Below, piece by piece: positions 1-64,000 of a stretch of DNA of 64,000 nt; within the stretch, counting starts at the first letter, position 1, and every line of letters begins with the position of its first letter. The DNA is from a candidate division WOR-3 bacterium UBA3073 (GTDB lineage Bacteria > Hydrothermota > UBA3073). The notes under the pieces are model-generated. The model searched no databases and was not told where the DNA came from. It worked only from the letters and a program-made list of their open reading frames with translations. The stretch spans positions 4,910-68,909 of the forward strand of contig DFBT01000095.1 in NCBI GenBank assembly GCA_002366725.1. Direction: 5' to 3'. The translations under genes were made by a program, and so were the position numbers.

Positions 1-1691
1 AGACTTTCACATCCAGAGATGGTTTATGTGATGATGCCGTACTTTCGATGGTCTTTGATGATGCGGGGAATCTGTGGATAGGAACCAATAAAGGTGTTGA
101 TAGATTTGATACTTCAGGATATAAGAAAACGGGCAAGAAAATATTCAAGCATTACGGCAGAGAAGAGGGCTTCATCGGTATTGAATGCAATCAGAATGCA
201 GTTTGCAAAGATAGTAAAGGTGATATATGGTTTGGCACAGTGAAGAGAGTTGTTAAATATGTTTCTAAGAACGATAGGCCCAATATGGTGGAACCAGTTA
301 CACATATTACCAATTTGCGTCTCTTTTCCGGGGATGTCGATTGGTCTATCTATACCGATAGTGTCAGTAAGAAATCGGGTTTACCAGTCGGTTTGGAGCT
401 GCCCTATAACCAAAATCACATAACTTTTGATTTCATAGGGGTTAGTTTAACCATTCCCGAAAAGGTGAGGTATCGATGCAAGTTGGAGGGATTTGACAAA
501 AATTGGTCACACATTATGAGAGAAGCCCACGTTACTTATTCAAATCTACCGCCGGGAAAATATACATTTAGAGTTATCGCCTGCAACGGCGATGATGTAT
601 GGAACAAGAAGCCCACAAATTATAGTTTTGCAATAATCCCTCCGTTTTGGCGGACTTGGTGGTTTTATTTTTTTTGTATGATGGCGGGAACAGGTATTAT
701 ATATACTCTTGTTAAGATGCGTATCAGAAATTTAGAGAGAAAGCGAAGAATATTGGAAGAAAAAGTTGATATGCGAACCATACAATTGAAAGAGGAGAAA
801 GGGAAGGTAGAAAAGATCAATGAGGCACTTAAAAAGATCAAAGACGAGTTAGAAATGAGAGTAGAGGAGCGTACTTCCGAATTGAGGGTTGCAAATAAGC
901 AGCTTAAGAAGGAGATAGCAGAACGCAAAAAAGCGGAAGAGGAAAAGGAAAAGATACAAGCCCAGTTCTACCAGGCGCAGAAGATGGAATCTATAGGGAG
1001 ATTGGCTGGGGGGATTGCCCACGACTTCAATAACCTGTTGACCGCCATTCAAGGGTATACCTATCTGTCGATGAAGAAAATTGACAGATCGGAGCCTTTA
1101 CATAAGTATCTCGGGCATGTACGCGATGCTACCGTGCGCGGTACAGACCTCACAAATCAGTTGCTTCTTTTCAGCCGCAGGCATCAGATGGAATTCACCT
1201 CGCTCAATGTAAACGAGACGGTTGATGACTTGTTAAAGATGCTCAGCTACCTCATAGGTGATGACATCACCGTCGATATTAACCTGCAACCTGACCCCTG
1301 GATGGTATGGGGCGATAAGGGAAATATAGAACAGGTAATTATGAATCTGGCACTCAATGCCAGAGATGCCATGCCCAAAGGTGGAAAGCTAACCATTGAG
1401 ACCCAAAATGTGACCCTGAAGAAAAAGGACTGTGAGGTTATTCCCGAATCACGACCCGGCAGGTTCGTTTGTCTGTTGGTTGCGGACATGGGGATCGGCA
1501 TGGATGGGGAAACCGTACAGAACATATTCGAACCCTTTTTTAGCACCAAAGAGGTTGGAAAGGGTACCGGACTTGGCCTATCCACTGCTTACGGCATTAT
1601 CAAACAGCACGAGGGGTGGATAAATGTTTACAGTGAGTGCGGAAAGGGCTCGGTCTTCAAGGTCTACCTCCCCGCTCATTCCACAAATTAA
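1..1691 (+). CDS. Sensor histidine kinase, Y_Y_Y (beta-propeller-associated) domain + TM + HisKA + HATPase_c; 5' partial (reading frame open to window start)
   Basis: Frame open from nt 3 with no stop; 'DDAGNLWIGTNKGVDRFD' propeller-like repeats, 'YTFRVIACNGDDVWN' Y_Y_Y motif, hydrophobic TM segment, coiled coil, H-box 'IAHDFNNLLTAIQGY', G-boxes 'GIGMD...GTGLGLS'. Confidence 0.85.
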   Translation, partial: TFTSRDGLCDDAVLSMVFDDAGNLWIGTNKGVDRFDTSGYKKTGKKIFKHYGREEGFIGIECNQNAVCKDSKGDIWFGTVKRVVKYVSKNDRPNMVEPVTHITNLRLFSGDVDWSIYTDSVSKKSGLPVGLELPYNQNHITFDFIGVSLTIPEKVRYRCKLEGFDKNWSHIMREAHVTYSNLPPGKYTFRVIACNGDDVWNKKPTNYSFAIIPPFWRTWWFYFFCMMAGTGIIYTLVKMRIRNLERKRRILEEKVDMRTIQLKEEKGKVEKINEALKKIKDELEMRVEERTSELRVANKQLKKEIAERKKAEEEKEKIQAQFYQAQKMESIGRLAGGIAHDFNNLLTAIQGYTYLSMKKIDRSEPLHKYLGHVRDATVRGTDLTNQLLLFSRRHQMEFTSLNVNETVDDLLKMLSYLIGDDITVDINLQPDPWMVWGDKGNIEQVIMNLALNARDAMPKGGKLTIETQNVTLKKKDCEVIPESRPGRFVCLLVADMGIGMDGETVQNIFEPFFSTKEVGKGTGLGLSTAYGIIKQHEGWINVYSECGKGSVFKVYLPAHSTN

Positions 1692-1975
1692 CCACCGATT
1701 GCGATCTCAAATACAACCGTACCACCACCCGTATACTTGCACGGGTCGAGACATTGAATATATGCCCTGTGAGTATCTTTCTTTGCCAGCCCGAGAGATT
1801 TTGGAGAGACTCCCCTCGACAGCGGAATGTAATAGGGCATAATTGAGGACAGAGAGTGCATGCATAAAGGAATATCAGAGAGAAGTTTATAGCCCTCCTC
1901 TATGACAAATGTATCACCTTCTTTATAAACGGGGCAATTTCCCCTTATCTCTTTAACTCTTATAGCGAGTTTCAT
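1688..1975 (-). CDS. Small Cys-containing TIGR04076-like protein (CPVYK...LCMHSL...QCLDP motif)
   Basis: 95-aa ORF; remembered similarity to TIGR04076 family 'ECPVYKVGD...CMHALSSLLPYYVALSRG...QCLDP'; overlaps coaD 3' end by 23 nt. Confidence 0.5.
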   Translation of the reverse strand: MKLAIRVKEIRGNCPVYKEGDTFVIEEGYKLLSDIPLCMHSLSSIMPYYIPLSRGVSPKSLGLAKKDTHRAYIQCLDPCKYTGGGTVVFEIAIGG

Positions 1976-2471
1976 GAGTCTGCAACTTTTTCTTTATCTC
2001 TTCTTCCACGATCTTCGGAACAAACTCTCCCACATCGCCGCCGAGAGAGGCGATCTCCTTTATAAGCGAAGAGGAAAGGAAGAAATACTCTTCTCCCGGC
2101 ATCACGAACACGAATTCGACGGAGGGATATAGTTTTCTATTCATAAGAGTCAACTGGAACTCATAGTCAAAATCAGAGACTGCTCTTAGACCCCTCACAA
2201 CGATATTTATATGGTTTTTCTTCAGATAGTCTATGAGAAGTCCGTCAAATCCCTCACACTCAACTCCATCCATCCTGCTGCTGACGGTTTTAACGATATG
2301 GACTCTCTCCGTGAAAGAGAAGAGCGTGTTCTTATTTGCATCCCTTGCCACAAGTACCCTCACCTTAGGAAATAGGTATCTCGCCCTCTTTATTATATCT
2401 ATGTGTCCGTTGGTAATGGGATCAAATGTTCCGGGATAAATGCATACACTTATTTTAGCTTTAGTGTGCAT
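1953..2471 (-). CDS. coaD: Phosphopantetheine adenylyltransferase
   Basis: 'IYPGTFDPITNGHIDIIKRA' nucleotidyltransferase H/TxGH motif, ~165 aa, typical CoaD length. Confidence 0.9.
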   Translation of the reverse strand: MHTKAKISVCIYPGTFDPITNGHIDIIKRARYLFPKVRVLVARDANKNTLFSFTERVHIVKTVSSRMDGVECEGFDGLLIDYLKKNHINIVVRGLRAVSDFDYEFQLTLMNRKLYPSVEFVFVMPGEEYFFLSSSLIKEIASLGGDVGEFVPKIVEEEIKKKLQTHETRYKS

Positions 2472-2752
2472 CTTTCCCCCTCCTTTATCATACCATAGGT
2501 CTCTCTTATTACCTTTTCGAGACGAACCCTGTCACTTTCGAGGCTGTTTTTGTCGGCGGTAAGTGCCTCCCTTATAGCGAGTGATGTGGTTGTCTGTCTC
2601 TCCGTATCTCTTATCTTTTTTCTCAAGATGAGGATTCTTATGAAACCGTGACTTCCAAAAATGAATATGTAGGCAAGTAAAACAAGTCCCAGCGTAATAA
2701 GTGTTCGTCTGCGCCTTTTTATGTATTTTTTTATGTCAAGTTTGCGCAGCAT
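2450..2752 (-). CDS. ftsB: Septum formation initiator (FtsB/DivIC-like) single-TM coiled-coil protein
   Basis: Start moved to internal ATG 2750-2752 (MLRKLD) because the longer ORF would overlap the upstream dehydrogenase gene; basic N-term, TM 'LITLGLVLLAYIFIF', coiled coil. Confidence 0.55.
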   Translation of the reverse strand: MLRKLDIKKYIKRRRRTLITLGLVLLAYIFIFGSHGFIRILILRKKIRDTERQTTTSLAIREALTADKNSLESDRVRLEKVIRETYGMIKEGERCTLKLK

Positions 2753-2852
2753 AAGAGACTTACACCCGAACAAAACATCACCAGAAGTGGGTATGGAACA
2801 ACCTTTAGGTGGATGCGAACAATGGAGAGATACCGAGTATAGCCAAATCTCC

Positions 2853-4178
2853 TTATCTTCTGTTCGAGAAGATACCTCCACCGAGCAGGACTATCTTCTC
2901 CCTCCCCTCTTTCACCTTCTTCGTTGCATTTCTCGTGTCAATCACCAGCCTTGAATTCCGAACGATAAAGTCGTAGTCATAGGAAGAGTGGTCTGTTGTT
3001 ATGAGTGTACAATCGAACTGCTTCAGTGTTTTCTCGTTTAACGGGAGGGCTCTGTAGGTGGAATCCCGCAGGTTTATCTTCTCAACGAACGGGTCCGAAT
3101 AAGAAATTTTTGAAACCTTGTCCTCTAATGCCCTGATGATCTTCAGAGATGGTGAATCCCTCATATCGCTCACATCTCTCTTGAATGTTACGCCGATGAT
3201 GAGCACGCTGGCATTCTTTGGGCAGATACCTGTATTTGAGAGCGCAGATATGACGGTATTTACCACATAATATGGCATCCCCTCATTTGTCTCCGCAGAT
3301 ATTTCTATGAAGTTTGTGTGGAAGTCGTACTCTTTTGCCTTCCACGAAAGATAGTATGGATCTATGGGTATGCAGTGTCCACCGACACCCGGACCCGGAT
3401 AAAAAGGCATAAATCCAAATGGTTTCGTTGCTGCGGCGTCTATGACTTCCCATATATTTATGCCCATCCTGTCGGCAAGCAGCGCAAATTCGTTGACGAG
3501 GGCTATGTTGACATTACGGAATGTGTTCTCGAGAAGCTTTGTAAATTCTGCCGCCTCGGAGGAGGATACCTTTTTGACCTTACCCACAACCTTTTCGTAG
3601 AGAAGATAGGCGAGTTCGGTTGAGGTCTCATCTATTCCTCCAACCACAACCGGTGTGTTGCCTATGGCGTACTTCTTGTTTCCCGGGTCTACCCTCTCCG
3701 GGGAGAATGCGAGAAAGAAATCCTTACCCGCTTTCAATCCCGACTTCTCCAGTATCGGAAGGACAACTTCTCTTGTTGTCATGGGAAAGGTGGTGGACTT
3801 CAGTATGACGAGTTCATCGGGGTGAAGCACTCTGGAGAGTTTCTTTGATGTGGCAACAATATAGGAGATGTTGGGGACTTTGTTTTCATCAACTGGTGTC
3901 GGCACGCATATCTGGACGACATCACAGTCCCTTATATTGTTGTAGTCAGTGCTTGCACGCACGAGTCCATTTTGTACAAGACCTCTCAGTTCACGGGAGG
4001 ATGCATCCTGAATATAGCTTTCACCTCTGTTCACAGAATCCACCCTTCCCTTCTTTCTGTCAATTCCCACAACCCTGAATCCCTTTCTTGCAAACGCGCA
4101 GGCAAGAGGCAGTCCCACATAACCCAATCCAATTACACCCACAAGTGCCTTCTTGTTTTCTATCCTCTCCTTCAACAT
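2853..4178 (-). CDS. Nucleotide-sugar (UDP-glucose/UDP-N-acetyl-hexosamine) 6-dehydrogenase family protein
   Basis: N-terminal Rossmann 'VIGLGYVGLPLA', catalytic 'GGHCIPIDP'-type Cys motif, 441 aa. Confidence 0.85.
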   Translation of the reverse strand: MLKERIENKKALVGVIGLGYVGLPLACAFARKGFRVVGIDRKKGRVDSVNRGESYIQDASSRELRGLVQNGLVRASTDYNNIRDCDVVQICVPTPVDENKVPNISYIVATSKKLSRVLHPDELVILKSTTFPMTTREVVLPILEKSGLKAGKDFFLAFSPERVDPGNKKYAIGNTPVVVGGIDETSTELAYLLYEKVVGKVKKVSSSEAAEFTKLLENTFRNVNIALVNEFALLADRMGINIWEVIDAAATKPFGFMPFYPGPGVGGHCIPIDPYYLSWKAKEYDFHTNFIEISAETNEGMPYYVVNTVISALSNTGICPKNASVLIIGVTFKRDVSDMRDSPSLKIIRALEDKVSKISYSDPFVEKINLRDSTYRALPLNEKTLKQFDCTLITTDHSSYDYDFIVRNSRLVIDTRNATKKVKEGREKIVLLGGGIFSNRR

Positions 4179-4383
4179 ACACCCTCCATCTTTCTTTTTA
4201 TGTAAAACTAACTACAGAGTTCACAGATTATGTCAGAAACAGCAATTAGGTTATTAGGTAATTAAGTAATTCCTGTCTACCGACAGGTAGAAAAGAACAC
4301 GCTTGAAAATGACGACCACACCCGATTACTTAATAACTTAATGGTTTATATCTTGTCCATACGGATCTTGAGATGCTAATCTT

Positions 4384-4424
4384 GCCTGCCTGCCCATACG
4401 GGTCCGCAGGGACCGGTAGGCAGG
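4384..4424. repeat. Split copy of GC-rich palindromic intergenic repeat (CCTGCCTGCC-[catacgggtccgcagggac]-CGGTAGGCAGG)
   Basis: Read directly; downstream of rpsI. Confidence 0.8.
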
Positions 4425-4459
4425 TGTTAATCTCGTGGTTTATTAAAGCACAACAGGAG

Positions 4460-4852
4460 TTATCTCTTTGAGAACTGGAATCTCTTTCTCGCCTTTGGAT
4501 GTCCGTATTTCTTTCTCTCCACCTCTCTGGGGTCCCTGGTAAGCAACCCTTCTTTTTTAAGGGATGGTTTTAAGTCGGGTTCCAGTGCCACGAGCGCCCT
4601 CGCTATTCCAAGTAAGATTGCCTCTGCCTGACCCCTTATACCACCACCCTCAACCTTTGCGCTTATATTGAATTTATCCATCGTGTCGGTAACGCGCAGG
4701 GGAGATTTTGCATTGTATATCAGATCCTCTCTTCCCCCAAAGAACTCGGTGAGCTCTTTTCCGTTCACCATTATTTTCCCTTCTCCCTCGGTGAGTTTTA
4801 CGCGGGCGGTTGCCCTCTTACGCCTCCCCGTCTTTAATAATACCTGTTCCAT
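4460..4852 (-). CDS. rpsI: 30S ribosomal protein S9
   Basis: C-terminal 'KYGHPKARKRFQFSKR' S9 signature, 130 aa. Confidence 0.95.
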   Translation of the reverse strand: MEQVLLKTGRRKRATARVKLTEGEGKIMVNGKELTEFFGGREDLIYNAKSPLRVTDTMDKFNISAKVEGGGIRGQAEAILLGIARALVALEPDLKPSLKKEGLLTRDPREVERKKYGHPKARKRFQFSKR

Positions 4853-4871
4853 GTTCCCTCCATTAATGAAA

Positions 4872-5306
4872 TCAAAAAAGCACTAAATATTTTTCCGTTC
4901 CCCTGTTTGTCTGCTCCAGTTCTATTGGGTTTTGTGCCTTGTGGGGATGCTCGCTTCCCGGATAGACCTTCAGCTTCTTTATCATCTTCCTGCCAAGGGG
5001 CCCCTTTGGAAGCATCCCTTTGACGGCGTGGTGAATTATCTCCTCGGGTTTCTTCTTTCTCATCTCTTTCAAGGTGGTCTTCTTTAACCCTCCTGGGTAT
5101 CCTGTGTATCTCGTGTATACCTTCTCTGTCTCTTTCTTCCCCGTAACCTTCACCTTGCTCGCATTTATACATATGACATAGTCTCCCATATCCGCATTTG
5201 GAGTAAACTCTGGCTTATGTTTACCCCGCAATATTGTGGCGATCCTTGTTGCAAGTCTACCGAGTATCTTTCCATCTGCATCTATTATATACCACTTCTT
5301 TTCCAT
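4872..5306 (-). CDS. rplM: 50S ribosomal protein L13
   Basis: '[32 protein letters not shown]' L13 signature; classic rplM-rpsI pair. Confidence 0.95.
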
Positions 5307-5452
5307 AAAGCCCCCGTAACAAGATTAAAAATCAAAAATCAAAATGCAAAACTACTGAGGTAAAGGTCTAATTTCTAATGTCAAATGTCTAATCAATGAC
5401 TGACAGTTAGTCATTGGGTCATTGGTCTGTGGTCATTTGGTCATTAGAAATT

Positions 5453-5472
5453 CCTGCCTACCGGTAGGCAGG
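5453..5472. repeat. 20-bp perfect palindrome CCTGCCTACCGGTAGGCAGG
   Basis: Read directly; downstream of def, flanked by TTAGACATT/GTCATTG micro-repeats. Confidence 0.85.
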
Positions 5473-5513
5473 CGTCATTAGACATTTCATTTTGCATTTT
5501 CGAGTTGGTAGCT

Positions 5514-6020
5514 CTACTCCCTTCCCCTCACCTGGAATGCGGGCAGTGTGGGATTATAATTCATGTTGAATTTCAGTAGTGCCTCTTTAGAGAGAAAATC
5601 AATTATCAACTTCCCCTGTAGATGGTCGATTTCATGTTGTATCACCCTTGCAAGGAGGTCTTTCGCCTTGATGTGTATTTCTTTACCCTCTATGTCGCAG
5701 CCTCTGATCTCAATAAGAAAGGGTCTTTTGATTTGGACTGATGCCCCCGGGATGGAGAGACAACCCTCCTCAAATATCTCTTTACCCTTACTTTTGATGA
5801 TTTCGGGATTAACTATGTATAGGGGACCCCGTCCAATATCGACCACAATAATTCTCTCTAAAATGCCGATTTGGGGAGCGGCGAGCCCTATTCCGTCGAG
5901 CCTCTGCATAAACTCTGTCATTGAGGTAGCTATCTTCTGAAGTCTCTCGTCGAATGTCGACACGGGTTTGCTCTTCTCCCTCAATACATGGTCGGGATAT
6001 ATGCGTATCGTTAACTCCAT
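5514..6020 (-). CDS. def: Peptide deformylase
   Basis: Motifs 'GIGLAAPQIG', 'EGCLSIPG', 'QHEIDHLQG'; start probably internal M (MELTIRIYPD), the ORF track extends to 6050. Confidence 0.9.
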   Translation of the reverse strand: MELTIRIYPDHVLREKSKPVSTFDERLQKIATSMTEFMQRLDGIGLAAPQIGILERIIVVDIGRGPLYIVNPEIIKSKGKEIFEEGCLSIPGASVQIKRPFLIEIRGCDIEGKEIHIKAKDLLARVIQHEIDHLQGKLIIDFLSKEALLKFNMNYNPTLPAFQVRGRE

Positions 6021-6249
6021 AAATGCATTTTTTACTGTAGATATAACCACGAAGACACAAAGAGCACAAAGACACCAAAACTAAGAATTGAAGATTGAAG
6101 ATTTTAGATTGTAGATTGCAGTTCGTCATTAGTCCTTTATCCTTTTACCTTTTTCCTTTCCAGTGATTAGCGATGACCGATTACCGATTATCCGCAGGTC
6201 ACAGACTCGTCCGCAGGATCCGTATGGATATGAGATCCGTATGGACTGG

Positions 6250-7959
6250 TTACCGGTTTTGTGTAATACTTATCCCGAGTTCCTTCAGTTTTTCATCTTC
6301 TATCTCCGACGGGACATTCTCCATAAGGCCTGTACCGGTAAGTGTCTTCGGAAATGGAATCACCTCCTGGATCGAATTCTCTCCCGACAATATCATGAGA
6401 AGTCTGTCAAGTCCAATGGCTATCCCTCCGTGTGGTGGCGCACCATAGGTCAGAGCGGAGAGGAAGAATCCGAATTCTCTGTCCCTCTTCTCTTTACTCA
6501 TACCACCTATCTCCATCATCTTTTCCTGCAGGACTCTGTCGTGGATTCTTATGCTGCCCGACCCGAGTTCCGTTCCATTGAGGACGAGGTCGTACTGTTT
6601 CCCGGTCACCTTCGAGGGGTCCACAAAATCATCGGTCTTTGGCATTGTGAATATGTGGTGGCAGGGCATCCAACCGCCCGTTTCCCCATCCCACTCAAAG
6701 AGCGGGAAATCAGTTACCCAGAGCAGCTTGTACTGCTCCTTTGGAGTTTCTCCCACGAGTATCTTATTCCTGACGGCACCGAGGGTCTCGAGACTTCTCT
6801 TCCAATCACCCGCACAGAAGAGTACGGTCTTCTCCCCGCTTATTGAGAGTGCAGATTTCAATTCGCCGGAGAGTTCCGGGGAAAAAAACTTTGCAACATT
6901 ACCCGACAGGGTCTCCCTAAATGACAGATACGAGATTTTGCTGTTGTAGTATTTGAGAGCGAACTCCGAAAGTTCATCGATGTTCTTCCTTGTGAGTGGG
7001 GGGACAGTTATAGCCTTTATGAACTTTGCCTCTTTGAAGATTCTGAACTCACTCTTTTTTGCTATGTCTGTAACATCGGATATATATACATCAAACCTCG
7101 CATCGGGCTTGTCACTTCCGTATTTCTCCATGGCATTTCTGTATGTGAGTCTCTCGAAGGGAGCCCTTATTTTTATACCGAGAATATTTTCAAAGACAGC
7201 ACTTATCATCCCCTCCACAAGATTCATAATATCATCTTCATCCACAAAACTCGCTTCGAGGTCTATCTGTGTATGCTCTGGCTGGCGGTCGGCTCGCTGG
7301 TCCTCGTCTCTGAAACATCGAGCAAATTGAAAGTATCTGTCAACGCCCGCGATCATCAATAGTTGTTTATAAATTTGAGGTGACTGGGCAAGTGAATAGA
7401 ATTTGCCGTTAAAATTTCTCGAGGGCACCACGAAATTTCTTGCCCCCTCTGTGGTTGTGAGCGTGAGATACGGGGTTTCTATTTCGAGAAAATTCCTCTC
7501 TGACAGATAGGTCCTCACGGTGTTAATGAGTTGCGACCTCATCAGGAGTTTTTTCTGCATCGATGGTCTGCGGAGGTCAAGATATCTATACTTCATCCTC
7601 AGCTCATCCTTTGCCGTTATGGGGTCCTTTATCACAAAAGGTGGAACATCGGAGGGGGAAAGAAGTTTCATTTGAGATGCCACCACCTCGATCCCGCCGG
7701 TGTCGAGAGACAGATTTCGCATGCCAGAAGGCCTCTCTCTGACCATTCCCTCAACTTGCACCACATATTCTCCGCCAAATTCACTCGCCTTTTCTATAAG
7801 TTCTGTATTCGCTAAAACCACCTGTGTTACGCCGTATCTATCTCTCAGGGAGATAAAGACCATCTTGCCGTGGTCCCTTATTGCGTCTATCCATCCCTGG
7901 AGTGTCACATTCTCTCCGGAATTTTTCTCTCTCAGTTCTCCGCAGGTATGTGTGCGCAT
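6250..7959 (-). CDS. aspS: Aspartyl-tRNA synthetase
   Basis: N-terminal OB-fold 'MRTHTCGELR', class II aaRS motifs 'FRDEDQRADRQPEHTQID', 'GGIAIGLDRLLM', 569 aa. Confidence 0.95.
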   Translation of the reverse strand: MRTHTCGELREKNSGENVTLQGWIDAIRDHGKMVFISLRDRYGVTQVVLANTELIEKASEFGGEYVVQVEGMVRERPSGMRNLSLDTGGIEVVASQMKLLSPSDVPPFVIKDPITAKDELRMKYRYLDLRRPSMQKKLLMRSQLINTVRTYLSERNFLEIETPYLTLTTTEGARNFVVPSRNFNGKFYSLAQSPQIYKQLLMIAGVDRYFQFARCFRDEDQRADRQPEHTQIDLEASFVDEDDIMNLVEGMISAVFENILGIKIRAPFERLTYRNAMEKYGSDKPDARFDVYISDVTDIAKKSEFRIFKEAKFIKAITVPPLTRKNIDELSEFALKYYNSKISYLSFRETLSGNVAKFFSPELSGELKSALSISGEKTVLFCAGDWKRSLETLGAVRNKILVGETPKEQYKLLWVTDFPLFEWDGETGGWMPCHHIFTMPKTDDFVDPSKVTGKQYDLVLNGTELGSGSIRIHDRVLQEKMMEIGGMSKEKRDREFGFFLSALTYGAPPHGGIAIGLDRLLMILSGENSIQEVIPFPKTLTGTGLMENVPSEIEDEKLKELGISITQNR

Positions 7960-8113
7960 AATAAGCTAAAAAATGGACGCAGATTAACGCAGATGTAATA
8001 AAAAGTTTACTCGTTGGAATTTAAATAATCAGCGTCCCAGAACAGGTCTTTGAAATAAAAAAATCTGTTTTTTATCCGCGTAGATCGGCGTCCCCAAAAA
8101 ATGACTTCAATAT

Positions 8114-8545
8114 TTACCTATCGAGGTCCTTAATGAGTTCAACGAGTTCTTCAACTGAAGCGACATTCAGTACTTGTGACCGGAATTCCTCTGTATTGGC
8201 CAACCTTATGAGACGAACAAGTATCTCTGTATATTTTTTCCTTTCGTGTTCGGGGAAAATAAGTAGCCATATTATCTTTACCGGTTTACGGTCGAGTGTC
8301 CCGAACTCTATACCACCCCGGGAGAGTCCAAGCGAAAGTGTTGCCTCTTTTACTTCTTTTCCCAGGTATCTTGGAATGGCAACACCACATCCTATTCCCG
8401 TGGGAAACTCTCTCTCCCGTGCATATATCCTCTGAAGCACGGGCGGGGGCTGGTCCGTGGTCTCAAAGAGCTCCTTCACGGCCTGTCGTTTTTCACGCGA
8501 CCTCAAGTGGTTCTTGAATCTTCCTTTCAAATAATTCTCTATCAT
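8114..8545 (-). CDS. ptsN: PTS EIIA type-2 (PtsN/nitrogen regulatory IIA-like) protein
   Basis: 143 aa, EIIA-2 fold signature around 'GIGCGVAIPRYLGKEV...GIEFGTLDRKPVKIIWLLIFPE'. Confidence 0.7.
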   Translation of the reverse strand: MIENYLKGRFKNHLRSREKRQAVKELFETTDQPPPVLQRIYAREREFPTGIGCGVAIPRYLGKEVKEATLSLGLSRGGIEFGTLDRKPVKIIWLLIFPEHERKKYTEILVRLIRLANTEEFRSQVLNVASVEELVELIKDLDR

Positions 8546-8599
8546 TATAGATACCTGGGATTGAAAATGCGGAAGAGTCCCGCCATTTTGCTTCTCTTT

Positions 8600-9916
8600 T
8601 TACAGGATATACCTTGCAATGTCCACGTTCTTAACGATGTCTTTCAATCTCTCTCTCACATCATTTTCTTCAATGTGTACCTTTTTTATGCCTCTCTTTG
8701 GAACTTTATATAACCAATCCTCCATCAGTGCGAACATTATTGTGTGTAACCTCCTTGCGCCTATATCATCGGTGGTCTCGTTCACTTTTGCGGCGTATTC
8801 TGCGATCGCATCTATTGCCATTTCGTCAAACGACATATCGACCTTCTCGGTCTTAAAAAGTGCAATGTATTGTTTTATCAGGGCGTTTTCTGGTTCTGTA
8901 AGAATTCTTTTGAAATCTTCCTTTTTCAGTCGGGCGAGTTCAACCCTTATGGGAAATCTTCCCTGAAGTTCGGGGATTAGATCGGATGGCTTCGACGAGG
9001 TGAATGCACCCGCCGCTATGAACAATATGTGGTCTGTCCTTACCATTCCGTACTTCGTTGTAACATTGCATCCCTCAACAATTGGCAGAAGGTCCCTTTG
9101 AACACCCGCTCTGGAGACATCGGGGCCACCTCTGCCGTCTGCGCCCACGATTTTATCGAGCTCATCTATGAATATTATACCCGAGTTTTCCATATTCTCC
9201 TTTGCCTCGCTTATCACCTCTTCCATATCGACAAGTTTCTGCGCCTCTTCCTGTGCGAGGATTTCTTTTGCCTCGTTGACCTTGATTCTCTTCGTCTTGT
9301 GCTTTTTGGGGGCGATGGACGACATCATATCCTGAATATCGGTATTGATCTCCTCCATACCCATGGGACCGAATATCTCTATAAGGGGAAATGATTGGAC
9401 ATATACGGGAACATTAACAAACCTATCCTTGAGTGCGCCCTTACGCAATAATTTTCGCAGCTTATCACGCGATTCCTTCTGTTTTTCCTTATTCTCCCCC
9501 GGTAGAAGCAAGTCCAGCAACCTTTCTTCTCCCCGTTCTCTCGCTCGTTCCGCCACCTCGATCTGCCTTCGAGCCTTCACCATATTCACGGATATATTCA
9601 TGAGGTCTCTCACCATGGCTTCCACATCCCTTCCAACATATCCCACCTCGGTATATTTTGACGCCTCGACCTTCATAAACGGTGCGTTGACGAGCCTCGC
9701 AATTCTTCTCGCTATCTCCGTTTTTCCAACACCCGTCGGACCAATGAGTATCAGGTTGTTTGGGAGTATCTCTTCTCTCATGAGGCCCTTCACCCTCTGT
9801 CGCCTCCACCTGTTGCGGATTGCTATTGCAATAGCACGTTTTGCTTCGCTCTGACCGATGATATGTCGGTCGAGTTCCTTTACTATCTCCTTTGGTTTTA
9901 GTTCTCTTTTGTTCAC
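8600..9916 (-). CDS. hslU: ATP-dependent protease ATPase subunit HslU
   Basis: '[29 protein letters not shown]', Walker A '[15 protein letters not shown]', 438 aa, adjacent to hslV. Confidence 0.95.
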
Positions 9917-10440
9917 AACGTTTCCACCCTTATGTTGTCATTTGTGTACACACATATAGACGAGGCTGTTCTTATGGATTCCTCCACGATCTCCTTTGCG
10001 GAGAGATTCGTGTATTTTATCAGAGCCCTTGCCGCCGCAAGCGCATAAGGTCCTCCAGAGCCTATTGCAACTATGCCGTCGTCGGGCTCGATCACATCCC
10101 CGGAGCCCGAGATGAGAAATGCTGAGTCCTTATCCAATACCACCAACAGCGCATCGAGCCTTCTCAGAACCTTGTCAGTCCTCCAGTCCTTTGCGAGATT
10201 CACGACAGATTTCTGCAGATTACCGTGCGATTCCTCCAGTTTCTTCTCAAACCTTTCAAACAATGTAATTGCATCGGCAACACCGCCAGCGAACCCCGCC
10301 AGGATTTTGTCCTCATAGAGTTTTCTTATCTTATTCGCTCCGTGTTTCACTATCGTCTTCTCAAGCGTGACCTGCCCGTCTCCGCCGATGGCTGCCTCAC
10401 CTTTACGGCACACACCTATTATGGTTGTAGATAGAAACAT
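9913..10440 (-). CDS. hslV: ATP-dependent protease subunit HslV
   Basis: N-terminal Thr protease '[21 protein letters not shown]', 175 aa, 4-nt overlap with hslU. Confidence 0.95.
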
Positions 10441-10521
10441 AATAAAATGTCTAATTTCTAATGCCGAATGTCTAATCGATGCCTAATTGTTAGTTATTGA
10501 GTAATTAACTAATTAAGTCTC

Positions 10522-10575
10522 CAGTCTGTGGTCTTTGGTCTGTAGTCTGTGGTCTGTAGTCTGTGGTCTGTAGTC
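10522..10575. repeat. Heptad micro-tandem array (TCTGTGG/TCTGTAG)x~7.5
   Basis: 'tctgtggtctttggtctgtagtctgtggtctgtagtctgtggtctgtagtc' between hslV and guaB. Confidence 0.85.
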
Positions 10576-10578
10576 ATT

Positions 10579-12012
<1,434 letters not shown>

Positions 12013-12159
12013 TTATGCGTTAGCCACAGATTTCACAGATTATATCAAAAACAGTAATTGGGTTATTGGGTAATTAAGTAATTAAATCTCCGGTCTTTAG
12101 TCTGTGGTCTTCGGTCTGTAGTCCTTTTATTTCACATTTTGACTTTTGCAATGTGTGTC

Positions 12160-13122
12160 CTATCCTCCCAGGATATAGAATTCTATTCTTCTGTTCTGTG
12201 TCCTTCCTTCCTCTGTATCATTTCTCGCCGTGGGCTTGGTCTCTCCGTATCCAGATGTCCTCAGCCTCGAAGGTTCTATCCCCATTTTTATAAAAAAGTT
12301 CATAACGGACTCTGCCCTTGCCCGGGAGAGTGCGAGATTTGTCTCCGCAGAGCCCACATTGTCCGTGTGTCCCCGTATCTCCATCTTTATATTTGGGTAC
12401 TCCCTCAGGAGTTTGAGTCCTTCGTTCAAGACCGGGTAATACATAGAATCTATATCCGCACTGCCCTCGGCAAAGTATATACCTCGCACGCTGATCTTCT
12501 CATACTGTTTTAGAAGATAAAAGTCCTTGAGGAGTATCTCCCCGTCTTTTAGCAATACGGGCGTCGCATAGGGGATGTAGCCCTCGGCGTTTATCTTAAC
12601 GATGTAAGTATCTGGCGGTAATTTTAATTTAAATACACCGGTCTCGTCAGTAAGAAATGGTACTACATCTGTCTCGGGAAAGGAGATTTCGGCAACAATG
12701 GGTATTTTACTCATCCTATCAATAACCTTTCCCGCGATTTGCGCCATCGGAATGTGCACCTTTTCAAGTTCAAAACTGACGAGTAGTTCCTGCTCAGGTT
12801 CGATGACCACATTTCGAGCCTGCGGTATATACCCCTCGCTGGACGCCCTCATTATGAAACTGCCGGGTGTCGGTTGTATACTATAGTTCCCCATTGTATC
12901 TGTTTTTATCACCGTATCGGCGAGTATTATCGTGGAGGTGAGCGGTTCCCTCGTCTCCGCATCTACAACTATTCCCGATATGATGGGCGGTAAAGGGGGA
13001 TGCCGATAGAATGAGAATCCTCGTGCACAGGATAGATTGAAGGACCACGATGGAGTGACCCTTTCGCCGACCGAGATGTATGGAGGACTCGTACCTTTTA
13101 GTCTCTTTATCAACGTGACCAT
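12160..13122 (-). CDS. OmpA-family protein (carboxypeptidase-regulatory-like domain + OmpA_C peptidoglycan-binding domain); N-terminus probably continues from upstream ORF via frameshift
   Basis: 'IISGIVVDAETREPLTS' CarboxypepD_reg-like start; C-term 'IRGHTDNVGSAETNLALSRARAESV...NRRIEF' OmpA_C; no signal peptide in this ORF and a 242-nt overlap with the upstream beta-barrel ORF. Confidence 0.75.
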   Translation of the reverse strand: MVTLIKRLKGTSPPYISVGERVTPSWSFNLSCARGFSFYRHPPLPPIISGIVVDAETREPLTSTIILADTVIKTDTMGNYSIQPTPGSFIMRASSEGYIPQARNVVIEPEQELLVSFELEKVHIPMAQIAGKVIDRMSKIPIVAEISFPETDVVPFLTDETGVFKLKLPPDTYIVKINAEGYIPYATPVLLKDGEILLKDFYLLKQYEKISVRGIYFAEGSADIDSMYYPVLNEGLKLLREYPNIKMEIRGHTDNVGSAETNLALSRARAESVMNFFIKMGIEPSRLRTSGYGETKPTARNDTEEGRTQNRRIEFYILGG

Positions 13123-13930
13123 CTATCCTGAAGTTCAATGCGAGATTTGCAGATGCCCCATTTTTACTTCCTATCTTTACTCCCGGGGTGAGGTAAAAAA
13201 GCCGAGGACCAACAGTTTTGTCTCCTTGCTCACTTCCACTCATCTCGATGTAGGGAATAAAATTTTCATATAGGAAACCCAGGCCAAATCCGTATGACAG
13301 CGTGTTGCCTTTCCTGTCTTTATTGTGGGTAAAATAACCGATATTTCCATCAAATTCAACGGGGATGTCTGTGCGTGTCGTATACGAAAGCAAGAATTTT
13401 CCTCCACAGTTGAATTCTCCGGTGGTAAAGTATCTGTCCCTACCGCCTTGCCCCGTGTAAAAACCAAATACGGTGTCGGGATAGCTTCCCTTTGGCTTCG
13501 TTCCCGTCGGTATGGATATAGAAGGGAACAATCCCATACACCATCCCCCGTTTTGTTTTCTCCGAAAGACAGAGGGGGTGAGCTTCACGCCGATTTCAAG
13601 GTCTCCCAGACCGTGTGAGAGATAGTTTTGGTTGTTCGTTGAATCCAGTGCATCCGCCATATATCTTGAGAATAGATTTAGGCAAAGCCAGTCAGTGAAC
13701 GCAAATCCAAATCCCACACCGAAATCAGCAGTTGCCCAGAAGTTCTCGTTTCTGTCACCCCCAACGCTTCCGTATACATCAGAGACGAAGTTCAGATGTC
13801 CCGTACCGTCATTGGTTGCAGATATGATGTTATTAAATCCCTTTACTCCTTTTCTCGTAGGCTGGGAATAGAGAAATAATGGTACACAGAATGCAATTGT
13901 TATAATTAAAATCTGTATAATTTTCAACAT
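12881..13930 (-). CDS. Signal-peptide-bearing beta-barrel-like outer-membrane protein; likely N-terminal part of the OmpA-family gene (frameshifted)
   Basis: Signal peptide 'MLKIIQILIITIAFCVPLFLYSQ', alternating Gly/aromatic amphipathic strands; C-terminal ~60 aa look like out-of-frame translation (Cys/His-rich). Confidence 0.55.
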   Translation of the reverse strand: MLKIIQILIITIAFCVPLFLYSQPTRKGVKGFNNIISATNDGTGHLNFVSDVYGSVGGDRNENFWATADFGVGFGFAFTDWLCLNLFSRYMADALDSTNNQNYLSHGLGDLEIGVKLTPSVFRRKQNGGWCMGLFPSISIPTGTKPKGSYPDTVFGFYTGQGGRDRYFTTGEFNCGGKFLLSYTTRTDIPVEFDGNIGYFTHNKDRKGNTLSYGFGLGFLYENFIPYIEMSGSEQGDKTVGPRLFYLTPGVKIGSKNGASANLALNFRIDGHVDKETKRYESSIHLGRRKGHSIVVLQSILCTRILILSASPFTAHHIGNSCRCGDEGTAHLHDNTRRYGDKNRYNGEL

Positions 13931-14067
13931 AGTTTAACGGGTGAACTTGTGTGCATCAATTGGTATATAAGTATACAACAAAAGTTGCATTTTGTCAAGA
14001 AAAAAGTTAACTCTTTTGTTCCGAGTGGGTGTAAAAGCGGGATATGGTCGAATACAGGTTTTTTGAT

Positions 14068-15462
14068 TTACCGGGGTAGTGTAAAAAAGATGGCGATTTT
14101 AATCGAGGCTCTCGTGAAGTCGTTGCCATCTTGGTTCTTATAATTTCTTATTCGCTCGATATAAGCACCCGTGGTTATGGAGAATTTTTCTTTAACGAGA
14201 TTCCCCTCAATGCCAGCTCGCAGTCTTTCCTCTTTGCAGCCGGAGGGAATTCTTATCTTCCTCGGTTGTGGATACTTATCCCTCTCGTCCTCCCAGCCAA
14301 CATTCAGTCTTCCGTCACCGTGGGCAAGATACTCCAGTATAAAGGATAAGTAGGTAGTAGGTAGGTAGGAGCAACCTCCCGGTTGCGAAATCTGTGTCCA
14401 GTATTTTGTGAATTCTGTGTATATGTGAATGCAGTCTGATCCACCAAAGAACCCCATGGGAATGCCATTTACCTCCATTGCATTTATTTGGTTGCTGTAG
14501 TCGTGTGTGTATGTCCACCTCGGGATAACGGTCGTCTCTATTCTGAAATCAGAGGATGGTATGCCAAAGAAGTCTGTGAAATATGCTCCAAGCATTGCCC
14601 CCCCCTTAAAGGGTCTATCCTCATGAAAGATGATAGGGTCGTCGAAGAGGAATTCAAGATAGTATTTCTTCCCATTTTTTGTAAATGTAATATCACCACT
14701 TGCAACGAGGTTGTCGTCGTTATCTTTCCCCCTCCTCTGGGTGATGTAATAAAATTCCAACGGGTTTACATACTTCAAAAAGTTCTCTTTTCTGTGCAAA
14801 ACCGCTTCTGTAATACCTATGGTTACACAAGAGAGACACAGCTCCATCCTTTGACAGGCAATTCTCTTTTCACCGGTCGAGTCTTCTATACCCGCATTGA
14901 ATACAAAGAGGTGAAGTGGTCCCCTTCTCACCTCGGCATTGTACAGGAAATCGAGTGGCTGTCCCCTGCCCGAGAGAAGGAGATTGCTTTTATATCCCGG
15001 TCCGATCTTCAACCTGTTTCTACCGATTCCGATAGACATATCATCCTTGTCAAAGAGGAGATAAGCCTTCTCTACACGAACATCAAAATCTATATCCGAT
15101 ATGACCGACTGTGTTTCAAAGTTATGTATCACATATTTTGGCTCCAGGAGTGGGTCATAATATGCCAAGAACTGCTGTCCGTCACCGATCTCATCGAATG
15201 TGCCGATATTAACCTCGCCCTTTAAATGCGGGTGTATGGGAAATCCCTCCCTTATCATGGCCTCAAATATTCCGTCCCTCTTTCTGGCGCCATCGTACAA
15301 TCCGAAACCATAGAACGATATGTCCACCTTCGGGATGAATGATTCCGCTCTCACCTTATCCATTCTCCAGAAGGACATCTCTCCACTTTTCACCACCTCG
15401 TACTCCATATATCGTGGATACACACCAATAATGAGTATGACGAGAAATTGTATCATAATCAC
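14068..15462 (-). CDS. Hypothetical secreted/outer-membrane protein (possibly capsule-assembly Wzi-like beta-barrel)
   Basis: N-terminal hydrophobic signal 'MIMIQFLVILIIGVYP', 464 aa, aromatic-rich, lies between the OM proteins and the glycan locus; family not recognised with certainty. Confidence 0.4.
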   Translation of the reverse strand: MIMIQFLVILIIGVYPRYMEYEVVKSGEMSFWRMDKVRAESFIPKVDISFYGFGLYDGARKRDGIFEAMIREGFPIHPHLKGEVNIGTFDEIGDGQQFLAYYDPLLEPKYVIHNFETQSVISDIDFDVRVEKAYLLFDKDDMSIGIGRNRLKIGPGYKSNLLLSGRGQPLDFLYNAEVRRGPLHLFVFNAGIEDSTGEKRIACQRMELCLSCVTIGITEAVLHRKENFLKYVNPLEFYYITQRRGKDNDDNLVASGDITFTKNGKKYYLEFLFDDPIIFHEDRPFKGGAMLGAYFTDFFGIPSSDFRIETTVIPRWTYTHDYSNQINAMEVNGIPMGFFGGSDCIHIYTEFTKYWTQISQPGGCSYLPTTYLSFILEYLAHGDGRLNVGWEDERDKYPQPRKIRIPSGCKEERLRAGIEGNLVKEKFSITTGAYIERIRNYKNQDGNDFTRASIKIAIFFTLPR

Positions 15463-15470
15463 CCCACAAT

Positions 15471-17402
15471 CTATTTGTCAAAACCATTCTTTATATAGCT
15501 GGGTCGAAAGGTTGGAATAAGACTATTCAATAGATTAAAGATACCTTTTCTATCTCCCTTCTTAGCGAAATCATCGAGCTGTTTAACTATCTTTTCAAAC
15601 GAGTTATTATTTTGTTTCTCTGGCACGGTAACCCAAAGGTATTGGTATTTAGTTGCTGTTACTAGTTCCTCTTTAGTCATAAGTTCTTCGCGTAGTTTTT
15701 CTCCCGGTCGGAGGCCAATATATTCGATCTTAATACCTACATCGGGTTCATGTCCAGATAACGTTATCAGGTTCCTTGCCAAACTATCTATGCTTACTGG
15801 TTCTCCCATATCGAGGATGAATATTTCGCCCCCCTTGGTTATCCCTCCCGCCTCTATTACCAGATGACATGCCTCCCCCACGGTCATGAAGTATCTCTTG
15901 ACCTCGGGATGGGTGACTTCAACGGGCCCCCCATTTTCAATCTGCCGCAAGAAGAGAGGAACGACACTACCCCTTGAGCCAAGTACATTACCAAATCTTA
16001 CTGTAGAAAATTTTGTTTTATTCCTTTCGGCGAACTCCTGGACAAGAATTTCTGCAATCTTTTTACTGGCTCCCATAACAGATGTAGGATTTACTGCCTT
16101 ATCTGTGGATATCATAACGAACCTTTCCACATTTGATGCTAGCGCCTCCTCCGCTACTATTCTGGTCCCCACTATATTGTTCTTCACCGCCTCTTCCGGA
16201 CTAATTTCCATCAGGGGAACGTGTTTGTGGGCAGCAGCATGGAATACTATGGATGGTTTGAATTCCTGAAAAATCCGTGATACACGCGAGCTGTCTCTAA
16301 TATTACCTATTGCAAGAAATTTATTGACTTCGGGATAATCTCGCCCAAGTTCAAGATTTACCTCGTAGAGGCTGTTCTCGCCCCTCCCAAAGAGAATAAG
16401 GATTTCAGGATCAAGACTGGCTACCTGTCGTGCAAGTTCTTTTCCGATAGACCCACCGGCTCCGGTTATAAGTACTCTTTTTCCCGAGAGATATTCTCCC
16501 ACCTTTTTAATGTCAACATCTATTGATTTCCGCCCAAGAAGGTCTTCGGGCTTTACATTCCTTATTTGATTTATCTTTACATCTCCAGTTATTATCTCCT
16601 TTATGCCGGGCACTATCTCAAAATGAGCTCTTGTTCGGGCACATTTTTCAATAATTTCCCTAACTACTCGTCCCGATGCAGAGGGTATAGCGATAAGAAT
16701 GTGACTTACATCTTTTTTCTTAACAACATCCTCAACATCGTTCCCTGTTCCAAGAATCCTTACATCATGTATGGACTTTCCGATCTTCTTCGGGTTATCA
16801 TCTATGAAACCAATGGGGATATATCCATATTCCGGATGTGTTCTCATCTCTCTTACTACCATCTCTCCGGCATCTCCAGCACCTATTATTAGGGTTCTTT
16901 TTGGAAAGGCACATTCCTCTTTCAATATCTCATCCATAACGCGAAACGAGAATCTTATACCACCGAGCAAGATGATGTCAAGTAACCACTCAAGGATTAT
17001 TATGGACCTGGGGTAGGTAGGCTTTTTATATGTGTATAGAAAGAACATAAAGGCGGTAACGATAATAGTTCCGGTGGTAATTGCCTTAATGAGATTTATG
17101 AAATCGGCAACACTCATATACCTTAACATACTTTTGTATACACCAAAGGTATGAAGCGCCAGCATTCTTACAATCGTGATAAATATTGCGGCATAGAGAT
17201 ATTGCAAAAGATATTCCTCGGGGATACGGAAGTTAAATCTCAGGAGAAATGCCCCCAAAAGAGCGAGATTTATAAGTACGAGATCAAACACGGGAGTCAG
17301 TATGCCCGTCCTTCTCAACCTGTTTCTAGCAATTTTTCTTTTTTTGGGGTTAAGGATTTTTTTTATCAGTGCTTCAAACATTTTGCCCCCCGTAGTAGAC
17401 AA
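15471..17402 (-). CDS. Membrane-anchored UDP-GlcNAc 4,6-dehydratase / polysaccharide biosynthesis protein (CapD/PglF/WbpM family)
   Basis: 4 N-terminal TM helices, two Rossmann regions 'LIIGAGDAGEMV' and 'VLITGAGGSIGKELARQ', 643 aa. Confidence 0.85.
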   Translation of the reverse strand: MSTTGGKMFEALIKKILNPKKRKIARNRLRRTGILTPVFDLVLINLALLGAFLLRFNFRIPEEYLLQYLYAAIFITIVRMLALHTFGVYKSMLRYMSVADFINLIKAITTGTIIVTAFMFFLYTYKKPTYPRSIIILEWLLDIILLGGIRFSFRVMDEILKEECAFPKRTLIIGAGDAGEMVVREMRTHPEYGYIPIGFIDDNPKKIGKSIHDVRILGTGNDVEDVVKKKDVSHILIAIPSASGRVVREIIEKCARTRAHFEIVPGIKEIITGDVKINQIRNVKPEDLLGRKSIDVDIKKVGEYLSGKRVLITGAGGSIGKELARQVASLDPEILILFGRGENSLYEVNLELGRDYPEVNKFLAIGNIRDSSRVSRIFQEFKPSIVFHAAAHKHVPLMEISPEEAVKNNIVGTRIVAEEALASNVERFVMISTDKAVNPTSVMGASKKIAEILVQEFAERNKTKFSTVRFGNVLGSRGSVVPLFLRQIENGGPVEVTHPEVKRYFMTVGEACHLVIEAGGITKGGEIFILDMGEPVSIDSLARNLITLSGHEPDVGIKIEYIGLRPGEKLREELMTKEELVTATKYQYLWVTVPEKQNNNSFEKIVKQLDDFAKKGDRKGIFNLLNSLIPTFRPSYIKNGFDK

Positions 17403-18570
17403 CTATTTTTTCTATTGCATTTATGACATCAAGTACATCCTTCTCCTTCATTGCCGGATATATTGGCAGGGAAATTGCCCTCTCATAGACCCTCTCGGCA
17501 GAGGGGTAATCACCTTTTTTATATCCAAATCTTTCTCTATAATATGGATGTAGATGGATGGGTATATAATGGACATTCGTGCTTATATTTTCTTCTCTTA
17601 AAGCCCTGATAAATTTATCCCTTGTGATTCTCATTCTGTCAGGTTTTATTTTAATTACATAAAGATGATAGGTATTTCGACCGTATTCATATGGAGACAG
17701 GGTCTCTATCTCTTCTATATCCCCGAGCTTCTCTGTATATATAGAGGCGTATTTTTTCCGGAGTTCGATAAATCTCTCTATCTTCTCGAGTTGATGGATA
17801 CCGATAGATGCTTGAATGTCGGTCATGTTATACTTATAACCCGCAGAAACAATCTCATAAAACCAGGAACCTTTTCTTTGCCAGGCGTCTTTGTTCATCC
17901 CGTGAAGACTATTAACCCGTATGAATCTGGCCCATTCTTCGTTATCTGTCGTTATCATTCCCCCCTCTGCTGTCGTCATATTCTTAACTGCATGGAAGCT
18001 AAAGGATGTGAGGTCACCGATACTACCGATCTTCGTTTCTTTATATATTGTCCCAACCGCATGGGCAGCGTCTTCAATCACATATAGGTTATGTCTTCTT
18101 GCGATCTCCATAATCTTATCCATATCACAGGGTCTACCACCAATGTGGACGGGCATGATTGCCTTTGTTCTTTCCGTGATTTTTTCTTCTATCTTATTGT
18201 GGTTTATATTTAGGCTCTCCTCATCTATATCCACGAATACCGGGATGGCCGAAGAGTGGATAATCACATTTGAGGTAGCCGCAAATGTATATGGTGTGGT
18301 GATAATCTCATCTCCTTCAGAAACTCCAATGGCGAGAAGAGCGAGGTGTAGCCCTGCGGTGCAAGAACTCAAGGCAACGGCATATTTTGAACTTACGTAC
18401 TCAGAAAACATCCTTTCAAACCGTTTCGTTTTTGGTCCCGTAGTGATCCATCCGGATTTAAGGGTATCTACGACTTCCTTTATCTCCTCCTTTTCTATCA
18501 ATGGAGGAGCAAATGAAAGCAGGCTGTTTCTTACGGGTGTTCCGCCGGCAATTGCGGGGATTTCACTCAT
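17374..18570 (-). CDS. DegT/DnrJ/EryC1/StrS-family PLP-dependent sugar aminotransferase (PglE/WbpE-like)
   Basis: 'LLSFAPPLIEKEEIKEVVDTLKSGWITTGPK', PLP-Lys region 'SFSFHAVKNMTTAEGG'; start set to internal M (MSEIPAIAGG). Confidence 0.85.
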   Translation of the reverse strand: MSEIPAIAGGTPVRNSLLSFAPPLIEKEEIKEVVDTLKSGWITTGPKTKRFERMFSEYVSSKYAVALSSCTAGLHLALLAIGVSEGDEIITTPYTFAATSNVIIHSSAIPVFVDIDEESLNINHNKIEEKITERTKAIMPVHIGGRPCDMDKIMEIARRHNLYVIEDAAHAVGTIYKETKIGSIGDLTSFSFHAVKNMTTAEGGMITTDNEEWARFIRVNSLHGMNKDAWQRKGSWFYEIVSAGYKYNMTDIQASIGIHQLEKIERFIELRKKYASIYTEKLGDIEEIETLSPYEYGRNTYHLYVIKIKPDRMRITRDKFIRALREENISTNVHYIPIHLHPYYRERFGYKKGDYPSAERVYERAISLPIYPAMKEKDVLDVINAIEKIVVYYGGQNV

Positions 18571-19159
18571 TCCACCTCCCAAATAGTATGGTTCTGAATG
18601 TCTCCAGAATGATTCTGATATCGAATGCGAAGCTTTTCTTATTGATATACTCGATATCAAGTTTTAATTTATCTGGCAGAACGGCATTGGTATATTCTTT
18701 GTCTGCACATTCTGTAGTTAGGTGGGTTGATTCGTTTACATATTTGATTTGCGAAAGACCGGTGACTCCAGGCTTTACCTTCAGTACGATGTTGTATGTT
18801 TTTTGGAATTTTTTTACATACTCGGGCACCTCTGGTCTTGGACCCACAAGACTCATTTCACCACTCAACACATTAAATAGGTTCGGAAGTTCATCCATCT
18901 TCCATTTTCTGAGAATCCTACCAATCCTCGTAATCCTCTTATCATCCCTTGCGGTTATCTTACTTCCAATATTGTTATTGAGCATTGAGCGGAATTTATA
19001 CATATAGAAGGGAATACCGTCCTTTCCCATCCTTTTTGATTTATAGAATAGAGGTCCTCTCGAATCCAGCCTGATAAGCATTGCAATTACCATAAGTGGG
19101 ACTGACAGTAATACCACTGTTACAAGTGAACACAAAAAATCGAAACTGCGCTTCAACAT
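18563..19159 (-). CDS. Sugar-phosphate transferase (PglC/WbaP C-terminal bacterial sugar transferase family)
   Basis: Single N-terminal TM then 'RLDSRGPLFYKSKRMGKDGIPFYMYKFRSM...DELPNLFNVLSGEMSLVGPRP'. Confidence 0.85.
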   Translation of the reverse strand: MLKRSFDFLCSLVTVVLLSVPLMVIAMLIRLDSRGPLFYKSKRMGKDGIPFYMYKFRSMLNNNIGSKITARDDKRITRIGRILRKWKMDELPNLFNVLSGEMSLVGPRPEVPEYVKKFQKTYNIVLKVKPGVTGLSQIKYVNESTHLTTECADKEYTNAVLPDKLKLDIEYINKKSFAFDIRIILETFRTILFGRWNE

Positions 19160-20382
19160 GACTGTATTCTTTTTTTAAACTCTATAAGCCACTTATCAAC
19201 AATCATCGTCCAAGAATACTTTCTCTCCACCAATTCCCTGCCAAGTTTTCCTAAATTATGTGCCAGTTCAGTATCATCTGCAAGATCACGGACTGCCTTA
19301 GCTAGGGCTTCCGCATTTTCTGGTTCAACAACTATTGTACTATTTGTTTCTCTGATGATCCTTGCACATTCTCCCTCTCCACTGTAAATTACAGGAACGC
19401 TGCAAGATAATGCCGAAAAAACTTTCGAAGGTACGGCTCCTTTAAATAAATCAATTTTCCGAAGTAATACTATTGATGCCATACTCATTGAAAACAGTTT
19501 TGGCATATCATAGAAGGGACAAGGGGGAAGAAAGGCGATGTTTTTAAGACACTGTTTTTGTGCTATACATTTCAGATTAATTTTTTCCGGACCGTCTCCA
19601 ACAAGTAGAAAGAATATATCATCTCTTTGTTTAAGAATGCGGGCAGATTGAATCAATGTTTCCAGACCCTGTGCATATCCGTGAAGTCCGGCATAAATAA
19701 AAATTTTTTTCCCTTGAATCTGCAAATTCATGGCAAGTTGTTTATTTGTGGGTAACGGTTTAAAAAGCTCACTATCAACACCATTTGGTAGAAATAGTAC
19801 TTTATCTTTAAAAACTTGCTTTTTATTTTTCAGAGCATCCACGATTCCCTCTGTTACTCCATTCACTATCAGGGCTTTCTTATAAAGAAAAGATTCCAGC
19901 ATCTCAGCCAGTTTCAATAGGAATCTATTCTTTATTATCCCCATTTCCCGCACTGAATCTGGCCACAGATCAGAAATATTGAAGATATACGGGCATCTTT
20001 TAAGTCGGCTGGTGAAATATCCGCTGATCCCCAGAAATAGGGGTGGTGATTCCACAAAAATGTAATCGGGTTTAGAGATGGATAGGATGCCATAGATTGA
20101 ACTAAAGGTAAAAGAGAAATAATTTAAGAGTCGAACGATGGTGCTATTACACGGGGATGCATATATCCAGGTTCTTATGACAGGAATATTACCAATTTTC
20201 TCTCTCAGAAAAAACTTCCTCCTGTATGCGGGAACGATTTTTCCCGCAGGGTAATTTGGCATACTGGTTACAATCGTTACTTTATTTCCTTTTCTGATAA
20301 GTTGTTTAGCGATTGAATACAACCTTATCTGTGCTCCTCCAACTTCCGGAGGAAAGTACTGTGTAAGAATAAGAAAATGCAT
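19153..20382 (-). CDS. Glycosyltransferase family 4
   Basis: 'MHFLILTQYFPPEVGGAQIR' GT4 N-terminal motif, C-terminal EX7E-like region; start set at internal M to avoid overlap with the upstream GT. Confidence 0.8.
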   Translation of the reverse strand: MHFLILTQYFPPEVGGAQIRLYSIAKQLIRKGNKVTIVTSMPNYPAGKIVPAYRRKFFLREKIGNIPVIRTWIYASPCNSTIVRLLNYFSFTFSSIYGILSISKPDYIFVESPPLFLGISGYFTSRLKRCPYIFNISDLWPDSVREMGIIKNRFLLKLAEMLESFLYKKALIVNGVTEGIVDALKNKKQVFKDKVLFLPNGVDSELFKPLPTNKQLAMNLQIQGKKIFIYAGLHGYAQGLETLIQSARILKQRDDIFFLLVGDGPEKINLKCIAQKQCLKNIAFLPPCPFYDMPKLFSMSMASIVLLRKIDLFKGAVPSKVFSALSCSVPVIYSGEGECARIIRETNSTIVVEPENAEALAKAVRDLADDTELAHNLGKLGRELVERKYSWTMIVDKWLIEFKKRIQSC

Positions 20383-20402
20383 ATTCAATAAGGAATTTCC
20401 CC

Positions 20403-21548
20403 TTAAACTTTTTCCATTAATTTTTCGTAAACTGAGAGTAATCTTTCTTTTTCTATTTCCCAATTGTACTTTTTTAAGGTTGCCTTTCTCCCGTTTTCTC
20501 CCATTTTTTGTGCATTGTTCGGGTGCATTATTAAATATTCAATTGTTTTAGCAATTTCTCTTGGGTTTAACGGATTAACGGTAATCCCACAGCCTATATC
20601 TTCAATTATTTCCCTCAAACTCGGGAAATTGGATGCTACAATAGGTAGACCCGCTGCCATATACTCAAAAATTTTATTGAATCTACCGAATGCAATAACA
20701 TAGTTTGGGGTTGGATGGAGAAGAATTAAACCGATATCTGCTTCTCGCAAGTATTGAAATACTTGTTCATACGGGACCCATCCGATAAACTTGACTTTTT
20801 TACTCGCGTTCTTTGTAATTTCCCTTTCCAAAGAGAGGTCATCAAAGTTTCCCAATAACCGCAACTCGACATTATTTTTTACATAATCCATTACATGAAC
20901 CATTTCTTTTATTCCTCTATCTTTTGTTAAGCCACCCGCATAAACAAGAATGACTTGTCCTTTTGCGTTTTGTCTCTTTTTCTTATTTCTCTGTACCATT
21001 TCAAGTAGAGGAAAGTTCCTCAATATCGTGATTTTATTTGATGCCGGAAAATGCTCAGCAATATCTTTTCCCGCCACGATGATTGCGTCAAAAAAAATAG
21101 AGCTTACTCTTTCCGAAAGGAAAGCAATCTTACTTACAAGAGCTCTTATATACAAAGGAATCCATTCCTTGGTAAGAATCTGTTTTGGCACATCTTCATG
21201 AACATCATAGATAACTTTTGCCCTTGTTAGAACCTTTAAAAGTATCCCCACGGGTATTAGTTCTGGATCGTGGAAATGATAAATATCTGCTTTCTGCCTT
21301 AATGCTAACTTATACGTCTCACGCGCTGTAGTAAACACTCTAAAAAATCTATTTTTTGGCTTTGGTAAGGCTACAATTTTCACCCTGTCCACCACCTCGT
21401 TCTTGTTGTGCTGAGCAATTAAAATAACATTATACCTTGCGTTAACAAGAGTCCTTACCTCCTTGTGAAAAATACGGGTATCAAAAGCAGAGTGAACAGA
21501 GGTTAATATACAAACCTTTGGTGTTTTATTGTTGATAAGCTGTTGCAT
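20403..21548 (-). CDS. Glycosyltransferase family 4
   Basis: GT-B fold, 'ILVYAGGLTKDRGIKEMV...FEYMAAGLPIVASN' GT4 donor-binding region. Confidence 0.8.
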   Translation of the reverse strand: MQQLINNKTPKVCILTSVHSAFDTRIFHKEVRTLVNARYNVILIAQHNKNEVVDRVKIVALPKPKNRFFRVFTTARETYKLALRQKADIYHFHDPELIPVGILLKVLTRAKVIYDVHEDVPKQILTKEWIPLYIRALVSKIAFLSERVSSIFFDAIIVAGKDIAEHFPASNKITILRNFPLLEMVQRNKKKRQNAKGQVILVYAGGLTKDRGIKEMVHVMDYVKNNVELRLLGNFDDLSLEREITKNASKKVKFIGWVPYEQVFQYLREADIGLILLHPTPNYVIAFGRFNKIFEYMAAGLPIVASNFPSLREIIEDIGCGITVNPLNPREIAKTIEYLIMHPNNAQKMGENGRKATLKKYNWEIEKERLLSVYEKLMEKV

Positions 21549-21594
21549 CGTATTTTTTTATGACATATTTCATCTAGTTTTATTAGTGATTTTT

Positions 21595-21980
21595 TCTTCT
21601 ATCTTTTCAGTGTTTATGTTTAGAGTGTCTGGACATCTATCAATAAATACATGTGTTGTCTTGCAGTGAAGTATTACATTTGAGGTGGCTACAAATGTGT
21701 ATGGCATTGTGATGACTTCCCTCTTCCCCTTTCAACTTGAAACAAGCAACGATAGAAATAGACCTGCAGTGCAGGAGGAAAGAGCAACAGTATATCTTGC
21801 GTTTATATATCTTGCAAACTCTCTTTCAAATTTTTCAACCTTTGGTCCTGTGATAATCCAACCAGACTTTAATGTATCTGACCTCATTGATCTCCTCTTC
21901 TCTGATCGAGGGAGGAACGAATGAAAGAAAGGCTGATCTCACAGGGCTTCCACCCTCTATACAAGGCAATTCGTTTTTTA
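21595..21980 (-). pseudogene. Decayed N-terminal fragment of a second DegT-family aminotransferase gene (paralog of 17374..18570)
   Basis: ~380 nt clearly alignable by eye to 18170-18570 (e.g. 'cacatttgaggtggctacaaatgtgtatgg' vs 'cacatttgaggtagccgcaaatgtatatgg'); no minus-strand ORF of 60 aa or more, so the frame is disrupted. Confidence 0.7.
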
Positions 21981-21983
21981 TTG

Positions 21984-23018
21984 TCATTTTACTAAGTTGT
22001 GATATATTTCTTCAAGTTTTTGCATATTATCTTCAAATATGGCTTTCTCTCTTACAATCTCCTTATTTATTCTGGCAACCGATTCTCTTAAGGCAGATTG
22101 TCTTATAGCCTTTATTATACTGTCTGCAAGTTTATGGACATCTCTAGGAGATACCAGATAACCATTATATTCATTTTTTATCCATTCACGATTGGCTGGT
22201 ATATCTGAAACAATTGGAAACAACCCAAGTGCCATCGCCTCAAGCAGAGAAACAGAGGATGCATCTGATGAAGGAACTGAGACAAATATATCAAAATTCG
22301 TCATATAATCTATAATTTTGTTATGGGGCATTGACGGAAGAAATTCTATGTTTTCATCTTTATATAAGAGTTTTGGATTCTGGGATGTATCTCCAACTAC
22401 AACGAGTCTGCTAGAGGGCAGGACCTTCTTAACCAATTTATATGCTTCTATTATTATATCTATATTGTAATTGGGTTTCAAACTACGATAACTCAGTATA
22501 AGGGAATTCCCATCCTTTTTTCTATTTAAAAGTAGTGACGAATCCACACCAAATAGTACCTTTTTTATCTTTGTAGCAGGATAATACATATCTATTATTT
22601 TTCTTTTAACTATATCTGCATCGGCGGTTACGAAATCTGCTTTTTTTAATGTATATCTTAATTTTTTTCTTGCTCGCAATGATTTTTGGGGATTAACCAA
22701 GACATCAGAGCCCAGCGCTGTTGCAACGAATGGATGAAATCCAGTTAGAGATGCATAAAAAGCGCAGCTGGTGAGAGTTATACCATGCAAAATATCAGGT
22801 TTTATTTTGTAGATTAACCACTTTATATAACCAAAATTCAACAGGATTGTATCAAAACTATGAAAGTAAGGTATTTTATAAATACTGACTCCTTCTATCT
22901 CGTCGTGGTTATAAGTAGCAGCAGTAATGAGAGAGGTCTCATAACCCTTTTGGGCAAAATATCTTAACCAGCGAAAGGTATGAATATTCTTAAGGTCTGC
23001 GAAAAAACATATTCTCAT
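21984..23018 (-). CDS. Glycosyltransferase family 4
   Basis: 344 aa GT-B; 'VVVGDTSQNPKLL...LLEAMALGLFPIVSDIPANREWI'. Confidence 0.75.
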   Translation of the reverse strand: MRICFFADLKNIHTFRWLRYFAQKGYETSLITAATYNHDEIEGVSIYKIPYFHSFDTILLNFGYIKWLIYKIKPDILHGITLTSCAFYASLTGFHPFVATALGSDVLVNPQKSLRARKKLRYTLKKADFVTADADIVKRKIIDMYYPATKIKKVLFGVDSSLLLNRKKDGNSLILSYRSLKPNYNIDIIIEAYKLVKKVLPSSRLVVVGDTSQNPKLLYKDENIEFLPSMPHNKIIDYMTNFDIFVSVPSSDASSVSLLEAMALGLFPIVSDIPANREWIKNEYNGYLVSPRDVHKLADSIIKAIRQSALRESVARINKEIVREKAIFEDNMQKLEEIYHNLVK

Positions 23019-25165
23019 AAACCCACCTTCTGAATAATTATCCTATCCCCCTCTGTAAAATTGTGATTAAAAATCAGAGTGGAACCATGTGCATGTGAGC
23101 TTTGCATAGTAATGCCGTTTCCGGAATCTATAAGTATCGAATATTCTTTTCCATTTTCTATCCTGAACCTCTCGTCTTCTATTATTATCTTTGACGCTGA
23201 ACCTTCCAGTAAATTAAAAGTTATCTCATCGTTACTGTATTCTTCAAGCAAAATTCTAACTGGTATACAATTATGCTCTAGTGAAACAGGGAGTTTCTCT
23301 ACAAGAGCTATCCCATTTCTGGGTAGTGCAATTTCAATGTTTATACTATCAGTGTCAAGAAAGGTTATTGACTTATCATAAAAGAGATTACCACTTTTAT
23401 CACAAATCCAAACGCGACCAATATTATTATCTTGCCATCCGAATCTCCCCGACTTATTAGTGATAATTTTATTGTCTCCTATAATGAAGCCAGCATGTAA
23501 TTCTAAAGGAGTAATAGGAAAAAGTGTATTTAGTATATTTTTGCTGTCATTCCATGAACCATAGTAATAATAAAGAAGTCCTTGATCAAGTTTTGCTTTT
23601 ATATCTTCCATAATTTGCTTGTCAGTACGCATCTCGACCGGGAGCTTATAACGAGGATATCCTAGTCCTATAGGAGTAGTGAGATGTGCTTTCGGACAGT
23701 TTCTACAATAAGTTTCGGGCAGAGATGTCTCAACGAATCTGAAGACATCTAATTTCTGCATCGTTGATGTAGCGGGAGCCGTGTTTGCAACACAGATACC
23801 ACCTTTAGAAATTACCCTATCTACCAACTTCTGGCATGCATCCTGTGTGATGAATCCAAGATCTGACATCTTTCTTTTTACGGTATGAGTTATAGTGTCG
23901 ATCTCAACTGTATGCCCATCCCATCTGTCATAAGTGTATCTTGCGGGATCTCTCCTGAAGGCAAAACTGAACTCGTCAAAATAGATACCATCCGTGCCTA
24001 TACTATCCATGCAAAAATCTACTTCGTCCTGTAATTTTTTCAAAAAACTGTTGCCAGTCATTGGATAATAATAATAAATCCTCCATCCGTTGTTAAACCT
24101 CTCTTTGAAAAAAATCTTTGAGTAGTACTCCGAAAAGATATGCTTTCCATTCTTTGTAATTGTTCTTGAGTCTTTATATGGCACATCCTGTGTATTTAAA
24201 CTAACCATAGCGGGATGTATCTTCCCGATGACTTTGATGTCGGGATTCACCTTATGTATTTTGTCAATCGCCTTCTGCATCAATATACAGAATTCTTCTT
24301 TTGTTAAGCCGTCAACCGTCTCGTAATAATTTAACCACGGACTCAAGGCAATAATCTTTATACTTTGTGAATTTAACAGGTTTGCAAGTTGAGTTTCAGA
24401 CATACTTTCTACAGTTTTCGCCGATAAAAAATTAAACGGTCCATCAATTTTTAGGTTAACATCCCAATCTGTTCTCAATTGATTGACGAAGTCATAATAA
24501 TCGTTAGAATTCAATGGGTATATAGACCAACAAAGCGTATAGGAACTATCTTTTCCAAGTCCAAATTGGTCAGTTTTTAATTCCGCCACACCATTCCCAT
24601 AAGATATTTTTGATTGAAGCCTGTATATGTCATCCTCTATAACCAATCCCATACCACATTCATCGAAGCCAAAGAAAATTGTGGGGTTTTCTGCACAACA
24701 TAGTATCTCTGAAAATGAATCAGCAGGATTACCAGAAAGCCTAACAGATACAGGTTTTGCCTTGGGGTTTGCGAGATTGGTTATAATACAACCCAATATG
24801 TCTTTTCTTCTATTCTCAATTCTGTCAGCAACACAAATTCTATTATCCAATAATGCGATCGTTCTAACTATTTTGTAGTACCTACCAAAAGCAGTGACCG
24901 TAAATTTCTTCTCATTTATCTTCTTTATACTCACACTCCAGTCTTTTTCTTCCCCTTTGGGCTCGCCGATGGTGAGGCAATTCCATCCACCTGGATAGGA
25001 TATTTTCTGCTCAAAAGAGACCACAAAATCATTTACCGTAACCTCGAATCCACCAAAATCAGTGAGGATAAAATTATAATTTTTGCATTTGCTCATCAGT
25101 TCATCCGAACCCGCTCTCGCAGATATAATAGAAAGCAGAAAAATTATATACAGTTTTTTATTCAT
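23015..25165 (-). CDS. Large secreted hypothetical protein in glycan locus (possibly polysaccharide-active hydrolase-like)
   Basis: Signal peptide 'MNKKLYIIFLLSIISARAG', 716 aa, no family recognised by eye. Confidence 0.5.
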   Translation of the reverse strand: MNKKLYIIFLLSIISARAGSDELMSKCKNYNFILTDFGGFEVTVNDFVVSFEQKISYPGGWNCLTIGEPKGEEKDWSVSIKKINEKKFTVTAFGRYYKIVRTIALLDNRICVADRIENRRKDILGCIITNLANPKAKPVSVRLSGNPADSFSEILCCAENPTIFFGFDECGMGLVIEDDIYRLQSKISYGNGVAELKTDQFGLGKDSSYTLCWSIYPLNSNDYYDFVNQLRTDWDVNLKIDGPFNFLSAKTVESMSETQLANLLNSQSIKIIALSPWLNYYETVDGLTKEEFCILMQKAIDKIHKVNPDIKVIGKIHPAMVSLNTQDVPYKDSRTITKNGKHIFSEYYSKIFFKERFNNGWRIYYYYPMTGNSFLKKLQDEVDFCMDSIGTDGIYFDEFSFAFRRDPARYTYDRWDGHTVEIDTITHTVKRKMSDLGFITQDACQKLVDRVISKGGICVANTAPATSTMQKLDVFRFVETSLPETYCRNCPKAHLTTPIGLGYPRYKLPVEMRTDKQIMEDIKAKLDQGLLYYYYGSWNDSKNILNTLFPITPLELHAGFIIGDNKIITNKSGRFGWQDNNIGRVWICDKSGNLFYDKSITFLDTDSINIEIALPRNGIALVEKLPVSLEHNCIPVRILLEEYSNDEITFNLLEGSASKIIIEDERFRIENGKEYSILIDSGNGITMQSSHAHGSTLIFNHNFTEGDRIIIQKVGL

Positions 25166-25730
25166 TTATTTTCCTTATAACCCTTGCGGGTACACCAACA
25201 GCCACTGAATATGGTGGTATATCACTATTTACGAGGGCATTTGCCCCTATGACTGCGCATTCTCCAATACTAACCCCGGGCATTATAGTAGTACAAGCAC
25301 CAATCCATGCTCCCCTTCCCACCCTTATCTTCCCAGTTTTTCTTTTGAAATATCTCCTTAAGAGTCTCTCCCCTGGGTCTGAATGTGTTAAAAAAGTCAC
25401 CTTTGCAGAGATTACGCCCTCGATTTCAATAATCACGGGTTCTACGAGGTCGAAGAAGACATTCTTACCGATGTAACACCTGTCTCCTATCACAAGATTT
25501 GAATAATCCTTTGTTATCGCATTATCTATTATAATGGCGGTGGAGATATTAACTTTTTCACCAATTTTTGCACCAAATCTTACAAGTACATTTCTCACAA
25601 CCTGTTTTGGCAATCTTCCAATGTAATTAGATAGGTGGTCAATCCCGAAGATTCTGTATATAAAGACCGCCTTTATAATGATGGGGAAAAGTACCAACGC
25701 CTTTCCAGATTTTCTAAACAGCTTCTTCAT
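25158..25730 (-). CDS. Hexapeptide-repeat (LbH) sugar O/N-acetyltransferase
   Basis: Left-handed beta-helix repeats 'IGDRCYIGKNVFF', 'VGRGAWIGACTTIMPGVSIGECAVIGANALV'; 190 aa. Confidence 0.8.
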   Translation of the reverse strand: MKKLFRKSGKALVLFPIIIKAVFIYRIFGIDHLSNYIGRLPKQVVRNVLVRFGAKIGEKVNISTAIIIDNAITKDYSNLVIGDRCYIGKNVFFDLVEPVIIEIEGVISAKVTFLTHSDPGERLLRRYFKRKTGKIRVGRGAWIGACTTIMPGVSIGECAVIGANALVNSDIPPYSVAVGVPARVIRKINE

Positions 25731-28690
25731 TTTATCAATACAATCTTAAACCTGTCGATTATAGACTCGGTTCTGACGATGCAAAAATAACACCCGCAGG
25801 GAAGAAGTGTTCCGTCGAAACCCCTGCCGTCCCAGGATTGAAGAGCATCTCCTCCCTTAAACACGCCCACTCTTCTTCCAGATAAGTCATAGACGGATGT
25901 ACATGCGTTTGGAGCATAAATGAAAACCCTTTTTTCCTTACTGATGTTGAATGGATTTGGAAATGGTTTCCCGGATATGTTTACTGGTGGTATGGAATCC
26001 TCTTCGCTGATAACGAAGAAGTATTTCTGAGACGGAGTTCTGTCTATATTACCGTCCAAGTCTCTTGCCTTCACTCTAAAGCAGTGCAGACCGGGGAGGA
26101 GATTCTGGTAACTTATTTCTGTTGCATTACTGAAAGGGAAAGGGCTCTCCCCATCCAATGAGTAACTGAATTTCAGATCTATATCATTATTATCTGTCCC
26201 CGTCCATATGAACTTAATTTCTTTGCTTGGATGAACTTCATCGGGTGGACTCTCTAAAAGATATGTATTGGGATGCTCCTCATTGGTGGCAAAATAGAGA
26301 TTGTGAGATGAATCTGGTGATGGATCAAACCAGAATATACGGTCGTCATCGGAAATCTTGTAGTCCGAAATAGGAATTCCGTCAATATAGATGTCCTTTA
26401 TAGCTTCATCTTTTGTAATAAAGGAAAAGCCATTGGAAGCCTCTTTGGTGTAAATTTTGTAAAGGCCATCATCCTGCGGGACTATTTCTACACTTGATGT
26501 AGAGATGAGATAGTCCGCAAATTGGGAGAGAGTTGGAACCCACAATTCCCCCTCTGTTTGCCTGGAAGATATATCGGACAGATAACCATTGAATACAGAG
26601 TCTATCTCCCATCCTTCTGTGTAATTCCCGTGGGTAACTATTCTCACGGATACATTCGTTGTAAGAGGGGGATAGTCGAGTGGCTCTCTGCCGCTCACTA
26701 TTTTTCTTTGCCATTCCCCGCCGAGGTTAGTACCAATGTATAGATAATCACCATCTAGATAGTTTCCATCATCGTCGTAGTATTGAATTCCGATGGAGCC
26801 AATAAAACCTCTCAGGAATACAGAGAATATAAGGTGCCTTTCTCTATCAAAATTGAGAAATGAGCTATTTATCTGGTAATTATTGCCAGTTGCGGTGAAC
26901 ATTGCACAATAATTACCAAGCTTGGGATACGAGTTTACAATAGTAGTGTAACCCCCGTGTGATTCAAAATATCCAGAGAGGTCGCCCGTCTCAAAACTTG
27001 GATTTATAAGTAAGTTTATCGTGGTATCAAAGGAACTTGCACTGTCCCCGTATTCTAATTGCAACCCGTCGGCAAAACCAACCCCAACTGTATCGATCCG
27101 TATTAGATAATGAGGGGCAATGGGCCTGGTCTTCTGGAGTGCGAAGTAGTGATGAGATACATGGACTCCTCTCTCATCTATCAATTTATCAAGTTTCTCT
27201 GGCGTGTAGTACTTCTCAAGATCTCCGTGTGTATAACAGGACACGGTTGTCCAAAAATATATTCTTTTTTCATCCCCTGTATTATCGTCAATATTATTGT
27301 TGTAGAAGAGAATTGGTTGGTGGCACTCTGTTTTCGCGGGAATCAATAAATTGCCGTCTTCTCCCGTATACCAACTGACATTTGGTCTTGGTGGTAAATA
27401 TTGCATTTCATTGAGATCTATGTATGCCCACGCATATTTGTAATCGTACTTTTCCATGATATCCACGATGTAATATTTGTTCAATCTGTTCCATCCAAAA
27501 TGCGCCAGATCTTCCAGGTTAGATGCACCCCTGTGGTCGATCCAATTTCTTGAATTATATTGTTGGAGGTAAGAAAATCCTTCTTCTATGACTTCTCTTG
27601 AATCCGTTTCATTTGTGATCGTATGTGGCATTATCTCAACCCCATCGTTGTAAAGTCTGTCACATAGAACCATATATGTGGGATTGTCAAGGCCATCGGT
27701 TCCATTGTAGGCAGAGGAACTTTCTAACCAGACAGACTTGGTATAAGTGAGTCTGTCCCCCAATATCCCACCCTTACCATAAAAACCTGACAGCGTGTCT
27801 GAAGTTCCGTAGGCAATAGCATTTGTTGTGGCAATATCCGAACAGTCAGTATGTTCAGTAAATACCAGTGTGGCATCATATCCATAAGGCTGTCTGAATT
27901 TTGCTACTATTTTTCCTTTCCTTCCAATGGAGAGGACAGCATAATATGTTGCCGTATCACCGACAACTCTCGTAGTTTTTGATAAATCGACTTTGGTATT
28001 ATAGTCTCCATAGAATGGAAAGTAGAAATGAGGATGATTGACGATATCATCAAATACAAGTCTAACTTCTGTATCCTGTGAATCTGGAATGACCTCCATA
28101 GACTGGGTATTGTCACATCCAATAAAAGAGACACTTTTGGGTCCTTCACCGAGGAGAACCACTTTTGGAGTCCACGAGTCTGTCACATATGTTTTTCCTC
28201 CCTGTATATTGTTAAGCCTTTCGTCCCTTGTCATAACTTTTCCTTCGCTTCCCATCAAGTGGAAAGCGAGATACTCATAAAGCGGATAGATGATGTTCCC
28301 ATAAACAATTTTACTTTGTAGTCTCAGATACGGGCTTTCCTTTCTGAGTGTGTAAGCGAAGTTTATCTCTACATCTTGAAGGTGCTCTGCGTAAGAGAGG
28401 GTGACTTTATTACCGAGCATATCTATGTGTATTTCTTGTGGATTTCCACTTTGTATTTCCCATCCTCTATAGTTCGCAACAAATTCAGGAAAACCTCTTA
28501 TTAGTAAATCCCCTTCAGTGGAGTAGACCTCCATATCACCTGCGGGGGTGATCACAACACTATAGTAATCGCACGAAATCTCTATAATACCGTTTGCATC
28601 TTTAACAAATGGAGCAATACCTTGGCACTCTGACACAAAGGATATAGCAAACAAGAGCAAGAAAAATTGCATTCCCATAAATTCAAACAT
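25727..28690 (-). CDS. Large secreted protein with T9SS-type C-terminal sorting domain (Por_Secre_tail/FlgD-Ig-like)
   Basis: Signal peptide 'MQFFLLLFAISFVSECQG'; C-term 'PFPNPFNISKEKRVFIYAPNACTSVYDLSGRRVGVFKGG...WDGRGFDGTLLPCGCYFCIV' matches T9SS CTD pattern; 987 aa. Confidence 0.65.
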   Translation of the reverse strand: MFEFMGMQFFLLLFAISFVSECQGIAPFVKDANGIIEISCDYYSVVITPAGDMEVYSTEGDLLIRGFPEFVANYRGWEIQSGNPQEIHIDMLGNKVTLSYAEHLQDVEINFAYTLRKESPYLRLQSKIVYGNIIYPLYEYLAFHLMGSEGKVMTRDERLNNIQGGKTYVTDSWTPKVVLLGEGPKSVSFIGCDNTQSMEVIPDSQDTEVRLVFDDIVNHPHFYFPFYGDYNTKVDLSKTTRVVGDTATYYAVLSIGRKGKIVAKFRQPYGYDATLVFTEHTDCSDIATTNAIAYGTSDTLSGFYGKGGILGDRLTYTKSVWLESSSAYNGTDGLDNPTYMVLCDRLYNDGVEIMPHTITNETDSREVIEEGFSYLQQYNSRNWIDHRGASNLEDLAHFGWNRLNKYYIVDIMEKYDYKYAWAYIDLNEMQYLPPRPNVSWYTGEDGNLLIPAKTECHQPILFYNNNIDDNTGDEKRIYFWTTVSCYTHGDLEKYYTPEKLDKLIDERGVHVSHHYFALQKTRPIAPHYLIRIDTVGVGFADGLQLEYGDSASSFDTTINLLINPSFETGDLSGYFESHGGYTTIVNSYPKLGNYCAMFTATGNNYQINSSFLNFDRERHLIFSVFLRGFIGSIGIQYYDDDGNYLDGDYLYIGTNLGGEWQRKIVSGREPLDYPPLTTNVSVRIVTHGNYTEGWEIDSVFNGYLSDISSRQTEGELWVPTLSQFADYLISTSSVEIVPQDDGLYKIYTKEASNGFSFITKDEAIKDIYIDGIPISDYKISDDDRIFWFDPSPDSSHNLYFATNEEHPNTYLLESPPDEVHPSKEIKFIWTGTDNNDIDLKFSYSLDGESPFPFSNATEISYQNLLPGLHCFRVKARDLDGNIDRTPSQKYFFVISEEDSIPPVNISGKPFPNPFNISKEKRVFIYAPNACTSVYDLSGRRVGVFKGGDALQSWDGRGFDGTLLPCGCYFCIVRTESIIDRFKIVLIK

Positions 28691-30155
28691 ATTTACGAGC
28701 TAAAAATAAAGAAGGTAATGATTTCAATGCAATTCTGTCCTCTTTTGTAAGCAACAGAGTAAGCATAAAAAATAGACAACTACCCAACAGGATGCTCCCG
28801 AGTAAATATGGATTTATAAAATGTATGCCTATCTTAAACAAAGCTATAGATGCGATGGCAATCCCCAAGAGTTTTAAAAACCATCCAACGTCTATTTTTA
28901 CAAACATTTTTTTCGCTACAAGCACGAGATTTACAATTGCGCCCGAAGATAAAGATATACTTGTAGCTATTGCTGCACCTGTAATTCCTATTCTTGGTAT
29001 CAATAAGAGGTCGAAGAGAGCATTGATCATCAGCATAAAAGTAGTTAACTTAAGGACGAGGTCAGGTCTTCCTATTCCAGTCAATGATGCGCCAATTGGC
29101 TGAGCAATACCACCTCTTATTACCGTTCCAATTAAAAGTATCTGCAAAGGTACAAAAGAAATGGCAAAATCTTCTCTAAATAGAGATACCATTATATAAT
29201 TGCCGAAGAAAAAAACCCCGAGTCCGATGAACACCAGAATTAGACTGGAATATTTTATAGATTTATTAATCATACTGTTTAATGCAATAAGGTTTTGCTT
29301 ACCCCAGTATTCCGATGTAGCGGGGTATGTAATCCTCTGGATAGATGAAGGGATTAACCAGAAAAATCTACTCAAACTTGCCGCTGCGGCATAGTATCCT
29401 ACGTCCGAAGGTAGCAGGAAAAGGCCGATGAGAATGATGTCTAATTGTTTATTTAGTGTATTTATTGCATCCGCTCCGAGAATCTGTACGCCAAATTTGG
29501 ATAGACTTGCTGCGGTTAGAAAAAAGCCACGAAATACAAGTTTAAAATATCTCCTACTGATCCATATTAAAAAGAAACAACTCAAAATTTCAGAAAGCGT
29601 TAGTCCTATAGCCGCTCCTCTTGCTCCAAAGTCATAATATAATATGAGGGTCGTTGTAATAACCACGGTTAAAATGCCTCTTATGATTATTACTGTGGCA
29701 TATTTCTTCATCTCCCGGTACCCATTTAATAAACCGAGTAGGGTACTGTTAATGAGGGCAAACGGAAAGATAACGGAAAGTATCTTTACTAATTCTCGTA
29801 ATTGTGGCATCTTAAATATATCCGCAATTATTCCGGAGAGGGAAAAGAATAGAGCAGAGAACACAATACCAGAAAAGAGTACAATAATAATGCTACAGGA
29901 GACGAGCTCATTTATTTTATCTTTGTTATCTCTAAATTCAGCGACATATTTGATTATTGCGGATGGTATACCAATTGCAGCCAATAGGATTATAATCCCG
30001 TATATTGTGATAGCCATCCGATATAATCCAAGCTCTTCTGCGCCAACCCATTTACCCAAAATGACAGTGATGACAAATGCTAATACCGCCTGGGATGCAC
30101 TCGCAGCAAAAGTTACACTTACATCGGATACAAATTTTTGGGATTTTTCGAGCAT
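28683..30155 (-). CDS. wzx: Oligosaccharide/polysaccharide flippase (Wzx, MOP/MATE-like superfamily)
   Basis: ~12-14 TM helices, 490 aa, position in glycan locus. Confidence 0.8.
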   Translation of the reverse strand: MLEKSQKFVSDVSVTFAASASQAVLAFVITVILGKWVGAEELGLYRMAITIYGIIILLAAIGIPSAIIKYVAEFRDNKDKINELVSCSIIIVLFSGIVFSALFFSLSGIIADIFKMPQLRELVKILSVIFPFALINSTLLGLLNGYREMKKYATVIIIRGILTVVITTTLILYYDFGARGAAIGLTLSEILSCFFLIWISRRYFKLVFRGFFLTAASLSKFGVQILGADAINTLNKQLDIILIGLFLLPSDVGYYAAAASLSRFFWLIPSSIQRITYPATSEYWGKQNLIALNSMINKSIKYSSLILVFIGLGVFFFGNYIMVSLFREDFAISFVPLQILLIGTVIRGGIAQPIGASLTGIGRPDLVLKLTTFMLMINALFDLLLIPRIGITGAAIATSISLSSGAIVNLVLVAKKMFVKIDVGWFLKLLGIAIASIALFKIGIHFINPYLLGSILLGSCLFFMLTLLLTKEDRIALKSLPSLFLARKYV

Positions 30156-31612
30156 AGTAGTTTTTTTCTCTCCTCAACAAAAAGGGTAGTTATAACCGCA
30201 AACAAGGTAAAGAGAATAATAGTAAAACTGTTCATTGTTGTTACCGGATAATATCTTATTATATGAGATAATTCAACCCCTGTTGTCATACCGTAAACAC
30301 AGTATCCTATCAAAGATACGGTAATTATAAATGCGATATTTCTATGTAACTTATTTTTGCTGTTCTTGAATATCCACCAGCACATTCTGAATTGAAGAAA
30401 AAACAATATAATGAATATAATCATCGTTAGCACTCCAAATTCAGTGCCAACGCTCAAAAATATATTATGTGAAGCCCCCATCGGAATTATATGGAGGGGT
30501 TTGAACTGTTCCCAGGCATAATCAAAGTTTCCCCCTCCGAGTCCAAATGGATATATTTTAAAGACCTTGAGAGAGACTATCCACGCTTCAAGCCTTGCAC
30601 CCGCGCTTGAGATGAGTACATTTGGGCCGGGTTCCGAAAACCGCATAAAGAGGATGAGAAGCTGTTGTCTGAACGCCAGAAAAGCTATTGAAATTAATCC
30701 CGGTATAGGATAAATGTATTTTCTACCACTTCTGTAAAAGAGCAAAAGTATCAGAATTTCTATTGCAAGGGCAATCTGGAGTCCCCTTGTAAAAGAGGTA
30801 ATTGCAGATATAAACATCATAAACATGACTCCAACTGATATTATTCGTTGTATTTTATTTTCACTATTAACGGCGAATAGAAACGTAAGAGGAAATACCA
30901 AAACAGCAGCAACTCCATACAGATTTATTCCACGAAAGCCAAAACCAAGAGAACCACCTCTCGTACTTAGGAAAAGCGATAAATTACCCCTTATCGATTG
31001 CATAAAATAGAATCCCACAACACACCCGATGCACATAGAAAGAACAATACTAAAGAGTAACCATTTGATCTTACTCTCGCTCGTTAGTGCATTTCTCAAT
31101 AGGAAGTAAAAGAGCACAGGCTCAATCACTGCGGTTACATATACCGTAGAAGACCTACTTAAAGGTGTTCCGATATAGTATGAACTCAATATGGATAAAA
31201 ATGCAAAAATGACAAGAAGGATTAATACTCCATCTATGTGTGGACAAGAAAACTTTTCGGTATTCTCATTCTTAATTACGGTCCCGAAAAAGAAGATTGC
31301 AAATAGGGACCATATAAAACACGACATTGGCGTTAAGGCAATTGGACCTGCTGACAAAGCCAATTTTTTCGCCGCCATATTTAAAAACGGAATCAATAAA
31401 ATAAGAATAAAGGTTCCCAAAAGGATATTTTGCATGGCAAGCAAAATAAAAAAAACGGGAAGGGCAATTGACACACAGTACATCGCACAGGAAAGGAGGG
31501 AAGTACCTATGAATACGGGTAATAGTAGCAAAATTTCGGAAGCAACAGCTATCGTTAAAAAGATATATATCTTTTTATAGTTGTCAAATGGTATGATATT
31601 AGAAGGCATCAT
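30119..31612 (-). CDS. O-antigen ligase/polymerase-like integral membrane protein (Wzy-like)
   Basis: 497 aa, >10 TM helices with large periplasmic loop, adjacent to wzx. Confidence 0.6.
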   Translation of the reverse strand: MMPSNIIPFDNYKKIYIFLTIAVASEILLLLPVFIGTSLLSCAMYCVSIALPVFFILLAMQNILLGTFILILLIPFLNMAAKKLALSAGPIALTPMSCFIWSLFAIFFFGTVIKNENTEKFSCPHIDGVLILLVIFAFLSILSSYYIGTPLSRSSTVYVTAVIEPVLFYFLLRNALTSESKIKWLLFSIVLSMCIGCVVGFYFMQSIRGNLSLFLSTRGGSLGFGFRGINLYGVAAVLVFPLTFLFAVNSENKIQRIISVGVMFMMFISAITSFTRGLQIALAIEILILLLFYRSGRKYIYPIPGLISIAFLAFRQQLLILFMRFSEPGPNVLISSAGARLEAWIVSLKVFKIYPFGLGGGNFDYAWEQFKPLHIIPMGASHNIFLSVGTEFGVLTMIIFIILFFLQFRMCWWIFKNSKNKLHRNIAFIITVSLIGYCVYGMTTGVELSHIIRYYPVTTMNSFTIILFTLFAVITTLFVEERKKLLCSKNPKNLYPM

Positions 31613-31772
31613 TTCTCATTCAGTATAAAAAATGCCAGGCAGAGGCCTGGCTTAATTGCTGTACTACAGGTATACGCGGGTATACGCCAATAGGTAACTA
31701 TTACTGTAGTTTTCTACCAGGTCGCATACCCTTATGCCCTATAGGCACCCCCGGGTAAAATTGAAAATTAAA

Positions 31773-31792
31773 CCTGCCTGCCGGTAGGCAGG
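31773..31792. repeat. 20-bp palindrome CCTGCCTGCCGGTAGGCAGG
   Basis: Downstream of ftcD, preceded by 'ttgaaaattaaa'. Confidence 0.85.
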
Positions 31793-31918
31793 AATCAAAA
31801 TGCAAAATGAGTTATCTTTCACCTAACACCTATCACCTAAATTATACACCCGATTTTTCAAAATGTCAAGAAAAAAATTATCAGTGAATAGTGAATGCCT
31901 GATAGCCCAATACCCCCA

Positions 31919-33586
31919 TCACCCCATCCTCTTTCTCACCATCCGCTCTATCTCCCCACTCATTTTCACGACCTCCTCCTCTATCTCTTTTCTCTCATCC
32001 CCTATCCCTTTTCTGAATTCTTCATCCCTCACATTCGGAATGTTTATATCTACATTCAGTGCCGCCCCCTTAACCGCTGTCTCCGCCTCGAGTGCGGCAA
32101 CCGCGATGTCGGATATTGCATTCACATTACATATGCCCGCGGCATCTTTCAACAGCTCCATTATCTTTTTACCCTCATGCATAATCCTCAGGGGAACCAG
32201 GATCGCTTTTTTCGTTGCCTTTTCTACCGCCTCGTCTCTCTTCTTCTTATCCTCTTCTGTCTTTTTGGGAAGTCTCATTGCGGACATTATTCCGTTGAAT
32301 GCCTCTGTGTCCTCATCCACGAGTTTTATGAGTTCATCTTTTAATCCCTGTGCCTTCACACCAATTTCCTTGACCCTCTCCTGGGCGTCCTCGTATCCCT
32401 TTTTGCCCACAGTGAGAATGCAGACCATCGACAGGAGGGCACCGGAGAAGGCACCCGAAAGGGCAGATACACTCCCGCCCCCGGGTGCCGGTGAGTCCAT
32501 AGAGACCTCATCTATAAAATCCCTCGTTGCCGCATCGAGGAGGGATTTCTTGTTTTCTACCCTGTACTCAATTATCTTCTCCCCGGGGATAAATGGTTTT
32601 ATTTCTGACAATCCGAGTGTCTGAATGGCGATCCTTATGAGCTCCTTCTCGGGAACACCCGCAGACCTTCCCTGTCTCAGTAAATAGTGTCTTCCCGCCT
32701 CAAGTAGGGCATCCCTTGGAATAAGTCCTACGACCTCGCTTCCCGTCACGCGCAGTCCCAGCTTGTCTGCCTCTTTGCAGCACTCATCAAACACACGATA
32801 GAGTGGAGTTACCTTATAATTTGTAAGATTGATAGATATCTGCGCCATGTTATACTCGTCGATATACCAACCGACCGCCCTCACACACTTAAGTCTTCCC
32901 TTTTCTCTTACGATCTTACCCTCCTCATCCCTTAAAATCTTTCCCTTCTCATCCCTCTTTGCCCTGCCCATCTCGCGAATATTGAGGGCGACCTCATGAG
33001 CGAGCCTTTTATTTCTCGTATTCAAGTTTACATTGTATGCTATGAGAAACTCCCTCACCCCCACAACGGTCGCACCCGCCCTTTTGTCAAATCTCGCGGG
33101 ACCATAATCCGGTGCCCAGTTTGGGTTCTTGAGCTTCTCCGCGAGCCCTTCATATTCTCCCTTTCTTATATCAGCAAGGCTTTTTCTCTCGGGAGATGTA
33201 GCGGCATGTTCATAGAGATATACGGGTATTTCCAGATCGTCCCCCACTCTCTTGGCAAGTTTGTGTGCGAGCTCAACACACTCCTCTACGGTTATACCCG
33301 ATATGGGAACAAGCGGGCACACATCGGTCGCACCCATTCTCGGGTGTTCCCCCTTATGCACAGACATATCTATTAGCTCTTTTGCCTCTTTTATCGCCCG
33401 AAAAGCCGCCTCAACTACCGCTTCGGGTGTTCCGGCGAATGTTACAACGGTTCTGTTCGTCGCCTCACCGGGGTCGACATCAAGAAGCGTGGCCCCATCC
33501 ACCGCCTCTATCTCGTCGGTAATTGCCTTTACCACATGCCGGTCCCGTCCTTCGGAGAAATTGGGGATACATTCTACGAGAGCCAT
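31919..33586 (-). CDS. ftcD: Bifunctional glutamate formimidoyltransferase / formimidoyltetrahydrofolate cyclodeaminase
   Basis: N-term 'MALVECIPNFSEGRDRHVV' formiminotransferase; C-term cyclodeaminase 'SPAPGGGSVSALSGAFSGALLSMV'; 555 aa. Confidence 0.85.
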   Translation of the reverse strand: MALVECIPNFSEGRDRHVVKAITDEIEAVDGATLLDVDPGEATNRTVVTFAGTPEAVVEAAFRAIKEAKELIDMSVHKGEHPRMGATDVCPLVPISGITVEECVELAHKLAKRVGDDLEIPVYLYEHAATSPERKSLADIRKGEYEGLAEKLKNPNWAPDYGPARFDKRAGATVVGVREFLIAYNVNLNTRNKRLAHEVALNIREMGRAKRDEKGKILRDEEGKIVREKGRLKCVRAVGWYIDEYNMAQISINLTNYKVTPLYRVFDECCKEADKLGLRVTGSEVVGLIPRDALLEAGRHYLLRQGRSAGVPEKELIRIAIQTLGLSEIKPFIPGEKIIEYRVENKKSLLDAATRDFIDEVSMDSPAPGGGSVSALSGAFSGALLSMVCILTVGKKGYEDAQERVKEIGVKAQGLKDELIKLVDEDTEAFNGIMSAMRLPKKTEEDKKKRDEAVEKATKKAILVPLRIMHEGKKIMELLKDAAGICNVNAISDIAVAALEAETAVKGAALNVDINIPNVRDEEFRKGIGDERKEIEEEVVKMSGEIERMVRKRMG

Positions 33587-33987
33587 ACACCCCCCAGGGT
33601 AAAATCAAATATCAAATATCAAAAATTAAAATTGTTATTTTTGGACGCAGATTTACGCTGATACTTTAAGATTATAGAATTATTAAAGCGACGACCTTTA
33701 GAACAGAGTGCTTGCCAAAGCCAGAGTATAACAGAGTAGTGGATACTCTAATTACTTAATAAATTAATTACTATTTTCGTCTGCGCCTTTCTGCGTTTAC
33801 CCCGTTAAATAGAACTGTTTCGAGAACGCTCTGATATTTATCGTTATATTATTTAACGGGGTGAATCTGTCCCGCTTTCTTCGGGATCCCGCCAAAGGCG
33901 GGACGTCCGATTGGTTTTTTATTTTACACCAACTTTTCACTTTTGTCAAGTCTTTTTCAGAAAACATTGATTTTTTTCAAAAAAAAC

Positions 33988-34016
33988 TTGAAATTTTCGG
34001 AATTTTGTGTTATAAT
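33988..34016 (+). promoter_or_regulatory. Sigma70-like promoter upstream of folK (TTGAAA-17-TATAAT)
   Basis: Consensus-like hexamers with 17-nt spacer ~105 nt upstream of folK start. Confidence 0.5.
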
Positions 34017-34120
34017 ATATAGAAAGGGGATTCAATACATTTTTGTTTTTTTTAAATCTTTGTATCCTGGCTATTTTATGCCGTTTGCTTTTTGGGTGAG
34101 TTAAAGGAGTGTGATATTGA

Positions 34121-34615
34121 TTGTTAACATACCTAAGTCTCGGGTCTAATTTAGGAGAAAAGTTATTTAATCTTAAAGAAGCTGCAAAATCTCTTTCCAA
34201 CTACGGGAGAATCGTAAAGGCATCATCGGTTTACGAAACGGAACCTGTGACCGAGAGTCCACAGCCGATGTTTCTCAATTGTGTTCTCGAATACGATTTC
34301 TCCTCTGGCTCGCCGTTTGAACTCCTTAGATACATCCACGGAATAGAAACCCGTCTCGGCAGAGAAAGAGATGAAAGATCGGGGCCGAGAACGATTGATA
34401 TAGATATACTCTTTTTCGGCGATATGGTGATAAACGCACCCGGTATTGTTATACCTCATCCCAGACTTGCCGAGAGATTGTTCGTACTCATCCCCCTGAA
34501 GGAGATCGCCCCTCTTTTGATACATCCAAAGGAAAAGGTATCCATATTAGAACTATATAATAAAATCCATGAAAGTAATTACTACTTTGAGAAATATGCG
34601 GACCCTATCCAGTGA
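34121..34615 (+). CDS. folK: 2-amino-4-hydroxy-6-hydroxymethyldihydropteridine pyrophosphokinase (HPPK)
   Basis: 'YLSLGSNLGEK', 'YETEPV', 'RTIDIDILFFGD'; TTG start after AAAGGAG RBS. Confidence 0.85.
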   Translation: MLTYLSLGSNLGEKLFNLKEAAKSLSNYGRIVKASSVYETEPVTESPQPMFLNCVLEYDFSSGSPFELLRYIHGIETRLGRERDERSGPRTIDIDILFFGDMVINAPGIVIPHPRLAERLFVLIPLKEIAPLLIHPKEKVSILELYNKIHESNYYFEKYADPIQ

Positions 34616-35423
34616 ACTCCGCAGGGAGAAAATGATTGGGTTCGTTCCCACGATGGGCTTTTTACACGGGGGACATCTGTCTCTCGTAGACAGGGCTGTA
34701 TCTTTGTCTGATATCGTGGTGGTAAGCATATTCGTAAATCCAGAGCAGTTTGGACCATCCGAGGACTTTTTGACTTATCCAAGGGATTTTGGGCGTGACA
34801 GGCGACTCCTGGAAGAGAAAGGAGCTGATATAGTTTTCTATCCGGAGACCGAAGATATATATCCTCCGGGGTATTCGACCTATGTAGAGGTAGAGGGATT
34901 TGACACAACACTCTGTGGGGCAAGAAGACCCGGGCATATGAGGGGGGTTGCAACCATATGTATGAAACTTTTTAACATCGTGAAACCCCACCTTGCGGTA
35001 TTTGGTGAGAAAGATTATCAGCAGGCGGTGATGATTAAAAAAATGGTTTCTGATATGAATCTTGATATGGAGATAGTCACCTCTCCCACAGTTAGAGAAG
35101 AAGACGGGCTTGCTGTTTCTTCGAGGAATAGGTACTTAAATGAGGAAGAGAGGAGGGATGCCGCAGTTCTCTATCGCGCCTTGCTTCTTGGGAAAAAACT
35201 GATAGAAGGGGGTGAGGATAATGTGGATGAGGTTGTTGGCGCAATGGAAAAGATGATAGAAGAAAAAAAGACCGCACGAATTGAGTATATAGAGGTTGTT
35301 AATAGTGAGAACCTGAAACTTACAGAGAGGATAGATAGACCCGTACTGCTTGCCCTTTCAGTTCACTTCGGCGGGGCAAGGTTGATTGATAACATAATTG
35401 CAGTTCCAGAGGATGCAACTTAG
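34569..35423 (+). CDS. panC: Pantoate--beta-alanine ligase
   Basis: 'IGFVPTMGFLHGGHLSLV' HIGH-type motif; 284 aa; 47-nt overlap with folK. Confidence 0.9.
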   Translation: MKVITTLRNMRTLSSELRREKMIGFVPTMGFLHGGHLSLVDRAVSLSDIVVVSIFVNPEQFGPSEDFLTYPRDFGRDRRLLEEKGADIVFYPETEDIYPPGYSTYVEVEGFDTTLCGARRPGHMRGVATICMKLFNIVKPHLAVFGEKDYQQAVMIKKMVSDMNLDMEIVTSPTVREEDGLAVSSRNRYLNEEERRDAAVLYRALLLGKKLIEGGEDNVDEVVGAMEKMIEEKKTARIEYIEVVNSENLKLTERIDRPVLLALSVHFGGARLIDNIIAVPEDAT

Positions 35424-35524
35424 GAGAACCACAAAGGCACGAAGAACACGAAGTTCACCAAGAATACGAAGGAAAAAATAAATATAAAATCTTGGTGTCT
35501 TTGTGTCTTGGTGGTGAATGGAGT

Positions 35525-37309
35525 ATGGATAAGAGGAATTTTTGTATAATTGCCCATATAGATCACGGAAAGTCTACCCTTGCCGACAGGATGCTTGAGA
35601 TCACGAATACCATCCCGAGGAGACTTATGAGAGACCAGGTTCTGGATAGGATGGAACTTGAAAGGGAGCACGGGATAACGATAAAGGCGCATCCCATAAG
35701 AATGAGATACAAAGGGTATATATTCAACCTCATAGATACCCCGGGACATGTTGATTTTTCTTACGAGGTGACGAGGAGTCTTGCCGCCTGTGAGGGGGCG
35801 GTTCTGCTCGTAGATGCAGTCCAGGGGGTTCAGGCACAGACTGTGAGTAATCTTTATATGGCACTCGATGCCGGTCTCACAATAATTCCGGTTATAAACA
35901 AGATCGACCTTCCAAATGCTCATATTGACGATGTGAGGGAAGAGTTAATGACCCTCTTGGATACAGAAGAGATACTTCTTATATCGGCAAAGAATGGATG
36001 GGGGGTCGTAGAACTTATGGACGCGATAATAGAGAGAATTCCGCCACCGCGAAGTGAGAGTTCTCACTTACGGGCACTCGTATTCGACTCGTACTACGAT
36101 GAATATAGGGGGGCTATCCCCTATGTAAGGATTATGAGCGGGGATGTAAGTGCCGGGGATGTAATTCGATTTTTTAGAACCGGAAAGAGTTTCGAGGCAC
36201 AGGAAGTAGGTTACTTCTCACCCGACAGGACGAAATCAGAGGTGCTTGAATCGGGGGATGTGGGATACATAATATGCAATATAAGAAACGCGAAGGATAT
36301 AAGGACGGGAGACACCATAGTAAAATCAAAAATCAAAAATCAAATATCAAAAATTGGGACTCAAAATGTGGAGCCTCTCCCGGGCTATCGTGAGGTGACT
36401 CCGTATGTTTACGCCGGGGTATATCCAGCGGACGGTGAGGATTACGATTCGTTAAAGGAGGCGCTCGAGAAACTTGCCCTCACAGATTCAAGTCTTGTTT
36501 TCGAACCAGAGACATCGTCTGCACTTGGATTTGGGTTTAGGTGTGGATTTCTCGGTATGCTTCACAAAAAGGTTATAGAGGAAAGACTGGAGAGAGAGAT
36601 GGGTATCGCCATAGTGTCCACCTCCCCCAATATAAAGTACAGGATTGCTCTCCGTAATGGAAGTAGCACCTGGATCGAGAATCCCGGACAGCTTCCCAAA
36701 CGCACCGAAGTTGAGAACATAGATGAACCGATCGTGAGGGCAAAAATATTCACACCCCCGGAGTATATAGGAAAGATACTTGAGCTTTGCGAAGGGAAAA
36801 GGGGTATACAGAGATCCATTCTTTATCACAGGGAGAATATGGTGGAGATAGAATACGAGATGCCACTCTCCGAGATCATATTTGACTTCTACGACAGCCT
36901 GAAGTCCATATCCTGCGGTTTTGCTTCCCTTGACTATGAATTCATTGACTACAGAACCGGAGATTTTGTGAAGCTCGATATACTGGTCAATGGAAAACAG
37001 GTAGATGCCTTTTCAAGTATAATCCCGAGAGAGAGGGCATACCACGAGGGGGTAAGATTGACGAGAAGGCTGAAAAAGATTATACCGAGACAGTTGTTCG
37101 AGGTTGTGATACAGGCATCCAGTGATGGCAGGATCATAGCGAAGTCGAGGATTGCGCCAATAAGAAAGGATGTGACGGCGAAGTGCTATGGTGGGGATAT
37201 AACCAGAAAGCGTAAATTGCTTGAGAGACAGAAAGAGGGGAAGAAAAAGATGAAACGCATAGGGATGGTTGAGATGCCAAAGGAGGCGTTTCTTGTGGTG
37301 AGAGAATGA
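35525..37309 (+). CDS. lepA: Elongation factor 4 (LepA)
   Basis: 'NFCIIAHIDHGKSTLADRMLE', 'DTPGHVDFSYEV', LepA C-terminal domain; contains 12-aa in-frame insertion encoded by the AAAATCAAAAATC repeat. Confidence 0.95.
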   Translation: MDKRNFCIIAHIDHGKSTLADRMLEITNTIPRRLMRDQVLDRMELEREHGITIKAHPIRMRYKGYIFNLIDTPGHVDFSYEVTRSLAACEGAVLLVDAVQGVQAQTVSNLYMALDAGLTIIPVINKIDLPNAHIDDVREELMTLLDTEEILLISAKNGWGVVELMDAIIERIPPPRSESSHLRALVFDSYYDEYRGAIPYVRIMSGDVSAGDVIRFFRTGKSFEAQEVGYFSPDRTKSEVLESGDVGYIICNIRNAKDIRTGDTIVKSKIKNQISKIGTQNVEPLPGYREVTPYVYAGVYPADGEDYDSLKEALEKLALTDSSLVFEPETSSALGFGFRCGFLGMLHKKVIEERLEREMGIAIVSTSPNIKYRIALRNGSSTWIENPGQLPKRTEVENIDEPIVRAKIFTPPEYIGKILELCEGKRGIQRSILYHRENMVEIEYEMPLSEIIFDFYDSLKSISCGFASLDYEFIDYRTGDFVKLDILVNGKQVDAFSSIIPRERAYHEGVRLTRRLKKIIPRQLFEVVIQASSDGRIIAKSRIAPIRKDVTAKCYGGDITRKRKLLERQKEGKKKMKRIGMVEMPKEAFLVVRE

Positions 37310-37426
37310 TTTTGTAACCTTCTGCCTCGAAATGCAACTATATATGTAGCTCCTATCAAATATTCTCTGGTCGAGGTAGCGTGTGGTTAATGAGGCTATG
37401 CTTATGACTTTTACAGGGGGTTCTAA

Positions 37427-38116
37427 ATGAGAGATAAGAAGAAATCCAACTGGTTACTTGATTTGTTATATATTGTTGTGGCAGTGCTCTTTATAAGGGC
37501 ATATGTGATTCAGGCATACAAAATACCCACGGGTTCTATGGAGGACACACTGCTCATTGGCGACTTCCTCTTTGCCACGAAGTTCAACTTTGGGTTGCAG
37601 GTTCCATTTCAAAACAAGATGGTATTCAAATGGAGTCGACCCAAAAGGGGAGAGATCATCATCTTCAAATATCCACTCGAGCATAAAGACTTCGTCAAGC
37701 GATGTGTGGCGATCGCGGGGGATACCGTTGAGATAAGAAACAAGGTATTGTATGTTAATGGAGAGAGGGTAGATGAACCCTATGTCGTTCACAAAGATAG
37801 AAGGATGTTTCCCCCACTCGAGGTGAACGACCTGAAACGCTATCAGAAATTGTGGGAAGACGACAATTTCCTGAATGCGGGGGGATATGTGAGGGATAAC
37901 TTCGGACCCGTGGAGGTTCCCGAGGGCACCGTGTTCTTGATGGGCGACAACAGAGATAACTCGTATGATTCGCGATATTGGGGACCATTACCTTATGATA
38001 ACCTGAGGGGAAGGCCGTTTATGATCCATTGGTCCTGGGAAAAGGGAATCCCCATGTATAAGTTGATGAGGAAGATACGGTGGGACAGGATTGGAATGAT
38101 AGTAACGAGTATATAA
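37427..38116 (+). CDS. lepB: Signal peptidase I
   Basis: TM anchor, catalytic Ser 'PTGSMEDTL' and Lys box 'KRCVAIAGD', 'GDNRDNSYDSRYWG'. Confidence 0.9.
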   Translation: MRDKKKSNWLLDLLYIVVAVLFIRAYVIQAYKIPTGSMEDTLLIGDFLFATKFNFGLQVPFQNKMVFKWSRPKRGEIIIFKYPLEHKDFVKRCVAIAGDTVEIRNKVLYVNGERVDEPYVVHKDRRMFPPLEVNDLKRYQKLWEDDNFLNAGGYVRDNFGPVEVPEGTVFLMGDNRDNSYDSRYWGPLPYDNLRGRPFMIHWSWEKGIPMYKLMRKIRWDRIGMIVTSI

Positions 38117-38292
38117 AGGATAAAGGAAAAAGTAGGAGCGATCTCTACTCTAAAATTATTTTTTAAACATTTCGTAATCTTGTTCTTTAATAGGTTAAAA
38201 GAAGAACATTTGGTAATTAAAAAAAGAAATGAAAAAAATCTTAATAATCAGCGTAAATCTGCGTCCTAAAATAACAATCTTAATTTTTGATT

Positions 38293-38312
38293 CCTGCCTA
38301 CCGGCAGGCAGG
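38293..38312. repeat. 20-bp palindrome CCTGCCTACCGGCAGGCAGG followed by TTTAATTTT
   Basis: Between lepB and grpE; terminator-like. Confidence 0.85.
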
Positions 38313-38335
38313 TTTAATTTTGCTCTGGGGGGTGT

Positions 38336-38812
38336 ATGGGTAAGAAAAAAATAAAGAAGGAGCTTGAAGAAGAATTGAAAACCAAGAACAAGGAGATCGG
38401 GGAGTTGAAGCATAAATATCTTATGGCACTTGCGGACCTTGAAAACTACAAGAAGCGTATGAAAAGGGAATTTGAGGAATTTATGAAGTATGCAAATGAG
38501 GGACTCCTCAAGGAACTCATTCCGGTTGTCGATAATTTTGAGAGGGCACTCAAAGTGAAACATAAAGACGATACATTCTTCAAGGGCATCGAACTGATAT
38601 ATAAACACCTTTTAAGCATATTAAAGAAAGAGGGGGTTGAGGCATTTGAATCGGTGGGCAAGGAGTTTGACTCCAGATACCATGAAGCGGTATCTGTAGT
38701 TCCCTCTAAGCATAAGGATGGGATTGTTGTCGAAGAATTGGAAAAAGGGTACAGCCTAAAGGGAAAGCTCGCCCGACCCGCAAGGGTTGTGGTGGCGCAG
38801 AAAAGGAGGTGA
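38336..38812 (+). CDS. grpE: Nucleotide exchange factor GrpE
   Basis: Coiled-coil N-term, '[15 protein letters not shown]', C-terminal beta-domain; precedes dnaK. Confidence 0.9.
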
Positions 38813-38816
38813 TATT

Positions 38817-40808
38817 ATGGCAAAGAAAGAGAGGGTAATAGGTATAGACCTTGGAACGACAAATTCCTGTGTTGCTATCGTGGATGGTAGTGAGAGGGTT
38901 GTCATACCCAATCCCGAAGGTGGCAGAACCACACCATCTGTGGTTGCATTTAGTACAAAGACAAAGGAATGGGTTATTGGTCCTTCGGCGAAGAGACAGA
39001 TGATAACAAATCCAGAGAATACGATATATTCCATAAAGAGGTTTATGGGCAGGAGATATAACGAGGTCACAGAGGAGATGAAACTTGTGCCGTATAAGGT
39101 TGCAGAGGGTCCACATAAAGATGCAAGGGTACTTGTTGCCGGCAAGCAGTTTTCACCGCCCGAAATATCTTCTATGATACTCAAATACCTTAAGGAGGCA
39201 GCGGAGGCATATCTCGGAGAGAAGGTCACAAAGGCAGTGGTTACCGTTCCCGCTTATTTCAACGATTCGCAGAGACAGGCAACGAAGGATGCCGGAAAGA
39301 TAGCGGGGCTTGAGCTGCCGAGAATCATAAACGAACCAACCGCCGCATCGCTTGCATACGGTCTCGGTTCCTCAAAGAAACAGAGGGTTGCGGTGTTTGA
39401 CCTGGGTGGCGGAACATTCGATATATCCATCCTGGAGATAGACATGAGAGAGACACCGCCGGTAATTGAGGTTATCGCGGTAAATGGTGATACGCACCTC
39501 GGTGGAGACAATTTTGACCAGCAGATATTGGATTGGATTGCCGATGAGTTCCGAAAAGAACACGGAATCGATTTGAGGAAGGACAAGGCAGCCCTTCAGC
39601 GTATCAGAGATGCCGCAGAGAAGGCAAAATGCGAACTCTCTACGGTTCTTGAGATCGACATCAATCTTCCCTTCGTCACGGCGGACGCATCAGGTCCAAA
39701 GCATCTCGAGATGAAGCTGACGAGGGCGAAACTCGAATCGCTGGTGTCGGATCTACTGGGACGCATGAGACCGCCAACGGAAAGGGCGCTTGAAGATGCA
39801 TCGAAGAAGGCAGGCTCCGGTATAAAGGGCATTGAGGATATAGACGAGGTAGTACTCGTGGGTGGTATGACGAGGATGCCAAAGGTGCAGGAGTTTGTCA
39901 AGGTTTTCTTTGGTAGAGAGCCACACAAGGGTGTAAATCCCGACGAGGTTGTTGCGATCGGCGCGAGCATTATGGGTGATATGCTTTCAACGGGAGAAGA
40001 GGGGAAAAAGGAAGTTCTTCTTTTGGATGTAACCCCACTCACACTTGGTATCGAGACACTTGGAGGGGTTATGACGCCGATAATACCGAGAAATACCACG
40101 ATTCCCACCCGTAAGAGTCAGATATTTACGACTGCACAGGATGGACAAACAGCCGTTACCATACATGTACTTCAGGGAGAACGTCCAATGGCAACGGACA
40201 ATCGCACACTCGGCAGATTTGACCTTATGGGTATTCCCCCCGCTCCGAGGGGAATTCCACAGATTGAGGTTACATTTGATACAGATGCCGATGGAATAAT
40301 GCATGTCTCTGCCAAGGACAAGGCAACGAGCAAGGAGCAATCTATCCGTATAACATCCTCCTCGGGGTTATCCAAGGAAGAGATAGAGAAGATGCAGAAG
40401 GAGGCGAAAGAGCACGAGGCGGAAGATAGGAAGAAAAAGGAGCTGATAGAAGCGAGAAACCAGGCAGATACAGTCATTTATTCGGTAGAGAAGTCATTGA
40501 AGGAATTTGGCGATAAGGTGACGCAGGAGGAGAGAGGTGCCATAGAGAATGCCATCGCATCTTTGAAGAAGGTGAAAAATGGTAATGATACAGAGGCAAT
40601 AAAGAAAGCGATGGACGGGGTGCAAAAGGCATCTTATAAATTGGCTGAAGAGATGTACAAGAAGACGGAGGAGGGTAAGACGGAGGAGGGTAAGACGGAG
40701 GAGGGTAAGACAGAGAAGAAGGAGGAACCCAAAAAGGAGGAAGGTCCACAGGAGGCAGAGTACGAGGTGGTAGATGAGGAAGAGAAGAAGAATGATGAGG
40801 ATAAGTAG
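38817..40808 (+). CDS. dnaK: Chaperone DnaK (Hsp70)
   Basis: '[14 protein letters not shown]', 'DLGGGTFD', '[10 protein letters not shown]'; start at ATG after AAAAGGAGGTGA; C-terminal (KTEEG)x3 repeat. Confidence 0.95.
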
Positions 40809-40923
40809 GGCGTAGGGAGTAGGGCGTAAGGCGTAGGCGATTAAGTAGTAGGCAGTATGCAGTTATCTGTAACCTACAATCCAAAATCTACAATCTATCT
40901 GCATGACCCAATGACTAAATGTT

Positions 40924-42039
40924 ATGGCAAAGGATTACTACGAAATACTCGGGGTCTCAAAGGATGTATCATCGGATGAGATAAAGACAGCTTACAGGAA
41001 ACTCGCGAGGAAATACCATCCGGATATGAACCCCAATAATAAGAGTGAAGCCGAGGAAAGGTTCAAAGAGATTTCAGAGGCGTATGATGTGCTTATAGAC
41101 CCCCAGAAGAGGGCTGCATATGATAGGTATGGACCCGAAGGCGTATCTCAGAGGTACGGGCCCGGTGGTTTTGATATGGGAGACTTCGTGAGGATGCATC
41201 AGACCGACCTGGGTGATTTATTCAGCGAGATATTTAGGGGTGGATTTGGCGATTTCATTGGAGGAGGGTCCATATTTGACGAGTTTTTTGGTGGTAGAAC
41301 GACCGGAACAAGAAGGCGTGTAACCCGCGGAGGGGATATGAGGGTGAGGATACCCCTCACCCTTAAGGAGATCTACAGCGGGGTGGAGAAAACAATCCGT
41401 GTCAAACGCTATGAGAGATGCGAGGTCTGTGGTGGCAAAGGGGGAAAGGGCTCAAAGGTTTGTCCCGTATGTGGTGGGCAGGGAAGGGTGAGGCAAACCC
41501 AGCGTACAATATTTGGTCAGTTCTCGAGCGTCTCTGCCTGTCCAAATTGTGAAGGTTCGGGAAGAGTTATAGAAGAACCGTGCCTTACCTGTAACGGTAC
41601 CGGAGTTATAAAAAAGACGGCGACAATAAAGGTAAAAATACCGGCGGGGGTGCAGAACGGGAATTATCTTTCGTTGAGAGGTCAGGGAAATGCGGGTGAG
41701 CATGGGGGGCCGACGGGAGACCTCATAGTGGTTGTGGAGGAGAAACCCGATCCCCTATTTACCCGCAGGGGAAACGATGTACACATCAGGGTTCCACTTC
41801 CGTACCCGGTGGCAGTTCTGGGGGGTAAGATTAAGGTAAGAACACTTTCCGGGAATGTGAATTTAAAGATTCCATCCGGAACACAGTCGGGACAGATGTT
41901 TAAATTGCGGGGTAGGGGTATGCCGAAACTTGGCGGGTATGGCAGGGGAAACCAGTTGGTAGAGGTGTTCGTGGATGTCCCGAGGAATCCGTCGAGGGAG
42001 ACGAGAGAACTCATAGAGAAATTATCAAGGCTACTGTAA
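40924..42039 (+). CDS. dnaJ: Chaperone DnaJ
   Basis: J-domain '[10 protein letters not shown]...KYHPD', G/F region, four CxxCxGxG zinc-finger repeats. Confidence 0.95.
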
Positions 42040-42080
42040 ACAATTGTAGGAGAATTGAAGAAATAAAAATAACAGGGATT

Positions 42081-42152
42081 GCCTCCCTGTCCATACGGAT
42101 CCGTAGGGACCGGTAGGCAGGGAAGAGAATATATCCATACGGATCCGTAGGG
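42081..42152. repeat. Split palindrome copy with two CCATACGGATCCGTAGGGA modules
   Basis: Downstream of dnaJ. Confidence 0.8.
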
Positions 42153-42221
42153 AAGAGAAAAGAAAAAAAGGACAAAAAATCTCTTCAATCTGCGTTTATC
42201 TGCGTTCTGAAAAAGAGGGAT

Positions 42222-42455
42222 ATGAAATCGGGGATATATAGGTTTAAGACCTTTGAGGAAGCAAACAGGTCTTATTTCGAGCGTTGGCTTGAGAAGGGAA
42301 AAAAACTCGAGGACATTGATACCTATGAGTATATGAGAACCAGGATTAAAGCCTACCCCCCGGGGGTATATAGATTTAGAACACCCGAGGAGAAGCACAA
42401 AGATGAAGCCTTGAGGGTAGTCAAGGCATGGGAGAAGAAAATTGAAAATAGATAA
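42222..42455 (+). CDS. Small hypothetical protein with internal duplication (GIYRFKTFEE / GVYRFRTPEE)
   Basis: 77-aa ORF, 14-nt overlap with downstream nucleotidyltransferase gene; no family recognised. Confidence 0.4.
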   Translation: MKSGIYRFKTFEEANRSYFERWLEKGKKLEDIDTYEYMRTRIKAYPPGVYRFRTPEEKHKDEALRVVKAWEKKIENR

Positions 42456-42930
42456 AGAGTTCATAGAGGTATGCAGGAGTTTGAATGAGCATGGAGTAAG
42501 ATATGTGGTATGTGGTGGTTATGCTATCAAATTACATGGAGTTAAGGACATTGCCAAACAGGAACGCAAGACGGTGGATTATGATTTTATCCTCGACCCC
42601 TCTCGGGATAATATAGAGAAGATCAAAAAGGCGTTGAAAGATATTAATCCCAAGATAAAAGAGCTCAGAGATGATGATCTGAGCAGATATAGCACTGTGT
42701 TAATAGCAAGTGACACAGGGAGGTATCTTGACATAGACCTTATATCAAAGATATGGGATGTAGATTATGAAAGGGCTTCCAGCGGGATGATAGAGAAAGA
42801 GATAGGTGGGGTGAAAATACCTGTAGTAAGCATAGACTGTCTCCTTGAGATGAAAAAGGACTCATTCAGGTCTCGGGATATTACAGATACCTTCTGGCTT
42901 AGAAAGATAAAAGAGAGACAAAAAAGATAA
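42442..42930 (+). CDS. Minimal nucleotidyltransferase-fold protein (MNT/KNTase-like)
   Basis: 'VVCGGYAIKLHG...VDYDFIL' matches GG...DxD NTase motif; 162 aa. Confidence 0.55.
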   Translation: MKIDKEFIEVCRSLNEHGVRYVVCGGYAIKLHGVKDIAKQERKTVDYDFILDPSRDNIEKIKKALKDINPKIKELRDDDLSRYSTVLIASDTGRYLDIDLISKIWDVDYERASSGMIEKEIGGVKIPVVSIDCLLEMKKDSFRSRDITDTFWLRKIKERQKR

Positions 42931-43169
42931 AATGAGTGATATCAGTCTCACAAAAAACCTTACATGATGGAGTGCATCAGCTTGCTGATGCAAAACAAAA
43001 TGAGTAGCATGATATGTCGTAAAGAATCAAAAGAAAGTCACTATTGGATCAAGGTGATTTTAATACTGACGAGTCCTGCAAAATAGAAAATCGGGGATGA
43101 ATAATCGCAAGATCCGTATGGACAAGAATAAATTTAACAGGGATTGAAAGAGAACTTAAGAGAAAAAAA

Positions 43170-43213
43170 CCTGTCTACTCTGCCTACCTGCAGGCAGACG
43201 ACAGGTAGATAAG
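43170..43213. repeat. Nested palindrome CCTGTCTAC-TCTGCCTACCTGCAGGCAGA-CGACAGGTAG
   Basis: Downstream of the nucleotidyltransferase gene. Confidence 0.75.
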
Positions 43214-43364
43214 AAATGAAAAAGGAAAATTTCTTTCAATCTCTTTAAATCCCTGTTTGGAAAAGATCGGTGTATATATGTTTATACTTCGCAGGACATT
43301 AAAAAGTAAATCTCTGTGTTCTCTGCGAACTCTGCAGTTAAACTTATGAAGGGAGGTGAAATGG

Positions 43365-43553
43365 ATGCTGTCGGTGAAGGTGAGGGATGGAGAGTCGTTT
43401 GAAGCTGCATTTCGTAGATTTAAGAGGGAATGCGAGAAGAATCGCATACTGTCTTTGCTGAAGGAACGTGAGTACTACGAAAAGCCGTCCGAACGGCGTA
43501 AGCAGAAGAACGCCAAAAGATTGTGGGCGTCGAGAAAGGGAAGTAAAAAATAG
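43365..43553 (+). CDS. rpsU: 30S ribosomal protein S21
   Basis: '[43 protein letters not shown]' S21 signature; GGGAGGTGA RBS. Confidence 0.9.
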
Positions 43554-43560
43554 TTAGATT

Positions 43561-45804
43561 ATGACCTGTACAGAGAGACTTGAATTTGATAAGGTCATCT
43601 CCTTAATTGCACAGAGGGCGGGTACAAAAAGGGGAAAGCACGCAATAGAAAAGCTCTCCCCGCTCAATGAGGCAGAGGCAATAGAAAGACGATATGCATT
43701 CATAAGGGAAGGTATGGAAATGGAGACACCCCCCTTGTACAGCGAGGAGAATCTGTCGGCTATCCTTACGAACCTCGGGGGGGGTGATACACTCTCACCG
43801 CAGGAACTCCTCGAGGTTGCGGGTTTCCTTGATTTCTTGAGGGAACTTAGGAATTATTTTACAAAGAATGATAGATGGCAATATCTATCATCTCTTGTCT
43901 CTTCGATCTCCATCCTCGCCGAGGAAAAACAGAAGATAACGGCTGTGGTAAAAAAAGATGGAGAGATCATCACCGGGAGGATATTGGAGCTGGAGGAGAA
44001 ACTTGGGGATTCCAGACAAAGGTTAAGAGACAGGCTTGGGAAGGGAGTTACCTTAAGGGGCGGGAGATACGTGATACCCGTGAAAGCGGGGAAGAAAGTA
44101 GACGGAATAGTGCACGATATATCGAGGGGAGGGAGTACTCTCTTCGTCGAACCTACGGACTGCGTCCCCCTCAACAACGAGGTTGAAATTGCGGCGAAGG
44201 GAATTGAACAGGAGAAGAAGAGGGTCTTAAGACAGTTAAACGCGTCCCTCAGTAAGAAACTTCCCGAGCTCAAGCATAACCTCGATGTGCTCGGTGAATA
44301 CGACGCCATCGTAGCGATATCCGATATATCGAGGAGAAAGGGATGGCAGATACCCGAGGTTGGGGATAGATTTTTAAGGATAATCGGGGGCAAACATCCG
44401 CTTCTCCAGTTGAAGAGAGATGTTGTCCCGCTCGATATGGAGATCGGTAGAAAATTTACAACTCTTCTTATAACGGGTCCCAATATGGGAGGAAAGACCG
44501 TTGCGTTGCAGACGGTGGGAATCCTCTCAATTATGGCACAATCGGGTATTCCCGTTCCCGCGTCACCCGATTCTGTCTTTCCCGTCTTTGATGAGATATT
44601 CGTCGATATAGGCGATGAGTCCTCCATAGAGACGGGGGAATCGTCATTCTCATTCCATTTAAAAGAACTGAAACGAATGCAGGACCGTGCCGCGGGGAAG
44701 AGTCTCCTTCTCGTTGATGAGATCGATAGGGGCACAGAACCCGACGGTGGAAGGGCGATCGCCTCCGCATTTCTCGAAGTGTTTACCGGGAAGAATGCCA
44801 TCACCATAGCCACTTCCCATTCCACCGCCCTTAAGTTCTTTGTCGCGGGAGAAGATGGTATGCAGAATGCGAGGATGGAAACTAAAAACGGTGCTCCAAC
44901 ATACAGACTTGGTATTGGATTTCCCGGAGAGTCACTGTGGCTTGAGACCGCGAGGTTCGTTGGAATAGATGATGGACTTCTAAAGAGGGCAGAGGAACTC
45001 GCAGACAAGAATATGCTGAAGACCGAGCACCTCTTAAGAGAACTGGAGGAGGAGAAGGGGAGGGCTTCCGAATTGAAGAGAAAGTTAGAAGAGAGGGAAA
45101 AAAATCTCGAAAATCAACTTGAGAGTGCACAATTGCTGAGGAAGAAATGGGGAGATGGGGTAGAAAGACTTAAAAAAGAGAGGAAAAAAATACTTCTCGA
45201 GGCGAGAAAAAGAGTGGAAAATCTTGTGAGGGAAATAAGGGAGAGCAACGCAAAAAGGGAGAGCATAGTTAGGATAAAGCGGGAGATAGAGCAAGAGTTG
45301 AAACGTGAATTGGGAGGTATGAAAAAGGTTGAAACTGAGAAGAGAGTAAAAAACCATAATTTCAGGGTTGGTGATGCGGCGAGAATTCGCTCGCTGGATG
45401 TTGTGGGAAGGATAATAGTTATCACCGAGAAGAGGATAACTCTACAGGTAGATGATGTGCGGTTTGAGATACCGCCAGAATCCGTCGAACCCGTAGACAA
45501 ACCCCGTGAAGTGAGGGCTGAATCACGACACCATGTGAGATTTGCGAGGAATAGAGAGTTAAAAGGTGAGATAAGTATACGCAACCTCAGGGTCGATGAG
45601 GCAATTCCACAACTCGAGAGATACATTGACGATGTGTGGCTGCTGGGAGAGAGAAATTTCAGGATAGTACACGGTGTGGGAAAGGGTATTTTAAAAAATG
45701 CGGTGTGGGAGTTCCTCTCAAAGGATGACAGGATAGAATCGTTTGAACTCGCTCCTTTAGAGGAGGGAGGCGACGGAGTTACGGTGGGGAAGATCAGATT
45801 GTAG
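43561..45804 (+). CDS. mutS2: Endonuclease MutS2 (MutS domain + C-terminal Smr)
   Basis: Walker A 'ITGPNMGGKTV', 'SFSFHLKELKRM', C-terminal Smr 'IVHGVGKGILK'; 747 aa. Confidence 0.9.
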   Translation: MTCTERLEFDKVISLIAQRAGTKRGKHAIEKLSPLNEAEAIERRYAFIREGMEMETPPLYSEENLSAILTNLGGGDTLSPQELLEVAGFLDFLRELRNYFTKNDRWQYLSSLVSSISILAEEKQKITAVVKKDGEIITGRILELEEKLGDSRQRLRDRLGKGVTLRGGRYVIPVKAGKKVDGIVHDISRGGSTLFVEPTDCVPLNNEVEIAAKGIEQEKKRVLRQLNASLSKKLPELKHNLDVLGEYDAIVAISDISRRKGWQIPEVGDRFLRIIGGKHPLLQLKRDVVPLDMEIGRKFTTLLITGPNMGGKTVALQTVGILSIMAQSGIPVPASPDSVFPVFDEIFVDIGDESSIETGESSFSFHLKELKRMQDRAAGKSLLLVDEIDRGTEPDGGRAIASAFLEVFTGKNAITIATSHSTALKFFVAGEDGMQNARMETKNGAPTYRLGIGFPGESLWLETARFVGIDDGLLKRAEELADKNMLKTEHLLRELEEEKGRASELKRKLEEREKNLENQLESAQLLRKKWGDGVERLKKERKKILLEARKRVENLVREIRESNAKRESIVRIKREIEQELKRELGGMKKVETEKRVKNHNFRVGDAARIRSLDVVGRIIVITEKRITLQVDDVRFEIPPESVEPVDKPREVRAESRHHVRFARNRELKGEISIRNLRVDEAIPQLERYIDDVWLLGERNFRIVHGVGKGILKNAVWEFLSKDDRIESFELAPLEEGGDGVTVGKIRL

Positions 45805-45807
45805 TGA

Positions 45808-45860
45808 GGTGATGGGGTGATGGGGTGATGGGGTGATGGGATGGTGGGTTAATGGGATGA
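45808..45860. repeat. Nonamer tandem (GTGATGGGG)x4 + degenerate units
   Basis: Immediately after mutS2 stop. Confidence 0.8.
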
Positions 45861-45904
45861 TGGGTTTTTGGTAGGAGCGACCTCCTGGTCGCGATAGTGA
45901 TGAA

Positions 45905-46318
45905 TTGATAGGAGAAAAAGTGAAAGAGTATACGAAAAGAAGAAATATTAATCGTGGATATATGAAGTTGGAAGTATGGCAAGATGCAATGGAATTATTC
46001 AAACTTACATCTGGTATAATGTGCGGGACTCCCAATGTAGACTTCAGATTGAGGGGGCAGATTCTTGGTTCTGCTCAATCGATTGCCTCCAATATTGCAG
46101 AGGGATACTGCCGAAGGTCTATTAACGAATATTTATATTTTCTAAATGTTGCACTTGGGTCTTCGGGCGAGGTCATGACCCGTGTAATTGGCGTTAAGCT
46201 TATAGGCCAATTGAGGGAAAAAGATTTTGAGAGCTTTGACGAACTTCATTACAAGGTAGAAAATAAGTTGCTTGCGTTAGTTAAGTCGTTACAAGCAAAG
46301 CGGAGTGATGCGGTGTAG
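45905..46318 (+). CDS. Four-helix-bundle protein (TIGR02436; 23S rRNA intervening-sequence-protein family)
   Basis: 'LEVWQDAMELFKL...LGSAQSIASNIAEGYCR...EYLYFLNVALGSSGEV'; true start may be internal (MKLEVWQ ~45962). Confidence 0.75.
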   Translation: MIGEKVKEYTKRRNINRGYMKLEVWQDAMELFKLTSGIMCGTPNVDFRLRGQILGSAQSIASNIAEGYCRRSINEYLYFLNVALGSSGEVMTRVIGVKLIGQLREKDFESFDELHYKVENKLLALVKSLQAKRSDAV

Positions 46319-46320
46319 TC

Positions 46321-46445
46321 CCCATTGACGCATCAACCCATTAACGCATCAACCCATTAACCCATTAACGCATTAACCCATTAACGCATTAACCCATTAA
46401 CGCATTAACCCGTTAACGCATCAACCCATTAACGCATTAACCCAG
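46321..46445. repeat. 16-bp tandem repeat (CCCATTAACGCATTAA)x~7.5, each unit containing GTTAAC
   Basis: Between the four-helix-bundle gene and dnaG. Confidence 0.9.
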
Positions 46446-46454
46446 TAGTCTCCT

Positions 46455-48104
46455 ATGAGATTTACAGAGGACACATTAAACAGGATCAGGGATGAGAACC
46501 CGATAGAAGATGTCGTATCGGAGTTTCTCGAACTCAAGAGATCGGGCAAGAACTATAGAACACTCTGCCCATTTCACACGGAGAAGACCCCGAGTTTCTT
46601 CGTGTCTCCCGAGAGGGGAATTTATCACTGCTTCGGGTGTGGGAAGAGTGGAAACGTGATCACATTCCTTATGGAATACAAGGGTATGACATTCCCGGAA
46701 GCGGTGAGATTTCTTGCGGAGAGGGCGGGGATAGCGATAAAAGGGGAAGAGGAAAAAAATTTAGACATACTGAAGGTGTTGGAATATGCGGGTGGGTTGT
46801 ATCACGATACGCTGCTTGAGAAACCGCGGGGTAAACCGGGACTTGCTTATCTTAAAAAAAGGGGAGTAAAAAACGACACCATAGTTGCCTTCAAGCTGGG
46901 TTATGCACCCGGCTCACAGAGATACCTCATTGAGAGTGCATTGAAAGAGGGAATAAAGCGGGAGCTACTTGAAAGGGCAGGACTCGTTACAGAAGGCAGG
47001 GACAAGTTCATAAAGAGGGTCATGTTCCCCGTGTTCAATACCGCCGGAAGAATTGTCGGCTTCAGCAGCAGGGTTGTAGATGATAGTCAACTACCAAAAT
47101 ACATGAATTCTCCAGACACGGAGGTATATAAGAAGTCGAATACCCTGTATGGATTGCATCAGACGAGGGGGGATATAAGGAAGGAGAAACTCGCCGTTCT
47201 GGTTGAGGGAAATCTGGATCTTCTGTCTGTATGGCAGGCGGGGGTTAAGAATGTGGTCGCCTCTCTGGGAACATCGCTGACAGATGGACAGGCAAGTCTC
47301 CTATCGAGGTATGCGAGAAATACCGTTATATTTTATGATTCCGATGATGCCGGGCTGAAGGCGGCGAGAAGGGCCGTAGATATCCTCCTGAAAAACTCAC
47401 TCGGTGTTAGGGTGGCAGTACCACCTGCGGGGTACGATCCCGACTCTCTCGTTAGGGAAAGGGGAATTGATTACGGGAGATTTTTGAAGACAACCGTGGA
47501 CTTCCTCGAATTTGTTATAAATGAAAAAAAAATAGATAATCCAGATGATAAAGTCGTTTTAATAAATGTAGTAAGGAATATACTGTCTCTCTTGAATGAC
47601 CCAATAAGAATGGAAGTATGGACTGGCGAGGCTTCCAAGAGGCTTGGCATAAGTAAATCATTACTTGCAGTTGGGGGTAGCAAAGGAAGAAGTACTGAAC
47701 GCGGGAATTATGTGGATGTGAGGAGCAGGGTGGAGGCAGAGCTCTTGGGTTTTGCTTTAAAGGATAAGTCTGTATGGAATTTCGTAAAAAAATCGGAGGA
47801 TGTTATACAGACCCCGGCGATTAAAGAAATTTTTAAAGAGAAGATAACTGATTCTGAGGGAGCAATGAACAGGATAAAACCCGATCTAAGAAGAATTGTG
47901 GGGGAGATTTTATTTACCGAGAGAGGAAAGGGGGAGGAATTGGAGGTAACAAATTGCCTGTTAAAAAAGCTGAGGAACTGGGATATAAAAAGTAATCTTA
48001 AAACTATGAGAGAGATGATGAGGCGAGAAAGCGATCAAGGACGTTTAAAAGAACTCATTATAAAATACGAAAAAATGCAACGAGAGGCAAGGGAAACAAT
48101 ATAA
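46455..48104 (+). CDS. dnaG: DNA primase
   Basis: Zinc ribbon 'CPFHTEKTPSF...CFGCGKSGNVITF', TOPRIM 'LVEGNLDLLS...FYDSDDAG'. Confidence 0.95.
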   Translation: MRFTEDTLNRIRDENPIEDVVSEFLELKRSGKNYRTLCPFHTEKTPSFFVSPERGIYHCFGCGKSGNVITFLMEYKGMTFPEAVRFLAERAGIAIKGEEEKNLDILKVLEYAGGLYHDTLLEKPRGKPGLAYLKKRGVKNDTIVAFKLGYAPGSQRYLIESALKEGIKRELLERAGLVTEGRDKFIKRVMFPVFNTAGRIVGFSSRVVDDSQLPKYMNSPDTEVYKKSNTLYGLHQTRGDIRKEKLAVLVEGNLDLLSVWQAGVKNVVASLGTSLTDGQASLLSRYARNTVIFYDSDDAGLKAARRAVDILLKNSLGVRVAVPPAGYDPDSLVRERGIDYGRFLKTTVDFLEFVINEKKIDNPDDKVVLINVVRNILSLLNDPIRMEVWTGEASKRLGISKSLLAVGGSKGRSTERGNYVDVRSRVEAELLGFALKDKSVWNFVKKSEDVIQTPAIKEIFKEKITDSEGAMNRIKPDLRRIVGEILFTERGKGEELEVTNCLLKKLRNWDIKSNLKTMREMMRRESDQGRLKELIIKYEKMQREARETI

Positions 48105-48143
48105 GTAGTTAATTTAAAAATGCCCTTTGAAGGGACTGGAGGG

Positions 48144-49643
48144 ATGATGAGAATAGATTATATCAAGATTCTCAAGTACGCCAATGTTAAAGGTAACCTC
48201 ACCTACGAAGACCTAAACAAATTACTTCCCACGGAATTAATACAGCCGGGTGACATAGATAAAATTATATCTGACCTTCGTGAGCAGGGGGTTACCATTT
48301 CCGGGGAAGATGAATCGGAGAATAAAAAGTTGCAGGAATTGCCCGTCATGGGGGATAGGCTTGAGGACCCCACGAAGATATACTTGAAAGAGATGTCCCG
48401 ATCCGTCCTTCTCAATAAGGAACAAGAGATCGAGTTTTCAAAGACGATAGAATGTGGATATGAACAGATTACGAGGGCTGCATTCTCAACACTCGTTGCC
48501 ATCGATAAGTTGTTATCGTACAGGGAAAAGATATTGACGAACAGGATACCACCGGATGAATTTGTGCGTATAGGTGTTGTGGAGCCCTCAAGACGTGAAC
48601 TACGAAAAGAGAAGGGGAGAATATTATCGAGTCTTGATAAGATCGACGAAAAGAGAACGGAAATACTCAAACTGTATCACAGGGAAATGCTTGAGAAGAT
48701 GGAGAAGAAGAAAGAAGAAATAAAGGAGATGGTCATTGACCTCGGACTTCATTTTCTGTATTTGGATGAGATCGTAAGCACCCTTGAAGAGTATCTGGAG
48801 GAATTAAAGGGCAACGAATCTTGCAAGTGCGAGCTTGAGGCAATACTGGGAATAAAAATAGAGAACCTTCCCGCTCTCATCAAGAGGATAAAGAAGTACC
48901 ACCAGAAGGTTGAAACGGCTAAAGAGTCTATGGTAAATGCGAATGTGAGACTTGTGGTGTCTATAGCGAGGAAATACACCGGCAGGGGGTTGGAGTTTGA
49001 CGACCTCATCCAGGAAGGCAACAACGGTCTCATAAAGGCGGTTGCAAAGTTTAATTATCGCAAGGGGTACAAATTCTCTACATACGCCACCTGGTGGATA
49101 AGGCAAGCCATCTCGAGGGCAATTGCGGACCAGTCAAGGACTATTCGTGTGCCGGTGCATATGCTCGAACTCTCACATCGTGTTCTCAAGGCAACAAAAC
49201 AATTTATTCAGGAGCACGGGAGAGAGCCCACCACAGAGCAATTGTCCTTAATTCTCGATGTTTCGGAGAGAAAGATAAGGACAGTATACCGAATCGCACA
49301 GGATACCATTTCCCTTGATAAACCGGTGGGTAGCGATGAGGATTCATTTTTCGGCGATTTCATAGCGGATGAGAACACCGGTTCACCCGCGGAGGAAATC
49401 GGAAGGATGTTTTTAAAGTGCAAGATCGATGAGATATTGAGTTCGCTTACAAAGAAGGAGAAAGAGGTTATTGAAATGCGATTTGGTCTCATAGACGGTG
49501 TTTCCCGTACACTCGAAGAGGTTGGTAATATGTTCGATGTCACAAGGGAAAGGGTGAGACAGATTGAGCAAAAGGCAGTTAGAAAACTCCGCCATAAAAA
49601 TAGAAAGAAGAAATTGGAGCCTTTTCTGGATTTCTTAAGATAA
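48144..49643 (+). CDS. rpoD: RNA polymerase sigma factor RpoD (sigma-70)
   Basis: Region 2 '[24 protein letters not shown]', region 4 '[20 protein letters not shown]'; start at ATG after GGAGGG. Confidence 0.95.
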
Positions 49644-49716
49644 CACCCGGCACTACCGGTCCGCCCCCGCCGAAGCGGGGCAGACGTCAGGCAAGTTGTC
49701 ATTTTACATTTTGATT

Positions 49717-49736
49717 CCTGCCTGCCGGCAGGCAGG
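49717..49736. repeat. 20-bp perfect palindrome CCTGCCTGCCGGCAGGCAGG
   Basis: Downstream of rpoD, flanked by cattttgatt / tttgattc. Confidence 0.85.
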
Positions 49737-49769
49737 TTTGATTCTTGCATTGTTCAATATGGGGGTGTC

Positions 49770-50216
49770 ATGGTAAATATATTAGACTATCTGAAAGAGG
49801 AAAACATTAAGATAGATTTGGGGGCAAGGAATAAGAAAGAAGTGATAAAGGGTCTTCTTAAATCCAAATCTCTGGATAGCAAGAAGATACTTCAGGGGAT
49901 AATGAAGAGAGAGGAACTCGAATCCACGGGATTCGGCAATGGAATTGCCGTGCCACATGCCCGCATAGACGGGATTCCTTCCATCCTAATTCTTGTGGGT
50001 GTGTCCAGAGAGGGCGTTGAGTTCGATTCACTGGATGGTAAACCCGTAAATCTCGTCTTCCTGATTCTCGCCCCCAAAAGTGAAACAAAACTCTACATAT
50101 ACATCCTTGCAAAACTTATAAAAATACTGGAGAAAAAAAAGAATATAAAGGAACTGATTAGCACCGATACACCCCAATCATTCATAGAAAAACTCCGCAG
50201 TATTGAGGGAATGTAA
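49770..50216 (+). CDS. PTS EIIA type-2 / PtsN-like protein (second paralog)
   Basis: 'GNGIAVPHARIDGI' active-site His region, 148 aa. Confidence 0.7.
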   Translation: MVNILDYLKEENIKIDLGARNKKEVIKGLLKSKSLDSKKILQGIMKREELESTGFGNGIAVPHARIDGIPSILILVGVSREGVEFDSLDGKPVNLVFLILAPKSETKLYIYILAKLIKILEKKKNIKELISTDTPQSFIEKLRSIEGM

Positions 50217-50910
50217 TATGTTCCGACTTATAATTACAGGTGAGGATGAAGGTGCATATAATATGGCAGTGGATTCCGCCATTCTTGAGAAGTTCAAAGA
50301 GGGTAGTACACCCCCAACCATTCGTTTCTTCTGGTTTGCCCCCCCCTGTGTAAGTATTGGCAGGCTTCAGTGTCCGGATACCGTCGACGGTGCGGAATAT
50401 TACCTCGTAAGGAGACCAACCGGCGGAAGGGCTGTGGTGCATGAGGATGACCTCTCGTACAGTATAAGTTGCAAAAGAGATGATTCCGTGTTTGGAGGGA
50501 ATGTACTGCAGACCTATATGAGGTCGTCCCGTATACTCGTAGAAGCGGTGAGACGGCTTGAAATAGACGCTGAGATAGTCAGAACAAGATCGGGTGGTGA
50601 AAGGTCTCCTTTATGCTTTCAATCTAAGAGCAGATACGAAGTCGTAAGCGGTGATAAAAAGATTATAGGAAGTGCCCAGAAGAGGGAAGGCGAGTTCGTT
50701 CTCCTTCAGGGAAGTATTTCTCTCGATGTCGATATGGAGATGGTTATAGACAAATATAGATCGGTTCTCCACGATATGGGCATAGGATATTCGGTGGATA
50801 GTCTTACAGAGGAAGAGAAAACCCTCGCCCTTCTCCATACCCCCATGTTCAGGATAAACAAAATCAAAAATCAAAAATCAAAAATTAGACGTTGTCCCGA
50901 AGTGTTGTGA
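50203..50910 (+). CDS. Lipoate/octanoate-protein ligase family protein (BPL_LplA_LipB catalytic domain)
   Basis: 'RRPTGGRAVVHEDDLSYS' LplA/LipB core; C-terminal 11 aa encoded by the AAAATCAAAAATC repeat. Confidence 0.7.
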   Translation: MRECNMFRLIITGEDEGAYNMAVDSAILEKFKEGSTPPTIRFFWFAPPCVSIGRLQCPDTVDGAEYYLVRRPTGGRAVVHEDDLSYSISCKRDDSVFGGNVLQTYMRSSRILVEAVRRLEIDAEIVRTRSGGERSPLCFQSKSRYEVVSGDKKIIGSAQKREGEFVLLQGSISLDVDMEMVIDKYRSVLHDMGIGYSVDSLTEEEKTLALLHTPMFRINKIKNQKSKIRRCPEVL

Positions 50911-51100
50911 TAACAAAAAAGAGGACACCTGTCATTGCGAGTGAACGAAGTGAACGTGGCAATCTTATCTTTAATATCCCTTATTGCACTCTGTAACGAA
51001 TTCTGTGCAATAAATCCTCTATTGAAATGAAACTTGTTGACATCCAATATAGATAGCTTTGACGAAATCGCAATACTTTGGGACATTCCCCAAAATTAAA

Positions 51101-51141
51101 CCTGCCTGCCGCCTGCCTACCGCAGGCAGGCGGCAGGCAGG
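51101..51141. repeat. Double/nested palindrome CCTGCCTGCCGCCTGCCTACCGCAGGCAGGCGGCAGGCAGG
   Basis: Downstream of the lplA-like gene. Confidence 0.85.
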
Positions 51142-51448
51142 TGCGGTTAATTCTACATAACGGCGACTCATTTTTTATTTGACATTTTGAAAAAAATGTA
51201 GTATAATACAACAGAAGGCAACTTGATTGGTACTGGATATTTTTTCTCTTAAATTTTCTTCAGATCTCTTAAGTTCTCTGTTGATGAAAAGCTTTAAATT
51301 AACAGGGATGGAACGAGAAATGTATGAGATTAAAAAAAAGATAAAAATTCTCTTTCAATCTCTTAAGTTCCCTGTTAAAAAGGAAGTAATCTCTTAAATC
51401 TCTGTTGTTAACTGATAAACTTCAATCAATCTTTTAATCTCTGTGCTC

Positions 51449-51468
51449 CCTGCCTGCCGGCAGGCAGG
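51449..51468. repeat. 20-bp perfect palindrome CCTGCCTGCCGGCAGGCAGG
   Basis: ~50 nt upstream of fabG. Confidence 0.85.
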
Positions 51469-51516
51469 TCTGTGGTTAGATTTTTGACAATGCCTGATGC
51501 TGAATGAGGAGGATAT

Positions 51517-52233
51517 ATGGCGGAGAAGATAAGTATTGTAACGGGGGGTGCGAGGGGGATAGGGAAGACGATAGCTGCCTCGTTGAAGGAGCAAGGAAGC
51601 GGGGTATTTATATGGGATGTGAGCGAGGAGGGAGAGAAGACCGCGGATGAACTCGGAGTAAAATTTGTGAAAGTGGATATATCCAGTTACGAAGATGTGA
51701 ATAAAAATGTGAAGGCTTTATTGGAGGATGTTGGTAAAATCGATGTATTGATCAACAATGCGGGCATAACGAGGGATAATTTACTTTTGAGAATGAGTGA
51801 GGAAGAGTTTGACTCCGTGATACGGGTCAATCTCAAGGGGACATTCAACACCACACATGCGGTGCTTCGCTCCATGATGAAAAATAGATGGGGGAGGATA
51901 GTGAATATTTCCTCCGTCATCGGGATTATAGGCAACAGGGGGCAGGCAAACTATGCCGCATCGAAGTCGGGAATTATAGGATTTACAAAATCGGTGGCAA
52001 AAGAGGTCGCCACTCGGGGAATTACCGTAAACGCAATTGCGCCCGGATTTATAGAAACCGAAATGACGGAGAGGCTTTCGGATGAGGTGAAGACGGCATA
52101 TCTGAAATCCATCCCGATGAGGAGGTCTGGCAGCCCGGACGATGTTGCAAATCTCGTCCTCTTCCTCGTTTCTGACTCCGCCTCGTATATAACCGGTCAG
52201 GTTATACATGTGGACGGAGGAATGCTAATGTGA
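51517..52233 (+). CDS. fabG: 3-oxoacyl-[acyl-carrier-protein] reductase (SDR)
   Basis: 'IVTGGARGIGKTIA', 'NAG', catalytic 'YAASKSGIIGFTKSVAKE', 238 aa. Confidence 0.9.
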   Translation: MAEKISIVTGGARGIGKTIAASLKEQGSGVFIWDVSEEGEKTADELGVKFVKVDISSYEDVNKNVKALLEDVGKIDVLINNAGITRDNLLLRMSEEEFDSVIRVNLKGTFNTTHAVLRSMMKNRWGRIVNISSVIGIIGNRGQANYAASKSGIIGFTKSVAKEVATRGITVNAIAPGFIETEMTERLSDEVKTAYLKSIPMRRSGSPDDVANLVLFLVSDSASYITGQVIHVDGGMLM

Positions 52234-52306
52234 GCCGGCGTAGCTCAGATGGAAGAGCACCTGACTGTGGATCAGGGTGTCATGGGTTCAAGTCCCGTCG
52301 CCGGTA
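52234..52306 (+). tRNA. tRNA-His (anticodon GTG)
   Basis: Hand-folded cloverleaf: acceptor GCCGGCG/CGCCGGT (G1-U72), D-arm GCTC-AGATGGAA-GAGC, anticodon stem CCTGA/TCAGG with loop CTGTGGA, T-arm ATGGG-TTCAAGT-CCCGT, discriminator A; no encoded G-1 or CCA; starts right after fabG stop. Confidence 0.7.
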
Positions 52307-52316
52307 TATACCCCAA

Positions 52317-52356
52317 TATCCCTCGGATGCAGACTGCATTCCGAGGGATATTTTAT
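52317..52356 (+). terminator. Rho-independent terminator hairpin after tRNA-His
   Basis: 'ATCCCTCGGAtgcagactgcaTTCCGAGGGAT' stem followed by ATTTTATTC. Confidence 0.6.
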
Positions 52357-52376
52357 TCAAAATTTAGCCCGTCTAC

Positions 52377-52396
52377 CCTGCCTGACGGCAGGCAGG
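52377..52396. repeat. Palindrome variant CCTGCCTGACGGCAGGCAGG
   Basis: Downstream of tRNA-His and its terminator. Confidence 0.85.
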
Positions 52397-52725
52397 CGAT
52401 ATGTAGAAAAGTATGTTTAAATCTGCCCTGCGTGTCTCTTGTGGGGTATGCAAGTTGAGAAATGGGTATGGAGTGCATTACCTTGTCCATATCCATCTTA
52501 AGATCCGTATGGATACGGATCTCATACGAGTCCGCGACCTATGGACGGACTCTGTGAGGTAATGCAAAATAGCGGGGCAAATGTAACGCTAGGCTTCAGC
52601 CTTACCAATGAAGCGATACCGTTTGGAATGAAATGTAGTTTGGTTGGGCGCTGTCTTCGGTGAGCCTTCGGCGAGCTCAGCCGAGCCGCTCAGCCGAACC
52701 GTTTACAGTGCCAATAATTTTTTTC

Positions 52726-52754
52726 TTGACAATGCGCACTTTTTGATGTATAAT
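52726..52754 (+). promoter_or_regulatory. Consensus sigma70 promoter of mazEF (TTGACA-17-TATAAT)
   Basis: Perfect -35/-10 hexamers with 17-nt spacer, 20 nt upstream of AGGAGGTGA RBS. Confidence 0.6.
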
Positions 52755-52774
52755 TTATACAGGAGGTGATAAGC

Positions 52775-52996
52775 ATGAAGAGACTTAATATTACTTTGCC
52801 AGAAGATCTGGCTCAGGAGTTAGAAGCAATCTCCAATAAGAGTCGCTTTATTGCTGAGGCGGTGAAAGAGAGGTTGGAAAGAATCAGGAGAGAAAAACTG
52901 GACAAACTTTTAGTCGAGGGGTATAAAGCAACTTGTAGAGAAGACAGGGAAGTTGATAAAGAGTGGGAGGAGATTACACTTGAATCATGGAAGTGA
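52775..52996 (+). CDS. mazE: MazE/CopG-type ribbon-helix-helix antitoxin
   Basis: 'KRLNITLPEDLAQELE...SRFIAEAVKERLER' RHH; ATG 8 nt after AGGAGG; 10-nt overlap with toxin gene. Confidence 0.7.
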   Translation: MKRLNITLPEDLAQELEAISNKSRFIAEAVKERLERIRREKLDKLLVEGYKATCREDREVDKEWEEITLESWK

Positions 52997-53343
52997 ACTT
53001 TCCAAAAAGAGGAGAAATTTGGCTTGTCTCTTTAGAGCCTGTAGTTGGTACTGAGATAGGTAAAGCAAAACCGGCTATAGTGATCTCAAATGATAGAAAT
53101 AACCAATTTGCAGCTACAGTAACTGTAATTCCCATTACTTCAAAAACAGAGAGGATACATCCGTTTGAAGTCTTCCTCCCTGCAGAAAAGACGGGATTAG
53201 CCAGGGATTCTAAGGCAAAGTGCAATCAGATTCGGACGATTGATAAAAAGAGATTGGTTAAATCGCTGGGAGCATTGTCTTTAAATAAAGTGCGAGAGAC
53301 AGAAAAAGCTCTTCTCATTCATCTTGGTATAAAAGTTAGTTAA
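52987..53343 (+). CDS. mazF: MazF/PemK-family endoribonuclease toxin
   Basis: 'RGEIWLVSLEPVVGTEIGKAKPAIVISND...TVIPITS' PemK/MazF signature; 118 aa. Confidence 0.8.
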   Translation: MEVNFPKRGEIWLVSLEPVVGTEIGKAKPAIVISNDRNNQFAATVTVIPITSKTERIHPFEVFLPAEKTGLARDSKAKCNQIRTIDKKRLVKSLGALSLNKVRETEKALLIHLGIKVS

Positions 53344-53391
53344 GGGGATTACGGGGTCGTTAAAACAAAAATTACATTTTTATTTCTTTTC

Positions 53392-53490
53392 TTGACTTTT
53401 TATGAAATTGACTGTATAATATAGAAAGAGGATAGTTGGCAGCAAGAAGCTGAAATTTAAAATTAAAGACCTGACCCCATTTACCAACTG
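53392..53490 (+). promoter_or_regulatory. Promoter (TTGACT-17-TATAAT) plus ~65-nt conserved leader, copy 1 (upstream of AlbA_2 gene)
   Basis: Leader 'agaaagaggatagttggcagcaagaagctgaaatttaaaattaaagacctgacccca' about 90% identical to 55271-55335. Confidence 0.55.
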
Positions 53491-53531
53491 GAGGAGGGGA
53501 ACGCCAGATTAACGAAGGAGATTTTTGGTTA

Positions 53532-55022
53532 ATGGCACTACCGTTAAATATCGATAAGTTGATCAACGGTTCAGTTATGGAGTGGGAACGCCTTGAATTC
53601 AAGAAGGGATGGAATCCTGAAGATGTTATTCACGCCATTTGTGCGTTTGCCAACGATATCCATAACTGGGGCGGTGGGTATGTCATTCTGGGAGTTGAGG
53701 AAAGGAATGGCAGACCTGTTTTACCACCAAGTGGGTTAGAGCCCAATCAACTGGATAAAATTCAAAATGAACTCATTGGTCTTTTTCATAAACTGGACCC
53801 CTACTATTTGCCGGTGGTTCAACCAGAGATTTATCAGGATAAACATATTTTGATCCTCTGGGTATATGGCGGCGATGAGCGTCCCTATAAAGCACCGATG
53901 TCACTTGGTGATAGAAGCTCTAAAGCAATTTACATCAGACGAGGTTCTCAAACATGCAAAGCCAATCAAACAGAAGAACGACAACTGCGGGAAATCGCTG
54001 TCAGAATTCCTTTTGATGATAGAATAAATCATCACGCAGATGTTAAAGATTTAAATCTTGCCAATATTCAGGCGTTTCTGAAAGAGGTAGAGAGCGATTT
54101 ATATGAAGAGTCAACACAAATTCCTTTTACCGAATTGTGTGAACAAATGAAGATTGTCCAAGGGCCAACAGAATATTTGAGACCGGTTAATATTGGCTTG
54201 CTGATGTTCAGCGATCATCCTGAAGAATACTTTGTTGGGGCAGGAATCGATGTAGTGATCTACCAAGATGAAATCGGCGACCATTTTACAGAAAAAACCT
54301 TCACAGGACCGATTCACCAGCAATTGCGCGATGCATTGCATTATGTAAAGACAACCGTCATTAGAGAGGAAGTTCAAAAGGTTCCTGGACAGGCAGAAGT
54401 GTTGCGATTTTACAATTATCCCTACGAAGCCGTAGAAGAAGCACTTGCTAATGCCGTATACCACCGCGGTTATGAACATCAGAATCGAATTGAAGTAAAT
54501 GTTCGTCTGGATTGCATAGAAATTTTGAGTTATCCCGGTCCCCTCCCCCCGGTGGACGCCAAAGCACTGAAAAAGAGACGAATCGTAGCACGGAATTACC
54601 GAAATCGGCGTATCGGCGATTTTTTGAAGGAACTGGACCTGACGGAAGGCAGGGCTACTGGCTTCCCAAAAATCTATAAGGCAATGGGAGTCAACCGCTC
54701 ACCGCCGCCGGAGTTTACTACCGACTCGGACAGAAACTATTTCTTGACCGTTTTGAAGAAACATCCGTTGTCCCAAGTAGTGTCCCAAGAGCTGTCCCAA
54801 GTTGAAGAAGGATTAAGTGAACAAGCTATAAAGATTCTTGGGTTCTGTAGGATAGCAAGGAAAAGACAGGAGATACTGGTCTATATTGGTTTGTCAAATC
54901 ATCCTGATAACTACAAACGCCATATTAAACCTCTTATAGAAAGTGGTAAATTGGAGCTGACGATACCTGACAAACCAAAACATCGAAATCAGAAGTATCG
55001 AACACGAAAGAGGAACATATAA
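53532..55022 (+). CDS. AlbA_2 (Schlafen-like divergent AAA_4) + HATPase_c_4 + C-terminal wHTH putative nucleic-acid-binding regulator
   Basis: N-term '[41 protein letters not shown]' AlbA_2 signature; central ATPase-like region; C-terminal HTH; 496 aa. Confidence 0.7.
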
Positions 55023-55026
55023 GAAA

Positions 55027-55070
55027 ACGTATAAGAATGCGTATAAGAATGCGTATAAGAAAGCGATATA
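55027..55070. repeat. 12-bp tandem (GCGTATAAGAAT)x~3.5
   Basis: Immediately after AlbA_2 gene stop. Confidence 0.8.
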
Positions 55071-55240
55071 AAAAATGAACCTAAAATATGGACACTATCC
55101 ACGATACAACACCTATAAGGATTCTGGCATTGAGTGGCTGGGGGAGATTCCGGCGCATTAGGAGATAGAAAGATTGAAAAATTTATTAGTCCAAACAAAA
55201 GAAATAGTGTCAGTTCTGCGTAACGCCCGTTGACTTTTCC

Positions 55241-55335
55241 CTTGATATCTTATGAAATAAGTTGTATAATACAGAAAGAGGGTGCTTGGCTGTAAGAAGC
55301 TGAAATTTAAAATTAAAGACCCGACCCCAATTATC
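55241..55335 (+). promoter_or_regulatory. Promoter-leader element, copy 2 (TTGATA-18-TATAAT + conserved leader)
   Basis: Near-identical to 53392-53490; followed by a start-less ferredoxin-like reading frame. Confidence 0.5.
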
Positions 55336-55351
55336 CTACACTGAAAAATGC

Positions 55352-55497
55352 AAGGGTTGTACAAGATGCGAGAGGGTCTGTCCAACTGGAGCAATAAGTG
55401 GAGAACCCAAGAAGGTCTATAAAATTGACCTTGAAAAATGCACAAAATGCGGATTCTGTAAAGATTCCTGCAAGTTTGATGCGATAAAGGTGGAATA
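55352..55497 (+). pseudogene. 2x[4Fe-4S] ferredoxin-like coding remnant lacking an in-frame start codon
   Basis: Translation 'KCKGCTRCERVCPTGAISGEPKKVYKIDLEKCTKCGFCKDSCKFDAIKVE*' has two CxxCxxCxxxC(P) clusters; the frame opens only after a TAA inside the conserved leader and holds no ATG/GTG/TTG. Confidence 0.5.
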
Positions 55498-55563
55498 AAA
55501 AATTCAAATGACAAAAAATACGCTGTTTTGCCAACTATGTCAACTACTTGATGTTAACAAGGT

Positions 55564-55779
55564 TTGCTAAGGGACGAAGTCAACATATTATGGTTACTTT
55601 TGTTGACTTTGTTGACTTGTTCGAGTATACAAATTGAGACTGTAGAGGATATAAAGAAACAAGACTGGGAGGTTCGTTTTGGTGCAGATAAGGTAAATGG
55701 GCAAATAATGATTATCTATATAGATATTTTTGGCAATGAGAAGAGGGAAGTAAAAAGACTAAAGGATTTTAAAAAGTAG
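55564..55779 (+). CDS. Small hypothetical protein (TTG start; hydrophobic N-terminal segment)
   Basis: 71-aa ORF ending 5 nt before the next gene; 'ILWLLLLTLLTCSS' signal/lipobox-like segment; surrounded by GTTGAC/GTCAAC repeats. Confidence 0.3.
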   Translation: MLRDEVNILWLLLLTLLTCSSIQIETVEDIKKQDWEVRFGADKVNGQIMIIYIDIFGNEKREVKRLKDFKK

Positions 55780-55783
55780 AGAT

Positions 55784-56698
55784 ATGAATAGAAAAAAAAT
55801 TTACAATTTAGAATTCCCAAGTTATTGTGAAAAACTTAATATTGGAGGACATGTTTTTAAGAGGGTTAAAGATTATGAAAAGCAAGTAAAAAGTCTTCAA
55901 CATTTGACCACTGTTCTCTCTGAATACTCAATTAGCGCTAATACCGGATCGCATAATATTACTGCCTTTGTAGAGCTCCCTATTAAAGAGAAGAAAGCGG
56001 TTTTCCCTTGGGATAAAAATAATGCTACAGCATTGAATGACATTTTAGTGCTTTTATCAATTTTTACAGGGCGAGATGTGTTTTTGGATGAACCTTTGGA
56101 CAAGCCATCTGCGATCATTGCAGACCCGCGGAAATACCAATGGGGCGGATCTTTAAGGTGCTCGATACCTTACAAGGAGACAAAGAAAGATCAAGATTTA
56201 GGGTACAACATAGGATTTGAAGAAGGATTAAATAAGATTTATTCACTAATAAGAACTGACCAATGGTTAAAGAAGTATCAAGATGGATACTTTTTGCTTT
56301 TACTTAAGCATGCAGAAAAAAGACAGATTTTAGAGACTGCCTTTGTTTTGCATTGGACAATCTTGGAACATCTTTTCACCTTGCACAACAGAAAGTGGCT
56401 TTCAGATGAACAGATACGGAAGTTACCTTCAGCGGAAAAAATATCTTTTCTTCTTGTTGAATACGCTCTAAGCTCAGAGATTACCAAACCCAATAAAAAA
56501 AGGATTTCAGAGTTAGCAGGAGTCAGAAATAGACTGGTACATTTTGGCAAATTCCTTGATGCCAGGGCTGAGAAAAATGCAGAGCTAGTTATAAGACTTA
56601 CAGAATTTATTGTTGCTAAAATATTAGGCCTTTTGCCTTCAAATGTATTTAATACGATTGAGAGGTTGGAACAGTTTTTCAATAGCAGTTCTAAATAG
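55784..56698 (+). CDS. Hypothetical protein with C-terminal HEPN-like Rx4H motif (candidate Abi/RNase-type defense protein)
   Basis: 304 aa; 'ELAGVRNRLVHFGKF' matches the HEPN Rx4-6H signature; AT-rich, in island. Confidence 0.45.
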   Translation: MNRKKIYNLEFPSYCEKLNIGGHVFKRVKDYEKQVKSLQHLTTVLSEYSISANTGSHNITAFVELPIKEKKAVFPWDKNNATALNDILVLLSIFTGRDVFLDEPLDKPSAIIADPRKYQWGGSLRCSIPYKETKKDQDLGYNIGFEEGLNKIYSLIRTDQWLKKYQDGYFLLLLKHAEKRQILETAFVLHWTILEHLFTLHNRKWLSDEQIRKLPSAEKISFLLVEYALSSEITKPNKKRISELAGVRNRLVHFGKFLDARAEKNAELVIRLTEFIVAKILGLLPSNVFNTIERLEQFFNSSSK

Positions 56699-56795
56699 TC
56701 ATGATCGATAAAAAAGTGTTCAAAAATCGAGATCTTGTCCTTAGGGTTTCTCCAAATATTGACCCTGATAACGGCGGGTATTGGAAGGTATTATA

Positions 56796-59700
56796 ATGAA
56801 TTCAGATTTAACATTTATCACTAACGAAAAAGAGAGAACCCTTCTTGAAAGGTTTAAGGTACTTATCAAGGACGCATCTCTGTTTGATGTTCTGGTTGGA
56901 TACTTTTATACAAGTGGTTTTTATGCATTATACAAATCATTAGAGTCCACAGAAAAAATCAGGATTCTAATAGGGATGGGGACAGGTAAAGAAACTATAA
57001 GACTTATTCAAAAGGCAAAAGGCGAAGAGCAATTAACCCTCCAATTCTCACATGCTGTGGTGAAACAAGAGTTTGGAAACTCTGTTACGGAAGAGATGGA
57101 ACAATCAGAGGATAGCGCTAATGTTGAAGAGGGAGTTTTCAAATTTATTGAATGGCTAAAAAATGGGAAACTAAAAATAAGAGCCTATCCCAGCAGGGAC
57201 ATTCATGCAAAGCTCTATATTATGACCTTCACAGAAGGCGATAGAGATACAGGGAGGGTTATCACTGGTTCAAGTAACTTTACCCGGGCTGGGCTTATAG
57301 ATAATTTGGAGTTTAATGTAGAACTAAAGAACAGATCTGATTATGAATTCGCTCTTGAGAAGTTTAATGAACTCTGGGAGAACTCTGTTGATATATCCGA
57401 CAAATATGTTGAAACCATTAATTCCAGGACCTGGCTGAACAATACAATAACCCCTTACGAGTTGTATCTAAAGTATCTATACGAATATTTGAGAGAGAAA
57501 ATAAATATTGATCAGGAGAAGGTAATTGGTCGTTATCGTCCGCGTGATTTTATGGACCTGGAGTATCAAAGGGAAGCAGTACAAGATACCAAGAGTAAGT
57601 TAAAAGAATACGGCGGTGTATTTCTATCAGATGTAGTGGGTCTGGGAAAGACCTATATTTCCGCCATGCTCGCACAAGAATTGAGCGGGCGCAATCTAAT
57701 CATTTGCCCACCCGTGCTAAAGGAATACTGGCAGGATACTTTTACTGGTTTCAATCTTCAAGCCACTGTAGAATCCTTGGGTAAATTGGATCAACTTGCC
57801 AAAAAAGGCACTGAAGACTATGAGAATATCTTTATTGACGAGGCACATCGTTTTCGCAATGAATCCAACCAGACATACGAGAAATTAAAAGAAATCTGCT
57901 GGGGCAAAAAGATTATTCTGGTATCAGCCACTCCTCAAAATAACACTCCAATAGACCTTCTAAGTCAGATAAAGTTATTCCAGAAGGGGCACAAAAGCAC
58001 CATCCCTGGTTTACAGGACATAGAAAGATATTTTAACTCGCTACAGAAAAAATTAAAGGGTATAGATCGCCAATCTGATTTTGCGAAATATATCTCTATA
58101 ATCAAAGAGAATTCTAAAGCAATTAGAGAAAATGTTCTAAAAGATTTAATGGTTAGAAGAACCAGAGGTGATGTAGAAAAATATTTTTCACAGGACTTGA
58201 AAAATGAGAAACTGAAATTTCCAACAATTAGAGACCCTGAGAAAGTATATTACGAGTTTGACGAAGAAACAGACCGCACCTTTAACAAAACTATAGAAAA
58301 GATAAAAGGATTTCAATATTTTCGCTATACGCCGATATTGTATCTTAAAAATCCCAAGCCAGAAGAAAAAGAGGAATTGGTTGGACAGCGCAACTTAAGA
58401 CGCTTTATGAAAATTCTTTTGGTAAAACGTCTTGAAAGCAGTTTTTTTGCCTTCAAGAAAACCTTAAATAGATTTATCTCTTCATACGAAAGGTTTATTA
58501 AGATGTTTGAAGGTGGGACAGTTTATATAAGCAAAAAGTATACACATAGAATATTTGAACTTCTTAATAACGATGATGAAGATGAAATAATGAGATTGGT
58601 AGAAGAAGAAAAAATAAGGCAGTATAAAATTGATGAATTTAAGGATGGTTATGTTGACAATTTAAGGCGTGATTTAAGGGTTCTTAGAGAGATAGAATCT
58701 CTGTGGAAGAACATAACAGCAGACCCTAAAATTGAGAAATTTAAGGAAATATTGGAAAGCGACAAAATATTAAAAGGAAAAAAGATTATTGTATTCACGG
58801 AATCAAGAGAAACCGCAGAATATCTGGAACAGAATTTGAAGAGTACATATAAAGACGCTGTGATGTCTTATTCCAGTCAATCAAGTGCTCGTATTCAAGA
58901 TAAAGTAATTGAAAACTACGACCCAAAGTGTAAATATCCAAAAGATGATATAAGTCTCTTGATTTCTACTGAGATTCTCTCTGAAGGTGTTAATCTACAC
59001 CGTTCTAATGTGGTTGTGAATTATGACCTTCCCTGGAACCCAACCCGAGTAATACAAAGGGTAGGTCGTATAAATAGAGTGGATACTACATTTAATGATA
59101 TTTATATCTACAATTTTTTCCCAACAAAGCAATCAAATGATGTGATGAAATTAGAAGAAGCTGCTATCGGAAAGCTTCAGTCATTTCACGATATGTTAGG
59201 AGAGGATGCGGCTTATCTGACTGATGGTGAGGAAGTTGGTTCCCACGAGCTATTTAATAGGGTGAATTCTAAAAGGGTTATTGGGGGTGAAGATGAGGAG
59301 TTAGGGGACTCAGAACTTGAGTATTTGATGGAAATCAGGGCTGTTCGCGACAAGAATCCAGATTTATTTGAAAAAATTAAATATTTACCTAAAAAGGCAC
59401 GAAGCGCCAAAAAATATCCAGTAGAAGAAGATGCGGTTTTGACTTTCTTTAGAAAGGGTAGTTTGAGAAAGGTATTCATAACCGACAGTAAGTCAACAAG
59501 GGAATTAGATTTTTTCCTGACAGCCAATATCTTAAAATCAGTACCAGAAGAAAAAAGAGAAAAACCCGGTAAAAAATTCTATGGTTATCTTGATAACAAC
59601 AAAGAAGAATTTAGGCTGGCTACACTTGAAGAAATTATAGAACCCAAACAAAAAGGCGGCAGAAGCAGTGAGGCAAAACTAAAGGGTATAATCAAGGCAA

Positions 59701-59963
59701 TCCAAAAAACAAAGGGTTTTACAGAAGATGATGATAAGTATCTCAAAAAAGTGCTCAATCTTTTAGAAGAAGGGATCCTGCCAAAGCAAACCAGTAAAAC
59801 CATAATGAAAAACATTGGAAAAGAGATGAACCCCTTGAAAATACTTAGCATAATAAGAAAACATACTCCGGATAGCCTTTTTGCAGTTCCAGTAACAGAT
59901 AGAACCAGTCATACTTCTGGGCCGAGAGAGGTAATTCTTTCGGAATATTTAATTGGTGAATAG
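56796..59963 (+). CDS. PLD-family nuclease domain fused to SNF2-family (SF2) helicase
   Basis: N-term 'DIHAKLYIMTF...GRVITGSSNFT' (HxK...GSxN); helicase motifs 'VVGLGKTYIS' (I), 'IFIDEAHRFRN' (II, DEAH), 'LVSATPQNN' (III), 'QRVGRINR' (VI); start at ATG 56796 after GGAAGG. Confidence 0.8.
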   Translation: MNSDLTFITNEKERTLLERFKVLIKDASLFDVLVGYFYTSGFYALYKSLESTEKIRILIGMGTGKETIRLIQKAKGEEQLTLQFSHAVVKQEFGNSVTEEMEQSEDSANVEEGVFKFIEWLKNGKLKIRAYPSRDIHAKLYIMTFTEGDRDTGRVITGSSNFTRAGLIDNLEFNVELKNRSDYEFALEKFNELWENSVDISDKYVETINSRTWLNNTITPYELYLKYLYEYLREKINIDQEKVIGRYRPRDFMDLEYQREAVQDTKSKLKEYGGVFLSDVVGLGKTYISAMLAQELSGRNLIICPPVLKEYWQDTFTGFNLQATVESLGKLDQLAKKGTEDYENIFIDEAHRFRNESNQTYEKLKEICWGKKIILVSATPQNNTPIDLLSQIKLFQKGHKSTIPGLQDIERYFNSLQKKLKGIDRQSDFAKYISIIKENSKAIRENVLKDLMVRRTRGDVEKYFSQDLKNEKLKFPTIRDPEKVYYEFDEETDRTFNKTIEKIKGFQYFRYTPILYLKNPKPEEKEELVGQRNLRRFMKILLVKRLESSFFAFKKTLNRFISSYERFIKMFEGGTVYISKKYTHRIFELLNNDDEDEIMRLVEEEKIRQYKIDEFKDGYVDNLRRDLRVLREIESLWKNITADPKIEKFKEILESDKILKGKKIIVFTESRETAEYLEQNLKSTYKDAVMSYSSQSSARIQDKVIENYDPKCKYPKDDISLLISTEILSEGVNLHRSNVVVNYDLPWNPTRVIQRVGRINRVDTTFNDIYIYNFFPTKQSNDVMKLEEAAIGKLQSFHDMLGEDAAYLTDGEEVGSHELFNRVNSKRVIGGEDEELGDSELEYLMEIRAVRDKNPDLFEKIKYLPKKARSAKKYPVEEDAVLTFFRKGSLRKVFITDSKSTRELDFFLTANILKSVPEEKREKPGKKFYGYLDNNKEEFRLATLEEIIEPKQKGGRSSEAKLKGIIKAIQKTKGFTEDDDKYLKKVLNLLEEGILPKQTSKTIMKNIGKEMNPLKILSIIRKHTPDSLFAVPVTDRTSHTSGPREVILSEYLIGE

Positions 59964-59965
59964 CT

Positions 59966-62900
59966 ATGGATAAACAAGACGCAATAAAAATTATTAGAGA
60001 TACTTTTGAAAGACCTTTTGACAGAAGGTGTTTTACTTATTTTGTAAAGAATCTGCTTAACAATATAGAATCTGAAGACAAACATCCTTATAGCGGCAAA
60101 TACATTCCCGATGCTTATAAACCTTTCATTAGCACACTCAAGCGCATTGGCAAATATAAGGACTCTGACGATAATAAAATAGATATTCTTATTGTTCATC
60201 TTAAAAAACCAATATCACTTGAACGGGCACGGACAATGCAGAGAAATTTCATTGCATGGTATCTCAAAGGCAGTCGTGGAGATATATTAAAAGATGCGGC
60301 TTTGGTCGCGTATGTTTCACCTGATCAGGAGGACTGGCGATTTTCTCTAGTTAAAATGGAATACAAACTTACCCAGACTAAAACTGGCAGGGTAAAGGCA
60401 AAAGAAGAATTAACCCCGGCCCGCAGATATTCTTTCTTAGTAGGAAAAAATGAACCAAATCATACCGCAAAACAACAACTCGTTCCACTCCTGCAGGATG
60501 ACAAAAATAATCCTACCTTGACTCAATTAGAAGATGCGTTCAGTATAGAAAAGGTCACTAAAGAATTCTTTGAAAAGTATCGGAACTTGTTGTTTGGGGA
60601 CAAAGGAATCAAAGAAGTTCTGGATAAAATTGTTAAAAAAGATTTGGCTATTCAAAAAGATTTTAATGACAAAGGCGTTGATACTGTTAATTTCCCCAAG
60701 AAACTTTTAGGTCAGATTATTTTTCTCTATTTTTTGCAAAAGAAAGGTTGGATGGGCGTACCATCAAATAAGTCTTGGGGTGAAGGCGACAAAAGTTTTT
60801 TACGAACTCTGTTTATTAGGAGTAAAAATGAACATAAAAATTTTTTCAATGATTATTTAGAGATTTTGTTTTACAATACATTAAACAATCCTCGTCAGAC
60901 TGAAGTTGACCCCAGTTATTCCAGAGATTTTGATTGCAGAATCCCATTTTTAAATGGTGGTCTTTTTGAACCAATACAGGGTTATGATTGGCAATATACG
61001 GATATTCTTCTGCCTAATGAGTTATTCTCCAACCAAATTAGAACAAAAGAAGGTGATATAGGCACTGGGATTTTAGATGTCTTTGATAGATATAACTTCA
61101 CTGTTAAAGAAGATGAGCCGTTAGAAAAAGAGGTAGCTATTGATCCGGAAATGCTTGGGAAAGTTTTTGAAAATCTTCTAAAGGTTAAGGATAGAAAATC
61201 TAAGGGTTCTTATTATACCCCCCGTGGGATTGTCCACTATATGTGTCAGGAGAGTTTGATAAATTATCTGGACACAGAAATAAATGTTGAACAAAAGCCT
61301 TTAATTAAGGGAAAAGGCATTCAAACAAAACTTTTGGGTGAACAAGCACCTATACAGAAAAGTCTAACTGCTCCCAGATATTTAACTGTAGTCTCTAAAG
61401 AAAATATTGAAAATCTTATTCGCTACGGTGATTTGGCTATTGAACATGACATAGCCAAAGAAGAAGGCACGAAAACCTATAGACACAAATTGCCTGAAAG
61501 TATCCGGCAAAATGTCAAGCTGATTGACGAAAAATTGGCAAATATCAGAATATGCGACCCTGCCATCGGCTCAGGTGCTTTCCCTGTTGGAATGATGACA
61601 GAGATCGTTAGGGCAAGAAATGTCCTCACAACTTACCTACCTGACGAAAGCAAGAAAGACAGAAAGATTTATAATTTCAAACGTCATTGCATACAAAACT
61701 GTCTTTACGGTGTAGATATTGATCCGGGAGCGGTAGAAATAGCCAAACTCCGTCTGTGGTTATCCCTTATTGTTGATGAAGAGGATATAAAACAGATTAA
61801 GCCTTTGCCGAATTTGGATTATAAGATAATCTGCGGTAATTCACTCTTGAGAGTAGAGAAAAGTTTTTTTAATTTGAAGGCATTTACAAAACTTGAAAAA
61901 CTTAAACCATTATTTTTTGAGGAGACTATTTCACGCAAAAAGCAAGGATATAAACAACAAATTGATGAATTGATAAAGGAAATTACAAATAATGATGAGC
62001 ATTTTGATTTTGAGGTTTATTTTTCAGAAGTCTTTCATGAAAAAAAAGGGTTTGATGTAGTGATTGCCAATCCACCGTATATAAGTTTTGGATTGAGAGG
62101 ATCTGACAAAGCTAAAAAAGATTGGGATGCTTATGTTAGAAAGAGCTATCCAAACTCCGCAGAATATAAATTAAGCACTTATGCTATATTTATAGATAAG
62201 GGGATCCAACTACTTAGAGACAAAGGAAACATATGCTATATTACACCTGATAGCTACCTATTAGGACGATATTTTTCAAAATTAAGGAATTACATTTTAA
62301 ATTCAACCTCTATAAAACAAATATTAATGTTTGAAACTGATTTTTGGCGAGAAGGAGTGATTGGTAGACCAACGATTACTCTAATGCAAAAAAATCAAAA
62401 GAAAGGATTATGCGAGATTGAACTATTTAAAAATTTAGAAAATTTTGAAAGAGGTTTTTGCCTAAGAAACTCATATTCGCAAGAATATTTTAATAATAAT
62501 AAATATAAGCGTTTTAAACTACTTTTTAGTAATAGAGCAAAAAGACTTGTAGAAATTGTTGAAGCTGATTCAATATCACTTGGGGATGTAGCAAAAATTA
62601 CCACTGGCGTAAGGTCGAAAATTGGACAGAAGAAAATTATAGCAGATAGACAGGCAGAAAAAAATTGGAAGAAAGGTATAATTTCCAGTGCCCAAGTTTA
62701 TCCATACATAGTCAAATGGAGGGGACATTATCTAAATATTGATAAAAAACTGTTATGGGCAGGTGGATGGGATTCAAATATAGTAGAAAATCCAAAGATA
62801 ATGATTAGACAAACTAGTGATTCATTAATTGCAGGAATTGATATGGAAGGGTTTTATCATCTTAACAATGTGCATTCTTTAAGCATCCTAAAGGAGAACA

Positions 62901-63196
62901 TATCTCTTGAGTATATTTGTGCCGTGTTAAATTCGAAACTAATGAATAAATTTTATCAACTTGTTAGTCTTGAAAGAAGCAGAACAATGGCTCAAACTGA
63001 TATTGATGTATTAGAAACATTACCTATCAAAATGATAGAAATGAAAGCCCAAAAAAAGATTATAGAATTGGTACACCAAATTATTCATAATGGCTTACTA
63101 AATCAAATCTTAGAAGAAATTGAAAATTTGATATGTGAGATATACAAATTGCCAGCAGAAATGAAAAAATATGTCATGGAAGATAATTTATATTAA
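59966..63196 (+). CDS. Large gamma-class N6-adenine DNA methyltransferase (Eco57I/type IIG / BREX PglX / DISARM DrmMI-like) with N-terminal extension and C-terminal TRD-like region
   Basis: Motif X 'GSYYTPRGIVHYM', motif I 'DPAIGSGAFPVGM', motif IV 'VIANPPY'; 1076 aa; 2-nt gap from upstream helicase gene. Confidence 0.8.
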   Translation: MDKQDAIKIIRDTFERPFDRRCFTYFVKNLLNNIESEDKHPYSGKYIPDAYKPFISTLKRIGKYKDSDDNKIDILIVHLKKPISLERARTMQRNFIAWYLKGSRGDILKDAALVAYVSPDQEDWRFSLVKMEYKLTQTKTGRVKAKEELTPARRYSFLVGKNEPNHTAKQQLVPLLQDDKNNPTLTQLEDAFSIEKVTKEFFEKYRNLLFGDKGIKEVLDKIVKKDLAIQKDFNDKGVDTVNFPKKLLGQIIFLYFLQKKGWMGVPSNKSWGEGDKSFLRTLFIRSKNEHKNFFNDYLEILFYNTLNNPRQTEVDPSYSRDFDCRIPFLNGGLFEPIQGYDWQYTDILLPNELFSNQIRTKEGDIGTGILDVFDRYNFTVKEDEPLEKEVAIDPEMLGKVFENLLKVKDRKSKGSYYTPRGIVHYMCQESLINYLDTEINVEQKPLIKGKGIQTKLLGEQAPIQKSLTAPRYLTVVSKENIENLIRYGDLAIEHDIAKEEGTKTYRHKLPESIRQNVKLIDEKLANIRICDPAIGSGAFPVGMMTEIVRARNVLTTYLPDESKKDRKIYNFKRHCIQNCLYGVDIDPGAVEIAKLRLWLSLIVDEEDIKQIKPLPNLDYKIICGNSLLRVEKSFFNLKAFTKLEKLKPLFFEETISRKKQGYKQQIDELIKEITNNDEHFDFEVYFSEVFHEKKGFDVVIANPPYISFGLRGSDKAKKDWDAYVRKSYPNSAEYKLSTYAIFIDKGIQLLRDKGNICYITPDSYLLGRYFSKLRNYILNSTSIKQILMFETDFWREGVIGRPTITLMQKNQKKGLCEIELFKNLENFERGFCLRNSYSQEYFNNNKYKRFKLLFSNRAKRLVEIVEADSISLGDVAKITTGVRSKIGQKKIIADRQAEKNWKKGIISSAQVYPYIVKWRGHYLNIDKKLLWAGGWDSNIVENPKIMIRQTSDSLIAGIDMEGFYHLNNVHSLSILKENISLEYICAVLNSKLMNKFYQLVSLERSRTMAQTDIDVLETLPIKMIEMKAQKKIIELVHQIIHNGLLNQILEEIENLICEIYKLPAEMKKYVMEDNLY

Positions 63197-63213
63197 ATTT
63201 AAAGGGGGAGAAA

Positions 63214-64000
63214 ATGTTTGTAAAAATGGGTTTCAAAAAATGGACAAAGGGGACACAAGCAGGTTTAAGAATATATACTGATTCAATAAATAAACTCTCT
63301 AGTATCCTTGAATTTCCTTCGCGAGACACACAATGGAGGTCGCTTAGAGATTTTTTACGCGCGATAGAACTGTCAGGAGATGGAACAAATGTACCACCTT
63401 ACTCACGAAACTTACAAATTGTAGATATCTCTTTATCAAAAAAACTTTCTGCAACGATGACTATTGCTCAGCATAATCACTCAACACAAGGATACATTAC
63501 TGTTTCAAGTGGAACTTGGTTAGGAATAATAGTCGAAAAATTTATGAATAGAAATTTCTATTGTGAGTATGTTAGCGGAGAGAATATTGATTTATTAATT
63601 TTACCTGATTTTAAACTTGATATTAGAAAACAGAGAAAAAATGAATTAAATATAATAGAAAAGAAAGTATATTCCAAATCTTTACGCAAATCTAATGTAG
63701 CTCCGCTTGAAGCAAATATAATAGGTCTATATTTTGAACTAGAAGAAGTAAAGTATATTTCAGAGAAAGAAAAACTTGCTCCTTTCCATAGATTCCCGAA
63801 TTTAAACAGTAATCTGCCAAAAATTGCTAGGAGAAATATCTCGTGTGATATAGATGTATGCGATAATCAAGGGCACTTTGTTAAGTTCGTTGAAGTTAAA
63901 TCTGTATATGGTCTTCCTGGAAAAGAGTTTAATCTTACAATAAATGAATATAAATCTAGGGAAATATGTCGTAGAAATAAATGGGAATATGAGATCGTAG
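63214..64000 (+). CDS. DUF3883-like PD-(D/E)xK nuclease-domain protein (3' partial at window end)
   Basis: GGGGAG RBS; C-terminal 'DIDVCDNQGHFVKFVEVKSV...FNLTINEYKSREI...WEYEIV' = D...EVK nuclease core plus DUF3883-type tail. Confidence 0.55.
   Translation, partial: MFVKMGFKKWTKGTQAGLRIYTDSINKLSSILEFPSRDTQWRSLRDFLRAIELSGDGTNVPPYSRNLQIVDISLSKKLSATMTIAQHNHSTQGYITVSSGTWLGIIVEKFMNRNFYCEYVSGENIDLLILPDFKLDIRKQRKNELNIIEKKVYSKSLRKSNVAPLEANIIGLYFELEEVKYISEKEKLAPFHRFPNLNSNLPKIARRNISCDIDVCDNQGHFVKFVEVKSVYGLPGKEFNLTINEYKSREICRRNKWEYEIV

Follow-up and report, generated by a model that had tools for sequence, protein, structure and literature searches.

Genes and features 3' of fabG

The window, a stretch of 64,000 nucleotides of DNA from candidate division WOR-3 bacterium UBA3073, has fabG as its final conserved core gene (Table 1). 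The TGA of fabG ends at position 52233, so the tRNA-His gene begins on the very next base, as an earlier note on this DNA had claimed, and the arrangement is syntenic in the loci L011, L014, L016 and L021. ARAGORN supports the tRNA assignment, and Rfam scores it at 65.6 bits (gathering score 29), with a cloverleaf that is fully canonical. The tRNA is probably co-transcribed with fabG. The terminator hairpin that the note had placed after the tRNA is present, with a folding energy of -24.1 kcal/mol (z = -5.0) that was equalled by none of 200 shuffled sequences. It belongs to a spacer common to relatives, in two of which (L016 and L023) it lies farther from the tRNA. A palindrome scan identified a REP-like palindrome inside this spacer (52377-52396), which also carries a hairpin-rich insertion of 72 nt (52486-52557) that is missing from the relatives.

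Table 1. Features from fabG to the right end of the window, with positions counted from the first letter of the window
Feature	Position	Strand	Evidence and remarks
fabG (3-oxoacyl-ACP reductase)	51517..52233	+	TIGR01830, 333.6 bits (cutoff 297.75)
tRNA-His(GUG), G-1-less type	52234..52306	+	ARAGORN tRNA-His (gtg); Rfam RF00005
Non-coding spacer	52315..52640	+	blastn, 92-95% identity to L016 and L023
Terminator-like strong hairpin	52317..52350	+	Fold; T-rich run ATATTTTATT after it
mazE-like (RHH) and mazF	52766..53343	+	PemK_toxin 3e-31; weak RHH match
Repeat copy 1	53379..53484	+	Repeat search (family D1); profile 105.9 bits; alignment; precedes AlbA_2 gene
AlbA_2 (Schlafen-like)/HATPase_c_4/Fic-like_C winged-helix protein	53532..55022	+	Pfam
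Repeat copy 2	55227..55333	+	84% identical to copy 1; main GC drop begins here
2x[4Fe-4S] ferredoxin-like coding fragment	55340..55498	+	Translation; start codon absent; no gene called
71-aa ORF, then 304-aa HEPN-like protein	55564..56698	+	HEPN_Swt1; translation
Gene 1, PLD (HKD) nuclease-like domain and SNF2 helicase	56781..59963	+	Pfam; PADLOC
Gene 2, N6-adenine DNA methyltransferase with TaqI_C specificity domain (type IIG-like)	59966..63196	+	
Gene 3, nuclease-like, 298 aa	63215..64000, on to ~64110 past the window	+	D...EVK motif; translation

Beyond the tRNA the gene content switches to toxin-antitoxin and defence genes, as the note had read it, with profile matches for MazEF, AlbA_2, PLD-SNF2 and the methylase and a weak one for the HEPN-like protein. 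A perfect TTGACA-17-TATAAT promoter (52726-52754) was found by promoter scan ahead of the mazE-like and mazF genes, which overlap by 10 nt, and the PemK_toxin match reaches 108 bits, above cutoff. With a PemK/MazF-fold toxin and an overlapping small antitoxin gene upstream, the pair is predicted to be a type II toxin-antitoxin system. MazEF and its spacer are close to the core in GC and may have been resident here for longer. The ferredoxin-like fragment is probably a gene remnant. The 304-aa protein matches HEPN_Swt1 weakly (9e-4, below cutoff), and its translation contains an R-x4-H motif (R-N-R-L-V-H).

The most AT-rich block houses a conserved three-gene system. Its PLD-SNF2 gene matches PADLOC 'HKD+Snf2' (1e-42), and the encoded protein is 54% identical to the product of the gene neighbouring the methylase homologue in Dehalococcoides. 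The methylase matches Eco57I (2e-39), TaqI_C (1.5e-19) and PADLOC REase_MTase_IIG (848 bits). It is 100% identical to a protein of candidate division WOR-3 bacterium JGI_Cruoil_03_44_89; its nearest relatives are cross-phylum (Atribacteria, 73% identity; Dehalococcoides, 61%), and no close homologue was found in the related lineage. Gene 3 is 36% identical to the gene at the same position in Dehalococcoides. The three-gene order also occurs in L024-L026 and is conserved in other phyla. Scores fell below the DISARM/BREX cutoffs (DrmD, 137 bits vs 610; PglX, 94 bits vs 500), and genes for DrmA/B/C, PglZ and BrxC were not found near the system in the window region. The system may act as a restriction-modification-like defence: host DNA would be marked by the methylase, and unmarked DNA would be attacked by the translocating PLD-SNF2 protein, either by itself or together with the small nuclease-like protein.

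The note had described the DNA downstream as more AT-rich. A shift in GC and codon usage is real on computation, but it is stepped: GC is 0.451 in 32001-52233, which makes the 47-50% given for the upstream part somewhat high, then 0.413 in 52766-55022 and 0.346 in 55023-64000. GC3 is 0.45-0.57 upstream and 0.28-0.43 downstream of the tRNA, and the corresponding ranges of codon adaptation to the core genes are 0.74-0.80 and 0.64-0.70. The main GC drop, at ~55.0-55.3 kb, is located at the second repeat copy and not at the tRNA. Low GC is not unique to the island, because a second block at 19-32 kb, a polysaccharide gene cluster, is also low (0.379).

The repeat is about 100 nt long, consists of a consensus sigma-70 promoter and a leader of ~65 nt, and separates co-oriented modules, every one of which is on the tRNA-His strand. 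In copy 1 the promoter is TTGACT-17-TATAAT and the leader ends in GACCCCATTTA. The copies cease to resemble one another within a few bases of GACCCCATT, and unrelated cargo follows; since the 3' end occurs in two forms, TTTAYC and TTGTGT, this boundary is sharp to ~5 nt at best. Strong copies are confined to the hotspots described below, with 2-3 full copies plus partial ones per genome (profile E-values 1e-14 to 1e-33). Partial copies that keep the 3' end alone sit at junctions, and a ACCCCAAT sequence similar to the repeat end is located just 3' of the tRNA. Each repeat would supply a promoter to the module behind it.

A tRNA-His gene without G-1

In every domain of life tRNA-His owes its identity chiefly to G-1, and this nucleotide is near-universal. 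The gene in the window has A at -1, G1-U72, C2-G71, C3-G70 and A73, an acceptor stem of GCCGGCG / CGCCGGU, and no encoded CCA. The unusual G1-U72 and A73 and the lack of an encoded G-1 had been pointed out in the note and were found again by direct reading and alignment. An identical acceptor stem is present in 7/7 sequences from the lineage, with A at -1, G1-U72, C3-G70 and A73 invariant (n = 7). As none of the seven has G at -1, each having A together with A73, the eighth pair G-1:C73 is impossible. Canonical G-1/C73 pairing is absent in the lineage's tRNA-His and present in the comparators L008-L010. Positions 8-65 closely match canonical tRNA-His genes (G-1, C73) from other phyla. One T-loop base of the window tRNA differs from the relatives (TTCAAGT vs TTCGAGT). 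The D-loop is AGAUGGAA, which in some relatives is replaced by AGAUGGUA. Despite 18-31% divergence in core genes between the genomes, both the tRNA sequence and its place behind fabG have been retained, and we read it as a functional, conserved gene.

In the literature searched, one alpha-proteobacterial clade is the sole bacterial exception to G-1. The hallmarks of its G-1-less tRNA-His are the absence of G-1, A73, G1-U72 and a conserved C3 pair; U72 is a specific determinant of the G-1-independent system, and the change U72C carries a 91-fold cost in kcat/Km (PMC3064791). Further marks expected of this type are a 9-nt D-loop with U20a and, as partner, a divergent HisRS that has co-evolved with the tRNA and recognises the anticodon, U72 and A73, in a cell lacking Thg1. 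Judged by sequence, the tRNA-His described here has the feature set of the published G-1-less type except for the D-loop, which is 8 nt rather than the 9 nt with U20a. BLAST searches of the gene against large Rhizobiaceae replicons gave matches to other tRNA species alone. By analogy with Caulobacter, charging of the tRNA-His in this lineage most likely relies on a HisRS that needs no G-1 and recognises U72, A73 and the anticodon; hisS was not found among the window genes or in the gene lists of the loci examined.

We give an even chance to the proposal that this WOR-3-related lineage switched independently to a G-1-independent histidine identity, with this tRNA as its only tRNA-His and a co-evolved HisRS. 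It is less probable, though still to be taken seriously, that the gene does not encode the cell's working G-1-less tRNA, being either a spare or specialised copy beside a canonical one or a substrate to which a Thg1-like enzyme adds G-1 post-transcriptionally, as in eukaryotes, which also have A73. Irregular tRNAs beside toxin-antitoxin genes have been described (PMC5389517), and the analysis of this genome covered one contig; against this alternative as a whole stand the canonical, high-scoring cloverleaf and the retention of sequence and position despite the divergence of the core. As to the Thg1 route, Thg1-like proteins exist in some bacteria, and certain of these proteins can act on A73 substrates, but the bacterial enzymes prefer templated addition opposite C73 (PMC3245924). 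Moreover, that route has no role for U72, the determinant of the G-1-independent system.

Exchange of modules among related populations

Four other related populations preserve the order S21-MutS2-DnaG-RpoD-EIIA-LipB-FabG-tRNA-His. The synteny comparison that the note had proposed shows a left flank shared up to the tRNA and different content beyond it, each of the five populations having its own set of co-oriented modules; in alignment, between-genome similarity extends through the tRNA and ends ~10 nt beyond it. L011 contains HicB, MNT/HEPN, an AlbA_2-gene remnant and PAPS-reductase/DUF4007/BrxC genes, while L014 contains MNT/HEPN, Fic and a beta-propeller protein, L016 contains MazEF, Polbeta/HepT and AP_endonuc_2, and L023 contains MNT, a truncated HEPN gene and two DNA methylases. 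The AlbA_2 gene is full-length in the window genome alone, and L011, L014 and L023 carry 5'-truncated remnants fused to the repeat end. At three AlbA_2 truncation points (~54510, 54678 and 55006 in the window), and at one HEPN truncation, the truncated gene abuts the same repeat end.

Core genes are 69-82% identical between genomes and shared modules 88-98%, with MazEF at 88-92% (to the L016 copy), the spacer at 92-95% and the stretch after AlbA_2 at 95-98%. The AlbA_2 3' remnant is 98% identical to L014, whose core genes are 69-75% identical. Because the downstream content is variable, the shared modules are over-similar and the methylase has its relatives in Atribacteria and Dehalococcoides, we conclude that the content has been horizontally exchanged. 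As in a genomic island, variable content and deviant composition lie beside a conserved tRNA. The horizontally acquired island of the note is therefore supported as an exchanged, variable toxin-antitoxin/defence region bounded by the tRNA, on the grounds of synteny, module identity, methylase spread and composition; an insertion by an integrase into the tRNA 3' end is not supported.

We consider it likely that the conserved tRNA-His, itself G-1-less, anchors the fixed left side of a chromosomal hotspot at which relatives gain, lose and swap toxin-antitoxin and anti-phage modules. Modules would enter or be replaced by recombination, with the invariant fabG/tRNA sequence as left anchor and the repeats as right anchor, and the repeats may act as portable homology or as sites for some recombinase. 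Because no recombinase was seen, a site-specific role of the repeat is an inference.

An unlikely alternative is an integron-like array. Here a dedicated recombinase, its gene located elsewhere, would use the ~100-nt repeat as its recombination site to insert, remove and rearrange promoter-carrying cassettes beside the tRNA. The co-oriented modules, each behind a repeat, would fit such an array, as would the abrupt end of repeat conservation near GACCCCATT with unrelated cargo beyond, the independent truncations of AlbA_2 and HEPN at one repeat end, the partial copies at junctions and the similar ACCCCAAT 3' of the tRNA. However, no recombinase gene was found, including at fabG/tRNA-His, where the array starts and where IntI/attI would be expected in an integron. 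The repeat has no attC-like hairpin (single-stranded folds of both strands gave z between -0.9 and +0.9), and direct reading of its consensus found no R''/R' boxes (GTTRRRY, RYYYAAC). The short repeat-end motif alone is not enriched (4 found vs 2.1 expected), the repeat gave zero matches to viral contigs, and like patterns could arise from deletions combined with homologous recombination between repeats. It is, in our estimate, a more speculative and doubtful idea that an undescribed cassette-capture system uses the promoter-bearing repeat beside the tRNA as its site.

The note had also implied integrase insertion at the tRNA. tRNA 3' ends are common integration sites, and a classical island, built by one or more tyrosine integrase insertions at the tRNA-His 3' end, would have its integrase gene and far att repeat beyond the contig end. 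All assemblies break at ~64.7-65.0 kb, among repeats, with the right edge of the hotspot beyond; our search covered the region 3' of the window to the contig end at ~64.98 kb (NOZQ01000003.1), about 1 kb further, which is ahead of any such far end. The NOZQ accession of this contig appears in the DAS Tool paper (PMC6786971). The one T-loop difference could likewise reflect a replaced tRNA 3' half. No integrase was found among the genes from the tRNA to the contig end, 12.7 kb downstream, or in the 3-7 kb examined 3' of the tRNA in L011, L014, L016 and L023. The note had seen neither an integrase nor a tRNA-derived repeat within the window; the search it suggested past 64000 yielded neither up to the contig end, where, as in the window, no copy of the tRNA 3' end with <=3 mismatches occurs. 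Homology spans the whole tRNA and ~10 nt beyond, and the interior is mosaic, with modules shared in differing combinations. With no integrase and no tRNA-derived repeat, and with repeat-separated co-oriented modules instead, a classical tRNA-integrating island is not supported, and we regard it as very doubtful.

An ancestral region with differential loss, its genes vertical and its low GC due to relaxed or different selection, would accommodate MazEF and the spacer in two lineages at near-core GC, and an ordinary polysaccharide gene cluster forms the other low-GC block; it is nonetheless extremely improbable and largely refuted by the comparison of module and core identities, since the shared pieces, non-functional gene remnants included, exceed the core in identity, the opposite of what vertical descent predicts, and the methylase, for which the related lineage offers no close homologue, shares 73% identity with a protein from Atribacteria.

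Comparison with known systems

The hotspot is a further example of accessory defence genes clustering beside a tRNA. Like tRNA-adjacent islands and core-flanked defence hotspots, it has a conserved core gene and tRNA on one side and strain-specific toxin-antitoxin, restriction-modification and other defence genes opposite, with deviant composition and evidence of horizontal exchange. It differs from tRNA-adjacent islands in that neither an integrase nor a tRNA-derived direct repeat was found, the variable DNA begins ~10 nt past the tRNA, and the modules are punctuated by a conserved promoter-bearing repeat. This modular build, with one and the same repeat ahead of each module, points to a simple route by which a lineage could take up foreign defence genes and express them.

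Sedentary chromosomal integrons and integrase-less attC clusters, such as the Vibrio VCR arrays, likewise have co-oriented cassettes, often toxin-antitoxin, a homogeneous ~100-nt repeat between them and a sharp end of conservation. Unlike in those arrays, the repeat here lacks a hairpin and attC core boxes and has a promoter that faces outward; an IntI-like gene was not seen, and some modules comprise several genes (~9 kb). The three-gene system resembles type ISP, type IIG, DISARM class 1 (DrmD/DrmMI) and PADLOC 'HKD+Snf2' in that a SNF2-family translocase with a PLD nuclease-like domain adjoins a gamma-class N6-adenine methylase with TaqI_C. All scores for named systems, DISARM and BREX included, are under the curated cutoffs, DrmA, DrmB and DrmC are absent, and functions fused in one polypeptide in type ISP are here split over three genes.

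The island itself is fairly ordinary, and the tRNA-His matters more. If the identity switch proposed above is true, a near-universal tRNA feature has been lost independently for a second time in bacteria. The U72/A73 solution in another, unrelated lineage would make the switch a repeatable evolutionary route, and a new HisRS/tRNA pair orthogonal to the standard pair could be supplied. With the G-1-less pair of Caulobacter crescentus and its alpha-proteobacterial relatives, this tRNA shares the lack of an encoded G-1, A73, G1-U72, C3-G70, G37 and the GUG anticodon (PMC3064791). It differs from the alpha-proteobacterial type in its WOR-3-related host, in an 8-nt D-loop without U20a, and in a tRNA body that resembles the canonical tRNA-His of other phyla.

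A variable region behind tRNA-His

The sole tRNA found by ARAGORN in the 64-kb window is a tRNA-His scoring 65.6 bits in the Rfam tRNA model (gathering score 29), and a scan of 52.2-55.8 kb with Rfam returned no other family. The ORF in front of it is FabG (TIGR01830, 333.6 bits; cutoff 297.75), so that the tRNA begins on the base directly behind the TGA stop, as the earlier note had described, and the terminator hairpin claimed on its 3' side does fold. The window fabG message would terminate precisely at TGA after RNase P cleavage. At three loci from related populations, L011 (5173-5175), L022 and L023, the fabG stop TAG overlaps the tRNA start, with the G of TAG as tRNA position 1; there the RNase P cut would strip the fabG message of a complete stop codon, leaving it incomplete.

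A search with RpoD gave relatives at 80-89% protein identity, the following matches being at most 50% identical. Compared populations were L011 (GCA_054772515.1), L014/L015 (GCA_023129165.1), L016 and the metagenome contigs L021-L023. The order S21-MutS2-DnaG-RpoD-(Vut_1)-EIIA-LipB-FabG-tRNA-His is kept in four further populations, and in all those compared the tRNA begins directly behind the fabG stop or overlaps it; the fabG-tRNA arrangement is missing in more distant relatives (RpoD 45-50% identical, including Stahlbacteria). Similarity between genomes stops about 10 nt past A73, and the four populations, syntenic up to the tRNA, differ beyond it. Nucleotide identity between window and relatives is 69-82% for core genes, 88-92% for the shared MazEF, 92-95% for the spacer after the tRNA and 95-98% for the stretch after AlbA_2, while the AlbA_2 3' remnant is 98% identical to L014, whose core genes reach only 69-75%. 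Because the shared variable pieces are far closer than the core genes, recent horizontal exchange is required. From these sequence comparisons, the proposal of a variable, horizontally acquired defence region with the tRNA at its edge is well supported.

Features of the tRNA-His region and of compared loci (L011, L014, L016 and L023, related populations; L024-L026, loci with the same three-gene order)
Feature	Locus	Position	Strand	Remark
FabG ORF end	window	52233
tRNA-His (gtg)	window	52234-52306	+
Hairpin then ATATTTTATT	window	52317-52350		-24.1 kcal/mol, z = -5.0 (folding)
mazE-like and mazF	window		+	perfect TTGACA-17-TATAAT promoter in front
AlbA_2/HATPase_c_4/Fic-like_C protein	window		+	follows mazF
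71-aa ORF	window		+	between AlbA_2 protein and 304-aa protein
304-aa protein	window		+	R-x4-H motif; HEPN_Swt1 match below threshold
PLD and SNF2 helicase	window		+	after 304-aa protein
Eco57I/TaqI_C N6-adenine methylase	window		+	after PLD-SNF2 helicase
298-aa ORF	window		+	D...EVK nuclease-like motif; extends beyond window
Three-gene unit, Dehalococcoides mccartyi AP024514.1	L024	4820-12125		also L025, L026
HicB, MNT/HEPN, AlbA_2-gene remnant, PAPS-reductase/DUF4007/AAA/BrxC cluster	L011			3' of tRNA
MNT/HEPN, Fic, beta-propeller protein	L014			3' of tRNA
MazEF, Polbeta/HepT, AP_endonuc_2	L016			3' of tRNA
MNT, truncated HEPN gene, two DNA methylases	L023			3' of tRNA
Repeat copies 1 and 2	window	53379-53484, 55227-55333
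Repeat copies	L011	6138-6230, 7022-7127, 7815-7922
Repeat copies	L014	15631-15736, 16764-16803, 17347-17453
Repeat copy	L016	11994-12096
Repeat copies	L023	2738-2829, 5908-5992, 6456-6541
CCTGCCTRCCGGYAGGCAGG palindrome	window	4272, 5453, 31773, 38293, 49717, 51112, 51449, 52377
Composition	window	32001-52233		GC 0.451
Composition	window	52766-55022		GC 0.413
Composition	window	55023-64000		GC 0.346

All genes 3' of tRNA-His lie on one strand, and with MazEF, AlbA_2, a HEPN-like protein and a helicase/methylase system among them the described switch to toxin-antitoxin and defence genes was found as stated. A protein of candidate division WOR-3 bacterium JGI_Cruoil_03_44_89 matches the methylase at 100% identity. 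According to the DAS Tool paper (PMC6786971), JGI_Cruoil_03_Bacteria_44_89, from the Santa Barbara oil seeps, may represent a new lineage of phylum rank close to TA06 and WOR-3; the accession NOZQ00000000 is among the oil-seep and soil genomes of that paper. No close methylase homologue was found in the related lineage; identity is 73% to an Atribacteria protein and 61% to one of Dehalococcoides mccartyi. Both of these groups have helicase, methylase and third gene in identical order, the helicase being 54% and the third gene 36% identical to the Dehalococcoides counterparts. PLD-SNF2 helicase, TaqI_C N6A methylase and a 250-300-aa nuclease-like protein form a unit kept across phyla, which scores under the cutoff of every named defence system; DISARM, BREX, Dpd and Zorya were discarded as candidates because the scores fall far under their cutoffs.

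The reported AT-rich shift proved real by both GC and codon usage, though two-stepped, with the bigger drop at ~55.0-55.3 kb. GC3 is 0.45-0.57 in core genes versus 0.28-0.43 in genes 3' of the tRNA, and codon adaptation 0.74-0.80 versus 0.64-0.70. The stretch 19-32 kb, with glycosyltransferases and other polysaccharide-synthesis genes, also has low GC (0.379), so low GC by itself is no marker of defence islands here. Eight sites from 4.2 to 52.4 kb carry the REP-like 20-nt palindrome CCTGCCTRCCGGYAGGCAGG (11 overlapping pattern matches; 0.04 expected), which has zero occurrences between 52.4 and 64 kb and returns as variants at the contig end (L001, the locus reaching it, 14734 and 14873); it is also found in core spacers of relatives. 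This distribution is consistent with 52.4 kb to ~64.7 kb being foreign DNA.

Repeats and module junctions

Two copies of a promoter-bearing repeat of ~100 nt, 84% identical, stand ahead of and after the AlbA_2 gene, and relatives have two or three full copies each as well as partial ones. Strong copies are confined to the hotspots after tRNA-His in the ~300 kb of sequence compared, and the repeat always precedes differing cargo. Its consensus is a TTGAC(T/A)-17-TATAAT sigma-70 promoter followed by a ~65-nt leader; similarity between copies breaks off within a few bases of GACCCCATT, with unrelated cargo beyond. Several copies also carry a Shine-Dalgarno sequence and a 5-codon mini-ORF (MAVRS and stop). 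The AlbA_2 gene is cut at three differing internal points (L011, L014, L023), each fused directly to that same end of the repeat, and the L023 HEPN gene is truncated after 26 codons at sequence resembling the repeat end. We read these repeats as promoters for the modules behind them and as junctions for module exchange, which may proceed via homologous recombination or a dedicated recombinase. The repeat had no Rfam match and was not found in viral contigs, and the short ACCCCAWTWW motif showed no enrichment on its own. An integron attC reading was rejected, the fold being unlike an attC site.

The suggestion that the tRNA 3' end had acted as an integration site was not supported. The earlier note saw no integrase or tRNA-derived repeat in the window, and the same was true up to the contig end: no integrase is encoded in the 12.7 kb from tRNA to contig end or in the examined downstream stretches of relatives, and no copies of the tRNA 3' end occur in the window or contig tail. 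With neither integrase nor att repeat found, integrase-type insertion into the tRNA is unsupported as the mechanism. The homology break itself falls 3' of the tRNA, outside it. The island is of an ordinary kind, though unusually modular in its build.

Directly after repeat copy 2, at 55340-55498, lies a complete 2x[4Fe-4S] ferredoxin-like frame without a start codon, probably the leftover of a truncated gene. At 55018-55065 a 12-nt unit (TATAAGAATGCG-like) is repeated four times in tandem from the AlbA_2 stop codon, and this stretch is also present in L023. The noncoding spacer 52315-52640 shares 92-95% identity with L016 and L023, a higher conservation than that of the neighbouring MazEF coding sequence; its GCATTACC/GGTAATGC stem has a 72-nt hairpin-rich insertion (52486-52557) in the loop. 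The spacer, for which the Rfam search gave no match, could be a small RNA. Between tRNA and shared spacer, L023 (~7199-7125, - strand) and L016 (~9855-9900) have a short ORF that comes with a ribosome-binding site and has a hydrophobic product (MFSSFSVLWWF... / MVHPFSVFWWF...), an ORF which the window lacks and which could encode a small toxin or leader peptide.

Contig NOZQ01000003.1 (GCA_002245405.1), to which exact protein matches assign the window, stops at ~64.98 kb, ~1 kb past it; other assemblies also break near the contig end, among repeats, and a listed 96-kb contig added no further DNA. Independent assemblies of this organism (ends of L007, L006, L002, L003 and L001) break at ~52680, 53380 and 64700-64980. 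The first of these points is low-complexity DNA following the spacer, the second is repeat copy 1, and the third has the palindromes near 64.7 kb. Such breaks fit with repeats, or with variation among strains, where modules meet.

The atypical tRNA-His

The tRNA-His is a more interesting element than the island itself. In 7/7 sequences of this lineage the acceptor stem is GCCGGCG/CGCCGGU, giving G1-U72, C2-G71 and C3-G70, position 73 is A, and the base at -1, which is also A, belongs to the fabG stop and closes it (where that stop is TAG, its G doubles as G1). The unusual G1-U72 pair, A73 and lack of an encoded G-1 first read from one gene are thus shared by all seven sequences, and with A at both -1 and 73 a G-1:C73 pair is impossible. 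Positions 8-65 nearly match canonical tRNA-His genes of an Anaerolineales genome, a Schekmanbacteria genome and an uncultured bacterium, all three with G-1, a GUG... stem and C73, so the difference is limited to the identity-bearing end. These were the only three matches when a genome collection was scanned with the tRNA core; a metagenome collection yielded three contigs, all of the window's lineage.

In BLAST searches of large replicons from Rhizobiaceae, Paracoccus and Azospirillum, the matches were only to tRNA-Thr, Ala, Lys and Phe. That the Rhizobiaceae replicons match other tRNA species only argues weakly against recent transfer of the tRNA from alpha-proteobacteria. The main alternatives to G-1-independent use are that a second, canonical tRNA-His is encoded elsewhere in the genome or that G-1 is added post-transcriptionally. 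Neither hisS nor a Thg1-like gene is present in the window or in the gene lists of the compared loci. We judge the chances evenly divided on whether the window tRNA-His is used in a G-1-independent mode, for which we infer both the charging route and its status as sole copy.

Reviews up to 2023 report the G-1-less state in bacteria only for one alpha-proteobacterial clade and its phages, and our literature search found no report of it for WOR-3 or lineages related to it. The identity of Caulobacter tRNA-His depends on the anticodon, U72 (U72C costs 91-fold) and A73 (PMC3064791). In its published description, the G-1-less group lacks G-1 and has A73, G1-U72, a C3 pair that is conserved, and a D-loop of 9 nt that includes U20a (PMC3064791). 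Compared with that published description, rather than by direct alignment with alpha-proteobacterial tRNA-His, the window tRNA-His agrees in every feature but the D-loop, which has 8 nt here.

What the first reader, a model, noticed from the sequence alone, without database searches (positions are those of the whole stretch)
55564..56698. Tightly coupled small ORF + 304-aa protein with HEPN-like Rx4H motif, just upstream of the helicase/MTase module
The 304-aa ORF has no family I recognise but carries 'ELAGVRNRLVHFGKF' near its C-terminus. That is a canonical HEPN Rx4-6H (RNxxxH) RNase signature, as found in Abi, HepT and Cas13-type HEPN domains. A 71-aa ORF ends 5 nt upstream (TTG start, hydrophobic N-segment), which suggests translational coupling. 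The upstream spacer holds repeated GTTGAC/GTCAAC hexamers (tgtcaactac..gttaac..gaagtcaacat..ttgttgactttgttgacttg) that look like operator repeats. It may be an abortive-infection-type effector, or an accessory component of the adjacent system.
Basis: partly seen in the sequence, partly recalled or inferred. Interest (0 to 1): 0.55.

Follow-up and report, generated by a model that had tools for sequence, protein, structure and literature searches.

The report
Stand-alone HEPN RNase defence gene cassette
The 304-residue gene encodes a member of a small, uncharacterised, horizontally scattered protein family that joins a unique N-terminal domain to a HEPN-type RNA-cutting domain, most likely a self-contained anti-phage "suicide" nuclease; the small ORF in front of it is a leftover piece of a dead methyltransferase gene, not a partner.

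Summary

The family is rare, about 230 clusters among 1.84 billion representatives. It keeps one architecture and is spread across many phyla.

The 71-aa ORF is not a partner. Its last 45 residues are the C-terminal tail of a type III Mod methyltransferase. Its first part is encoded by a 71-nt segment that carries the GTTGAC repeats. No homologue of it lies in any of 48 related loci, and in the closest relative the tail is frameshifted.

The adjacent PLD-SNF2/methylase module is not a conserved neighbour. In sister contigs a Schlafen/AlbA gene replaces the HEPN gene between the same flanks. The only recurrent neighbour, in 5 of 32 loci, is a type IIG restriction enzyme.

Verdict: a new variant of a known kind, of moderate interest.

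The parts
55784..56698 (+). 304-aa two-domain protein. It is 100% identical to 'hypothetical protein CH333_00120' of candidate division WOR-3 bacterium JGI_Cruoil_03_44_89.
   Evidence: ORF and identity. The AlphaFold model has pLDDT 89.1 and pTM 0.88. The family alignment A1 has 58% mean column identity.
55784..56278 (+). N-terminal alpha/beta domain (aa 1-165), specific to this family. Predicted sensor or regulatory domain (inference). Invariant residues: N8, F11, F25, Y31, G55, T60, D86, R97, D114, R116, G144, W161.
56279..56695 (+). C-terminal HEPN domain (aa 166-304). Helices: 183-202 (H1, WTIxEHLF), 216-226 (H2), 235-254 (H3), 260-280 (H4), plus an extra helix at 291-303.
56525..56542 (+). 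Codons for R248-N-R-L-V-H253, the Rx4H catalytic signature at the end of helix 3.
   Evidence: R and H are invariant in 120/120 homologues, and N follows R in 119/120. The position matches the published definition, 'end of helix-3 and beginning of the loop to helix-4' (PMC3710099).
55564..55779 (+). 71-aa ORF (TTG start). It is a chimeric relic, not a conserved gene.
   Evidence: Full-length homologues occur only in near-identical sister contigs, and the other hits cover only the last ~45 residues. The ORF is not called on the Logan copy of the same contig. tblastn finds no homologue in 48 related loci.
55645..55779 (+). Relic of the 3' end of a type III Mod-like (N6_N4_Mtase) methyltransferase gene. 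The HEPN gene starts where res would start.
   Evidence: Residues 29-69 of the ORF align to residues 598-638 of the 653-aa Curtobacterium plasmid Mod (41% identity, E 1e-10). P0124 aligns to residues 540-638 (E 4e-20). That mod gene is followed by a ResIII gene. In L009 the same stretch carries 1-nt and 10-nt deletions and TAG has become CAG.
55574..55644 (.). 71-nt segment with GTCAAC/GTTGAC repeats. It holds an imperfect inverted repeat (ACGAAGTCAACA / TGTTGACTTTGT, 15-nt loop) and a 9-nt tandem (GTTGACTTT GTTGACTTG). It is a junction or possible promoter-operator module.
   Evidence: Repeats are. The segment is 97% identical over 71 nt in L051, about 45 nt upstream of a type IIG RM gene with unrelated flanks. 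Sister loci L052/L053/L056 lack one 9-nt copy. The RNA hairpin is not significant, z -1.49.
55753..56706 (+). Swappable cassette: the last codons of the relic plus the HEPN gene. It is replaced by a 466-aa SLFN_AlbA_2 gene in L052/L053/L056.
   Evidence: blastn shows window 55431-55752 and 56707-56923 conserved at 92-94% in those loci, with different content between.
56781..59963 (+). PLD(HKD)-SNF2 helicase gene. It is a neighbour and not a conserved partner of the HEPN family.
   Evidence: Pfam hits are PLDc_2, SNF2-rel_dom and Helicase_C. The PADLOC hit is C3a139 'HKD+Snf2' at 9.8e-43. It is absent from the other loci.
59966..63196 (+). Type IIG-like RE/MTase gene (Eco57I + TaqI_C). It is a neighbour.
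   Evidence: The PADLOC hit is PDLC03596 at 2.8e-255.
52234..52306 (+). tRNA-His gene at the left edge of the island that holds the feature.
   Evidence: Found by ARAGORN and Rfam. GC is 0.43 upstream and falls to 0.32-0.36 from 55023 onward.

Best explanation
The 304-aa gene encodes a self-contained, horizontally mobile HEPN ribonuclease effector. It belongs to a previously uncharacterised two-domain family.

Shown:
- The C-terminal domain (aa 166-304) has the HEPN four-helix fold, with an invariant R-N-x3-H at the end of helix 3.
- The N-terminal 165 residues form a family-specific alpha/beta domain that packs against the HEPN domain.
- The family has one fixed architecture and no conserved partner gene.
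- It is scattered over many phyla.
- In this window the gene is a swappable cassette in a low-GC defence island beside tRNA-His.

Inferred mechanism, by analogy with single-protein HEPN defence nucleases such as ApeA and DARNA:
- The protein dimerises through the HEPN domains to form a composite, metal-independent RNase site.
- It is held inactive until the N-terminal domain senses an infection-derived cue.
- It then cleaves cellular RNA, most likely tRNA anticodon loops or mRNA, and stops growth (abortive infection).

The 71-aa ORF in front is a relic. It joins a 71-nt repeat-bearing junction segment to the 3' end of a dead type III mod gene. At most it supplies transcription or translation signals to the HEPN gene.
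For: HEPN domain:
- R248 and H253 are invariant in 120/120 homologues and in alignment A1.
- In the AF2 model (pLDDT 89, pTM 0.88) the motif sits at the end of helix 235-254, before helix 260-280. This matches the published HEPN definition.
- 35/49 members hit Pfam HEPN_Swt1, 19 hit HEPN_Apea, 8 hit Cthe_2314 and 6 hit RiboL-PSP.
- UniRef names two members 'Apea-like HEPN domain-containing protein'.

Stand-alone and mobile:
- 40 genome loci span Chloroflexota, Planctomycetota, Verrucomicrobiota, Patescibacteria, Omnitrophota, Firmicutes, Actinomycetes and an Aenigmatarchaeota MAG at 83% identity.
- Neighbours vary and are often housekeeping genes.
- Only 228 hits were found in 1.84 billion representatives. 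All are two-domain proteins or fragments of them.

Cassette behaviour: the gene is replaced by SLFN_AlbA_2 between conserved flanks.

Island: tRNA-His, a MazEF-like pair, SLFN_AlbA_2, PLD-SNF2 and a type IIG MTase, and a GC drop.

Relic status of the small ORF.

Precedent for the mechanism: ApeA and DARNA.
Against: - No hit to any HEPN Pfam model reaches its gathering score. The window protein scores 20 bits against a cutoff of 27.5.
- RNase activity, dimerisation, toxicity and anti-phage activity are all untested.
- Nothing is known about what the N-terminal domain binds.
- Several homologues sit among housekeeping genes, so a defence role rests on patchy distribution and analogy.
- A subset of five loci is tightly linked to a type IIG enzyme. 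This argues that at least some members do not act alone.
Confidence: 0.6

Rival explanations
1. Guard or back-up effector tied to restriction-modification enzymes, in the PrrC/EcoprrI manner. A neighbouring R-M enzyme keeps the HEPN protein latent or otherwise works with it. The neighbour is type IIG in Chloroflexota. Here it would be the PLD-SNF2 plus type IIG-like MTase module, or formerly the type III system whose mod relic remains. The HEPN protein fires when a phage disables restriction.
For: - In L010, L021, L022, L027 and L030 the HEPN gene starts 6-16 nt after a full-length type IIG RE-MTase (PADLOC PDLC03610; Pfam Type_ISP_C + N6_Mtase).
- The pairing survives discordant divergence. 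For L010/L022 the type IIG proteins are 92% identical but the HEPN proteins only 58%. For L027/L030 the HEPN proteins are 98% identical but the type IIG proteins only 67%. This suggests selection for the linkage.
- Other loci have an MmeI-type enzyme (L020), an SNF2 helicase (L029), a ResIII gene (L012) or a type I HsdR-like gene (L009) nearby.
- In the window the gene sits exactly where res would follow a type III mod relic, and it lies upstream of a helicase/MTase pair.
- HEPN genes embedded in R-M operons are a described theme (PMC3710099).
Against: - Only 5 of 32 surveyed loci have the tight type IIG link.
- Most loci have no R-M gene among their immediate neighbours.
- The R-M types differ between loci, and the window's MTase is unrelated to the Chloroflexota type IIG enzymes.
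- The PLD-SNF2 module is not found with the family elsewhere.
- Sister contigs keep the flanks but swap the HEPN gene for SLFN_AlbA_2 and have RadC downstream.
- Defence genes cluster in islands anyway.
Confidence: 0.22
2. Two-gene toxin-antitoxin or translationally coupled pair. The 71-aa protein is an antitoxin, chaperone or membrane partner of the HEPN toxin.
For: - There is a 4-nt gap between the two ORFs.
- The frame of the small ORF is intact in the window and in sister contigs.
- Some pipelines called it as a gene (P0121, P0123; L050).
Against: - tblastn finds no homologue of it in any of 48 loci that carry the HEPN family.
- Its C-terminal two-thirds are the tail of a type III Mod methyltransferase.
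- The same tail precedes unrelated genes elsewhere: SLFN_AlbA_2 in L052/L053 and SMC_N/AAA_23 in L051.
- In L009, next to the 83%-identical HEPN gene, the tail is frameshifted by 1-nt and 10-nt deletions and has lost its stop codon.
- Its N-terminal part is encoded by a repeat element that is also found upstream of another gene.
Confidence: 0.04
3. Non-defence HEPN protein, either a housekeeping or stress-response RNA-processing enzyme or a catalytically silent nucleotide- or RNA-binding protein.
For: - Several homologues lie among metabolic genes, for example urease, luciferase-like and polysaccharide genes.
- Some HEPN domains are non-catalytic binders (PMC3710099).
Against: - The full catalytic signature R-N-x3-H is invariant.
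- The distribution is extremely patchy across phyla, including 83-85% identity between a WOR-3 bacterium and an archaeal MAG.
- The family is rare.
- The gene lies in a low-GC island and behaves as a cassette.
Confidence: 0.12

Closest known systems
ApeA (HEPN_Apea, PF18739): single-protein abortive-infection tRNA anticodon nuclease
   Same: - Single gene with no partner.
- N-terminal region without known homologues joined to a C-terminal HEPN domain with Rx4H.
- Found in defence islands and near R-M genes.
- 19/49 family members give weak hits to the HEPN_Apea model, and UniRef names two members 'Apea-like HEPN'.
- The proposed logic, ligand or cue sensing by non-catalytic domains that unlocks the RNase, is taken from ApeA.
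   Different: - ApeA proteins are about 580 aa with helical N-terminal and Mid domains and a split HEPN domain with insertions. This protein is 304 aa with an alpha/beta N-terminal domain and a compact HEPN domain.
- The window protein has no HEPN_Apea hit at E<=1.
- The family profile does not reach ApeA-sized proteins.
PrrC/EcoprrI and RloC: HEPN anticodon nucleases embedded in R-M loci
   Same: The HEPN RNase is encoded inside or next to restriction-modification genes (PMC3710099). The tight type IIG-HEPN operons and the position after a type III mod relic recall this arrangement.
   Different: - PrrC and RloC carry an N-terminal ABC-type ATPase. This family has an unrelated 165-aa alpha/beta domain.
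- The R-M link is seen in only a minority of loci.
- No evidence of masking by an R-M protein was obtained.
HepT-MNT (HEPN toxin / nucleotidyltransferase antitoxin) modules
   Different: - There is no MNT gene or any conserved adjacent antitoxin.
- An extra N-terminal domain is present.
- Sequence similarity is not detectable.
Abi2/Swt1-clade HEPN proteins (AbiD/AbiF, bacterial Swt1-like)
   Same: This is the best Pfam signal: HEPN_Swt1 hits 35/49 members and aa 201-276 of the window protein. The clade is often embedded in R-M operons.
   Different: - All hits are below the gathering score (20 bits against 27.5).
- No AbiD/F-type N-terminal region is present.
- PADLOC Abi models do not hit.
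DARNA (PD-T7-3)
   Same: A single-protein HEPN tRNase that is activated on infection.
   Different: DARNA has an N-terminal HEPN domain and a helical C-terminal ssDNA-binding domain, and is 456 aa. The domain order is the opposite.

Membership tests
HEPN superfamily | Four-helix up-down bundle made of two alpha-hairpins | tested here: met
HEPN superfamily | [quoted passage not shown] | tested here: met
   R248-N249-R-L-V-H253 lies at the C-terminal end of helix 235-254. The definition is from PMC3710099.
HEPN superfamily | Conservation of the R/H pair across homologues | tested here: met
   R and H are present in 120/120 homologues, and N follows R in 119/120. Both are invariant columns in A1.
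HEPN superfamily | Metal-independent endoribonuclease activity that leaves 2',3'-cyclic phosphate ends | not testable with these tools
   This needs biochemistry.
Pfam HEPN_Apea (PF18739) / ApeA defence system | Match to the family model at or above the gathering score | tested here: not met
   The window protein has no hit at E<=1. 19/49 homologues have weak hits, the best at E 1.1e-4. For P0141 the score is 20 bits against a cutoff of 24.4.
Pfam HEPN_Apea (PF18739) / ApeA defence system | ApeA architecture: about 580 aa with helical N-terminal and Mid domains and a split HEPN domain with insertions | tested here: not met
   The protein is 304 aa with an alpha/beta N-terminal domain of 165 aa.
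Pfam HEPN_Swt1 (PF18731) | Match to the family model at or above the gathering score | tested here: not met
   The score is 20 bits (E 9e-4) against a cutoff of 27.5. 35/49 members have weak hits, the best at E 3.6e-5.
HepT-MNT or other type II toxin-antitoxin pair | A conserved adjacent antitoxin gene | tested here: not met
   No neighbour is conserved in 48 loci. The 71-aa ORF is a mod-gene relic.
Component of the adjacent PLD-SNF2 + MTase system (DISARM-like / 'HKD+Snf2' candidate) | Co-occurrence of the gene with the helicase and methylase genes in other genomes | tested here: not met
   tblastn gives one weak SNF2 hit (L029) and one weak MTase hit (L014) in 48 loci. The cassette is swapped for SLFN_AlbA_2 between the same flanks.
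R-M-embedded HEPN guard (PrrC-like logic) | Operonic linkage to a restriction-modification enzyme | tested here: inconclusive
   The link is tight (6-16 nt) to a type IIG enzyme in 5 of 32 loci and is retained through discordant divergence. It is absent from most other loci.
R-M-embedded HEPN guard (PrrC-like logic) | N-terminal ABC-type ATPase, as in PrrC and RloC | tested here: not met
   No ATPase domain is found. The N-terminal domain has no Pfam, NCBIfam or PADLOC hit and no structural match.

The most novel reading that the evidence does not exclude
The family is a new kind of restriction-enzyme guard. Its unique N-terminal domain would dock on, or monitor, a type IIG-like restriction-modification enzyme. 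Here that could be the helicase/methylase module, and formerly the type III system whose mod relic remains. The HEPN RNase would be released when a phage anti-restriction factor disables that enzyme. This would be a compact, ATPase-free analogue of PrrC/EcoprrI. The repeat-bearing 71-nt segment plus the mod tail would act as a shared 'landing pad' that lets different suicide effectors (HEPN, Schlafen/AlbA, SMC-like ATPase) be exchanged behind the same expression signals.
Probability: 0.15. Interest if true: 0.65.

Novelty: new variant of a known kind. Interest (0 to 1): 0.36.

Why it matters
Single-protein HEPN nucleases such as ApeA, DARNA and HepS are now being shown to sense quite different infection cues through their non-catalytic domains.

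This family adds a compact 300-aa example. Its sensor-like domain has no sequence or structural relative, and no database describes it: it reaches no Pfam threshold and has no NCBIfam match and only weak, non-specific PADLOC hits. If it is active, it offers a small and tractable system for asking what an unknown domain senses.

The recurring type IIG-HEPN operons give a testable case of coupling between restriction and RNA-level suicide.

The locus also shows in detail how defence cassettes are exchanged between conserved flanks, and how a dead mod gene's 3' end persists in front of them.

None of this overturns current views. HEPN genes in defence islands and near R-M genes have been an established theme since 2013.

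Tried and rejected
- Sequence search of the PDB with the protein and with the family profile gave only spurious hits: a designed TPR protein and a C39 peptidase-like protein.
- Foldseek against the PDB found nothing at E<0.7. The afdb50 library was unavailable.
- NCBIfam gave no hit for the 304-aa protein. PADLOC gave only weak CARF_HEPN hits.
- Rfam found nothing but tRNA-His in 51000-57500.
- An RNA hairpin in the GTTGAC segment has z -1.49, which is not significant.
- I considered whether the GTTGAC segment is a widespread mobile element. An exact 19-mer scan of metagenome contigs gave 5 loci. Four are chance matches with no flanking similarity. One (L056) is another copy of the sister locus. 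The idea is rejected as a general repeat family. Only L051 shows the segment in a second context.
- No direct repeat of the tRNA-His 3' end (an att site) was found inside the window.
- I considered reading the 71-aa ORF as a lipoprotein or PepSY-like secreted protein, because of 'LLTLLTC'. I rejected this once its two halves were traced to a repeat element and a mod tail.
- The terminator scan found no terminator between 54900 and 56900.
- A literature search for HEPN together with type IIG found no paper describing such a pair.
Full report
**1. The observation**

The window contains a TTG-initiated 71-codon ORF at 55564-55779 and an ATG-initiated 304-codon ORF at 55784-56698, both on the + strand and 4 nt apart. 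The peptide ELAGVRNRLVHFGKF is present, with R248 encoded at 56525-56527 and H253 at 56540-56542.

On its own the motif says little. R-x4-H turns up in 34% of shuffles of this protein, and the stricter R[NDH]x3H in 4.8%.

The GTTGAC/GTCAAC hexamers are real. The window as a whole has exactly the chance number, 22 against 22 expected. Four of them fall within 78 nt (55539-55616), which is very unlikely by chance even after allowing for a 9-nt tandem duplication. Three of those four lie inside the 71-aa ORF and encode its 'hydrophobic N-segment' (LLLLTLLTC).

**2. The 304-aa protein**

Family membership:
- The protein is identical to 'hypothetical protein CH333_00120' of a candidate division WOR-3 bacterium. 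It has 319 word-sharing homologues of about 300-330 aa, most of them 50-60% identical.
- UniRef calls two of them 'Apea-like HEPN domain-containing protein'.
- R and H of the motif are present in all 120 listed homologues, and N follows R in 119.
- In a 49-sequence alignment R248, H253 and G255 are invariant. So are W191, E195, N202 and K219 in the C-terminal half and a set of residues in the N-terminal half.

Database matches:
- The window protein gives only a sub-threshold Pfam hit, HEPN_Swt1 at E 9e-4 and 20 bits against a cutoff of 27.5, over aa 201-276.
- Across the family the weak hits fall consistently on HEPN models: Swt1 in 35/49 members, Apea in 19, Cthe_2314 in 8 and RiboL-PSP in 6.

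Structure:
- An AlphaFold model built on the alignment is confident, with pLDDT 89 and pTM 0.88.
- It shows an alpha/beta N-terminal domain (aa 1-165) packed against a helical C-terminal domain.
- The RNRLVH motif sits at the end of helix 235-254, just before the loop to helix 260-280. That is where the HEPN signature lies according to the defining survey, 'end of helix-3 and beginning of the loop to helix-4', with a polar residue after R (PMC3710099).
- Foldseek and sequence searches of the PDB find nothing significant.

I regard the HEPN assignment as well supported (about 0.9). Catalytic competence is likely but untested.

**3. The N-terminal domain and the extent of the family**

A full HMMER profile search of 1.84 billion representative proteins finds only 228 proteins at E<=1e-3. 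Essentially all are two-domain proteins of about 300-340 aa or fragments of them.

The family is therefore rare and compact and has one fixed architecture. The profile does not bridge to other HEPN families or to other proteins that carry the N-terminal domain.

**4. The 71-aa ORF**

Homologues of the small ORF fall into two classes:
- Near-identical copies from sister contigs.
- Many 41-102-aa fragments that match only its last ~45 residues. JGI labels two of these 'adenine-specific DNA-methyltransferase'.

tblastn of one such fragment hits the extreme 3' end of a 653-aa 'site-specific DNA-methyltransferase' (Pfam N6_N4_Mtase) on a Curtobacterium plasmid. That gene is followed by a ResIII/DEAD-box gene, so it is a type III mod-res pair. 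Residues 29-69 of the window ORF align to residues 598-638 of that Mod protein at 41% identity and E 1e-10. A longer fragment aligns to residues 540-638 at E 4e-20.

So 55645-55779 is the relic of a mod gene's 3' end, and the HEPN gene begins where res would begin.

The rest of the ORF is encoded by a 71-nt segment (55574-55644) that carries the repeats. The same segment occurs at 97% identity in another contig (L051), about 45 nt upstream of a type IIG RM gene, with unrelated sequence on both sides.

Further evidence against a functional small gene:
- In the closest relative of the HEPN gene (L009, 85% DNA identity over 55645-56768), the mod tail has 1-nt and 10-nt deletions and its stop codon is gone.
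- tblastn finds no copy of the small ORF in any of 48 loci that carry the HEPN family.
- The gene caller used for the Logan copy of this contig does not call it.

The ORF is a chimeric relic. The tight spacing is inherited from the old mod-res junction.

**5. Genomic context here**

- A tRNA-His gene lies at 52234-52306.
- It is followed by a MazE/MazF-like pair, a SLFN_AlbA_2/HATPase_c_4 gene, a frameshifted ferredoxin-like ORF, the 71-nt segment, the mod relic and the HEPN gene.
- Next come a PLD-SNF2 helicase (PADLOC 'HKD+Snf2'), a type IIG-like RE/MTase and a further 298-aa gene that runs past the window end.
- GC is 0.43 upstream and 0.32-0.36 from about 55023 onward.

This is a defence island.

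Sister contigs (L052, L053, L056) share window 55431-55752 and 56707-56923 at 92-94% identity. Between those flanks they carry a 466-aa SLFN_AlbA_2 gene instead of the HEPN gene, and RadC rather than the helicase follows. In L051 the mod tail precedes an SMC_N/AAA_23 gene.

The HEPN gene is thus one of several interchangeable cassettes, and it is not tied to the helicase/MTase module.

**6. Context elsewhere**

Forty genome loci carry the family. They come from Chloroflexota, Planctomycetota, Verrucomicrobiota, Patescibacteria, Omnitrophota, Ignavibacteriales, Actinomycetes, Firmicutes, Pseudomonadota, Bipolaricaulota and an Aenigmatarchaeota MAG at 83% identity.

Neighbours are mostly unrelated from locus to locus and include plain metabolic genes.

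There is one exception. In five loci (L010, L021, L022, L027, L030) the HEPN gene starts 6-16 nt after a full-length type IIG restriction-methylase. This pairing persists although the two genes diverge discordantly:
- For L010 and L022 the type IIG proteins are 92% identical and the HEPN proteins 58%.
- For L027 and L030 the HEPN proteins are 98% identical and the type IIG proteins 67%.

Other loci have an MmeI-type enzyme, an SNF2 helicase, a ResIII gene or a type I HsdR-like gene nearby. So there is a real but minority association with restriction systems, in line with the long-known tendency of HEPN genes to sit in R-M operons.

**7. Mechanism**

Most likely (0.6): a stand-alone HEPN RNase effector. 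It dimerises through the HEPN domain, is held off by its own N-terminal domain, and is switched on by an infection cue to cut cellular RNA and abort infection.
- The fold, motif, conservation, mobility and cassette behaviour are shown.
- Dimerisation, autoinhibition, the trigger and the RNA target are inferred by analogy with ApeA (a tRNA anticodon nuclease activated by deoxydinucleotides) and DARNA.

Main rival (0.22): a PrrC-like guard coupled to a restriction enzyme.

Minor rivals: a toxin-antitoxin pair with the 71-aa ORF (0.04) and a non-defence HEPN protein (0.12).

**8. Comparison with known families and novelty**

The protein belongs to the HEPN superfamily, since the defining features tested here are met. 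It fails membership of the following:
- ApeA: no model hit for the window protein, half the size, and a different N-terminal fold.
- HEPN_Swt1: below threshold.
- HepT-MNT: no antitoxin.
- PrrC/RloC: no ATPase.

It works like the single-protein HEPN defence nucleases but is a separate, undescribed family. I rate it a new variant of a known kind.

Interest is moderate (0.36). A specialist would not be surprised to find another HEPN family in a defence island. The orphan sensor-like domain and the type IIG-HEPN operons are worth an experiment.

The repeats remain unexplained in function. They form an imperfect inverted repeat plus a 9-nt tandem in a segment shared by two different defence-gene upstream regions. 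This is compatible with a promoter/operator or a recombination joint. The RNA hairpin is not significant.

Noticed in passing
window 55282-55497 (+), promoter-like site at 55242-55270: A small 2x[4Fe-4S] ferredoxin-like ORF (…KCKGCTRCERVCPTGAI…KCTKCGFCKDSCKFDAIKVE*) is broken. A GTG-initiated 20-codon frame (MLGCKKLKFKIKDPTPIILH*) stops at 55344, and the ferredoxin part continues in the +1 frame with no start codon of its own. The break is beside an A5 run. It is preceded by the best sigma-70-like match in the region (TTGATA-17-TATAAT, 11/12). It could be a pseudogene, an assembly error or a programmed frameshift.
   Followed up: partly
window 55018-55065: Four head-to-tail copies of a 12-nt unit (TATAAGAA[A/T][A/G]CG) straddle the stop codon of the SLFN_AlbA_2/HATPase_c_4 gene at 55020-55022. 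Their function is unknown.
   Followed up: no
L052 1-1916, L053 1-1989, L056 7522-9482, compared with window 55431-56923: This is a cassette exchange. The same flanks (92-94% identity) hold a 466-aa SLFN_AlbA_2 gene in place of the HEPN gene. Remnants of the first ~70 codons of the PLD-SNF2 gene lie upstream of a RadC gene in L051 and L052.
   Followed up: partly
proteins P0126 and P0137; L051 14923-15225: Mini-ORFs join the N-terminus typical of Mod-type methyltransferases (…LSEAEIEFIARCLKEGEPLPDSY…) directly to the same C-terminal tail (…IYIDIFGNEKREVK.LKDFKK). Mod genes of this kind seem to be repeatedly gutted by internal deletion while keeping both ends, often in front of another defence gene.
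   Followed up: no
L010 4864-8945, L021 2288-6484, L022 4864-9008, L027 4820-8954, L030 4889-8954: These are two-gene type IIG RE-MTase + HEPN operons in Dehalococcoidia/Chloroflexia MAGs, with gaps of 6-16 nt. The two genes show discordant divergence: type IIG 92% with HEPN 58% in one pair, and HEPN 98% with type IIG 67% in another.
   Followed up: partly
L009 7192-8915: In a MAG labelled Aenigmatarchaeota, the 83%-identical HEPN gene lies behind a type I HsdR-like gene and a second, different HEPN-like gene (213 aa, …IRKIRNIFAHH…, weak Abi_2 hit). This is either cross-domain transfer or a binning error. In Pelolinea (L015) the downstream neighbour is a DUF4145 HEPN protein.
   Followed up: no
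window 56781-63196 and beyond 63214: A PLD(HKD)-SNF2 helicase (1060 aa), a type IIG-like RE/MTase (1076 aa) and a 298-aa gene with no Pfam hit that runs off the window look like a three-gene defence module. It matches the PADLOC candidate 'HKD+Snf2' and has DrmD-like and PglX/DrmMI-like similarities.
   Followed up: partly
window 52234-55022: tRNA-His is followed by a MazE/PemK-MazF-like pair (52766-53343) and a 496-aa SLFN_AlbA_2 + HATPase_c_4 + Fic-like_C protein. This is the left part of the island, and its GC is still genome-like at 0.42.
   Followed up: no
one immediate neighbour among the 64 scanned (alignment A4): One HEPN-family locus has an RtcB tRNA-splicing ligase as its immediate neighbour. 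RtcB seals 2',3'-cyclic-phosphate RNA ends of the kind HEPN nucleases make. This is a single occurrence, and the locus was not identified.
   Followed up: no
protein P0141 (565 aa): This is the only clear architectural variant in the family. A 246-aa N-terminal extension with no Pfam hit precedes the two-domain unit. It could be a fusion or a gene-calling artefact.
   Followed up: no

What the first reader, a model, noticed from the sequence alone, without database searches (positions are those of the whole stretch)
56796..64000. Candidate undescribed helicase-methyltransferase-nuclease defense module: PLD::SNF2 fusion + PglX/DrmMI-like m6A MTase + DUF3883 nuclease
Three co-directional genes with 2-nt and 17-nt gaps lie at the far end of an AT-rich island next to tRNA-His. 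(i) A 1055-aa protein joins an N-terminal PLD-type nuclease signature (DIHAKLYIMTF...GRVITGSSNFT, i.e. HxK...GSxN) to a complete SNF2/SF2 helicase core (GLGKT, DEAH box IFIDEAHRFRN, SAT, QRVGRINR). (ii) A 1076-aa gamma-class N6-adenine MTase has motif order X (GSYYTPRGIV), I (DPAIGSGAFP), IV (VIANPPY), a ~380-aa N-terminal extension and a long TRD-like C-terminus. That is the architecture of BREX PglX, type IIG Eco57I-like enzymes and DISARM DrmMI. (iii) The third protein ends in a PD-(D/E)xK core (DIDVCD...FVEVK) with a DUF3883-type tail (FNLTINEYKSREI...WEYEIV). Canonical class 1 DISARM has separate DrmD (SNF2), DrmMI, DrmA, DrmB (DUF1998) and DrmC (PLD). Here PLD is fused onto the SNF2 protein, and the gene after the MTase is a DUF3883 nuclease rather than DrmA. 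No PglZ, BrxC or BrxL lies upstream, so it is not canonical BREX either. It may be a compact, fused DISARM/BREX-like variant or a distinct restriction system. The N-terminal extension of the MTase contains a possible degenerate PD-(D/E)xK-like strand (KIDILIVHLKK), so the MTase itself could be a type IIG-like RM enzyme.
Basis: partly seen in the sequence, partly recalled or inferred. Interest (0 to 1): 0.82.

Follow-up and report, generated by a model that had tools for sequence, protein, structure and literature searches.

The report
Helicase-nuclease plus methylase restriction module
Three adjacent genes encode a motor protein fused to a DNA-cutting domain, a large DNA adenine methylase and a small extra nuclease; the first two form a widespread gene pair that looks like an uncharacterised ATP-driven restriction system, related to known defence systems but belonging to none of them.

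Summary
Genes g1 (56796-59963), g2 (59966-63196) and g3 (63214 to past the window end; 298 aa in full) are real, co-directional and tightly packed.

- **g1** is a PLD (HKD) nuclease fused to an SNF2-type motor. All catalytic motifs are invariant in 59 homologues.
- **g2** is an Eco57I/TaqI_C-type gamma m6A methylase. It has an MmeI/PglX-like helical region and an N-terminal nuclease-like fold without a canonical ExK.
- **g3** is a high-confidence two-domain nuclease: a beta-rich N-domain, possibly B3-like, plus an Hjc-like PD-(D/E)xK domain.

The module is not DISARM, BREX, MANTIS (type-2 BREX-related) or Type III: defining genes are absent and curated score cut-offs are missed.

The new point is that g1+g2 is a conserved two-gene unit. 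In 73 of 75 informative loci from many phyla, a g1 homologue lies directly upstream of the methylase. Pipelines label the pair "Type IIG RM" plus "helicase-related protein". Papers mention it only in passing.

g3 belongs to a tiny family that always follows this kind of methylase, once without any helicase. Its N-domain recurs in nucleases paired with unrelated methylases. g3 is therefore most likely a methylase-coupled restriction nuclease.

Most likely function: an ATP-dependent restriction-modification-like defence module. Novelty: new variant of a known kind. Interest is moderate.

The parts
56796..59963 (+). g1: 1055-aa PLD(HKD) nuclease fused to an SNF2-type ATPase (predicted translocating nuclease)
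   Evidence: Pfam PLDc_2, SNF2-rel_dom, Helicase_C. Best PADLOC match is 'HKD+Snf2' C3a139 at 1e-42. Full-length homologues lie directly upstream of the methylase in 73 of 75 informative loci.
56922..57377 (+). g1 PLD domain (aa 43-194) with one HKD motif: H137-x-K139 ... G158-S-S-N161
   Evidence: PF13091 2e-9. H137, K139 and GSSN are invariant in 59/59 homologues. One motif per chain implies that a dimer forms the active site. This is an inference from BfiI/Nuc and from the MtsD dimer structure (bioRxiv 10.64898/2026.09.23.753747).
57570..59081 (+). g1 SNF2-type motor (aa about 259-762): GLGKT, DEAH, SAT-type motif, QRVGRINR
   Evidence: PF00176, PF04851, PF00271. Motifs are invariant in 59/59. 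Nearest solved sequences are a DEAD/DEAH box helicase (8qy7), RapA and DDM1.
59966..63196 (+). g2: 1076-aa gamma-class N6-adenine DNA methylase with a single TaqI_C-type target-recognition domain
   Evidence: Pfam Eco57I 2e-39, TaqI_C 1.5e-19, MmeI_Mtase. PADLOC REase_MTase_IIG 2.8e-255 over aa 1-813. More than 8000 homologues.
59966..60475 (+). g2 N-terminal domain (aa about 1-170): weakly nuclease-like fold without a canonical (D/E)xK
60518..61180 (+). g2 helical region (aa about 185-405) with the FLYFLQKKGW and IPFLNGGLF motifs
61508..63028 (+). g2 methylase core (motif I DPAIGSGAF, motif IV NPPY) and TaqI_C recognition domain (aa 909-1021)
   Evidence: Pfam. A profile search of solved structures matches CamA 5e-37, BseCI, PglX/BrxX and M.TaqI over aa about 690-1070.
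63214..64000 (+). g3: first 262 of 298 aa of a two-domain nuclease (gene ends 110 nt beyond the window)
   Evidence: Full sequence from L001. The family has only 65 clusters, or 30 representatives among 1.84 billion. It lies directly after an Eco57I/TaqI_C methylase in 9 of 9 distinct contexts.
63214..63603 (+). g3 N-terminal beta-rich domain (aa 1-130), tentatively a B3/EcoRII-N-like DNA-binding pseudobarrel
63706..64000 (+). g3 C-terminal PD-(D/E)xK nuclease domain (aa about 165-298, cut by the window end): E175, D212, E227-V-K229
53532..55022 (+). Probable accessory gene: Schlafen/AlbA_2 + HATPase_c_4 + Fic-like_C (wHTH) protein, 496 aa
   Evidence: Pfam. The same architecture lies between helicase and methylase in 7 of 80 related loci and just upstream of the helicase on a P. 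distasonis plasmid. This architecture is reported as a recurrent 'backup effector' next to BREX and BREX-related loci (PMC12839542).

Best explanation
g1 and g2 form a self-contained, ATP-dependent restriction-modification-like defence pair.

- g2 reads a short DNA site with its single TaqI_C-type recognition domain and marks host DNA with N6-methyladenine.
- At unmodified sites g2 recruits or licenses g1.
- g1's SNF2-type motor moves along double-stranded DNA.
- g1's single HKD motif can form an active site only when two g1 chains pair, so cutting probably needs a g1 dimer or two converging complexes.

This is a split, PLD-armed analogue of Type III and Type ISP enzymes and of the MtsC/MtsD part of MANTIS. 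g2's own N-terminal nuclease-like domain has lost the canonical ExK and probably serves as a docking or regulatory domain.

g3 is a lineage-specific extra. It is a small restriction endonuclease with a DNA-binding N-domain and an Hjc-like PD-(D/E)xK domain. Its toxicity is held in check by the same methylase, which gives a second cutting activity.

Shown here: gene order, domains, conserved catalytic residues and co-occurrence. Inferred: all activities, the g1-g2 interaction, the dimer requirement and g3's dependence on g2.
For: - Linkage. A g1 homologue (35-66% identical in the best aligned segment; full-length in 61 loci, cut or split in 12) lies directly upstream, on the same strand, in 73 of 75 informative loci across many phyla. 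The gap is 30 nt or less in 41 of them.
- Purifying selection. The PLD, Walker A, DEAH and arginine-finger motifs of g1 are invariant in 59/59. Methylase motifs I and IV are invariant.
- g2 lacks a canonical nuclease triad in 120/120 homologues, which fits a need for a separate nuclease.
- Analogy. MANTIS MtsD has the same PLD plus SF2 architecture, dimerises to build one PLD site, and all four genes (MtsABCD) are required for phage restriction.
- Indirect experimental hints in distant relatives. Synechocystis slr6050 lies 675 bp downstream of a PLD-SNF2 gene on pSYSX, with a small ORF and a VapC gene between them. It is assigned to GAAGGC m6A, and its knockout could not be segregated. The Prevotella intermedia 17F Type IIG gene pin17FIII, which has an upstream SNF2 helicase, methylates GGYGAB when expressed in E. 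coli.
- Setting. Low-GC stretch after tRNA-His, with a toxin-antitoxin gene and a Schlafen-type gene beside it. Neighbours in related loci are other defence genes.
- g3. Confident nuclease fold with intact catalytic residues. It follows the methylase in 9/9 contexts, with overlapping or near-overlapping reading frames. It stays with the methylase's C-terminal half when the N-terminal half differs or the helicase is absent. Its N-domain recurs in two other proteins that sit beside small N6_N4 methylases in a Type II R-M-like arrangement; one of the two carries an Mrr_cat nuclease domain, while the C-terminal domain of the other has no Pfam match.
Against: - No experiment on this pair or on any close homologue was found. 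Cleavage by MtsD itself has not been reconstituted.
- MANTIS needs an AAA+ loader and a small co-factor for methylation. Nothing equivalent is conserved here, so the analogy may fail.
- Conserved acidic residues (D66, D73, E86) in the g2 N-domain leave room for a non-canonical nuclease.
- The contig ends about 870 nt after g3, so further partner genes in this genome cannot be excluded.
- If g2 methylates only one strand of an asymmetric site, a simple Type II-like g3 would endanger newly replicated DNA.
Confidence: 0.6

Rival explanations
1. g2 is an ordinary self-sufficient Type IIG restriction-modification enzyme that cuts with its own N-terminal domain. g1 is a helper or an independent enzyme, for example a SauUSI-like Type IV nuclease against modified DNA, that merely travels with it.
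For: PADLOC's REase_MTase_IIG model matches g2 at 2.8e-255 over aa 1-813. The N-domain has a weakly restriction-endonuclease-like fold and conserved acidic residues. According to Milman et al. (PMC9881135), homologues of C. jejuni Cj0031 include the methylases that have PLD-SNF neighbours; Cj0031 phase variation alters phage restriction (abstract). SauUSI shares the PLD plus SF2 layout.
Against: No D or E at the ExK position in 120/120 homologues. The 73/75 co-occurrence with very short intergenic gaps argues for an obligate partnership. g1 has no recognisable target-recognition or modified-base reader domain.
Confidence: 0.2
2. The locus is a reduced or fused member of a named multi-gene system (class 1 DISARM, BREX, or MANTIS / type-2 BREX-related), and the missing partners lie beyond the contig end or elsewhere in the genome.
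For: g1 hits DrmD, BrxH and HmaA models, and g2 hits DrmMI and PglX models, at 1e-20 to 1e-36. The architecture equals DrmC+DrmD fused, next to a DrmMI-like gene. The contig ends about 870 nt after g3.
Against: All NCBIfam scores fall far below cut-off: DrmD 137 against 610, PglX 94 against 500. In loci with up to 10 kb on each side, no DrmA, DrmB, PglZ, BrxC, DUF499 or DUF3780 gene recurs, and neighbours are variable singletons. By the papers' descriptions the MANTIS / BREX-related methylase is of another kind (COG1743).
Confidence: 0.07
3. The pair is not a defence system. It is an epigenetic or DNA-transaction module, with methylation-linked remodelling or repair by an SNF2 motor, and the PLD domain acts on something other than invading DNA.
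For: SNF2 proteins such as RapA act in transcription, and RapA is among the nearest solved sequences. Phase-variable Type IIG methylases alter gene expression.
Against: The distribution is patchy across phyla. The pair sits in low-GC islands next to toxin-antitoxin, Gabija-like, TIR and HerA genes. A nuclease active site is strictly conserved. A restriction-type nuclease (g3) is attached in one lineage.
Confidence: 0.05

Closest known systems
MANTIS (Gao_RL, type-2 BREX-related system): MtsC methylase plus MtsD PLD-SF2 helicase-nuclease
   Same: The effector has the same layout: an N-terminal single-HKD PLD nuclease followed by an SF2 ATPase. It is paired with an N6-adenine methylase that sets specificity, and restriction is ATP-dependent.
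   Different: MANTIS needs a DUF499 AAA+ ATPase (MtsA) and a small DUF3780 protein (MtsB); neither is present or conserved here. By the papers' descriptions its methylase is of a different kind from g2, which is Eco57I/TaqI_C/PglX-like. Sequence relatedness of g1 to MtsD was not measured because no MtsD sequence was available.
Class 1 DISARM (DrmD SNF2 helicase, DrmMI methylase, DrmC PLD nuclease, DrmA, DrmB)
   Same: The same three domain types occur: SNF2, N6A methylase and PLD. g1 and g2 give significant partial hits to the DrmD and DrmMI models.
   Different: No DrmA or DrmB (DUF1998) is present. PLD is fused to the helicase. The NCBIfam DrmD score is 137 against a cut-off of 610.
Type III and Type ISP restriction-modification enzymes
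   Same: The logic is the same: a methylase with its recognition domain provides specificity, and an SF2 motor with an attached nuclease provides ATP-dependent cutting, possibly needing two sites. That two-site step is inferred.
   Different: The nuclease is PLD at the N-terminus rather than PD-(D/E)xK. The motor is SNF2-like. There are two polypeptides, unlike Type ISP. The methylase is a 1076-aa MmeI/PglX-like protein, unlike a Type III Mod subunit.
Type IIG / IIL enzymes (MmeI, Eco57I, BpuSI) and BREX PglX
   Different: The canonical D...ExK of the N-terminal nuclease is missing. A helicase-nuclease partner is almost always present. No BREX genes are present.
SauUSI (Type IV PLD-helicase restriction enzyme)
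   Same: PLD nuclease plus SF2 ATPase in one chain, acting as a dimer with one PLD site (as reported).
   Different: SauUSI carries its own reader domain and targets modified DNA without any methylase. g1 has an SNF2-type motor, and SauUSI did not appear among the 60 best of 89 solved-structure sequence matches that were listed.
Modular restriction endonucleases with a B3-like DNA-binding domain (EcoRII, BfiI, NgoAVII) and Hjc-type PD-(D/E)xK nucleases - for g3

Membership tests
Class 1 DISARM | DrmA (large helicase) and DrmB (DUF1998) encoded in the locus | tested here: not met
   Neither is among the called genes of L001, L004, L005 or L093. No DrmA/DrmB hits among the large downstream ORFs of related loci. 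This genome's contig ends 870 nt after g3, so absence here is not absolute.
Class 1 DISARM | SNF2 helicase that qualifies as DrmD | tested here: not met
   NCBIfam DISARM_DrmD scores 137 bits against a cut-off of 610. The match covers only the C-terminal helicase lobe, aa 525-803.
Class 1 DISARM | PLD nuclease (DrmC) and N6A methylase (DrmMI) | tested here: inconclusive
   A PLD domain is present but fused to the helicase. The DrmMI models match g2 only in part (8.6e-28), against 2.8e-255 for the Type IIG model.
BREX | PglZ and BrxC/PglY in the locus | tested here: not met
   No such Pfam families among the genes from tRNA-His to the contig end, nor as recurrent neighbours in 80 loci.
BREX | Methylase that qualifies as PglX | tested here: not met
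   NCBIfam BREX_1_MTaseX scores 93.9 bits against a cut-off of 500.
MANTIS / type-2 BREX-related (Gao_RL) | DUF499 AAA+ ATPase and DUF3780 protein in the locus | tested here: not met
   Absent from the gene lists of this and related loci. The feature is defined in PMC12839542.
MANTIS / type-2 BREX-related (Gao_RL) | Helicase with an N-terminal HKD nuclease | tested here: met
   PLDc_2 at aa 43-194 followed by SNF2/Helicase_C. PADLOC 'HKD+Snf2' matches at 1e-42. Orthology to MtsD was not tested.
Type IIG restriction-modification enzyme | Gamma-class N6A methylase plus recognition domain in one chain | tested here: met
   Eco57I, N6_Mtase and TaqI_C domains. REase_MTase_IIG matches at 2.8e-255.
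Type IIG restriction-modification enzyme | Active N-terminal PD-(D/E)xK nuclease domain in the same chain | tested here: not met
   The position equivalent to the E of ExK is R, H, Y, Q, K, T or N in 120/120 homologues, and K80 is kept in only 76/120. The fold is weakly nuclease-like, so a non-canonical site cannot be excluded.
Type III restriction-modification | Res subunit with an SF2 motor and a C-terminal PD-(D/E)xK nuclease; Mod subunit | tested here: not met
   The nuclease is an N-terminal PLD. ResIII matches only weakly, at 5.5e-9 over aa 324-381. No Type III model appears among the 25 best PADLOC hits listed for either protein.
PD-(D/E)xK nuclease superfamily (g3 C-domain) | Restriction-endonuclease fold with a conserved acidic/lysine catalytic set | tested here: met
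DUF3883 / NOV_C (PF13020) (g3) | Match to the Pfam model at or above its threshold | tested here: inconclusive
   g3 itself has no hit at E <= 1. 12 of 34 family members match weakly, best E 3.5e-5. One homologue is named a DUF3883 protein by NCBI.
B3 / EcoRII-N DNA-binding pseudobarrel (g3 N-domain) | Seven-stranded pseudobarrel fold similar to B3 domains | tested here: inconclusive

The most novel reading that the evidence does not exclude
The PLD-SNF2 plus MmeI/PglX-like methylase pair is an autonomous, very widespread two-protein restriction system that deserves its own class. The methylase alone both marks self DNA and licenses a translocating nuclease. The single HKD active site forms only when two motors meet, so site orientation decides cutting. 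Unlike MANTIS, BREX and DISARM, no AAA+ loader or other helper is needed. In addition, g3 founds a new restriction-endonuclease family whose N-terminal DNA-reading domain is swapped among at least two nuclease folds (possibly three).
Probability: 0.4. Interest if true: 0.65.

Novelty: new variant of a known kind. Interest (0 to 1): 0.5.

Why it matters
Annotation pipelines file this methylase under 'Type IIG RM', and the helicase-nuclease next to it gets no defence label. If the pair really works as a unit, hundreds of loci or more are mis-described. A minimal two-protein version of the methylation-guided, motor-driven restriction seen in DISARM, BREX-related and MANTIS systems would then be available. 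Such a version would be far easier to reconstitute than the four- to six-gene systems. It could show how a methylase hands an unmodified site to a PLD-armed motor, which is still unresolved for MANTIS. g3 adds a small, structurally well-predicted nuclease family with a portable DNA-binding domain, a possible source of new site-specific enzymes.

Tried and rejected
- DISARM, BREX, MANTIS and Type III membership were rejected on missing genes and sub-threshold curated scores.
- A search for an att-type repeat of the tRNA-His 3' end downstream found nothing in the available sequence.
- Promoter and terminator scans gave counts no higher than shuffled controls and were not used.
- A DNA repeat search around g2, g3 and the orphan tail found nothing that suggests an invertible or shufflon-type cassette.
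- PDB sequence searches gave nothing for g3 and only generic SF2 or methylase hits for g1 and g2.
- The AlphaFold-database fold library was unavailable.
- 'Stand-alone' g3 N-domain proteins in the representative search: the one checked is a truncated gene call on a 601-nt contig, so no conclusion was drawn from them.
- A viral-contig scan found only 14 relatives of g2, so the module is not notably phage-borne.
- The accessory genes near the pair in other genomes (NYN, Bro-N, ORF6N, NgoFVII-like PLD, DUF6414, Cas4-like, Gabija-like, TIR, HerA) are too variable to count as parts of the system.
- The last allowed whole-database protein search, for g1 names, was not run because the plasmid annotations already showed the usual label, 'helicase-related protein'.

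Full report
**What is in the sequence**

Three + strand ORFs fill 56796-64000.
- g1: 56796-59963, 1055 aa.
- g2: 59966-63196, 1076 aa.
- g3: starts at 63214.

The gaps are 2 and 17 nt, and a strong ribosome-binding sequence precedes g3. An exact-sequence look-up places the window in contig NOZQ01000003.1 of candidate division WOR-3 bacterium JGI_Cruoil_03_44_89. There g3 is 298 aa, ends 110 nt past the window, and the contig stops about 870 nt later.

tRNA-His lies at 52234-52306. After it come a small ORF, a PemK toxin gene, a 496-aa Schlafen/AlbA_2 + HATPase_c_4 + Fic-like_C protein and a 304-aa ORF with only a weak HEPN match. The three genes follow. GC falls from about 0.44 to 0.31-0.36.

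**g1**

Pfam finds PLDc_2 (aa 43-194), SNF2-rel_dom/ResIII (aa 324-487) and Helicase_C (aa 645-762). The best PADLOC model is an 'HKD+Snf2' profile at 1e-42 over aa 15-787. The DrmD, HmaA, DpdE, BrxH and ZorD models match only the helicase part. Every NCBIfam hit is far below its cut-off: DrmD 137 against 610, and 'phospholipase D-like anti-phage protein' 151 against 1100.

In 59 homologues with long ORFs (over 1000 aa), H137, K139, G158-S-S-N161, GLGKT, DEAH and QRxGRxNR are all invariant. There is one HKD motif per chain. Known single-HKD nucleases build their active site across a dimer (established knowledge for Nuc and BfiI). The same is reported for the MANTIS effector MtsD. The nearest solved sequences are a DEAD/DEAH box helicase (8qy7), RapA and DDM1, that is, mostly SNF2-type motors.

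**g2**

Pfam finds Eco57I (2e-39), N6_Mtase, MmeI_Mtase and TaqI_C (aa 909-1021). PADLOC's REase_MTase_IIG model PDLC03596 matches aa 1-813 at 2.8e-255. The DrmMI and PglX models match far more weakly, and NCBIfam PglX scores 94 against 500. The family is huge, with over 8000 scored hits from many phyla. Sources name its members variously as restriction endonuclease, N-6 DNA methylase or Eco57I-domain protein.

Motif I (DPAxGSGAF) and motif IV (NPPY) are invariant. A profile search of solved structures matches aa about 690-1070 to CamA, BseCI, PglX/BrxX and M.TaqI.

An AlphaFold model of aa 1-420 (pLDDT 76) has two parts.

By my own alignment to the published MmeI motif D70...E80-x-K82, H78 would be the catalytic Glu. 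That position is R, H, Y, Q, K, T or N in all 120 homologues examined, and K80 is kept in only 76. D66, D73 and E86 are conserved. A canonical Type IIG nuclease site is therefore absent. A non-canonical one is not excluded.

**The conserved unit is g1+g2**

I kept 80 loci from Chloroflexota, Omnitrophota, Nitrospirota, Bacteroidota, Desulfobacterota, Patescibacteria, Spirochaetota, Planctomycetota, Cyanobacteriota and others.
- In 73 of the 75 loci with enough upstream DNA, a g1 homologue lies directly upstream on the same strand. It is 35-66% identical to g1 in the best aligned segment.
- 61 of these are full length, and 12 are cut by a contig end or split.
- The gap is 30 nt or less in 41 loci. 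In 23 loci it exceeds 200 nt, and in many of these another gene sits between the two.

Other neighbours are variable. The most frequent is the Schlafen/AlbA_2-HATPase_c_4-wHTH gene, in 7 loci. Others include NYN, Bro-N, ORF6N, an NgoFVII-like PLD, DUF6414, a Cas4-like DUF2779 protein, Gabija-like genes, TIR and HerA. No DrmA, DrmB, PglZ, BrxC, DUF499 or DUF3780 gene recurs. The two loci without a helicase have other genes right after the methylase. L009 has a Cas4-like nuclease that overlaps the methylase stop codon.

**g3**

The family is tiny: 65 clusters in the 5.8-billion-sequence search, and 30 representatives at E <= 1e-3 among 1.84 billion. An AlphaFold model of a 90%-identical member is confident (pLDDT 93).
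- E175, E178, R193, C211, D212, D214, V228 and K229 are invariant in 57 sequences, and E227 is nearly so. This is a classic E...D...ExK set.
- PF13020 (NOV_C, formerly DUF3883) matches 12 of 34 members weakly, but not g3 itself.

In nine distinct genomic contexts, g3 homologues lie directly after an Eco57I/TaqI_C-type methylase, often with overlapping stop and start codons. The link is with the methylase's C-terminal half.
- In L007, L008 and L094 the N-terminal half is only 30-40% identical to g2, but the C-terminal part is 47-48% identical.
- In the archaeal-looking locus L092 only aa 522-1052 match, and no PLD-SNF2 gene is called in the roughly 5.5 kb upstream or 3.8 kb downstream that were retrieved.

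The g3 N-domain also occurs fused to an Mrr_cat nuclease. That protein (P0203) is transcribed divergently from a small N6_N4 methylase in a phage-like contig. The domain is also fused to an unassigned C-terminal domain in P0208, which is convergent with another N6_N4 methylase.

Recurrent pairing with three unrelated methylase contexts, plus swapping of the C-terminal domain (a different nuclease fold in at least one case), is the signature of a restriction endonuclease with a portable DNA-binding module. I therefore read g3 as a methylase-coupled restriction nuclease added to the g1+g2 pair in one small lineage. It is absent from all 80 genome loci.

**Mechanism**

Shown here: the genes, their domains, the conserved catalytic residues, the tight and phylogenetically wide g1-g2 linkage, the g3-methylase linkage and the defence-island setting.

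Inferred:
- g2 methylates a short site and confers specificity.
- g1 is recruited to unmodified sites, translocates with ATP and cuts through a dimer-assembled HKD site.
- g3 adds a second, ATP-independent cut.

The closest studied analogue is MANTIS. MtsD has the same PLD plus SF2 layout and forms a dimer with one PLD site. It restricts phage only together with the methylase-containing MtsABC complex, with a preference for inverted sites. MtsD cleavage has not yet been reconstituted.

Two distant relatives give indirect support. The first is Synechocystis slr6050. It is 22% identical to g2 and lies 675 bp downstream of a PLD-SNF2 'helicase-related protein' on pSYSX, with a small ORF and a VapC gene between them. 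It is assigned to GA(m6A)GGC, and its knockout could not be segregated, as expected if a cognate nuclease is active. The second is the Prevotella intermedia 17F Type IIG locus, which has an upstream SNF2/RAD54 helicase. Its gene pin17FIII methylates GGYGAB when expressed in E. coli.

**Comparison with what is known**

The module fails the membership tests for class 1 DISARM, BREX, MANTIS (type-2 BREX-related), Type III and Type ISP systems. It meets only the methylase half of the Type IIG definition.

The pairing has been recorded before, but only in passing.
- Johnston et al. mention the upstream SNF2 helicase.

Full-text searches for PLD/HKD-SNF2 terms found no study that names or tests the pair. 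The search covers open-access papers and bioRxiv only, so a study in a subscription journal could have been missed.

**Verdict**

The locus is best described as a widespread but uncharacterised two-gene, ATP-dependent restriction-modification-like module: a PLD-SNF2 nuclease-motor plus an MmeI/PglX-like methylase. Here it carries a rare third gene for a methylase-coupled PD-(D/E)xK endonuclease and sits in a defence island.

It is a new variant of a known kind. It would be moderately interesting to specialists as a minimal model for methylation-guided, motor-driven restriction.

Noticed in passing
window 53532-55022: A 496-aa Schlafen/AlbA_2 + HATPase_c_4 + Fic-like_C (wHTH) protein lies two genes upstream of g1. 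The same architecture sits between helicase and methylase in 7 of 80 related loci and just upstream of the helicase on a Parabacteroides distasonis plasmid. It may be a recurrent accessory or backup effector of the module.
   Followed up: partly
window 55784-56698: A 304-aa ORF lies directly upstream of g1. It has only a weak HEPN_Swt1 match (E 9e-4) and no homologue in any of the related loci fetched up to that point (L001-L091); function unknown.
   Followed up: partly
window 52775-53343: A small ORF followed by a PemK-family toxin gene lies immediately after tRNA-His (52234-52306); a likely toxin-antitoxin pair at the island edge. No repeat of the tRNA 3' end was found downstream in the available sequence.
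   Followed up: partly
L001 14129-14239 (about 94-204 nt beyond the window end): An orphan copy of the conserved C-terminal tail of this methylase family (…RQIDQMVYKLYELTEQEIKVIEESI*) overlaps the 3' end of g3 and runs just past it, in the same orientation. It looks like a relic left when a recognition-domain-plus-g3 cassette replaced or split the 3' end of an older methylase allele. It is seen only in the WOR-3 loci (L001-L003).
   Followed up: partly
L092 (archaeal-looking contig JAIYSV010000043.1), 5564-9855: A methylase plus a g3 homologue occur with no PLD-SNF2 gene called in the retrieved flanks. The methylase N-terminal half is unrelated to g2 and carries a faint HSDR_N hit. g3 can therefore operate with a methylase alone.
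   Followed up: partly
L096 7085-8888 and L112 5477-7239: Proteins with a g3-like N-terminal domain but a different C-terminal domain lie beside small N6_N4 (beta-class) methylases in Type II R-M-like pairs. One has Mrr_cat; the other has an unassigned domain that by eye resembles a T5orf172/GIY-YIG type. L096 looks like a phage genome.
   Followed up: partly
L009 9224-10693: In one of the two loci that lack the helicase, a DUF2779/Cas4-like nuclease gene overlaps the methylase stop codon. It may be an alternative nuclease partner for this methylase family.
   Followed up: no
window about 33000-35000: GC skew changes sign here. It is negative from about 2 to 33 kb and positive from about 34 kb onward, and the cumulative minimum lies near 33-35 kb. 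This may mark a replication origin or a switch in gene orientation.
   Followed up: no
window about 19000-31000: A second low-GC stretch (0.355-0.38 against about 0.44-0.48 around it); possibly another acquired island.
   Followed up: no
L001 14733-14753 / 14869-14889 and 14618 / 14689: A 21-nt inverted repeat (95% complementary, internally palindromic) and an exact 16-nt direct repeat lie close to the contig end. They may belong to a repeat element that broke the assembly.
   Followed up: no
L004 13449-16307 (Dehalococcoides mccartyi AP024514.1): A second, 952-aa Eco57I/MmeI-type methylase gene lies on the opposite strand about 2.5 kb downstream of the g1-g2-g3 homologues in the same island.
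   Followed up: no
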